DNA of 36,843 nt. Origin: Nemertoderma westbladi (Eukaryota; Animalia; Xenacoelomorpha). A program made the translations under genes and the position numbers. How positions within the stretch are numbered: the first letter of the stretch is position 1; the number at the start of each line of letters is the position of its first letter. Of the stretch, positions 1-36,843 are shown one piece after another. The stretch spans positions 1 to 36,843 of the forward strand of contig JAUCBJ010006908.1 in NCBI GenBank assembly GCA_032718475.1, read 5' to 3'. The notes beneath the pieces were generated by a model. It saw nothing but the letters and a program-made list of their open reading frames with translations. It was not told where the DNA came from and did no database searches.

Positions 1-2
1 CA

Positions 3-1529
3 GCCTCAAAAAGTACCGGTCTAGATCTAATACCTGCCCGTTTTCTTAAGGATGGTGCTGAAGTACTTAAAGTGCCTATTACTTTTATTATTAATTACTC
101 TATCGTAGATAATGTAGTACCAGACGAACTGAAATTAGCTAAGGTTGTTCCTCTGTATAAAAAGAATAGTAAAGTAGAACCCTGTAATTACAGACCTGTT
201 AGTATCTTAAGTATTGTATCTAAAATTCTAGAACGTTCTGTTTTTCTACAGCTGGAGGCACATCTTAGTAGGCTAAATCTGATCTATGAACTTCAGTCCG
301 GTTTTCGTAAATCATATTCTACAGACACCTGCCTTATTAACTTAACTGATACAATTAGATGTAATAACGCAAAGGGTTTATATACTGGTATGGTAATGTT
401 GGACCTACAAAAGGCTTTCGATACTGTAGATCACGAAATTCTGCTTGGTAAGTTAGGCCTGATGGGTGTAGGTTCTATAGACTGGTTCAAGTCCTACCTG
501 TCAGACAGAGGTCAAACTGTAGTCATTAGCAAATCGCTGTCTACTGTACAAGAGATTACCTGTGGTGTACCGCAAGGTAGTATATTAGGTCCTCTGCTTT
601 TTGTATGCTATGTAAATGATATGATAAGTAGTATAGATCCCGATTTTAAACTCATTTTATATGCCGACGACAGTGCTCTTATTTTCTCTCATAAAGATCC
701 TATCCATATTTCCCAAAAGTTAAGTGCAGTTCTAGAATCCTGTAATGAGTGGTTGGTTGATAATAAGCTATCCATTCACTACGGTAAGACTGAAAGTATT
801 TTGTTTGGTTCCAAAAGAAAGTTAAAGAAGGTAACTAAGTTTGAAGTCACTAGTAATGGACATAAGATTGAAAATAAAAAGGAAGTTAAATATTTAGGCG
901 CCACATTGGATAACTGCTTATCAGGAGAAAGTACAGTGAAAAATATTTTCTCGAAAGTTAACAGTAGGCTTAGGTTTCTATACAGAAATAAAAATAGTTT
1001 AAACACCGACTCCCGCAAGTTACTTTGCCCTTCTTTAATACAGTGCCACATGGACTATGCGTGCTCTTCTTGGTATGAAGGCTTAACCAAACAGCTTAAA
1101 TGTAAATTACAAGTAGCTCAGAATAAAGTAGTACGATTTATTAAAGACTACAAACCTAGGCACCACCTAACTCCAGATGACTTTTCTGAATCTGGACTAC
1201 TTAACTTAGATAGTAGAGTTAAGCAGCTACGCCTTAACCATGTGCATAAAGTGTATAATGGTAAATGTCCCAATTACCTAAAACAAAAATTCAACAGAGT
1301 ACGCGATACACACTCTTACAGTACCAGAGCTAGTGCTTCAAACTTCTACCTCCCGAATTGTAAATCCTTTGAATCTGATACTTTCTTTTTTAACGGCATA
1401 AAAAATTGGAACGCTCTGCCTAATGAAATTAAAAACCTAAATAATCAACATTCTTTTAAATCTGCAGTTAAATCTCACCTCCGTGTGCAATGTAAAAATA
1501 GGTACAATAGTCCTACAGTAAGTTATTAG
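3..1529 (+). CDS. Reverse transcriptase (ORF2 C-terminal half) of a CR1/L2-group (L2/Crack-like) non-LTR retrotransposon; open from the window edge
   Basis: RT motifs [46 protein letters not shown]. The frame reads through to base 3 ([17 protein letters not shown]), so the true start is upstream of the window. Confidence 0.93.
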
Positions 1530-1853
1530 TTTATTAATTATTTACTATTTATACTGTAATTACGTTTTATAATAAATTGTTCTGTACATTACATCTTTAT
1601 CGTTGAGTCGGGCATTGTCACGCTCTCGGTAAAGTTGTACATGTACATAGTGTAATTACGTTTTATATTGGTTTTAGGTTAGCGTAGTGTAATATTGTAT
1701 TTGTAACCAAGTAACATAAAGGACCCCCTTGGAAATAAGCTGCAAAGCTTTAGGGGTAATCCTATATGTTATGTTGGACAATACCTTTATACCGGTACAT
1801 TGTTTGGTGTATTTGTTATTGTTTTTACATAATGTATAAATAAATCTATCTAT
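1530..1853 (+). mobile_element. 3' UTR and tail of the same LINE
   Basis: Stem-loop GGACCCCCTTGGAAATAAG...TTTAGGGGTAATCC at 1721-1762 resembles the structured 3' ends of L2/CR1-group LINEs. It ends in AATAAATAAATCTATCTAT near 1850. Confidence 0.6.
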
Positions 1854-1985
1854 AAGAATAGAAGAAACAAGAAGAATATTTGTTTATTTCGTCGATCGAC
1901 TTTACCCAAATACTTCTACTAAACGACTTGGTTTTGGAAATTTGAGGGAGCTATCACATTTGAATATTCCTTATTTTGCATTTGA

Positions 1986-2902
1986 ATGTCCTTAGATCAT
2001 CATAATGATGATGGGGTGATGATAACTCCACCTACTGGCTCCAGAAGTCGAGGAAATCCTGCCAAGTACCTAACTGATCTAGACTTTGCTGATGACTTAG
2101 GAGTACTCGCAGAATCATTAGAGGGAGCCCAACGGCTCCTCAGCTCATTAGAACATGCTGCTTCTAGTGTTGGTCTTTTTATTAACTCCAGAAAGACCAC
2201 AATTTTGACAGTTAACTTTGAAAGTCCTCAGCAAGTCTCTGATCGGATGAGCATAAGCTCAAAGGATGGTATGCTTGAGCATGTGGTCGACTTCTGTTAC
2301 CTGGGATCATGGATCCGGAAGTCAGGTGAGGACCTTCGAATACGTAAGGGAAAGGCATGGGCAGCCTTGAATAGGCTTTCCAGGATTTGGAAGTCACCGA
2401 GAATTAATCGGAAACTTAAGGTCCGATTATTTAGAGCAGCAGTAGTTCCAGTACTCCTCTATGGGAGTCCATGCTGGGCTCTAACTGCTGAGGACACCAA
2501 ATCTCTGGATGGCACATTCACAAGAATGCTACGCCGGGTTCATTGTGTCAAGTACAATTCACACATCTCCAACCAGACACTATATAACATTGGAGGTGTC
2601 TCATTGGTTCCCCCAAGCTTGACACTAGAACAAAATCGCCTCCGCTTTGCAGGACATTGCTTTCGCCGTGAGGACCAGCCAGTGCATAATCTTGTACTTT
2701 GGCAGCCTCATGGAGTGAATAAGCATGGTGGACAGCCCATGACTTTCTTGAGACGCATCTTAAAGGACACTGGCCTTGAAGATGCGGATGATCTAGCAAA
2801 TGTCATGGGTGATAGGGAGTTGTGGCGGTGCAATTTCGTCGATAAGCCGGCACAGCATTCTTAAAAATGCAGCTGCAATGCAGCATGCCGATCCTAGTAG
2901 TA
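1986..2902 (+). mobile_element. 5'-truncated RTE-clade LINE, copy A (RT C-terminal part)
   Basis: DLDFADDL, FCYLGS, LLYGS and RLRFAGHC motifs; short 3' UTR ending GATCC(TAG)n; near-identical to copies at 5252-6477 and 30586-31166. Confidence 0.88.
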
Positions 2903-3236
2903 TCACATTTGATATATCACTTTCTGCTTTTTGAGACGGGGGGAGGGGGGGGGGGGGGGGTGCTCAAGCAAATCTCACCTGGTTGAGTACAAAACAAAGA
3001 CAAAAGACTCAAGACCAGTACAAAACAAAGAGGTAAAGTCGCGTTAGGTCCCATTGCCATTTAAAGGAGCAGGTTACAGATGCGTTTTGGGGGAACCAAA
3101 ACAACAAACGAAAGTTCCCACATATGTTTTGTACAGGTCTTTCGTCTTTTGGTCTTAGTTTTGTACTTTATAACATAAAATATAGTTAAAAGAAATGAAA
3201 TATAAGAAAACAATTGGACCGGGATATTGGGACCAG

Positions 3237-3622
3237 TGTAACAGGCTGAGATAAGTCCCCGCCAGATATAACTCCCCAATCTTCTCTTCTCCATAGATTT
3301 CTTAATTAACGGAAAGGAGCAGGTTACAGTGGCGGGCTTTTCTAACCAAAACAATAAACGATATCTCAATAACATAGGTTACAGTTTTATTTTTGCAATA
3401 TACGGAAATAACACAGGTACGGATATTAATTATAACTCAATTAGGGGAGTCATCTCAGCCTAAGGGGAGTCATCTCAGCCTAAGGGGAGTGTTCTCAGCC
3501 TAGGCTGAGATTACTGGGGAGAGTTCCCAGCCTAGGCTGAGATTACTGGGGAGAGTTCTCAGCCTAGGCTGAGACGACTGAGGAGTCATTTCAATAAGGG
3601 GGAGTTATCTCAGCCTTGTACA
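3237..3622. mobile_element. Non-autonomous DNA transposon (Ginger-like MITE) with TGT...ACA ends
   Basis: ~24-bp imperfect TIR (TGTAACAGGCTGAGATAAGTCCCC / GGGGAGTTATCTCAGCCTTGTACA), flanked by CCAG (3233-3236) and CCGG (3623-3626). Internal tandem and palindromic copies of the TIR core (CTCAGCCTAGGCTGAG) at 3441-3585. Confidence 0.6.
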
Positions 3623-4048
3623 CCGGGTTTTAGACATTTTAACTTTAAGACCGAGACTGGGTTTTAGTCATTAAATTTTTAGGACCGCGAGTTTATAGAC
3701 CGGGTTTTAGGAATTATTGGGAAGCCTCCTACTGTCTGACTGTCCTACTGCAGTACTGCTGTACTGTGTGTGCCTACTTCTGTACTGCAGTACTGCCTGA
3801 CTAGGCCAACTTGCTGACAAGACTGCAATACGATTACGAGATTAGGCCTACTGGATTACTGATACATATCAGCATATAGGTGATAGGCTATAGGCAATAC
3901 TCAATCTGGCAATAGGACAACCACAGTACAGCAGTACCTGACAGTGGCACCTGGATTCTGTCTGTCTGTGTGCTGGCTGGCTGCTGTACTGACAGACTGA
4001 CTGGCAGGAAACACATCGGTCTGTCGGTAGCCTAACATAACATTAACA

Positions 4049-4509
4049 ATGAATTCCTCCACCATCTCCCAAGACACGTCCAAAACCGATAAACTTCTTA
4101 CAAAGATCTCGGCTACTGTCGACGCTGGTGCGTTTTACGAGGCCCACCAGATGTACCGGTCGCTGTACTTCCGATATACGCAACAGAGGCGCCATAACGC
4201 CGCCCTACACCTAGCCGCTGGCGGCGCTGTCAGACTGCTAACAAACGGACAAACATCAAGTGGAGGCGACTTGGCGTTACTATCAATAGACGCGTTGAAT
4301 AACGGCAAATACTCGGTTTGTTCCGAAACTCTGGGTATTATTGAGTCTGTGTTTAAACTTATTGGTTCGGAGGAATGTTTGGAGAGACAGCGGTATATAA
4401 AATCGGTAGTGGACTGGTCTAACTCTAATGACACTGCTTATGGACACCCAGATGTCCATAAAGTGTTGGCGGACACTTTGTGGGACGGGAAATGTTTCCT
4501 GGAAGCAAG
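4049..4509 (+). CDS. GET4: Golgi to ER traffic protein 4 homolog (GET4/TRC35), exon 1
   Basis: G-x-FYEAHQMYRSLYFRY, SGGDLA and YGHPDVH motifs of the GET4 family. Ends at the strong donor AAG|GTAAGT (GT at 4510), phase 2. Confidence 0.93.
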
Positions 4510-4874
4510 GTAAGTCTGTAAGTGGGAAAATATTCAGTTGGGATCAGTTCACTGGTTCATAGAGATTTGAATTCCTTCTGTCTGTCAGTGTCAGTTCTTC
4601 TTGCTGCCTTTATGACTTTACCTTGGAATTGTTTTACCGGTACCTGTCTGCCTGTATTGTTGTATTGATAATTTTACATCAAAAAATAAAAAAAAAATTT
4701 AAATTTTGGATACCGGGTTGTCTCAAATATATGCAGATATGCACCGCTATGGGCAATGGGCGCTATGTACTGACGTACAGTAATTTGAATTTCATGATAC
4801 AAATTACAGCAATAATATATGACGGGAATTTTAACAGGAGATAATTTATACCTAAGACCAGACCTCACCACCAC

Positions 4875-5045
4875 AATACTAGAGGAAACTCCCTAAAGCT
4901 ACGCAAACAGGCCCTCAATATGAACTTGCTCGTTTGCAAAAACTTATTCGCAAACCGAGTGGTATACGTCTGGAACCAGTTACCCAACGATGTTGTAACC
5001 GCGACCACCGTGAATGCTTTTAAAATAGGGCCCGATCGCTTCATG
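4875..5045 (+). mobile_element. Degenerate 3' fragment of a CR1-type LINE
   Basis: TRGNSLKL followed, after a frameshift, by FANRVVYVWNQLPNDVVTATTVNAFK, the typical CR1 ORF2 C-terminus. Confidence 0.75.
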
Positions 5046-5251
5046 CCAACTATTATGAACATTTATGACGACTTACTCAAGATAACAGCCTTTTATTTTC
5101 AGTTGACAGATATTTCTTTTAAGTAATTATTTCATTTTATTTCCATTAAACTTTTAACCCTTGATACATACCTATAGTATATCTTAATTTTTATCGAATT
5201 TTATTTATATTTTATTTCCACACCTATGATTTTTATACATCTACACATCTA

Positions 5252-6477
5252 TACATTGGCACTTAGAAGGATAATTGAAGAGTTATCAAAAAAGAAAGAC
5301 AGGCATCTGGCTGTTATCTTTGTTGACTTCTTCAAGGCCTTTGATTCAGTCTCTCGCTCACGTATGTTCAGTATACTTTCATTATATGGGATTCCTGATG
5401 AAATTATTGCATCAATCAGATCAGTATACGATGGTTCGACAACATTTGTGTCTACTGTTGATGGTGACACAGAACCATTTGAAGTGTTATGGGGTGTCCT
5501 CCAGGGAGACACACTTGCACCATTCTTGTTCATAATTGTCGTTGACTATGTTCTACGCATGTCCTTAGATCATCATATTGATGATGGGGTGATGATAACT
5601 CCACCTACTGGCTCCAGAAGTCGAGGAAATCCTGCCAAGTACCTAACTGATCTAGACTTTGCTAATGACTTAGGAGTACTATCAGAATCATTAGAGGGAG
5701 CCCAACGGCTCCTCAGCTCATTAGAACAGGCTGCTTCTAGTGTTGGTCTTTTTATTAACTCCAGAAAGACCAAAATTTTGACAGTTCACTTTGAAAGTCC
5801 TCAGCAAGTCTCTGATCGGATGAGCATAAGCTCAAAAGATGGTATGCTTGAGCATGTGGATGACTTATGTTACCTGGGATCATGGATCCGGAAGTCAGGT
5901 GAGGACCTTCGAATACGTAAGGGAAAGGCATGGGCAGCCTTGAATAGGCTTTCCAGGATTTGGAAGTCACCTAGAATTAATCGGAAACTTAAGGTCCGAT
6001 TATTTAGAGCAGCAGTAGTTCCAGTACTCCTCTACGGGAGTCCATGCTGGGCTCTAACTGCTGAGGACACCAAATCTCTGGATGGCACATTCACAAGAAT
6101 GCTACACCGGGTACATTGTGTCAAGTACAATGCACACATCTCCAACCAGACACTATATAACATTGGAGGTGTCTCATTGGTTCCCCCAAGCTTGACACTA
6201 GAACAAAATCGCCTCCGCTTTGCAGGACATTGCTTTCGCCGTGAGGACCAGCCAGTGCATAATCTTGTACTTTGGCAGCCTCATGGAGTGAATAAGCATG
6301 GTGGACAGCCCATGACTTTCTTGAGACGCATCTTAAAGGACACTGGCCTTAAAGATGCGGATGATCTAGCAAATGTCATGGGTAATAGGGAGTTGTGGCG
6401 GTGCAATTTTGTTGACAAGCCGGCACAGCATTCTTGAAAATGCAGCTGCAATGCAGCATGCCGATCCTAGTAGTAGT
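5252..6477 (+). mobile_element. 5'-truncated RTE-clade LINE, copy B
   Basis: LALRRIIE, FVDFFKAFDSV, GVLQGDTLAPFLF; catalytic FADD is mutated to FAND; ends GATCCTAGTAGTAGT. Confidence 0.9.
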
Positions 6478-8040
6478 TTTCGTTTGGGTTTCTGGGGGAT
6501 ATGCCTCTTAGCTGATTCCTTGTGGGCTGTTATTATATTCTGGTATATTGAATCGGTGGATTGGTCTTCATCCATTGACTGAAGTGCTTCAAAGCGGTTT
6601 TGAATTTATACTGTATAAGCATCCTTTACAGCATTATCAGTTCTGAGTTTCTTCCAGTCATATTTGATTTGCTTGCTTGTCCAGGGTTTGCTGGCTCTCA
6701 AACTGAGTCTGATCTCTGCAGTCACAATTCTGTGGTCCGAACCAATTAGGTTGAACGAGCTGTATGCCTCGCAGTTGATCATGCTGTTTCTCCACTTTTT
6801 GTTTATAAGGATGTAATCCAGTTGTGCTTTGGTTCCATTAGGGTATTGAAAGGTACATAGCTTCCCCTTACTTTTTTCGAATATGTTGTTTGTTGGTATC
6901 AATTCACATTCTTCCATTAGGTCTAAAAGTAAGTACCCATTTCTGTTAGAACTGGTGTTATAGGTGTAACCCTTGATGTCTTCTGGGCCAATTTGCGCAT
7001 TCAGGTCACCAGCAATGACTTTAACATTGTGTTTCGGAATATCCTTAATAAGTCCAGTCAGTTCTTCATAAAACTTGACTGCTTGTTCTGGCTCTGAGGC
7101 ATTGGTTGGACTGTAGCAACATATAACTGTTGCCTTGGGATTCCCATCAAATGTTGCGATCATAACCCTGGAATTTATAGATTCGATGTTGTTTGGGGTC
7201 TTGAGTGCAAATGGGCTTAGCAGAATTCCTACTCCACCAATTGATGCATTGGCCGAGTTTCTTACTGCTGAGCTTGTTACTAACGTCCATCCATTTCCAA
7301 TGTCATTGTACTTCATGGCAGTGTCTTCTTGACAAATCCGATGTTCTTGGATGTAGATGATGTCGATGTTATATTCCATTGCCAGAGCAACCATGTCACC
7401 CTGTTTGCTCTGTGCTTTCAGCGTGCGTGCGTTCATTGTAGCAATCTTTAGTGTCTTTTTACATTTCAACAGGTTGGTTCTTCTTTCTTCTCGGTCTTCT
7501 GTTCCAGTAGCCAATTTATCGACCCCAGCCTGGTGTACCACTGAGGGACGCGGTCCTTGTTGACCCGGGCGACGACCGAGCCGGTATTTATCCTGGAGGG
7601 TTCTCATACTCATATCTTTCAGTTGCGAGAGAAAACCGCTTGTGGTCGCAACTCCTACAAGCGTCTTCGCAGTAGGTCGCCGTTGGTTGATCACCTTCCG
7701 CCGACCTTGTCAGCATGTCTAGCCGTTGGTTGATTACCTTCCGCCTATCCATGGCCTGCTGCCGACTGTAGGGGTCCTTTTGTTACACCCTGAACCAAGT
7801 GTGCCTCCTGGGTTAGGTTACCTAACACTGGTAGAGGAGCATCCAGTATAGATATAGTATAGATAGTATCATCTCTAATGCAGATGCGTATCAAGCCTTT
7901 GCCTTCAATGGTGCCCTAGGCGCTATAGCCCTCAATGACTTATTTAGTTGACAGGGCTGAACCAACCCACTCTTGATCAACTAAATAATGAATAGGCTAT
8001 GCTTATCGGGCCTGCCCTACTGGGCTGACAGCTACAGGTA
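6478..8040 (-). mobile_element. 5' half of an RTE-like LINE: 5' UTR, APE endonuclease and linker, pseudogenised and truncated
   Basis: APE motifs ATMNARTL, IQEHR, YSPT, GDLNA, LDYIL, SDH in 7694-6606. The frame continues past a TAA at 6608-6606 (IQNRFEALQSMDED...PKRK) to the junction at 6478. The 5' boundary is approximate. Confidence 0.85.
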
Positions 8041-9369
8041 GTACCACATTACTGCCATAGTGGTAGCAGGATCTGGGGACCTGACCTGACCTGACCTGCG
8101 ACCTAATGCCTGACCTGCCCTAATGCCTGTGACCTGATCTAATGACATCATTTCACAGGATTTCCACCAATCAGGAATCAAATGACAGGCCTGGAATGTA
8201 TTTTGCGTTTTTCTCAAAACTATGTAAAAATGAGATAGACGGTTTCGGCATTTAAGGGCCGAACTGCGTAACTTGCCAGCCATTGCGAAAAACAAATTGT
8301 TTATAATATCTGAATATGTATAAGTACATATCTTGGTGCAATGCAGACTGTATAACAGAACGTGTATATATTACATTACAGTACGTACGTAAATTACCTT
8401 CATGTATTGAAATTTAATTTTATTGTAATTTTCTCCTAATCATGGATTATCTTTATTTCTGTCATTTGTGTTTGTATGTTTGACTTTTGAGATATATTTT
8501 TATTGATACTGGCTCATCTGTGTTTGTATGTTTGACTTTTATTGTCCTATACTTAAACTAAACAAAACTAAGACCTGTGGTCAGCAGCTATATAAAGGTG
8601 GAATTTATTGCATGAAATATTGCAGTTTATTATTATAATTAGGCCTAAGTAAAAATAATATTTCGACTCAGTCAGCAGGATAATTCTGGTGTTTTAGTTG
8701 TCTTGTCTGAAAACTGAGAAGAAATTTTTTATTTGCAACATATTAAAGTCAACCGATAAAAATTAAACTATTTATCGCATGGTAATAAAATTCTGATTTA
8801 CCAAAGAGCCAGCCATAAGTGAAAAGATTTTATTACCAAGAGGGCCTGATATCCTTATCCCCTTAGGGCCTTTCCCCTTATTTTATTTTACTAATTGTTA
8901 TGTTTTTTTTGGGAACTGACGCTGGAAGGAACTGAATTCAACAGATAATTCGAACTGAAACCGAAATTAGTAAAATTTTGTTTCCGTTTACAACCCTATC
9001 TGTAGCTGTAGACTTACACTCCAAAATTATTACTTCGTATCGATTTAATGGAGAATATTACTGAAGGCCACGAAAGATTTCTCCAGTTAACAGTAACTAC
9101 TTCATTTCCATTTTCAATTACATACTTTATTTTCCTCTGCGGGTACGATGTCATGCTTTATTGCACTCCCCAGTTAACATTACACACTTTATTTTTCTTT
9201 TCAGGTACCATTACGCACTTTATTTCTGTCTCTAGGTACCATTACACCATACACTATTTCCCTCTCCAGATAACAATAAATACATTATTCCCATGCACCA
9301 TTACATACTTTATTTCCTTGCCCATGCACCATTACATACTCTGTGTCCTTCCCCAGGTACCATTACACA

Positions 9370-10914
9370 CTTTATTTCCTTCCCCAGGTACCATTACATA
9401 CTTTATTTCCTTGACCAGGTACCATTATATACTTTATATAACAAAACTTACTGACAGAAAGTAAATTATTTGTTCTAGAACAAAAATATTTATTTTATTT
9501 TTTTTTATTTTATTATTTTATTTTATTTGTTCTAGAATAAAAAACACATGATATATATATAATAGCCATTTTCACAAGAAAAAATTATAAAAAATTTTCA
9601 AATTTAATTTTTTTCACTAGCTAAAAAAGTACTAGCCAACACAAAATCAAAATTATTAGCTCTCCCTACCATCCTACTGTCAGAAGGTCAAATATTTGAT
9701 ATGGAAAAAAAACCTCATGATAAAAACCTTTTTCATGTGAAAACAATTGGTAAAACTATGGGTACCCAAGGTGTACGTACCAATGCCTTTATACCCCTCC
9801 CCAGGTACCATTACATACTTTTTTCCTTCCCCACGTACCATTACGTACGTTATTTCCTTCCCCAGATACCATTACATACTTTATTTCCTTCCCCAGGTAC
9901 CATTACATAACTTTATTTCCTTCCCCAGGTACCATTATCTACTTTATATCTTTCCCCGGGTACAATTACATAACTTTTTTTCTTTCTCCAGGTACCATTA
10001 CATACTTTATTCCTTTCCCCAGGTACCATTATCTTCTTTATTTCCTACCCCAGGTACCATTACATTCTTTATTTCCTTCCCCAGGTACCATTATCTACAT
10101 TATTTCCTTACCCTGGTACCATTACATTCTTTATTTCCTTCCCCAGGTACCATTACATACTTTATTTCCTTGACCAGGTACCATTATATACTTTATATAA
10201 CAAAACTTACTGACAGAAAGTAAATTATTTGTTCTAGAACAAAAATATTTATTTTATTTTTTTTTATTTTATTATTTTATTTTATTTGTTCTAGAATAAA
10301 AAACACATGATATATATATAATAGCCATTTTCACAAGAAAAAATTATAAAAAATTTTCAAATTTAATTTTTTTCACTAGCTAAAAAAGTACTAGCCAACA
10401 CAAAATCAAAATTATTAGCTCTCCCTACCATCCTACTGTCAGAAGGTCAAATATTTGATATGGAAAAAAAACCTCATGATAAAAACCTTTTTCATGTGAA
10501 AACAATTGGTAAAACTATGGGTACCCAAGGTGTACGTACCAATGCCTTTATACCCCTCCCCAGGTACCATTACATACTTTTTTCCTTCCCCACGTACCAT
10601 TACGTACGTTATTTCCTTCCCCAGATACCATTACATACTTTATTTCCTTCCCCAGGTACCATTACATAACTTTATTTCCTTCCCCAGGTACCATTATCTA
10701 CTTTATATCTTTCCCCGGGTACAATTACATAACTTTTTTTCCTTCTCCAGGTACCATTACATACTTTATTCCTTTCCCCAGGTACCATTATCTTCTTTAT
10801 TTCCTACCCCAGGTACCATTACATTCTTTATTTCCTTCCCCAGGTACCATTATCTACATTATTTCCTTACCCTGGTACCATTACATTCTTTATTTCCTTC
10901 CCCAGGTACCATTA
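9370..10914 (+). repeat. 759-bp near-perfect tandem segmental duplication within the array
   Basis: Identical ORF translations at 9701 and 10460, and at 9747 and 10506 (offset 759); sequences match from about 9370/10129 to 10155/10914. Confidence 0.93.
9439..9786. mobile_element. 348-bp AT-rich insertion with 7-bp direct repeats (second copy 10198-10545)
   Basis: Interrupts one 31-bp unit and is flanked by CTTTATA at 9432-9438 and 9787-9793. No TIR or poly(A) seen, so the class is unknown. Confidence 0.5.
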
Positions 10915-12858
10915 TCTACTTTATTTCCTTCCCCGGGAACCATTACATTTTTTATTTCCTTCCCCAGGCACGATTATCTACTTTATTTCCTTCCCCAGGT
11001 ACCATTACATTCTTCATTTCCTTCCCCAGGTGCGATTATCTACTTTATTTCCTTCCCCAGGTACCATTACATTCTTTATTTCCTTCCCCATGTACCATTA
11101 CATACTTTATTACATTCCCAAGGGACCATTTCATACTTTATTTCATTCCCCAGGTACCATTACATTCTTTATTTCCTTCCCCAGGTACCATTATATACTT
11201 TATTTCCTTCCCTAGGTACCATTATCTACTTTATTTCCTTCCCCTGGTAACATTATCTACTTTATTTCCTTCCCCGGGTACCATTATCTACTTTATTTCC
11301 TTCCCCAGGTACCATTATATACTTTATTTCCTTCCCCTGGTAACATTATCTACTTTATTTCCTTCCCCGGGTACCATTATCTACTTTATTTCCTTCCCCA
11401 GGTACCATTATATACTTTATTTCCTTCCCCTGGTAACATTATCTACTTTATCTCCTTCCCCAGGTACCATTACATTCTTTATTTCCTTCCCCGGGTACCA
11501 TTATCTACTTTATTTCCTTCCCCAGGTACCATTATATACTTTATTTCCTTCCCCTGGTAACATTATCTACTTTATTTCCTTCCCCTGGTAACATTATCTA
11601 CTTTATTTCCTTCCCCGGGTACCATTATCTACTTTATTTTCTTCCACAGGTACCATTATATACTTTATTTCCTTCCCCTGGTAACATTATCTACTTTATT
11701 TCCTTCCCCTGGTAACATTATCTACTTTATTTCCTTCCCCGGGTACCATTATCTACTTTATCTCCTTCCCCAGGTACCATTACATTCTTTATTTCCTTCC
11801 CCGGGTACCATTATCTACTTTACTTCCTTCCCCAGGTACCATTATATACTTTATTTCCTTCCCCTGGTAACATTATATACTTTATTTCCTTCCCCTGGTA
11901 ACATTATCTACTTTATTTCCTTCCCCGGGTACCATTATCTACTTTATCTCCTTCCCCAGGTACCATTACATTCATTTTTTCCTTCCCCGGGTACCATTAT
12001 CTACTTTATTTCCTTCCCCTGGTAACATTATCTACTTTATTTCCTTCCCCTGGTAACATTATCTACATTATTTCCTTCCCCGGGTACCATTATCTACTTT
12101 ATTTCCTTCCCCAGGTACCAATATATACTTTATTTCCTTCCCCTGGTAACATTATCTACTTTATTTCCTTCCCCAGGTACCATTACATTCTTTATTTCCT
12201 TCCCCTGGTACCATTATATACTTTATTTCCTTCCCTAGGTACCATTATATACTTTATTTCCTTCCCCTGGTAACATTATATACTTTATTTCCTTCCCCGG
12301 GTACCATTATCTACTTTATTTCCTTCCCCAGGTACCATTATATACTTTATTTCCTTCCCCTGGTAACATTATCTACTTTATTTCCTTCCCCGGGTACCAT
12401 TATCTACTTTATTTCCTTCCCCAGGTACCATTATATACTTTATTTCCTTCCCCTGGTAACATTATCTACTTTATTTCCTTCCCCAGGTACCTTTACATTC
12501 TTTATTTCCTTCCCCGGGTACCATTATCTACTTTATTTCCTTTCCCAGGTACCATTATATACTTTATTTCCTTCCCCTGGTAACATTATCTACTTTATTT
12601 CCTTCCCCTGGTAACATTATCTACTTTATTTCCTTCCCCGGGTACCATTATATACTTTATTTCCTTCGCTAGGTACCATTATATACTTTATTTCCTTCCC
12701 CTGGTAACATTATCTACTTTATTTCCTTCCCCAGGTACCATTACATTCTTTATTTCCTTCCCCTGGTACCATTATGTACTTTAATTCCTTCCCCAGGTAC
12801 CATTATATACTTTATTTCCTTCCCCTGGTAACATTATCTACTTTATTTCCTTCCCCAG

Positions 12859-13387
12859 GTACCATTACATACACTCCAACGACGGTGTTTCCTGCGGTTC
12901 CCTACTGGTAGAATTCTCCCTCCTTAACGGTTTCCCCAGCGAGACCGATCTATTTATCACCCAGGCTGTCCTGCAGTACCTCTGTCTCTACAAACGCGAA
13001 CCAGCCAGGCTATGCTTTGTTACCTATACCAATAAACACCCCGTGGTTACCTTAGAAACACCCCCTTCTACCCCTCCTAACTACTCTCTCCCGTTACTCA
13101 ACTTTATTTCCCTGCTACTAATGGCTATCGAGGGAGGTAAACTAACTGTTTTTACCATCCTTTGCGAGGCATACCGCCCTGAGTTACAATATCGGGATCG
13201 TTGCTACGCCGATTACTTGCAGCGGATTGGTCAGCTGTTTTTTGGTCTGGAGTCCCAGTCGCAGACACCAAGGGGCGGTTCTGGTCTCCTAGACGCCTTC
13301 ATGACCTCCAGAGCTACACCAACCGAGACCTCTAGACCCCAACGCCCTCTGGCGACTGTAATAACAACTGATGAAGATTTCGATTAA
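12859..13387 (+). CDS. GET4: GET4 exon 2 (terminal coding exon)
   Basis: YHYIHSNDG..LVEF..GFPSETDLFITQAVLQYLCL..YTNKHP..PLLNF..F.ILCEAY.P..YLQRIGQLFFG; in frame with ORF 13043-13387. Confidence 0.93.
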
Positions 13388-13388
13388 A

Positions 13389-13394
13389 AATAAA
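13389..13394 (+). promoter_or_regulatory. Candidate polyadenylation signal of GET4
   Basis: AATAAA immediately after the stop codon, followed by a T/GT-rich tract. Confidence 0.5.
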
Positions 13395-13879
13395 ATTAAC
13401 TTATTTTGACTTGTAGTTTTTAACGGTTTATTGGTTTTCCTTTAATTTAATTTCAATATATTTTGATTAAAATTATGTGGTTTTAAGTGTTAAATCGCAA
13501 TTCTTTTGGTATTTGATATTTTACATCTACATCTGTGAATATATTAATATAAACAGATTCAGAATGAAAAATTGAATCGATTGCAATATTTTAAGCAAAG
13601 TAAGTTTTAAGGGGGGGGGGGGGGGGGGGGGGGGCTGTGTGTTATCCCCCCACTAATCACGAAGTACAAATCACTGGTAGGCTTACACAGAGGACAGACC
13701 AACTAGGTTTGTTTTGAGACTGTATTTAAAGCGATCAGGTTTACCTAACAAATGCAAATTTATTTGAATTTCTAATTTGAATTTCCGTAGGCCTACTTAT
13801 TCGCTATTGGATCTTACTGTTTAAACGGGATCCCTATCACGAAAAACCGGGATCCCGGTGAAAAAATCCCGATACTAAC

Positions 13880-16390
13880 TAGTGAGCTTGCCTACTTAGA
13901 TAGTGAGTTAGTTTGTGAGTGTTACCCGCAGTGAACTTAGATAGTGAGTTAGTTTGTGAGTGTTACCAGCAGTTGAGCTTGCCTACTTAGTAGTGAGTTA
14001 GTTTGTGAGTGTTACCCGCAGTTGAGCTTGCCTACTTAGTAGTGAGTTAGTTTGAGAGTGTTACCCGCAGTGAACTTAGTAGTGAGTTAGTTTGTGAGTG
14101 TTACCCGCAGTTGAGCTTGCCTACTTAGTAGTGAGTTAGTTTGTGAGTGTTACCCGCAGTGAACTTGGTAGTGAGTTAGTTTGTGAGTGTTACCGGCAGT
14201 GAACTTAGTAGTGAGTTAGTTTGTGAGTGTTACCCGCAGTTGAGCTTGCCTACTTAGTAGTGAGTTAGTTTGTGAGTGTTACCCGCAGTGAACTTAGTAG
14301 TGAGTTAGTTTGTGAGTGTTACCCGCAGTGAACTTAGTAGTGAGTTAGTTTGTGAGTGTTACCCGCAGTTGAGCTTGCCTACTTGGTAGTGAGTTAGTTT
14401 GTGAGTGTTACCCGCAGTGAACTTAGTAGTGAGTTAGTTTGTGAGTGTTACCCGCAGTTGAGCTTGCCTACTTAGTAGTGAGTTAGTTTGTGAGTGTTAC
14501 CCGCAGTTGAGCTTGCCTACTTAGTAGTGAGTTAGTTTGTGAGTGTTACCCGCAGTTGAGCTTGCCTACTTAGTAGTGAGTTAGTTTGTGAGTGTTACCC
14601 GCAGTTGAGACTTAGTAGTGAGTTAGTTTGTGAGTGTTACCCGCAGTGAACTTAGTAGTGAGTTAGTTTGTGAGTGTTACCCGCAGTTGAGCTTGCCTAC
14701 TTAGTAGTGAGTTAGTTTGTGAGTGTTACCCGCAGTGAACTTAGTAGTGAGTTAGTTTGTGAGTGTTACCCGCAGTTGAGCTTGCCTACTTAGTAGTGAG
14801 TTAGTTTGTGAGTGTTACCCGCAGTGAACTTAGTAGTGAGTTAGTTTGTGAGTGTTACCCGCAGTTGAGCTTGCCTACTTAGTAGTGAGTTTGTTTGTGA
14901 GTGTTACCCTCAGTTGAGCTTGCCTACTTAGTAGTGAGTTAGTTTGTGAGTGTTACCCGCAGTGAACTTAGTAGTGAGTTAGTTTGTGAGTGTTACCCGC
15001 AGTGAACTTAGTAGTGAGTTAGTTTGTGAGTGTTACCCGCAGTTGAGCTTGCCTACTTAGTAGTGAGTTAGTTTGTGAGTGTTACCCGCAGTGAACTTAG
15101 TAGTGAGTTAGTTTGTGAGTGTTACCCGCAGTTGAGCTTGCCTACTTAGTAGTGAGTTAGTTTGTGAGTGTTACCCGCAGTTGAGCTTGCCTACTTAGTA
15201 GTGAGTTAGTTTGTGAGTGTTACCCGCAGTTGAGCTTGCCTACTTAGTAGTGAGTTAGTTTGTGAGTGTTACCCGCAGTGACCACTTAGTAGTGAGTTAG
15301 TTTGTGAGTGTTACCCGCAGTGAACTTAGTAGTGAGTTAGTTTGTGAGTGTTACCCGCAGTTGAGCTTGCCTACTTGGTAGTGAGTTAGTTTGTGAGTGT
15401 TACCCGCAGTGAACTTAGTAGTGAGTTAGTTTGTGAGTGTTACCCGCAGTTGAGCTTGCCTACTTGGTAGTGAGTTAGTTTGTGAGTGTTACCCGCAGTG
15501 AACTAGCATACAATGGTAAGTTAGTGCAATATAATCAACCATCAGTAGAGCTGCACTTACAAGCATTTAGTTAAGAAATCAAGTCACATTAACGCAAAGA
15601 GATACAAACGTTAAGTAAAAGAGATATTAACGTTAATGTTGAGTGTCTACCAGATAGTGAACTTAGTAGTGAGTTAGTTTGTGAGTGTTACCCGCAGTTG
15701 AGCTTGCCTACTTAGTAGTGAGTTAGTTTGTGAGTGTTACCCGCAGTTGAGCTTGCCTACTAAGTAGTGAGTTAGTTTGTGAGTGTTACCCGCAGTTGAG
15801 CTTGCCTACTTAGTAGTGAGTTAGTTTGTGAGTGTTACCCGCAGTTGAGCTTGCCTACTAAGTAGTGAGTTAGTTTGTGAGTGTTACCCGCAGTTGAGAT
15901 TGCCTACTTAGTAGTGAGTTAGTTTGTGAGTGTTACCCACAGTTGAGCTTGCCTACTTAGTAGTGAGTTAGTTTGTGAGTGTTACCCGCAGTTGAGCTTG
16001 CTTACTTAGTAGTGAGTTAGTTTGTGAGTGTTACCAGCAGTTGAGCTTGCCTACTTAGATAGTGAGTTAGTTTGTGAGTGTTACCCACAGTTGAGCTTGC
16101 CTACTTAGTAGTGAGTTAGTTTGTGAGTGTTACCCGCAGTTGTGCTTGCTTACTTAGTAGTGAGTTAGTTTGTGAGTGTTACCAGCAGTTGAGCTTGCCT
16201 ACTTAGATAGTGAGTTAGTTTGTGAGTGTTACCCGCAGTTGAGCTTGCCTACTTAGATGGTGAGTTAGTTTGTGAGTGTTACCCGCAGTGAACTTAGTAG
16301 TGAGTTAGTTTGTGAGTGTTACCCGCAGTTGAGCTTGCCTACTTAGTAGTGAGTTAGTTTGTGAGTGTTACCCGCAGTTGAGCTTGCCTA
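13880..16390. repeat. Satellite with interspersed 49-bp and 40-bp units (TAGTAGTGAGTTAGTTTGTGAGTGTTACCCGCAGT+TGAGCTTGCCTACT or +GAACT), interrupted by a unique ~150 bp at 15506-15657
   Basis: Read directly from the sequence. Confidence 0.95.
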
Positions 16391-16687
16391 ATAATAATAA
16401 TTGTATTTATAAAGTGCACTATACATGATGATCTAGGCGCTAGTATGTGAAGTGAACATGTTGTAGGTTTATTTTGATGAACAGCAACTTGCCTTGGAAT
16501 TTGTCTTACATACATTATGTCAATTAATAAAAATTTCAAATTTGAAAAATGTGTAAATGGGTGTTAGAGAGGAGCAAATCTCTACTACTGGTGTTAATAT
16601 TTGTATTGAAGGTACAAATTACAGTATCATCGTATTTAATCATGAATTGATAAAGTTACTGAAGCGGTTCTATTTATACCGTTTTTC

Positions 16688-16849
16688 TCAATTTCTGTAG
16701 CAGGATGACTTAGAACTTCCCTGTGCATCCTCGTCCCCTGTCTCCTCCACCGCATCTATTTCTCGAGATAGGGCTATACGGTCACTTCCACCGGCGCTAG
16801 TAGGCTCTATATGCACAGATTTCGTGGTTTTTGCTTGCGATTTTCCCAT
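16688..16849 (-). CDS. Possible 53-aa small protein MGKSQAKTTKSVHIEPTSAGGSDRIALSREIDAVEETGDEDAQGSSKSSCYRN (below the ORF-track cutoff)
   Basis: Translated by hand. The ORF coincides with a GC-richer island in very AT-rich DNA, has an A-rich start context and an MG N-terminus. No homology recognised. Confidence 0.3.
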   Translation of the reverse strand: MGKSQAKTTKSVHIEPTSAGGSDRIALSREIDAVEETGDEDAQGSSKSSCYRN

Positions 16850-17581
16850 TTATTATGGGATTATATTTTGTTGTTAATTTGAATGTATAATATCAAAGAG
16901 ACTTGTTCTAGAACATTGTAAATACAAAATAATACAAAAACATATATGTATTTAATAAATATAAATTAAATATAAGTTAAATATGTACAATAATATAAAT
17001 TTAAATTAAGTTAAGAAAGTTAGGGTTATACAAAAACATATATCTATATATGTGTTAAATATATATTAAATAAATAAATAAATAATAAATAAAGCCACCT
17101 GACACACGTATGGTTGGAGTTGAAAGAGATTTTAAAAGATAATATAGTTTATGTAAATATGAAATAAATAAATATATAATACATATTTGTTATATATATA
17201 TAATATATATAAAATATTACATTAAATTATATTTTCTCAAAAAATATATATAAACCACTCAGTCACTTAAAAATCGCTACTATTTTCTGAAAATTTTCAT
17301 AATATGTATAATATATATATATATATGTTGAATACATATTATAAATTATATAACCGTAGATCTTGTCGTGATGATAGTGAAAAAAAAAACGGGGCCCCAG
17401 GCCACACTAATACCAAAAATACTAGCTGTAAAAAAACACTAGCTATCCTAAAAAACATATCTACTAATGTTCTAGAATTCTTACCAATAACCAAAATAAA
17501 AAATTACCGTATTTTTAAAATTTAAAAATTGTCACACAAACTATATACTAGTGCCCCTTTCGTGGTAACCAAATAACATTG

Positions 17582-17854
17582 GCCCATGTGAAGTATACCA
17601 GACTTTCTGCCGTTATATTTCACTTCGCAGTTACCCCCATGTGAAGAATACCAGGTTTTTACCAAAATCACAGGTTGCAGAAGGGCTGAATTTAACCAAA
17701 ACAATAAACGAATTAGTACATGTACAGGTTCTAAGACAGAAATAAGCGCTATAAAACACTTAATAAAGATAAATTAAAAAAAAATAAAAATCGTCATATA
17801 AAACTCAATAAAAATTCGACCGAAAAGTGAAATCCTGGTATTCTTCACATGGGC
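17582..17854. mobile_element. MITE-like element with ~20-bp inverted repeats
   Basis: CCCATGTGAAGAATACCAGG (17636-17655, plus a variant at 17582-17601) versus CCTGGTATTCTTCACATGGG(C) (17834-17854). No TSD identified. Confidence 0.55.
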
Positions 17855-17922
17855 GATAAAATTCTAGAACACATTATAAAACTAATAATTCATTGCAGCA
17901 AACAAATAAACTATGATAAATG

Positions 17923-18243
17923 CTATAAAACAAAATCTCGAAATCTGATCATATATGGGCCTAACAGCAGCAGGTCAGCCATCTGATCGTGATTAGCATC
18001 TATTGATCTAAGAATTTTACAAAATTTAACGAAACCTTCCTGGGTTGTCCTCTTTAGGAATTGTAATATTGTATAGTTGCGGTCTTGGTTTGTTTGTTTG
18101 GCTCGAATTTCTTGTAGATTTCCGACATGAAACATCCTATCCCTTTCCAATCTGATTAACACAGAATTACTGTCCATATTCTTTATCAAAAAACTCAAAT
18201 TCTGTTGGATAGCAAGGTAGCTTTCCTTAGTGAGGAAAACCAT
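17923..18243 (-). CDS. Probable CARD (death-fold)-only protein, 106 aa, intronless
   Basis: Pattern I..N..FL..NMD...VL..L....F.......I....TN.D.N..IL..L......GF..FC..L.....H..MADLL fits the six-helix CARD consensus. Recognised by eye, not by profile search. Confidence 0.6.
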   Translation of the reverse strand: MVFLTKESYLAIQQNLSFLIKNMDSNSVLIRLERDRMFHVGNLQEIRAKQTNQDRNYTILQFLKRTTQEGFVKFCKILRSIDANHDQMADLLLLGPYMIRFRDFVL

Positions 18244-18669
18244 TTTTAATATATCGCTTTGTTATGTATTTATTAGCCCCCAAGAAGAGCATTAATAAAA
18301 AATACAAACAAAATAAGTAACAAAAAAATAAAACATAAATAAAGTAGTATCGGTATCTAAAAATAAGTAAAATAAGTAGCTTTAAGTTTCTGAGCGCAAA
18401 AATATATCGATTAATTATAGCTATAAATTTTTAATGCAGCATTCCAGAATATTCTGTATTTATTGATTAGATATAATAAACGAGAATTATTGAAATCTTT
18501 CAAAGATATACAGACCTTTTTTACATAACATTTTATTTAAATTTTATTTTTTTTAATTTAAAAATTTATTTAACAGAAGCAAAAATACATTCTTCACATT
18601 CTGTAAGATTGGCCGTGAAACGAACGAAGACTGAAAGCCTCAAATACTGACTCACACTTGACAAACATA

Positions 18670-21600
18670 TGTTGTGACGGGATCCAACGGAGTTGGCAGT
18701 ATGAATCCCGACCGGTGTGTGTTATACGCGTCGTCGCGTCACGGAGTTGGCAGTATGGATCCCGACCGGTGTGTGTTATACGCGTCGCCGCGTCCGTGAC
18801 GGGATCCAACGGAGTTGGCAGTATGAATCCCGACCGGTGTGTGTTATACGCGTCGCCGCGTCCGTGACGGGATCCAATGGAGTTGGCAGTATGAATCCCG
18901 ACCGGTGTGTGTTATACGCGTCGCCGCGTCCGTGACGGGATCCAATGGAGTTGGCAGTATGAATCCCGACCGGTGTGTGTTATACGCGTCGCCGCGTCCG
19001 TACGGGATCCAACGGAGTTGGCAGTATGAATCCCGACCGGTGTGTGTTATACGCGTCGTCGCGTCACGGAGTTGGCAGTATGGATCCCGACCGGTGTGTG
19101 TTATACGCGTCGCCGCGTCCGTGACGGGATCCAATGGAGTTGGCAGTATGAATCCCGACCGGTGTGCGTTATACGCGTCGCCGCGTCCGTGACGGGATCC
19201 AATGGAGTTGGCAGTATGAATCCCGACCGGTGTGTGTTATACGCGTCGCCGCGTCCGTGACGGGATCCAACGGAGTTGGCAGTATGAATCCCGACCGGTG
19301 TGTGTTATACGCGTCGCCGCGTCACAGAGTTGGCAGTATGGATCCCGACCGGTGTGTGTTATACGCGTCGCCGCGTCCGTGACGGGATCCAACGGAGTTG
19401 GCAGTATGAATCCCGACCGGTGTGTGTTATACGCGTCGCCGCGTCCGTGACGGGATCCAACGGAGTTGGCAGTATGAATCCCGACCGGTGTGTGTTATAC
19501 GCGTCGCCGCGTCCGTGACGGGATCCAACGGAGTTGGCAGTATGAATCCCGACCGGTGTGTGTTATACGCGTCGCCGCGTCCGTGACGGGATCCAACGGA
19601 GTTGGCAGTATGAATCCCGACCGGTGTGTGTTATACGCGTCGCCGCGTCACAGAGTTGGCAGTATGGATCCCGACCGGTGTGTGTTATACGCGTCGCCGC
19701 GTCCGTGACGGGATCCAACGGAGTTGGCAGTATGAATCCCGACCGGTGTGTGTTATACGCGTCGCCGCGTCCGTGACGGGATCCAACGGAGTTGGCAGTA
19801 TGAATCCCGACCGGTGTGTGTTATACGCGTCGCCGCGTCCGTGACGGGATCCAACGGAGTTGGCAGTATGGATCCCGACCGGTGTGTGTTATACGCGTCG
19901 CCGCGTCCGTGACGGGATCCAACGGAGTTGGCAGTATGAATCCCGACCGGTGTGTGTTATACGCGTCGCCGCGTCCGTGACGGGATCCAACGGAGTTGGC
20001 AGTATGAATCCCGACCGGAGTGTGTTATACGCGTCGCCGCGTCCGTGACGGGATCCAACGGAGTTGGCAGTATGAATCCCGACCGGAGTGTGTTATACGC
20101 GTCGCCGCGTCCGTGACGGGATCCAACGGAGTTGGCAGTATGAATCCCGACCGGTGTTTGTGTTATACGCGTCGCCGCGTCACGGAGTTGGCAGTATGGA
20201 TCCCGACCGGTGTGTGTTATACGCGTCGCCGCGTCCGTGACGGGATCCAACGGAGTTGGCAGTATGAATCCCGACCGGTGTGTGTTATACGCGTCGCCGC
20301 GTCCGTGACGGGATCCAACGGAGTTGGCAGTATGAATCCCGACCGGTGTGTGTTATACGCGTCGCCGCGTCCGTGACGGGATCCAACGGAGTTGGCAGTA
20401 TGAATCCCGACCGGTGTGTGTTATACGCGTCGCCGCGTCCGTGACGGGATCCAACGGAGTTGGCAGTATGAATCCCGACCGGTGTGTGTTATACGCATCG
20501 CCGCGTCACGGAGTTGGCAGTATGGATCCCGACCGGTGTGTGTTATACGCGTCGCCGCGTCCGTGACGGGATCCAACGGAGTTGGCAGTATGAATCCCGA
20601 CCGGTGTGTGTTATACGCGTCGCCGCGTCCGTGACGGGATCCAACGGAGTTGGCAGTATGAATCCCGACCGGTGTGTGTTATACGCGTCGCCGCGTCCGT
20701 ACGGGATCCAACGGAGTTGGCAGTATGGATCCCGACCGGTGTGTGTTATACGCGTCGCCGCGTCCGTGACGGGATCCAACGGAGTTGGCAGTATGAATCC
20801 CGACCGGTGTGTGTTATACGCGTCGCCGCGTCCGTGACGGGATCCAACGGAGTTGGAAGTATGGATCCCGACCGGTGTGTGTTATACGCGTCGCCGCGTC
20901 CGTACGGGATCCAACGGAGTTGGCAGTATGGATCCCGACCGGTGTGTGTTATACGCGTCGCCCCGTCCGTGACGGGATCCAACGGAGTTGGCAGTATGAA
21001 TCCCGACCGGTGTGTGTTATACGCGTCGTCGCGTCACGGAGTTGGCAGTATGGATCCCAACCGGTGTGTGTTATACGCGTCGCCCCGTCCGTGACGGGAT
21101 CCAACGGAGTTGGCAGTATGAATCCCGACCGGTGTGTGTTATACGCGTCGCCGCGTCCGTGACGGGATCCAACGGAGTTGGCAGTATGAATCCCGACCGG
21201 TGTGTGTTATACGCGTCGCCGCGTCCGTGACGGGATCCAACGGAGTTGGCAGTATGAATCCCGACCGGTGTGTGTTATACGCGTCGCCGCGTCCGTGACG
21301 GGATCCAACGGAGTTGGCAGTATGGATCCCGACCGGTGTGTGTTATACGCGTCGCCGCGTCCGTACGGGATCCAACGGAGTTGGCAGTATGGATCCCGAC
21401 CGGTGTGTGTTATACGCGTCGCCCCGTCCGTGACGGGATCCAACGGAGTTGGCAGTATGAATCCCGACCGGTGTGTGTTATACGCGTCGTCGCGTCACGG
21501 AGTTGGCAGTATGGATCCCAACCGGTGTGTGTTATACGCGTCGCCCCGTCCGTGACGGGATCCAACGGAGTTGGCAGTATGAATCCCGACCGGTGTGTGT

Positions 21601-24600
21601 TATACGCATCGCCGCGTCCGTGACGGGATCCAATGGAGTTGGCAGTATGAATCCCGACCGGTGTGTGTTATACGCGTCGCCCCGTCCGTGACGGGATCCA
21701 ACGGAGTTGGCAGTATGAATCCCGACCGGTGTTTGTGTTATACGCGTCGCCGCGTCACGGAGTTGGCAGTATGAATCCCGACCGGTGTGTGTTATACGCG
21801 TCGCCGCGTCCGTGACGGGATCCAACGGAGTTGGCAGTATGAATCCCGACCGGTGTGTGTTATACGCGTCGCCGCGTCTGTGACGGGATCCAACGGAGTT
21901 GGCAGTATGGATCCCGACCGGTGTGTGTTATACGCGTCGCCGCGTCCGTGACGGGATCCAACGGAGTTGGCAGTATGAATCCCGACCGGTGTGTGTTATA
22001 CGCGTCGCCGCGTCACGGAGTTGGCAGTATGGATCCCGACCGGTGTGTGTTATACGCGTCGCCGCGTCTGTGACGGGATCCAACGGAGTTGGCAGTATGG
22101 ATCCCGACCGGTGTGTGTTATACGCGTCGCCGCGTCCGTGACGGGATCCAACGGAGTTGGCAGTATGAATCCCGACCGGTGTGTGTTATACGCGTCGCCG
22201 CGTCACGGAGTTGGCAGTATGGATCCCGACCGGTGTGTGTTATACGCGTCGCCGCGTCCGTGACGGGATCCAACGGAGTTGGCAGTATGGATCCCGACCG
22301 GTGTGTGTTATACGCGTCGCCGCGTCCGTGACGGGATCCAACGGAGTTGGCAGTATGAATCCCGACCGGTGTGTGTTATACGCGTCGCCGCGTCATGGAG
22401 TTGGCAGTATGGATCCCGACCGGTGTGTGTTATACGCGTCGCCGCGTCCGTGACGGGATCCAACGGAGTTGGCAGTATGAATCCCGACCGGTGTGTGTTA
22501 TACGCGTCGCCGCGTCCGTGACGGGATCCAACGGAGTTGGCAGTATGAATCCCGACCGGTGTGTGTTATACGCGTCGCCGCGTCCGTGACGGGATCCAAC
22601 GGAGTTGGCAGTATGAATCCCGACCGGTGTGTGTTATACGCGTCGCCGCGTCCGTGACGGGATCCAACGGAGTTGGCAGTATGAATCCCGACCGGTGTGT
22701 GTTATACGCGTCGCCGCGTCCGTGACGGGATCCAACGGAGTTGGCAGTATGAATCCCGACCGGAGTGTGTTATACGCGTCGCCGCGTCCGTGACGGGATC
22801 CAACGGAGTTGGCAGTATGGATCCCGACCAGTGTGTGTTATACGCGTCGCCCCTTCTGTGACGGGATCCAACGGAGTTGGCAGTATGAATCCCGACCGGA
22901 GTGTGTTATACGCGTCGCCGCGTCCGTGACGGGATCCAACGGAGTTGGCAGTATGGATCCCGACCGGTGTGTGTTATACGCGTCGCCGCGTCACGGAGTT
23001 GGCAGTATGGATCCCGACCGGTGTGTGTTATACGCGTCGCCGCGTATGTGACGGGATCCAACGGAGTTGGCAGTATGAATCCCGACCGGTGTGTGTTATA
23101 CGCGTCGCCGCGTCCGTGACGGGATCCAACGGAGTTGGCAGTATGAATCCCGACCGGTGTGTGTTATACGCGTCGCCCCGTCCGTGACGGGATCCAACGG
23201 AGTTGGCAGTATGGATCCCGACCGGTGTGTGTTATACGCGTCGCCGCGTCCGTGACGGGATCCAACGGAGTTGGCAGTATGGATCCCGACCGGTGTGTGT
23301 TATACGCGTCGCCGCGTCCGTGACGGGATCCAACGGAGTTGGCAGTATGGATCCCGACCGGTGTGTGTTATACACGTCCCCGCGTCCGTGACGGGATCCA
23401 ACGGAGTTGGCAGTATGAATCCCGACCGGTGTGTGTTATACGCGTCGCCGCGTCCGTGACGGGATCCAACGGAGTTGGCAGTATGGATCCCGACCGGTGT
23501 GTGTTATACGCGTCGCCGCGTCCGTGACGGGATCCAACGGAGTTGGCAGTATGGATCCCGACCGGTGTGTGTTATACGCGTCGCCGCGTCCGTGACGGGA
23601 TCCAACGGAGTTGGCAGTATGAATCCCGACCGGTGTGTGTTATACGCGTCGCCGCGTCACGGAGTTGGCAGTATGAATCCCGACCGGTGTGTGTTATACG
23701 CGTCGCCGAGTCCGTGACGGGATCCAACGGAGTTGGCAGTATGAATCCCGACCGGTGTGTGTTATACGCGTCGCCGCGTCACGGAGTTGGCAGTATGGAT
23801 CCCGACCGGTGTGTGTTATACGCGTCGCCGCGTCCGTGACGGGATCCAACGGAGTTGGCAGTATGGATCCCGACCGGTGTGTGTTATACGCGTCGCCGCG
23901 TCACGGAGTTGGCAGTATGGATCCCGACCGGTGTGTGTTATACGCGTCGCCGCGTCCGTGACGGGATCCAACGGAGTTGGCAGTATGGATCCCGACCGGT
24001 GTGTGTTATACGCGTCGCCGCGTCACGGAGTTGGCAGTATGGATCCCGACCGGTGTGTGTTATACGCGTCGCCGCGTCCGTGACGGGATCCAACGGAGTT
24101 GGCAGTATGAATCCCGACCGGTGTGTGTTATACGCGTCGCCGCGTCCGTGACGGGATCCAACGGAGTTGGCAGTATGAATCCCGACCAGAGTGTGTTATA
24201 CGCGTCGCCGCGTCCGTGACGGGATCCAACGGAGTTGGCAGTATGAATCCCGACCGGAGTGTGTTATACGCGTCGCCGCGTCCGTGACGGGATCCAACGG
24301 AGTTGGCAGTATGAATCCCGACCAGAGTGTGTTATACGCGTCGCCGCGTCCGTGACGGGATCCAACGGAGTTGGCAGTATGAATCCCGACCGGAGTGTGT
24401 TATACGCGTCGCCGCGTCCGTGACGGGATCCAACGGAGTTGGCAGTATGAATCCCGACCGGTGTGTGTTATACGCGTCGCCGCGTCCGTGACGGGATCCA
24501 ACGGAGTTGGCAGTATGAATCCCGACCGGTGTGTGTTATACGCGTCGCCGCGTCCGTGACGGGATCCAACGGAGTTGGCAGTATGAATCCCGACCAGAGT

Positions 24601-27600
24601 GTGTTATACGCGTCGCCGCGTCCGTGACGGGATCCAACGGAGTTGGCAGTATGGATCCCGACCGGTGTGTGTTATACGCGTCGCCGCGTCTGTGACGGGA
24701 TCCAACGGAGTTGGCAGTATGAATCCCGACCGGAGTGTGTTATACGCGTCGCCGCGTCCGTGACGGGATCCAACGGAGTTGGCAGTATGAATCCCGACCG
24801 GAGTGTGTTATACGCGTCGCCGCGTCCGTGACGGGATCCAACGGAGTTGGCAGTATGAATCCCGACTGGTGTGTGTTATACGCGTCGCCGCGTCCGTGAC
24901 GGGATCCAACGGAGTTGGCAGTATGGATCCCGACCGGTGTGTGTTATACGCGTCGCCGCGTCACGGAGTTGGCAGTATGGATCCCGACCGGTGTGTGTTA
25001 TACGCGTCGCCGCGTCCGTGACGGGATCCAACGGAGTTGGCAGTATGGATCCCGACCGGTGTGTGTTATACGCGTCGCCGCGTCACGGAGTTGGCAGTAT
25101 GGATCCCGACCGGTGTGTGTTATACGCGTCGCCGCGTATGTGACGGGATCCAACGGAGTTGGCAGTATGAATCCCGACCGGTGTGTGTGTTATACGCGTC
25201 GCCGCGTCCGTGACGGGATCCAACGGAGTTGGCAGTATGAATCCCGACCGGTGTGTGTTATACGCGTCGCCCCGTCCGTGACGGGATCCAACGGAGTTGG
25301 CAGTATGGATCCCGACCGGTGTGTGTTATACGCGTCGCCGCGTCCGTGACGGGATCCAACGGAGTTGGCAGTATGAATCCCGACCGGTGTGTGTTATACG
25401 CGTCGCCCCGTCCGTGACGGGATCCAACGGAGTTGGCAGTATGAATCCCGACCGGAGTGTGTTATACGCGTCGCCGCGTCCGTGACGGGATCCAACGGAG
25501 TTGGCAGTATGGATCCCGACCGGTGTGTGTTATACGCGTCGCCGCGTCGCGGAGTTGGCAGTATGGATCCCGACCGGTGTGTGTTATACGCGTCGCCGCG
25601 TATGTGACGGGATCCAACGGAGTTGGCAGTATGAATCCCGACCGGTGTGTGTGTTATACGCGTCGCCGCGTCCGTGACGGGATCCAACGGAGTTGGCAGT
25701 ATGAATCCCGACCGGTGTGTGTTATACGCGTCGCCCCGTCCGTGACGGGATCCAACGGAGTTGGCAGTATGAATCCCGACCGGAGTGTGTTATACGCGTC
25801 GCCGCGTCCGTGACGGGATCCAACGGAGTTGGCAGTATGGATCCCGACCGGTGTGTGTTATACGCGTCGCCGCGTCACGGAGTTGGCAGTATGGATCCCG
25901 ACCGGTGTGTGTTATACGCGTCGCCGCGTATGTGACGGGATCCAACGGAGTTGGCAGTATGAATCCCGACCGGTGTGTGTGTTATACGCGTCGCCGCGTC
26001 CGTGACGGGATCCAACGGAGTTGGCAGTATGAATTCCGACCGGTGTGTGTTATACGCGTCGCCCCGTCCGTGACGGGATCCAACGGAGTTGGCAGTATGG
26101 ATCCCGACCGGTGTGTGTTATACGCGTCGCCGCGTCCGTGACGGGATGCAACGGAGTTGGCAGTATGGATCCCGACCGGTGTGTGTTATACGCGTCGCCA
26201 CGTCCGTGACGGGATCCAACGGAGTTGGCAGTATGGATCCCGACCGGTGTGTGTTATACGCGTCGCCGCGTCCGTGACGGGATCCAACGGAGTTGGCAGT
26301 ATGGATCCCGACCGGTGTGTGTTATACGCGTCGCCGCGTCCGTGACGGGATCCAACGGAGTTGGCAGTATGGATCCCGACCGGTGTGTGTTATACGCGTC
26401 GCCGCGTCCGTGACGGGATCCAACGGAGTTGGCAGTATGGATCCCGACCGGTGTGTGTTATACGCGTCGCCGCGTCCGTGACGGGATCCAACGGAGTTGG
26501 CAGTATGGATCCCGACCGGTGTGTGTTATACGCGTCGCCGCGTCCGTGACGGGATCCAACGGAGTTGGCAGTATGGATCCCGACCGGTGTGTGTTATACG
26601 CGTCGCCGCGTCCGTGACGGGATCCAACGGAGTTGGCAGTATGGATCCCGACCGGTGTGTGTTATACGCGTCGCCGCGTCATGGAGTTGGCAGTATGGAT
26701 CCCGACCGGTGTGTGTGTTATATACGTCGCCGCGTCTGTAGGCTGCCGGGATCCAACGGAGTTGGCAGTATGGATCCCGAACAGTGTGTGTTATACGCAT
26801 CGCCGCGTCACGGAGTTGGCAGTATGGATCCCGACTGGTGTGTGTTATACGCGTCGCCGCGTCACGGAGTTGGCAGTATGAATCCCGACCGGTGTGTGTG
26901 TTATACGCGTCGCTGCGTCACGGAGTTGGCAGTATGGATCCCGACCGGTGTGTGTTATACGCGTCGCCGCGTCATGGAGTTGGCAGTATGAATCCCGACC
27001 AGTGTGTGTTATACGCGTCGCCGCGTCACGGAGTTGGCAGTATGAATCCCGACCGGTGTGTGTTATACGCGTCGCCGCGTCACGGAGTTGGCAGTATGAA
27101 TTCCGACCAGTGTGTGTTATACGCGTCGCCGCGTCACGGAGTTGGCAGTATGAATTCCGACCGGTGTGTGTTATACGCGTCGCCGCGTCACGGAGTTGGC
27201 AGTATGGATCCCGACCGGTGTGTGTTATACGCGTCGCCGCGTCTGTGACGGGATCCAACGGAGTTGGCAGTATGGATCCCGACCGGTGTGTGTTATACTC
27301 GTCGCCGCGTCACGGAGTTGGCAGTATGAATCCCGACCGGTGTGTGTTATACGCGTCGCCGCGTCCGTGACGGTATCCAACGGAGTTGGCAGTATGGATC
27401 CCGACCGGTGTTTGTGTTATACGCGTCGCCGCGTCACGGAGTTGGCAGTATGGATCCCGACCGGTGTGTGTTATACGCGTCGCCCGACGGGATCCAACGG
27501 AGTTGGCAGTATGAATCCCGACCGGTGTGTGTTATACGCGTCGCCGCGTCCGTGACGGGATCCAACGGAGTTGGCAGTATGGATCCCGACCGGTGTGTGT

Positions 27601-30461
27601 TATACGCGTCGCCCGACGGGATCCAACAGAGTTGGCAGTATGGATCCCGACCGGTGTGTGTTATATGCGTCGCCCGACGGGATCCAACGGAGTTGGCAGT
27701 ATGGATCCCGACCGGTGTGTGTTATACGCGTCGCCCGACGGGATCCAATGGAGTTGGCAGTATGGATCCCGACCGGTGTTTGTGTTATACGCGTCGCCGC
27801 GTCACGGAGTTGGCAGTATGGATCCCGACCGGTGTGTGTTATACGCGTCGTCGCGTCACGGAGTTGGCAGTATGAATCCCGACCGGTGTGTGTTATACGC
27901 GTCGCCGCGTCACGGAGTTGGCAGTATGTATCCCGACCGGTGTGTGTTATACGCGTCGCCGCGTCACGGAGTTGGCAGTATGGATCCCGACCGGTGTGTG
28001 TTATACGCGTCATCGCGTCACGGAGTTGGCAGTATGGATCCCGACCGGTGTGTGTTATACGCGTCGTCGCGTCACGGAGTTGGCAGTATGGATCCCGACC
28101 GGTGTGTGTTATACGCGTCGCCGCGTCCGTGACGGGATCCAACGGAGTTGGCAGTAATGAATCCCGACCGGTGTGTGTTATACGCGTCGCCCGACGGGAT
28201 CCAACGGAGTTGGCAGTATGGATCCCGACCGGTGTGTGTTATACGCGTCGCCCGACGGGATCCAACAGAGTTGGCAGTATGAATCCCGACCGGTGTTTGT
28301 TATACGCGTCGCCCGACAGGATCCAACGGAGTTGGCAGTATGGATCCCGACCGGTGTGTGTTATACGCGTCGCCCGACGGGATCCAACGGAGTTGGCAGT
28401 ATGGATCCCGACCGGTGTTTGTGTTATACGCGTCGCCGCGTCACGGAGTTGGCAGTATGGATCCCGACCAGTGTGTGTTATACGCGTCGTCGCGTCACGG
28501 AGTTGGCAGTATGAATCCCGACCGGTGTGTGTTATACGCGTCGCCGCGTCACGGTGTTGGCAGTATGGATCCCGACCAGTGTGTGTTATACGCGTCGCCG
28601 CGTCACGGAGTTGGCAGTATGGATCCCGACCGGTGTGTGTTATACGCGTCGTCGCGTCACGGAGTTGGCAGTATGGATCCCGACCAGTGTGTGTTATACG
28701 CGTCGTCGCGTCACGGAGTTGGCAGTATGGATCCCGACCGGTGTGTGTTATACGCGTCGCCTCGTCCGTGACGGGATCCAACGGAGTTGGCAGTAATGAA
28801 TCCCGACCGGTGTGTGTTATACGCGTCGCCCGACGGGATCCAACGGAGTTGGCAGTATGGATCCCGACCGGTGTGTGTTATACGCGTCGCCCGACGGGAT
28901 CCAACAGAGTTGGCAGTATGAATCCCGACCGGTGTTTGTGTTATACGCGTCGCCGCGTCACGGAGTTGGCAGTATGGATCCCGACCGGTGTGTGTTATAC
29001 GCGTCGCCGCGTCTGTGACGGGATCCAACGGAGTTGGCAGTAATGAATCCCGACTGGTGTGTGTTATACGCGTCGCCCGACGGGATCCAACGGAGTTGGC
29101 AGTATGGATCCCGACCGGTGTGTGTTATACGCGTCGCCCGACGGGATCCAACGGAGTTGGCAGTATGGATCCCGACCGGTGTGTGTTATACGCGTCGCCG
29201 CGTCACGGAGTTGGCATTATGGATCCCGACCGGTGTGTGTGTTATACGCGTCGCCGCGTCTGTAGGCTGCCGGGATCCAACGGAGTTGGCAGTATGGATC
29301 CCGACCGGTGTGTGTTATACGCGTCGCCGCGTCACGGAGTTGGCAGTATGGATCCCGACCGGTGTGTGTTATACGCGTCGCCGCGTCACGGAGTTGGCAG
29401 TATGAATCCCGACTGGTGTGTGTTATACGCGTCGCCGCGTCACGGAGTTGGCAGTATGGATCCCGACCGGTGTGTGTTATACGCGTCGCCGCGTCACGGA
29501 GTTGGCAGTATGGATCCCGACCGGTGTGTGTTATACGCGTCGCCGCGTCATGGAGTTGGCAGTATGGATCCCGACCGGTGTGTGTGTTATACACGTCGCC
29601 GCGTCTGTAGGCTGCCGGGATCCAACGGAGTTGGCAGTATGGATCCCGACCAGTGTGTGTTATACGCATCGCCGCGTCACGGAGTTGGCAGTATGGATCC
29701 CGACTGGTGTGTGTTATACGCGTCGCCGCGTCACGGAGTTGGCAGTATGAATCCCGACCGGTGTTTGTGTTATACGCGTCGCTGCGTCACGGAGTTTGCA
29801 GTATGGATCCCGACCGGTGTGTGTTATACGCGTCGCCGCGTCATGGAGTTGGCAGTATGAATCCCGACCAGTGTGTGTTATACGCGTCGCCGCGTCACGG
29901 AGTTGGCAGTATGAATCCCGACCGGTGTGTGTTATACGCGTCGCCGCGTCACGGAGTTGGCAGTATGAATTCCGACCAGTGTGTGTTATACGCGTCGCCG
30001 CGTCACGGAGTTGGCAGTATGAATTCCGACCGGTGTGTGTTATACGCGTCGCCGCGTCAAGGAGTTGGCAGTATGAATCCCGACCGGTGTTTGTGTTATA
30101 CGCGTCGCCGCGTCTGTAGGCTGCCGGGATCCAACGGAGTTGGCAGTATGAATCCCGACCGGTGTGTGTTATACGCGTCGCCGCGTCACGGAGTTGGCAG
30201 TATGAATCCCAACTGGTGTGTGTGTTATACGCGTCGTCGCGTCCGTAGGCTGCTAAAGCTGTAGTCTGGATATAAAAGGCCGAAAGGCTGTTGAAATAAC
30301 TGAGTTTTTACTGTCAGTCGTTATAATCACAGAACATAATAATAGCACAGTCAGAACATAATAGCACGGTAGTGATGACGGTTAAAAACCGTTCCGGTCT
30401 CACAAGTGTATAGAAACCAACTGAATCAGAATCAATAAGTTCAACGGTTATATTATTAACA
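18670..30461 (+). mobile_element. Putative solo LTR whose U3 repeats have expanded into the satellite
   Basis: TGTT...AACA termini with CATA on both sides (18666-18669, 30462-30465); TATAAAAG at 30271 directly after the array; Inr-like TGAGT/TCAGT at 30301 and 30314; AATAAG at about 30434. Confidence 0.55.
18673..30250. repeat. 11.6-kb CpG-rich satellite; 68-bp unit GTGACGGGATCCAACGGAGTTGGCAGTATG(A/G)ATCCCGACCGGTGTGTGTTATACGCGTCGCCGCGTCC with 54-bp, 60-bp and longer TGTAGGCTGCC-containing variants
   Basis: Read directly; ORF-track offsets of 68, 122 and 190 confirm the periods. Confidence 0.97.
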
Positions 30462-30585
30462 CATATTACTCACCTCTACTCTACTGAGTGGCCTGTCCAA
30501 TAGATGCGCTCTAATCACTTCCAATGTGTTTCCCACCCATCATTGGCTTAACCTGATTAATTGTCACCTCGCCACTCCCGCTTGC

Positions 30586-31166
30586 CTACTACTAGGATCG
30601 GTATGCTGCATTGCAGCTGCATTTTTAAGAATGCTGTGCCGGCTTATCGACAAAATTGCACCGCCACAACTCCCTATCACCCATGACATTTGCTAGATCA
30701 TCCGCATCTTCAAGGCCAGTGTCCTTTAAGATGCGTCTCAAGAAAGTCATGGGCTGTCCACCATGCTTATTCACTCCATGAGGCTGCCAAAGTACAAGAT
30801 TATGCACTGGCTGGTCCTCACGGCGAAAGCAATGTCCTGCAAAGCGGAGGCGATTTTGTTCTAGTGTCAAGCTTGGGGGAACCAATGAGACACCTCCAAT
30901 GTTATATAGTGTCTGGTTGGAGATGTGTGCTTTGTACTTGACACAATGAACCCGGCCTATCATTCTTGTGAATGTGCCATCCAGAGATTTGGTGTCCTCA
31001 GCCATTAGAGCCCAGCATGGACTCCCATAGAGGAGTACTGGAACTACTGCTGCTCTAAATAATCGTACCTTAAGTTTCCGATTAATTCTCGTTGACTTCC
31101 AAATCCTGGAAAGCCTATTCAAGGCTACCCATGCCTTTCCCTTACGTATTCGAAGGTCCTCACCTG
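30586..31166 (-). mobile_element. 5'-truncated RTE-clade LINE, copy C
   Basis: Translation nearly identical to the C-terminus of copies A and B; same 3' UTR and (TAG)3 tail. Confidence 0.9.
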
Positions 31167-31708
31167 TTCGCGCTTTCAGACCTTTGGCAGTTTAACCCGC
31201 CAAATTATGATGTCTTCTAGATAATAAATCACTTTTAGCCTATGACAAGTATTTAATTCACTACACTAGTCGAAACCAATCTGTGCGCGATCATTCACCC
31301 GCTGGATATACCCGGGAGATTGGGTTCGACGGCTTAATCTTATTGCTATGTAAGCTTAATGTATTATTCGACTGACAGTATTATATAATCTCTGACAATA
31401 TTATTCACCTTCGGGGAATATTAACAGTTCCTTTAGGACGTGGCGCTCTATCTATATAAACAGAGTTATGACTTAAACTACTCACAACGATATGGCTTAG
31501 TTATAATTCACATATATGGCGCATTCTTTAGGAAATGCTTCGTTATCAGACTCACTCATACACAATGCTGCACAATACTGCACACTGATCTGCCGATCTT
31601 CACTGATTTTAGCCACGTATAAAAGGAACACGGACCGAATCATGTAGGGTCTATCAAATAACATTAGATTCACTTCAAACCACTTTAACATAAGTCACAA
31701 TCGTTATA

Positions 31709-32334
31709 TGTAACCTTTCTCTCTTACCTTCGGTATATCAAGAATATTGGGTTTCGGGGTTATTTATCGTTATTCCAAATATAATAATTCATCAACCATA
31801 TTATGAAGAACTGACAGTAAATAGCAGTATAACAATATAAAAGTATGCACAGTAATTCAGTGTGCGTTAAGTTCATTAGTTTGATATTAAGTGTTGTGAT
31901 AACGGATATATGCCCTTTATAATTAAGCCTACTAGTGTTAGACTAAAACAGAAAAGCACAAAATATTTACAAGCCGTTCTCTCCTGGCTTAGGAAAGAAA
32001 GACCAACAACACTGAAAACTGATAAGAATAACCTTATTTACAAAGGCTTCCACCCAACACAGAGAAAGAGCATAAAGATAGGAAAATTCAGTTCAGTAGA
32101 TCTGTGATAGGTCGAAATCAAAATCAACTCAAATCCTATAGGCAGATACTTTCCCAAGCTGGTTGGACAATCAAACGTAGCCCAGATCCCTTCGCACAGC
32201 GAATCAGCCAATCAGCCGGTAGCTTGCGCTATTCGAGTTATAGATCCCTTTTTAGAGTATTCTAGCGACTGGGGGGGAACTGGTTAGCAAGGCAAACGAA
32301 TCAGTTATCCCACAAAAGCTTTTACACCGCTCCC
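31709..32334 (-). mobile_element. Putative polypurine tract and 3' LTR of an LTR retrotransposon extending beyond the right window edge
   Basis: Minus strand TTTTCT-GGGAGCGG|TGTAAAAG (LTR start 32326), about 70 nt after the long ORF stop. Candidate end ...GAAAGGTTACA at 31709 (alternative ...GCTTACA at 31349). CCAAT box near 32209. The second LTR is not in the window. Confidence 0.45.
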
Positions 32335-32404
32335 AGAAAATGGGATTTAAGTCTATAAAATATACAAAATCACAATTTCTAATATACATAAATACTCCAA
32401 ACAA

Positions 32405-35400
32405 TTAGTCTTTCTTGCGTGGACGGCGTTTACGCAGTTTTTTAAAGCTAGCAAGAGTCCTTTTCTCTTTGGGGCGAGCCACTTTACGAGGAGGGCTGTA
32501 GCTCCTAGGCGAAGGGTGCAATATAATTGCATCAGAAGGTGCAGGGTTACGATCGGTATACCCGCCGGTCGAAGTACCTGGTTGATTAATATCAACCTCA
32601 GTGGAGTGAGGTCTAACGGCCTTTAGAGCGCGTCTCAGGACAGCAGCTCCTACGGGTCCTTGACGGGTCGTCTGGACACTAGCGGTGGGTGGACCGTGAG
32701 TGGTGAGGAACTTTCTCGGTTTAATGGTTCTCTCCAGCTCGCGTTCTCGGGTTCGATATTCATATGGTCGCCGAGATATTTCCTGTAGTTCAGGATGCGA
32801 GTTCACAAAGATGTCGCCATACTCAGGGTCCTGACGGATAAAATTGATCAGGTGATATGTGGTTATATCATTAGGGTTAACGTTTCTAAGGTATTTCCTG
32901 ACAAACTTGGTGGAAATACACTCACCAACACGCTTCATTAACTCGTAACTTGGTACGCGTGTTTTCTGTTCAATCGACGCGAATAGATAAGGATGGAACG
33001 CGTAAACTCCCTCGTAAGCTCGTCCAGGGTAATAGCGATGTCGGGATTCGCAATGTAAATCGGCGTTCGCTTCCCAAGCTCGGATGTATCGCAGGGTGAT
33101 CATCTCGTCTACGCTCTCTAAATCGCGATTAAAGGGACAATTGTAACTTTCATGTCCTTTAAGTTGGCAGTAGTGACATTGAGTCATAAATTGTGGGCAG
33201 ACGGCAAATATATGAGAGTTATTAAGCCGGCAATAAGCACAATATATTTCCATCATCGGTTGTTCGAGGAAATAGGAACAAGGTACGCTCGAGTCTAGAG
33301 GAGTGAAGTGGTCTCTCGATGCTCATAATCGACAACGTTTTCGGGAAACGTAGTTGGCGTGTCGATAATCGTACGCTGTGAGACGCTGTGGACCTTGATA
33401 CCACTCTATGACATAATCATTGTCACTGCTCCGGGAAGCCGTAGGTTGAATCGCTTCTGATTCCAAGCATACTGGTTCATCCTCCAGCTGCATAGACGAA
33501 GTGGGTGCGTCGGTTTCCGTAAGTGGACCCACTGTCTGTATTTCCACGACAGAATAACCTGTAGATATTCGGGGTCTTTGTATAACGGATGAATGTAGGT
33601 TCTGTATACAAACGTCTTGAAAGACGGTAAATCCAGCGCTACTCAGTTTCTCCGCAGCTGAGTCTCTAAGACTGAGCTTGGTCAGCGCGCGGTCCTTGAA
33701 CTGACTATCGACGTTACGGAACGGAGTCAGAAAGCGCCGGAAACATTCGAAACGTATGAACTTATTGTGTTCGTCTAACTTGGCGAGTTTAGTTCCAAGT
33801 ATTTACGGGTGAGCGCGTATGGTACGACTGCACACATCGGCTAGCCAACCGGCAAGTGCTGCGTTTTCAAAGATCGTGTATATAGCTAAGGAAGGGCGAA
33901 GTGGAACACTCATAAAGCTATATACTGCACCAGGTGCAGTTAACGGTCCATCAAAATATAAACGAGAGTAATGATCTCCATATACCTGCTGGTAATTGAT
34001 AGGATTTCCAACTTTGAAATTCCATCCATATTCTTGAAAGGCAAGATGTCCGATGGATGTTCATTGTACTTTAGTAATGTCGCTGGGTGTATTGGCATAC
34101 ATAGTGCGAAAGAAACCTCGGCCTTCGGCCCAAGGAGCAATCAGCTGAGTATCAACGAAAGGGTATGGAATGTTTTCCATATTCCGGAAGTCGTTTTGGA
34201 GATCTCCATAAACAGCTGAGCCGATTTTTAGGATTCTTTCGTTAAACAACATTTCGAGCACGGGTTGGGGTAACATTGATCCGTCGATACCCATGGCCGG
34301 TTTGCGCTCGGTGTCGGTGACGTAACACTGCGCGAGCTCGAATTGTCCATGTCGAAGTTTCTTTTGTGTCTCCGTAAGGGTTTCAAAAGAATAGTCAATT
34401 ACGTCGGAACACGCTCGAGTGAATACGTGGGTAGAACCAGCGAGTCCTCGTATATGTATCATTCGCGTAGTTCCTAGTTCTCCCACCGGAACGCTACCTT
34501 CGTTGTCATAAGTAACAACGCCATACATCTCGATAACGTTAAGAGTCTCGTTCCATTCTTTAGTGGCGTTTTCGAGAGTCATTCCCACTGGATGCCACAA
34601 AGTAGCGCATTCGCTAGCATTGGGTAAATCTCTATACTTTAAGCATTGTGTAGTATAGGTTTCCACATCTCCATATCGTTTTATTCTTTCTTCCTCGAAT
34701 AACACGTCAAGATTCCAGTGTACCAATCGAGTTTTAATGAATCCATCAAGATTGTACGGAGGTAATATTTCTTTCTCTATTCTGGAAATATTATACGGTT
34801 TTCGAAATGAGTTTAGTTTAACTAGCTGATCTAGATGTTTTTGTAGTTGTTCGAGTTCGACGAGGTCGAGAGGATTGATCAATGGTAGAAACTTCAGACT
34901 ATGCGTAGGATCTTCTGGTTTTACCATGTAATATTGCTTTAAATTGACGTAATAAGAATGATCCTTAATTCCATAAAATGAGTCCGGCAAAGGTCTAGCG
35001 CGTATGTTAACATCGTGCACCATGCGATGGGCAAGATCCGCTCTATTGTCCGGAGGCTCAACAAGTACGCCATCGACACGAGCAGCCTCGACGGGTGGAC
35101 GTTGTAGCATGGGAGCGTCAGCAACGAGCTCTTGAGATCTGAGATCGGTGTTAACCGGTTGAGGCTGTACCGTAGCAAAGAGCTTGTCTTTAAAATGAGG
35201 AACCATCGAGGGGTGGAGAATCGTTTTGGAATATAGATCCGTCACGAGAATTTGAGCTTCTGGTTGGGCTAAAGCTGCTTCTTCCCTCTCAGTCAGCTCT
35301 ATATGTCTCTCCTCGAGCTGATTTTCTTCCGCTTGTTGTTGCAAGCGCTCGTCCAGGAATTCCTGTAAAGAGTAGGTTCGTCCACGTTCGATGTCCTCTT

Positions 35401-36658
35401 CTAGATTTTGTATTTCTCTATCGAACTGGGGTAAAGCTAGTTCTTTCACCGCTTGGACTTGTTGTTGCAATTTACGTTTCTCCAAGCAATCGTAAGTTCC
35501 TTTTCCGATTTTCTGCCGAATAGCGTCCAATGCATTTCGTATCACGCTCTCTTCGACTTCTGTAACAGGTTGGATCGGAGGAAGGCCAGGACGGTTGTAG
35601 GGGTTAAACGGTGATATTAGATGACCGCGTCCTAGTCCAGCAAGGTAAGGTTGGCGAATATCCAACGAACCCACTACCGGAGTGCCCCCAATCAACTGTT
35701 CAGGTAACACTAGATCTTTGAACAGTGAGTACAGTTCGGGAGGATCCGTAATACTATTAGGATCTAGAGTTTGAGGTATCACTTGGGAATGGGGAGGTCT
35801 GACCGAGTATTCCGGAACTCTGATCATAGGTTTATTCAATGATCGCTTAAGGCGCGCGACCGTAGGTGATACGTCGAAAAGGTTACGCTCGAAACTCCCA
35901 TAAGTATATCGTGTAAAACTGTGTTTAGCGCAACGTCTCCGCGGATGTTTATGCCTTTCGATCTGCTGGTTAGGTCTAGGGCATTCGTCACAGTAATACC
36001 AAAGACGCATGTCTTGAAGGGGAAACACGGGTGATCGCTCTCCAGTTTTACAATATTCCTCCATCTGTTCGAAGCTATCTGGAACGACAGGTAGGGGTCG
36101 ATCGGCGGTAAGATACATCATCGTAAAATAGAGCCGTTTGAGTTCCATCATAGGATCTGGATGTATACCTTGGGGATATCGAGTTTCGAGGTTTTGTTGA
36201 CTGGCAACATTGAGATAGGTCTCTCTTAGAAATTCTAGATATTCGTTGAAGCCGCTACGTTTATCAGGTTCTTCAACGTCTTCTCTTTCGAGCTTATTTC
36301 GAATAGAGTTCTCGTGTTCTATTCTCGATTTATCGTTTCGACTCCGCTGGGTATGATATTTAAATAAAACCATTTCCCTTTCGGTGTCTACATCGTCGGT
36401 GTCGTGTAAATCAATAGGATGACCAGTGGTCAAGAAGTCCATGTACGTACCATTACGATGCGTATAGCGAGCAGTGAATTTTCTATAGTCCAATTCACGC
36501 GTAAGTTGCTCCTGGGACATTGGCGGTTCGATATAACGACCATCGTCCTCCGTAGTAGTTGGATCAGCGTCGCCGCGTATCAAGCTATCGACAAACGCTT
36601 GTAAAGGTAGAATATATCTCTCCCTGATACCAAGATCATCTTCTATTAATTCAGTCAT
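32405..36658 (-). pseudogene. Single 1417-codon intronless frame with three in-frame stops: N-terminal Cys/His cluster and coiled coil, DEDD(y)-type 3'-5' exonuclease, two CCHC zinc knuckles, basic C-terminus
   Basis: ORFs 36658-34061, 33547-33323 and 33256-32405 and the gaps between them share one frame (4254 nt). Stops are TGA 34063-34061, TAA 33805-33803 and TGA 33325-33323. Motifs: VVTYDNE (ExoI), LP..V.EML....ILKIG.AV..DL (ExoII), FVDTQ, PL.....IYTIFE (ExoIII-like), CAYCx5Hx4C and CHYCx4Hx4C. Confidence 0.75.
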
Positions 36659-36843
36659 ATCTGCTATACGAGTTCACCAATATTATAATGAGTTTATATA
36701 TTTATTAGGCGAGCGGGCGTCGCTGCCTACTTCTCCCTTGCCCCCGGACAGTATGAGATTCTCAGCGCCGATGTACCGCTGTCGCTATACTTTCGCCAAC
36801 GACGTAGCCGTACAACGACAACGATAACCGGCACAAGTCACTC

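What the first reader, a model, noticed from the sequence alone, without database searches (positions are those of the whole stretch)
9085..12871. GET4 intron ends in ~100 tandem copies of its own 3' splice site, each intact copy an AG|GT ratchet-like junction
Seen: the 31-bp unit is the polypyrimidine tract + CAG + the first ~12 nt of exon 2 (GTACCATTACAT). Only the last copy continues into GET4 coding sequence, and units become more degenerate with distance from the exon. Because 31 is not a multiple of 3 and many units carry TAA, stopping at an upstream decoy would break a conserved gene. Established: recursive splicing uses AG|GT ratchet points. Inference: since exon 2 starts with GT, splicing exon 1 (...AAG) to any decoy regenerates a donor-like AAG|GTACCA, so the array could be removed stepwise. 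That would be a self-correcting splice-site satellite, and would explain why it was tolerated and expanded.
Basis: partly seen in the sequence, partly recalled or inferred. Interest (0 to 1): 0.85.

Follow-up and report, generated by a model that had tools for sequence, protein, structure and literature searches.

The report
GET4 splice-acceptor "mirage" minisatellite
The single coding intron of an animal GET4 gene ends in about 100 head-to-tail copies of its own intron-exon border, only about half of which keep the splice signal; this repeat type is already known from lancelets, and the cell likely splices straight to the last copy rather than stepping through the array.

Summary
The array is real: about 99 copies of a 31-bp unit (17-nt acceptor plus the first 14 nt of GET4 exon 2), in three blocks split by a duplicated 354-bp insert. 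The 4509/12859 join gives a 329-aa GET4 colinear with the human protein.

Only 51 of 95 spare copies keep AG and 46 read AG|GT. AG is kept in 33 of 43 distal copies but 18 of 52 proximal ones, the reverse of the stated gradient (selection test P 0.09-0.12). Stopping at any decoy truncates GET4.

This is a lancelet-type 'mirage'. The published globin example also starts AG|GT and carries AG-to-GG copies. The scan has noted many such arrays, several larger, in this genome and others.

The ratchet idea is untested and weakly supported. The regenerated donor matches consensus at 5 of 9 positions (true donor 8 of 9), and the T of the GT is the first base of a conserved tyrosine codon. Most likely the last copy is chosen by exon context. 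No RNA run was listed. Side finding: the intron position is absent from 76 homologous loci.

The parts
4049..4509 (+). GET4 exon 1 coding part (153 codons + 2 nt, phase 2)
4510..4515 (+). Authentic donor GTAAGT (8 of 9 positions match the recalled consensus)
4510..12858 (+). The only intron in the coding region, 8349 nt; its position is not shared with 76 homologous loci
5178..6437 (+). Non-LTR retrotransposon reverse-transcriptase fragment inside the intron
6606..7709 (-). Non-LTR retrotransposon endonuclease fragment inside the intron
9070..9156 (+). Three strongly degenerate outermost units (17-22 of 31 matches to the real junction)
9117..9437 (+). Array block A, about 10.5 units, most diverged; AG kept in 6 of 8 anchored units
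9437..9790 (+). 354-bp AT-rich insert, copy 1 (contains AATAAA at 9536)
9370..10914 (+). 786-bp segment duplicated at offset 759 with 1 mismatch (9370-10155 against 10129-10914); recent unequal crossover or assembly error
9787..10196 (+). Array block B, 13 units; AG kept in 10 of 13
10196..10549 (+). 354-bp insert, copy 2 (100% identical to copy 1)
10546..11229 (+). Main block, distal part, 22 units; AG kept in 17 of 22
11230..12841 (+). Main block, proximal part, 52 units: 18 AG, 21 TG, 13 GG; no two intact AGs adjacent; higher-order periodicity of 3-4 units
12811..12841 (+). Penultimate unit, CTG|GTAAC type: AG lost, and a branch-point-like TAAC puts an A at -28 of the real acceptor (motif recalled, use untested)
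12842..12872 (+). Authentic intron/exon-2 junction, the template of the repeat unit (CAG at 12856-12858)
12859..13387 (+). GET4 exon 2 coding part through the TAA stop
13389..13394 (+). AATAAA directly after the stop; candidate polyadenylation signal

Best explanation
The array is a 'mirage' minisatellite made of copies of the last 17 nt of the intron plus the first 14 nt of GET4 exon 2; it was likely amplified by slippage and unequal crossing-over, and exon 1 is likely spliced in one step to the last copy because only that copy is followed by a full terminal exon. SHOWN: unit anatomy, copy number, the variant pattern, and that only the 4509/12859 join yields full-length GET4. INFERRED: amplification by ordinary repeat turnover (higher-order repeats, a 786-bp duplication, a diverged outer edge). 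INFERRED: selection of the last AG by downstream context (exonic enhancers plus the poly(A) signal). Intronic signals cannot discriminate, since three decoys are identical to the real acceptor for 55-74 nt upstream. INFERRED: AG|GT is incidental, coming from an Arg-Tyr codon pair at a proto-splice site; rare mis-splicing is lost as truncated product. Possibly mild selection has favoured AG-dead copies near the exon.
For: Anatomy and counts. Protein colinearity with human GET4. Decoys at 12487, 12735 and 12177 share 74, 64 and 55 nt upstream with the real AG but diverge within 5-12 nt downstream. Mirage precedent with normal splicing although many copies hold AG/GT (PMC3087553 passages; PMC3902484 passage). 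The BflGb6 supplement shows AG|GT at the junction and CGG in 3 of 6 copies of haplotype 1. In human CBS 844ins68, a duplicated intron 7/exon 8 junction, the distal site is strongly favoured (PMC2630376 passage; that text says 'donor', while the title of its cited paper says 3' splice site). The regenerated donor is weak. The EJC represses regenerated donors (PMC6224609 and PMC8184009 passages). None of 45 homologous acceptors tested had a second copy of itself.
Against: One-step use of the last AG is inferred from protein homology and precedent, and a mature junction could not tell one-step from stepwise removal. Weak AGGT sites in tandem repeats are used as both donor and acceptor in human UBC (PMC10809524 passages). 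Very weak regenerated sites can work when the EJC is absent, and EJC repression of recursion appears weaker in Drosophila. The decoys are transcribed up to 3.7 kb before the real site. Enhancer content of exon 2 was not tested; it is only modestly richer in G than the array (19% against 7%). One unchecked note reports use of an internal copy in a donor array of this genome.
Confidence: 0.68

Rival explanations
1. Stepwise or nested removal. Exon 1 often joins a decoy AG, or an internal unit junction acts as donor, and the dual AG|GT sites let a further round of splicing reach exon 2, so errors correct themselves.
For: 46 of 95 spare copies are AG|GT. The only copy that could not be rescued, 31 nt upstream and below the roughly 65-nt threshold of human introns (PMC4463651 passages), is AG-dead. 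In the proximal 53 units no two intact AGs are adjacent: spacings are 62 (10 times), 93 (4), 124 (4) and 155 (1), with 0 adjacent pairs against 6.5 expected. Each decoy has downstream GT sites that could define a short recursive-splicing exon, as Drosophila ratchet points require. Dual-use AGGT arrays exist in UBC.
Against: The donor is weak (5 of 9). In the distal part 21 of 32 spacings are 31-32 nt. The GG units are never adjacent either (0 observed, 2.9 expected), so higher-order repeat ancestry can explain the spacing. A dead penultimate copy has a prior of about 34 in 52. The 19 proximal CTG|GTAAC units are better donors (6 of 9) but carry no AG, so using one as a donor would lock in a frameshift; their spread argues that the array is rarely read. 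The same donor sits at the mature junction next to an in-frame exonic AG.
Confidence: 0.15
2. Leaky decoys under purifying selection. A real fraction of transcripts ends at decoy AGs or includes array pseudo-exons and is wasted or degraded. Selection has therefore spread AG-killing variants near the exon and converted the penultimate copy into a branch-point donor.
For: Two different substitutions at the same invariant A (A>T 23 copies, A>G 16) are among the six commonest variants. AG is kept in 18 of 52 proximal against 33 of 43 distal copies (Fisher P 7e-5, but units are not independent). The same A>G change spread in the lancelet array. 81 in-frame, stop-free pseudo-exons of up to 300 nt are possible on paper, and AATAAA lies at 9275, 9536 and 10295.
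Against: The number of distinct alleles at AG is as expected (4 against 3.7), and the permutation test of their amplification gives P 0.09-0.12. Both changes perfect a short palindrome (an 8-mer and a 6-mer), so mutational bias is a neutral alternative. Perfect decoys persist at -62 and -124.
Confidence: 0.13
3. The array, or much of it, is an assembly artefact.
For: The 786-bp duplication differs at only 1 base. No reads were available to check it.
Against: There are 20 distinct unit haplotypes among the 53 proximal units, in an irregular higher-order pattern, and 58 distinct variant alleles with a diverged outer edge. Mis-assembly does not create these. At most the extra 759 bp could be spurious.
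Confidence: 0.04

Closest known systems
Amphioxus 'mirage' minisatellites: globin BflGb6/BflGb9 (PMC3087553: 6 passages and supplementary file 4 read); PGBD5, Adh3, troponin C (PMC3902484: 1 passage read; the original Adh3 paper was not seen)
   Same: Tandem copies spanning an intron 3' end and the start of the next exon, upstream of the real exon. Many but not all copies keep the splice signal. BflGb6 also begins AG|GT and has AG-to-GG copies inside the cluster. Boundary copies are excluded from homogenisation. The unit length lies within the 10-72 bp given for Adh3.
   Different: About 99 copies against 3-6 in BflGb6. Higher-order structure and a duplicated insert. Normal splicing and length polymorphism were shown there and could not be tested here.
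Human CBS c.844_845ins68 (PMC2630376, passages read)
   Same: Duplicated intron/exon acceptor junction; the distal site is strongly preferred and normal mRNA results.
   Different: Two copies of 68 bp, not a minisatellite; mechanism studied experimentally.
Dual-specific AGGT splice sites in tandem repeats, human UBC and VCX3A (PMC10809524, passages read)
   Different: There the units are coding and 228 nt (a multiple of 3), and use of the sites is shown by RT-PCR. Here the units are 31 nt and intronic, any retained stretch truncates the protein, and use is not shown.
Recursive-splicing ratchet points and RS-exons of Drosophila and human (PMC8605326, PMC6224609, passages read)
   Same: Acceptor directly followed by GT, with further GT sites within about 100 nt downstream.
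   Different: Known sites are single, conserved, lie in long introns and have strong donors that outcompete the downstream donor. Here there are 46 weak copies at 31-nt spacing that came from duplication.
[quoted passage not shown]
   Same: The intron sits at a lineage-specific position, at an AG|GT with AGGTA at both intron ends.
   Different: The intron start does not resemble the exon-2 start (P 1.0). The unit's intronic half shares only a 6-mer with the end of exon 1 (post hoc P 0.014). The array looks like a later growth on an existing acceptor, not the birth event.

Membership tests
Mirage minisatellite | Head-to-tail tandem repeats of minisatellite size | tested here: met
   31-bp period, about 99 copies
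Mirage minisatellite | Unit spans an exon-intron boundary of the host gene | tested here: met
   17 intronic + 14 exonic nt of the 12858/12859 junction; codes (R)YHYI
Mirage minisatellite | The authentic boundary is the terminal copy next to the intact exon | tested here: met
   Only the last copy gives full-length GET4; 0 of 51 AG decoys do
Mirage minisatellite | Many but not all copies keep the splice dinucleotide | tested here: met
   51 of 95 keep AG
Mirage minisatellite | Concerted evolution with diverged boundary copies | tested here: met
   Shared variants and 3-4-unit periodicity inside, a degenerate outer edge
Mirage minisatellite | Normal mRNA is still made | not testable with these tools
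   No RNA data in hand for this gene; the reading frames are intact
Mirage minisatellite | Length polymorphism between alleles | not testable with these tools
   One haplotype only; no genome or reads
Recursive-splicing ratchet point | Acceptor immediately followed by GT | tested here: met
   46 of 95 spare copies
Recursive-splicing ratchet point | Strong regenerated donor that outcompetes downstream donors | tested here: not met
   5 of 9 consensus matches, 1 of 4 at +3..+6; unit-borne donors score 5-6 of 9; true donor 8 of 9. Crude match count to a recalled consensus, no species-specific model
Recursive-splicing ratchet point | Cryptic RS-exon: a downstream donor within about 100 nt | tested here: inconclusive
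   GT junctions recur every 31 nt but all are weak
Recursive-splicing ratchet point | Evolutionary conservation of the site | not testable with these tools
   No close relative found (best 57% for exon 2, up to 48% over partial matches for exon 1); homologous loci lack this intron
Recursive-splicing ratchet point | Intermediate junction reads, saw-tooth coverage, lariats starting at the site | not testable with these tools
   No RNA data in hand
[quoted passage not shown] | Novel intron position at AG|GT | tested here: met
   0 of 76 homologous loci have an intron at this codon; 44 have one 22 nt upstream
[quoted passage not shown] | Intron sequence resembles the flanking exons at both ends | tested here: not met
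   Intron start against exon-2 start P 1.0; acceptor against exon-1 end one shared 6-mer, post hoc P 0.014

The most novel reading that the evidence does not exclude
Splicing reads this array and has shaped its sequence. Dual-use AG|GT copies let mis-spliced transcripts be re-spliced to exon 2, and selection has purged exactly the arrangements that cannot be rescued. Near the exon every intact AG lies at least 62 nt from the next, and the copy 31 nt upstream has lost its AG and gained a branch-point motif. Mirages would then be splicing ladders with rungs tuned to the minimum intron size.
Probability: 0.12. Interest if true: 0.7.

Novelty: new member of a known kind. Interest (0 to 1): 0.27.

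Why it matters
As it most likely stands, this is one more tolerated mirage in a genome that has many, so it adds little by itself. Its value is as a natural reporter. Its 51 near-identical acceptors can be told apart by unit variants, three match the real site for 55-74 nt upstream, and there is no downstream intron, so exon definition, first-come splicing and recursive rescue make different predictions in one RNA experiment. If AG-killing variants prove enriched near the exon across many arrays, selection on splicing fidelity would be shown acting on satellite turnover. If stepwise removal were shown, it would be a route by which recursive splice sites arise by duplication.

Tried and rejected
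RNA and genome evidence: no genome is held for this window, so the genome-wide GT-enrichment test could not be run. One search for sequencing runs with exon 2 listed no RNA holder; this is not evidence either way, and no reads could be laid. No near-identical protein spanning the junction turned up: best 57% identity among 17 longer and 55% among 4 similar-length hits, and up to 48% among the 150 listed of 409 representatives. The organism was not identified.

Structure: Rfam found 0 matches in 4000-14000. The last 10 units plus the exon start fold no better than shuffles (z -0.63), so structural masking of decoys is not supported.

Selection on AG: the Fisher contrast is inflated by shared ancestry, and the allele-level permutation was not significant (P 0.09-0.12). 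The lack of adjacent intact AGs (P 3e-5 under random order) is weakened by the same lack for GG units (P 0.02) and by higher-order periodicity. Of 19 TAAC units with a following junction, 14 precede a dead acceptor, 4 a decoy CAG and 1 the real one; this was not tested for significance and is similar to the zone average.

Other origins: birth of the intron from this array was considered and not supported. A dispersed satellite supplying the acceptor was rejected because the unit encodes conserved GET4 residues and has no copy elsewhere in the window.

Script errors: my first script put the exon-1 end one base late, corrected. The automatic intron-position count gave 45. By eye I removed L024 and L025 (continuous coding) and added L056 (CAG with an upstream stop), giving 44. 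One locus (L052) aligned with gaps and three (L077, L078, L080) did not cover the site; these were left out of the 76.

Literature: searches found no paper testing recursive splicing or selection on AG in mirages. The library holds open-licence papers only, and the original Adh3 mirage paper was not seen. One search found no paper on GET4 exon structure.
Full report
1. The gene. Window 4049-4509 and 12859-13387 encode the two halves of GET4. Pfam PF04190 positions 1-104 and 110-256 are matched (E 3.9e-18 and 2.2e-31). Against human GET4 (PDB 7ru9 chain C), exon-1 residue 151 aligns to residue 166 and exon-2 residue 1 to residue 170, which is the register given by a phase-2 join of 4509 to 12859. 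The product is 329 aa and the intron 8349 nt, with donor AAG|GTAAGT. An AATAAA follows the stop at 13389. Named hits to exon 2 are animal proteins at 43-57% identity and no close relative was found, so the organism is an unidentified animal.

2. The array. TRF gives three blocks of period 31: 9117-9437 (10.5 copies), 9787-10196 (13.2) and 10546-12872 (75.0). The unit is the real junction, 12842-12872: 17 intronic bases ending in CAG and 14 exonic bases. The exonic half codes (R)YHYI, a motif also seen in mollusc GET4, and the unit has no copy elsewhere in the window, so the repeat came from the gene. The blocks are separated by two identical 354-bp inserts, part of a 786-bp duplication with one mismatch. 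Twenty haplotypes among the 53 proximal units and a 3-4-unit periodicity argue that the array is biological; only the recent duplication could be an assembly error.

3. Of 95 anchored spare copies, 51 keep AG and 46 read AG|GT. Rare variants do increase outward (0.12 per unit proximally, 1.75 in the outermost block), but mismatch to the real junction is flat (2.8-2.9) except in that block (5.5). AG integrity runs the other way: 33 of 43 distal against 18 of 52 proximal copies, because A>T (23 copies) and A>G (16) at the invariant A have spread. The harm claim holds: stopping at any of the 51 decoys truncates the protein. As this is the only coding intron, such stops would have no downstream exon junction, and only long-3'-UTR decay could act (own knowledge).

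4. Is AG loss selected? It is suggestive only. Distinct alleles at AG number 4 against 3.7 expected, and their amplification gives P 0.09-0.12. Both changes perfect short palindromes, which offers a neutral source. In the proximal zone no two intact AGs are adjacent (0 against 6.5 expected), but GG units are also never adjacent (0 against 2.9), so higher-order ancestry can explain it. In the distal part 21 of 32 spacings are 31-32 nt. The penultimate copy is CTG|GTAAC: it lacks AG and puts a branch-point-like TAAC at -28 (motif recalled). Chance gives a dead copy there about two times in three.

5. How is the right AG found? Three decoys are identical to the real acceptor for 74, 64 and 55 nt upstream and diverge within 5-12 nt downstream. 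Branch point, pyrimidine tract and AG therefore cannot discriminate: either downstream context does, or errors are repaired afterwards. The region forms no unusual RNA structure (z -0.63) and holds no Rfam family. I favour one-step selection of the last copy by exon and terminal-exon definition (0.68). Precedents are lancelet mirages, which are reported to splice normally, and human CBS 844ins68, where the distal duplicated site is strongly favoured. This step is inferred, not shown.

6. The ratchet model. In favour: 46 AG|GT copies, GT sites downstream of each decoy that could define a short RS-exon, proven dual use of weak AGGT sites in the UBC array, activity of weak regenerated sites without the EJC, weaker EJC repression in Drosophila, and a dead copy at the one distance (31 nt) too short to re-splice by human standards. 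Against: the regenerated donor matches the recalled consensus at 5 of 9 positions against 8 of 9 for the true donor, and unit-borne donors score 5-6 of 9, whereas efficient recursion needs a strong donor that outcompetes downstream ones. The 19 proximal CTG|GTAAC units would be irreversible traps if used as donors. The same donor is formed at the correct junction, with an in-frame exonic AG 81 nt away. The T of the GT belongs to a conserved Tyr codon, and AGGT occurs at this codon pair in 8 of 76 homologues that have no intron there. I put material stepwise removal at 0.15 and leak with selection at 0.13.

7. Intron position. A metagenome scan returned 80 GET4 loci, the best of 99 confirmed. 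In 76 the region around the junction is uninterrupted. Of these, 44 (after three manual corrections to the 45 counted) have an intron 22 nt upstream, which this gene lacks; the other 32 are continuous there and many look like mRNA contigs. Many loci are near-duplicates (about 29 distinct contexts) and their organisms were not determined. None of the 45 acceptors tested had a second copy of itself. The intron here is thus lineage-specific and sits at a proto-splice site, but its 5' end does not resemble exon 2 (P 1.0) and the acceptor shares only a 6-mer with the end of exon 1 (post hoc P 0.014). The array is best read as later growth on an existing acceptor.

8. Comparison and novelty. [quoted passage not shown] BflGb6 begins AG|GT and three of its six haplotype-1 copies have CGG, so the AG|GT feature and the A>G knockout are already present in the known family. 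Five defining features were met here; normal mRNA and length polymorphism could not be tested. Membership among ratchet points fails on donor strength by a crude score. I took the name 'mirage' and its two papers from earlier scan notes and checked the papers myself. Those notes list many similar and larger arrays in this genome (TFG, aconitase, Nup210, carbonic anhydrase, NF-kB, DHX9 and others) and in an annelid and a comb jelly. They are unchecked; one reports use of an internal donor copy. Searches found no paper testing recursion or selection on AG in mirages, within an open-licence library that did not return the original Adh3 study. Other papers (PMC3902484, PMC2630376, PMC10809524, PMC8605326, PMC6224609, PMC8184009, PMC4463651, PMC2891723) were read as term-matched passages only; their supplements were not opened.

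9. Verdict. A real feature and a new member of a known kind, interest 0.27. The boldest reading not excluded is a splicing ladder whose sequence has been tuned to the minimum intron size (probability 0.12, interest 0.7 if true).

Noticed in passing
window 4049-13387: This GET4 has one coding intron, at a position found in 0 of 76 homologous loci, and lacks the intron that 44 of those loci (about 29 distinct sequences) carry 22 nt upstream. It may be a retrocopy or a product of intron loss, followed by a gain at an AG|GT site.
   Followed up: partly
window 12938-12939: Acceptor-like AG inside exon 2, 81 nt after the junction and in frame; a possible target for re-splicing from the regenerated donor.
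   Followed up: no
window 9275, 9536, 10295: AATAAA hexamers inside the array region could give distal decoys a terminal-exon partner and so a truncated isoform; AT-rich context, may be chance.
   Followed up: no
window 9437-9790 and 10196-10549: 354-bp AT-rich insert present twice, with only short weak matches elsewhere in the window; origin unknown.
   Followed up: partly
window 13935-16390: Second satellite with mixed units of about 40 and 49 bp, 53 copies by TRF, starting 550 bp after the GET4 stop; no link to a splice site sought.
   Followed up: no
window 18687-30253: 11.5-kb GC-rich satellite of mixed 54- and 68-bp units (TRF: 175 copies at period 68).
   Followed up: no
window 1986-2902, 5250-6480, 30586-31166: Three copies of one non-LTR retrotransposon 3' part, 97-98% identical to the intronic copy, suggesting recent activity.
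   Followed up: partly
window 32405-36673, minus strand: Three closely packed uninterrupted ORFs (305, 159 and 870 aa) with no Pfam match; may belong to a large mobile or virus-derived element.
   Followed up: partly
window 1-1530: By eye, the decayed 3' part of a different non-LTR retrotransposon (recalled motif, not searched).
   Followed up: no
window 3443-3585: Short 20- and 32-bp tandem repeats about 500 bp upstream of the GET4 start codon.
   Followed up: no

What the first reader, a model, noticed from the sequence alone, without database searches (positions are those of the whole stretch)
32405..36658. Hidden 1417-aa DEDD exonuclease + double CCHC knuckle protein, probably LTR-retroelement cargo in the env position
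Seen: separate ORF calls join into one intronless frame carrying ExoI D-x-E (about 34507-34499), an ExoII-like KIG...D, FVD, and, only after reading through the first stop, an ExoIII-like Y-x3-E (about 33870). Two gag-like knuckles, a coiled coil, a CxxC...C..H cluster and a KKLRKRRPRKK NLS-like tail complete it. No RT, integrase or transmembrane segment was recognised, and a PPT/TG-start LTR-like end follows. Established: these motifs match the WRN/EXD/Mut-7-type DEDDy family, some members of which act in small-RNA pathways, and DEDDy ORFs are known as extra ORFs of bdelloid rotifer retroelements. Inference: an element-encoded RNA-binding nuclease of unusual size and architecture, possibly a counter-silencing or RNA-processing factor.
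Basis: partly seen in the sequence, partly recalled or inferred. Interest (0 to 1): 0.85.

Follow-up and report, generated by a model that had tools for sequence, protein, structure and literature searches.

The report
Retroelement cargo exonuclease with zinc knuckles
This is a broken copy of a long gene carried by a many-copy repeat in an animal genome; the copies differ mostly by silent changes, and the gene likely encodes an RNA-trimming enzyme joined to RNA-gripping zinc knuckles, likely as the extra gene of a retrovirus-like jumping element, a kind of cargo we found described in print only for rotifers.

Summary
The 1417-codon minus-strand frame is real (3 stops against about 75 expected), but it has three in-frame stops, and no read-through is needed. 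Stops 1 and 2 are private to this copy (99.8-99.9% of laid depth reads another letter, two samples). Stop 3 is unresolved. The frame belongs to a very high-copy repeat family under purifying selection (12 of 13 shared variants synonymous). The middle domain is likely a DnaQ-type (EXD2/RNase D-like) exonuclease. Each test is weak but they agree: NCBIfam RNase D E=0.003, ESM Atlas PF01612, Foldseek top hit EXD2 on a low-confidence model. One intact distant homolog (P0002) has the same exonuclease-then-CCHC-knuckle layout and the same D-E-D-E acidic set. A purine tract and a 1162-bp TG...CA segment follow the gene, which fits a 3' LTR. No gag-pol, 5' LTR or primer site lies in the window, so 'env position' is inferred. 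DEDDy extra ORFs are known from bdelloid LTR elements; exonuclease plus knuckles is known from trypanosome TbRND. Verdict: a new variant of a known kind.

The parts
32405..36658 (-). 1417-codon intronless frame of the repeat family, broken here by three in-frame stops
   Evidence: variants among copies mostly synonymous
36659..36843 (-). 185-bp upstream stretch with AATAAA (36706-36701) abutting TATATAA (36700-36694); likely non-coding, possibly an internal promoter; no match to the downstream LTR-like segment
   Evidence: sequence; several indels among copies at 36700-36756 (table 4); no self-match
34562..36658 (-). N-terminal ~700 aa without any recognised family; holds a CxxC/His cluster (aa 223-246, 35992-35921) and a Glu/Gln/Leu-rich stretch (aa ~380-460, possible coiled coil)
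   Evidence: no Pfam hit and no PDB hit in this part; crude heptad score only
33824..34561 (-). likely DnaQ-like (EXD2/RNase D-type) 3'-5' exonuclease domain, aa ~700-945; acidic set D718, E720, D819, E931 with Y927 (D-E-D-E instead of D-E-D-D)
34061..34063 (-). stop 1 (codon 866, inside the exonuclease domain); private to this copy
   Evidence: another letter in 99.8% (X1) and 99.9% (X3) of depth
33803..33805 (-). stop 2 (codon 952); private to this copy
   Evidence: another letter in 99.9% of depth in both runs
33323..33325 (-). stop 3 (codon 1112), inside a loosely knuckle-like Cys/His cluster (aa 1109-1127); private or shared status unresolved
   Evidence: no variant row, but a known 98% variant is missing there too; one divergent X3 contig reads a sense codon (table 7)
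33197..33241 (-). zinc knuckle C-x2-C-x5-H-x4-C
33137..33178 (-). canonical zinc knuckle C-x2-C-x4-H-x4-C
   Evidence: AIR2 is the only PDB hit of the whole protein, E 7.4, not significant
32411..32443 (-). basic C-terminal tail KKLRKRRPRKK, possible nuclear localisation signal
   Evidence: sequence only
32327..32334 (-). short purine-rich tract GGGAGCGG directly before TGT (weak polypurine tract)
   Evidence: 12 X3 contigs fit the window here and diverge 14 bases into the LTR-like segment (table 7)
31165..32326 (-). putative 3' LTR, 1162 bp, TGT...ACA, with CCAAT-type boxes, TATATAA at 31387 and ATTAAA at 31257
   Evidence: motifs; highly repeated; one X4 contig leaves the window at 31165 into unrelated sequence (table 7)
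30586..31166 (-). 3' part of a LINE (RT tail, DUF6451) that abuts the putative LTR end; the CA at the junction fits either side; likely the insertion target
   Evidence: 97-98% identical to two LINE copies at 2323-2902 and 5896-6476; 78 X1 contigs continue into LINE sequence here

Best explanation
This is a decayed copy, with three in-frame stops, of a long gene that a high-copy repeat family has kept under purifying selection, likely the extra 3' gene of an LTR retrotransposon, and it likely encodes an RNA-binding 3'-5' exonuclease in which CCHC knuckles would hold single-stranded RNA while a DnaQ-type domain would trim its 3' end. Shown: the frame, the motifs, the many copies, the synonymous excess, the private nature of two stops, and one intact homolog with the same layout. 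Inferred: LTR identity and the position after pol (about 70%), DnaQ fold (about 90%), activity on RNA despite the D-E-D-E site (about 60%). The benefit to the element is most likely that the protein shortens or destroys host small guide RNAs or tailed RNAs directed against it, working as TbRND does on trypanosome guide RNAs (about 40%). Processing of the element's own RNA, primer or cDNA ends is the next most likely use (about 25%). The basic tail would take the protein to the nucleus, and the unassigned N-terminal half would serve localisation or partner binding. This copy would yield at most an 865-aa product that lacks ExoIII.
For: Real coding frame: 3 stops against about 75 expected. Many copies: 79,391 (X1) and 23,175 (X3) contigs laid on 6.3 kb, and 2,224 and 683 on 851 bp of the ORF interior, in all identity classes from 99+ to under 90%. 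Selection: of the 19 variant rows, 12 of 13 shared ones are third-position synonymous (P 1.7e-5), whereas only 2 of 6 near-fixed differences from this copy are synonymous and 2 of those 6 are the stop sites. Of the 27 ORF rows among the 40 of 770 shown, 21 are synonymous (two rows overlap). No indel was listed in the 851 bp. Stops 1 and 2 are private, and three stops fit neutral decay of one copy (expected 1.65, P(>=3) 0.23). Exonuclease: the top NCBIfam hit of 18,950 models is RNase D, E 0.0031; ESM Atlas gives 27 of 30 hits with PF01612, score 0.91; profile-profile against 79 RNase D sequences gives probability 78%, E 1.7e-5, over 47 columns; Foldseek ranks EXD2 first, with Egalitarian, Exd1 and RNase D further down, best E 0.007; VIA-align top hit EXD2, Z 4.2, rmsd 3.3, 96 aligned. 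Homolog P0002 (E 1.4e-6 in 1.84 billion proteins; 38.8 bits against at most 2.7 for 500 shuffles) keeps D-x-E, K.G...D, DTQ, Y-x3-E and three knuckles in one open frame. LTR-like end: purine tract plus TGT...ACA, and one contig leaves the window at the CA. Precedent: DEDDy ORF3s in bdelloid Juno and Vesta (PMC5408684); Exo plus CCHC in TbRND (PMC7797062 passages).
Against: The LTR end rests on motifs and one contig, and the CA also fits the LINE. Every fold signal is weak: the window protein has no Pfam hit at E<=1; P0002 reaches PF01612 only at E 0.2; the A1 profile finds nothing in PDB sequences; both AlphaFold models have pLDDT about 32; the fold searches used the model of P0002's domain, not of the window protein, with no Foldseek hit at E<=0.001; the RNase D profile match covers only the ExoII region. 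The fourth acidic residue is Glu, and related EXD1 and Maelstrom are inactive (PMC5408684 Discussion). The genomic context of P0002 is unknown. The rows shown were chosen by the tool, not at random. Deleted derivatives that skip 2.5-2.9 kb of the ORF exist (table 5), so the gene is dispensable for spread of some copies. Nothing here tests substrate or a role against silencing.
Confidence: 0.55

Rival explanations
1. The domain is a catalytically weak or dead DnaQ fold used only to bind RNA, as in EXD1, Maelstrom or Egalitarian. The protein would be an element-encoded adaptor that binds the element's own RNA and routes it to the germline, the nucleus or particle assembly sites.
For: D-E-D-E in both the window protein and P0002. 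Egalitarian (including its complex with I-factor transposon RNA, 9rw6) and Exd1 are among the Foldseek hits. Knuckles, a possible coiled coil and a basic tail fit an adaptor. PMC5408684 notes inactive DEDD derivatives that keep RNA binding.
Against: All four positions remain acidic and the Tyr is kept in two proteins only about 28% identical, which a dead enzyme need not do. EXD2, ranked first, is an active nuclease (recalled).
Confidence: 0.2
2. The gene is mobile-element cargo but not in the env position of an autonomous LTR element. It is the only ORF of a non-autonomous LTR derivative moved in trans, or cargo of another class (Penelope/Terminon-like, tyrosine-recombinase or DNA transposon), and the TG...CA segment is a neighbouring repeat.
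For: No pol or 5' LTR seen. DEDDy ORFs are shared between LTR elements and Terminons (PMC5408684, PMC6431247 passages) and occur inside some Dada transposases (PMC3706591 passages). Both ends of the ORF are more heavily covered than its interior, and deleted forms exist.
Against: The stop codon, purine tract and TGT follow within 80 bp in the usual order. Contigs of divergent copies fit across the tract into the LTR-like segment. No transposase motif or RNA-family match in 30200-36843 apart from one chance IRE hit.
Confidence: 0.17
3. The third UGA is fixed in the main subfamily and is recoded at low rate or bypassed by splicing or re-initiation, so the element makes a short exonuclease-only protein and a longer or separate knuckle-bearing form.
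For: One search lists no variant at this stop although the place is well covered, while stops 1 and 2 are listed. The downstream 305 codons stay open. A pyrimidine-rich AG acceptor-like site and a Met-Met pair lie between the stop and the knuckles. Stop suppression expresses the env-like ORF of SIRE1 (PMC2829016 passage).
Against: The missing row is weak evidence: a 98% variant at 33926 is missing from the same table, all 19 listed rows lie 31 or more letters from a contig end, and 5 of 27 rows would be hidden by that filter. One divergent contig has a sense codon there. P0002 is continuous. The RNA after the stop folds no better than shuffles (z 0 to -0.9). Rfam shows no SECIS, and 2 pattern hits do not fold as one. 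Three private stops fit neutral decay.
Confidence: 0.07
4. A single-copy host gene or processed pseudogene of an EXD/Mut-7 family protein.
For: The domain type occurs in host small-RNA pathways; the frame is intronless like a retrocopy.
Against: Thousands of divergent contigs with a synonymous excess. No host EXD-family protein is retrieved at E<=0.001. The window's host gene GET4 has a spliceosomal intron.
Confidence: 0.01

Closest known systems
DEDDy (RNase D-like) ORF3 of bdelloid LTR retrotransposons Juno and Vesta, shared with Athena/Terminon elements (PMC5408684: passages, Results part 1 of 2 and Discussion read; PMC6431247: passages)
   Same: DEDDy-type exonuclease ORF, no membrane segment, carried by an animal retroelement next to an LTR-like end; an altered acidic set; function untested
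   Different: The paper reports DEDD changed to DEED; here it is D-E-D-E. Here the domain is fused to C-terminal CCHC knuckles and about 700 unassigned N-terminal residues (1417 aa); the text read mentions only a Cys-His-Cys motif in some DEDDy ORFs. Bdelloid ORF3s showed no significant departure from neutrality within the genome, whereas these copies show a strong synonymous excess. Gag-pol is not seen here and no tree with the bdelloid sequences could be built.
[quoted passage not shown]
   Same: DEDD-family Exo domain followed by tandem CCHC fingers; the ESM Atlas top hit for P0002 is a euglenozoan PF01612 + PF00098 cluster (score 0.86, a lead only); T. brucei RNase D is among the weak fold hits
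   Different: TbRND is a mitochondrial host enzyme with four fingers, a short linker and canonical D-E-D-D. Here the protein is element-borne, has two clear knuckles (three in P0002), a ~190-aa linker and D-E-D-E. Orthology is not claimed; likely convergent.
Animal EXD2 / EXD1 / Egalitarian / Nibbler exonuclease domains (PF01612; PDB titles)
   Same: best-ranked structural neighbours of the low-confidence model; K(I/V)G...DL and (F/L)(V/L)DTQ motifs
   Different: host genes; none was retrieved by sequence at E<=0.001; this domain has long insertions and a Glu in ExoIII
DEDDy domain inside Dada DNA transposases of Laccaria and Ectocarpus (PMC3706591: passages)
   Same: mobile element carrying a DEDDy domain, with zinc-finger motifs in the same protein
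   Different: there it is inserted in a DDE transposase of intron-bearing genes; no transposase is recognised here

Membership tests
DEDDy / DnaQ-like 3'-5' exonuclease | ExoI D-x-E and ExoII Asp | tested here: met
   D718, E720, D819; aligned with the same residues in P0002; the ExoII region aligns to RNase D
DEDDy / DnaQ-like 3'-5' exonuclease | ExoIII Y-x3-D | tested here: not met
   Y-x3-E in both the window protein and P0002: a conservative variant, not the canonical Asp
DEDDy / DnaQ-like 3'-5' exonuclease | RNase H-like DnaQ fold | tested here: inconclusive
   models at pLDDT about 32; the P0002-domain model ranks EXD2 first, Foldseek E 0.007 and VIA Z 4.2; ESM Atlas PF01612
DEDDy / DnaQ-like 3'-5' exonuclease | metal-dependent 3'-5' exonuclease activity | not testable with these tools
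   needs a biochemical assay
LTR retrotransposon | LTR with TG...CA ends preceded by a polypurine tract | tested here: inconclusive
   GGGAGCGG-TGT at 32334-32324 and ACA at 31167-31165; the far end is backed by one contig and the CA also fits the LINE
LTR retrotransposon | paired 5' LTR, primer-binding site and target-site duplication | not testable with these tools
LTR retrotransposon | gag-pol (PR, RT, RH, IN) upstream | not testable with these tools
   not in the window; no related locus was found in viral, metagenome or prokaryote collections
LTR retrotransposon | dispersed multi-copy family | tested here: met
   thousands of divergent contigs in two samples
Bdelloid-type DEDDy ORF3 (Juno/Vesta/Athena pool) | DEED variant of the motif | tested here: not met
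   D-E-D-E here against 'DEED' as written in PMC5408684; the paper's alignment figure was not visible
Bdelloid-type DEDDy ORF3 (Juno/Vesta/Athena pool) | phylogenetic grouping with the bdelloid retroelement ORFs | not testable with these tools
   no bdelloid ORF3 sequence was returned by any search
Envelope (env) glycoprotein | signal peptide, fusion peptide and transmembrane anchor | tested here: not met
   highest 19-residue hydropathy 1.19; no Pfam env hit
Programmed stop-codon read-through | stop conserved across copies (stops 1 and 2) | tested here: not met
   both private to this copy
Programmed stop-codon read-through | stop conserved across copies with a stimulating context (stop 3) | tested here: inconclusive
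   no row, but the table hides some variants; no stable downstream structure

The most novel reading that the evidence does not exclude
A widespread but undescribed class of animal LTR retroelements encodes a large, selected, TbRND-like D-E-D-E exonuclease with zinc knuckles that destroys or trims the host's piRNA/siRNA guides: an enzymatic anti-silencing protein encoded by a transposon. In the boldest version, a conserved UGA before the knuckles switches between a short and a long form.
Probability: 0.2. Interest if true: 0.85.

Novelty: new variant of a known kind. Interest (0 to 1): 0.48.

Why it matters
Why retroelements carry DEDDy nucleases was left open in the bdelloid work, where the ORFs showed no clear selection and activity was untested. 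Here the ORF shows a strong synonymous excess across a very high-copy family. That makes it a better system for asking whether transposons encode enzymes that act on host small RNAs or on their own RNA ends. The exonuclease-plus-knuckle layout and the D-E-D-E site, shared with one distant homolog, point to an old lineage that standard domain libraries miss. This particular copy is dead, and the read-through that made the finding look exotic is not needed.

Tried and rejected
Read-through of stop 1 or 2: rejected, both are private. Reading the missing row at stop 3 as proof that it is shared: rejected after finding that a 98% variant (33926) is also absent. Conserved segment after the knuckles between P0001 and P0002: first noted by eye, then rejected (score 16, reached by 2000 of 2000 shuffles). 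A third knuckle around stop 3 is only a loose pattern (His to last Cys 9 apart), and MAFFT did not align it with P0002's first knuckle. SECIS or stem-loop after stop 3: none found. TGGTGAACTCG near 36679 as a primer-binding site: rejected, since the bases before it do not match the LTR-like end. Homolog searches that found nothing: P0001 aa 600-1250 among proteins of 779-2480 aa; P0002 found only itself; the two-sequence profile found none among proteins of 140-522 aa; viral contigs, metagenome contigs (33, 54), prokaryote genomes (72), phages (70) and plasmids (55, one chance hit). Pfam gave no hit for the window protein or its pieces; PHROGs gave only E 0.05-0.3 hits, one of them an exonuclease family. 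Single-sequence AlphaFold of the window domain failed (pLDDT 32) and was not searched. No RNA holder was listed among the sequencing runs (X4 is only a guess), so expression is untested. Summed contig depth was not used as a copy number. Literature searches listed no paper on an exonuclease-plus-CCHC ORF in LTR elements outside the bdelloid work; the library lacks most subscription journals and Repbase Reports, and no supplements or figures were seen. Earlier-findings look-ups by place (near) and by sequence gave nothing, nor did one word search.
Full report
Setting. The window is repeat-rich animal-type DNA: LINE reverse-transcriptase and endonuclease fragments, two GET4 coding halves separated by a GT...AG intron, and long tandem arrays of 31, 49 and 68 bp. 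No whole genome is held, and the window ends 185 bp upstream of the finding.

The observation. On the minus strand, 36658-32405 is one frame of 1417 codons with three internal stops, at codons 866, 952 and 1112. About 75 stops are expected from composition and the other five frames have 59-97, so the frame is a real gene. There is no membrane segment. The coiled coil is not established.

Copy number and selection. Four public DNA-type contig sets were laid on 30500-36843. In X1 79,391 contigs fit and in X3 23,175, in every identity class down to under 90%; on 851 bp of the ORF interior the counts were 2,224 and 683. This is a high-copy family; summed depth was not used as a number. Of the 19 variant rows, 13 are shared polymorphisms, and 12 of those are third-position synonymous (P 1.7e-5). 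The 6 rows where nearly all copies differ from this one fall on all codon positions and include stops 1 and 2. Of the 27 ORF rows among the 40 of 770 shown, 21 are synonymous (the tool chose these rows, and two overlap). The family gene is thus under purifying selection, while this copy has decayed neutrally. Deleted derivatives that skip 2.5-2.9 kb of the ORF also exist.

The stops. Stops 1 and 2 are private: 99.8-99.9% of depth in two samples reads another letter, giving a sense codon. No read-through is needed to reach ExoIII. Stop 3 has no row, which at first suggested a shared stop. However, a 98% variant at 33926 is also missing, all 19 listed rows lie at least 31 letters from a contig end, and 5 of 27 rows would be hidden by that filter. 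One divergent X3 contig has a sense codon there (table 7), and three private stops fit the copy's decay (expected 1.65, P(>=3) 0.23). The RNA behind the stop folds no better than shuffles, and no SECIS was found. Stop 3 is most likely private too, but it remains open.

The domain. Pfam gives nothing for the window protein. NCBIfam's best hit is RNase D, E 0.0031, over the ExoII region. ESM Atlas gives PF01612 in 27 of 30 hits, score 0.91. A full HMMER scan of 1.84 billion representatives returned one protein, P0002 (648 aa, E 1.4e-6). It is intact and unnamed, from a 9.4-kb ENA contig, with the same order of exonuclease motifs followed by three CCHC knuckles (38.8 bits against at most 2.7 in 500 shuffles). 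Both proteins have Glu in place of the ExoIII Asp. The two-sequence profile matches an RNase D profile at 78% probability over 47 columns. Both AlphaFold models are poor (pLDDT about 32). The model of P0002's domain still ranks EXD2 first in Foldseek (E 0.007; Egalitarian, Exd1 and RNase D follow among unrelated rows) and in VIA-align (Z 4.2). No single test is strong, and the Foldseek result leans partly on sequence, but all point to the EXD2/RNase D side of the DnaQ family. Similarity after the knuckles is not significant. The N-terminal 700 residues remain unassigned.

The element. The stop codon is followed after 70 bp by GGGAGCGG and then TGT at 32326. A segment with CCAAT-type boxes, TATATAA and ATTAAA runs to ACA at 31165, where the 3' part of a LINE begins. 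One X4 contig leaves the window at 31165 into unrelated sequence, and 12 X3 contigs fit across the purine tract and diverge 14 bases into the segment. This fits a 1162-bp 3' LTR of an element inserted into a LINE, but the CA also fits the LINE, and only one contig marks the end. The 185 bp upstream are indel-rich among copies, hold AATAAA next to TATATAA, and do not match the LTR-like segment. A position after pol is therefore the simplest reading, not a result. No related locus with context was found.

How it likely works. By analogy with TbRND, whose CCHC fingers bind RNA while the DEDD domain cuts by a two-metal mechanism (PMC7797062, passages), the intact family protein would bind single-stranded RNA through its knuckles and trim 3' ends. 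Selection among copies indicates that the protein served the element. The most likely use is against host small or tailed RNAs; processing of the element's own RNA or primer comes next; a non-catalytic adaptor like Egalitarian or EXD1 is the main rival, because the site is D-E-D-E. All of this is inference: no substrate, activity or expression was tested.

Comparison and novelty. DEDDy extra ORFs are described for bdelloid Juno and Vesta LTR elements and for Terminons (PMC5408684: passages, Results part 1 of 2, Discussion; PMC6431247 and PMC6338049: passages), with a DEED motif and no clear selection. A DEDDy insert is known in some Dada transposases (PMC3706591, passages). Seven searches listed no paper on an exonuclease-plus-knuckle ORF in other animal LTR elements; the library is incomplete, and figures and supplements were not seen. 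Two earlier unchecked notes of this scan report Rrp6-like exonuclease plus CCHC ORF3s beside gypsy-type elements in other genomes. I did not test them; they suggest the arrangement recurs and lower the surprise. What is new here is the size, the EXD2-like rather than HRDC-bearing type, the D-E-D-E site shared with a distant homolog, and clear purifying selection in a very abundant family. Verdict: a real gene, dead in this copy, a new variant of a known kind; interest 0.48.

Noticed in passing
window 4031-4509 and 12859-13387 (+), with arrays at 9117-12872: Host GET4 gene in two coding halves (Pfam positions 1-108 and 109-256) joined by an ~8.3-kb GT...AG intron. The 31-bp tandem unit CTTTATTTCCTTCCCCAGGTACCATTATATA, in about 75 copies plus two shorter arrays, is itself the 3' splice site and first exon bases, so the acceptor appears to be amplified about a hundred times and the last unit must be the one used.
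   Followed up: partly
window 18633-30253: About 11.6 kb satellite of 68/54-bp units at 60% GC, CpG-rich, with higher-order periods of 136, 204 and 345.
   Followed up: no
window 32405-36658 versus LINE fragments: CpG observed/expected is 1.26 in the ORF but 0.44-0.62 in four LINE ORFs and the adjacent LINE fragment: the element shows no CpG depletion, unlike its neighbours.
   Followed up: no
window 32539-35301 and 33433-36300: Contigs that skip 2.5-2.9 kb of the ORF in X1, X3 and X5 (table 5): internally deleted derivatives of the element exist.
   Followed up: partly
window 30289-30585 (-): A second stretch with CCAAT-type boxes ending in TTTCAACA lies beyond the LINE tail; possibly part of another LTR.
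   Followed up: no
window 1986-2902, 5178-6476, 30586-31166 and 6606-7709: Three near-identical (97-98%) 3' copies of one LINE family, two of them inside or next to GET4, and an endonuclease ORF on the opposite strand.
   Followed up: partly
window 13935-16390: 2.4-kb tandem array with a 49-bp unit, directly after GET4.
   Followed up: no
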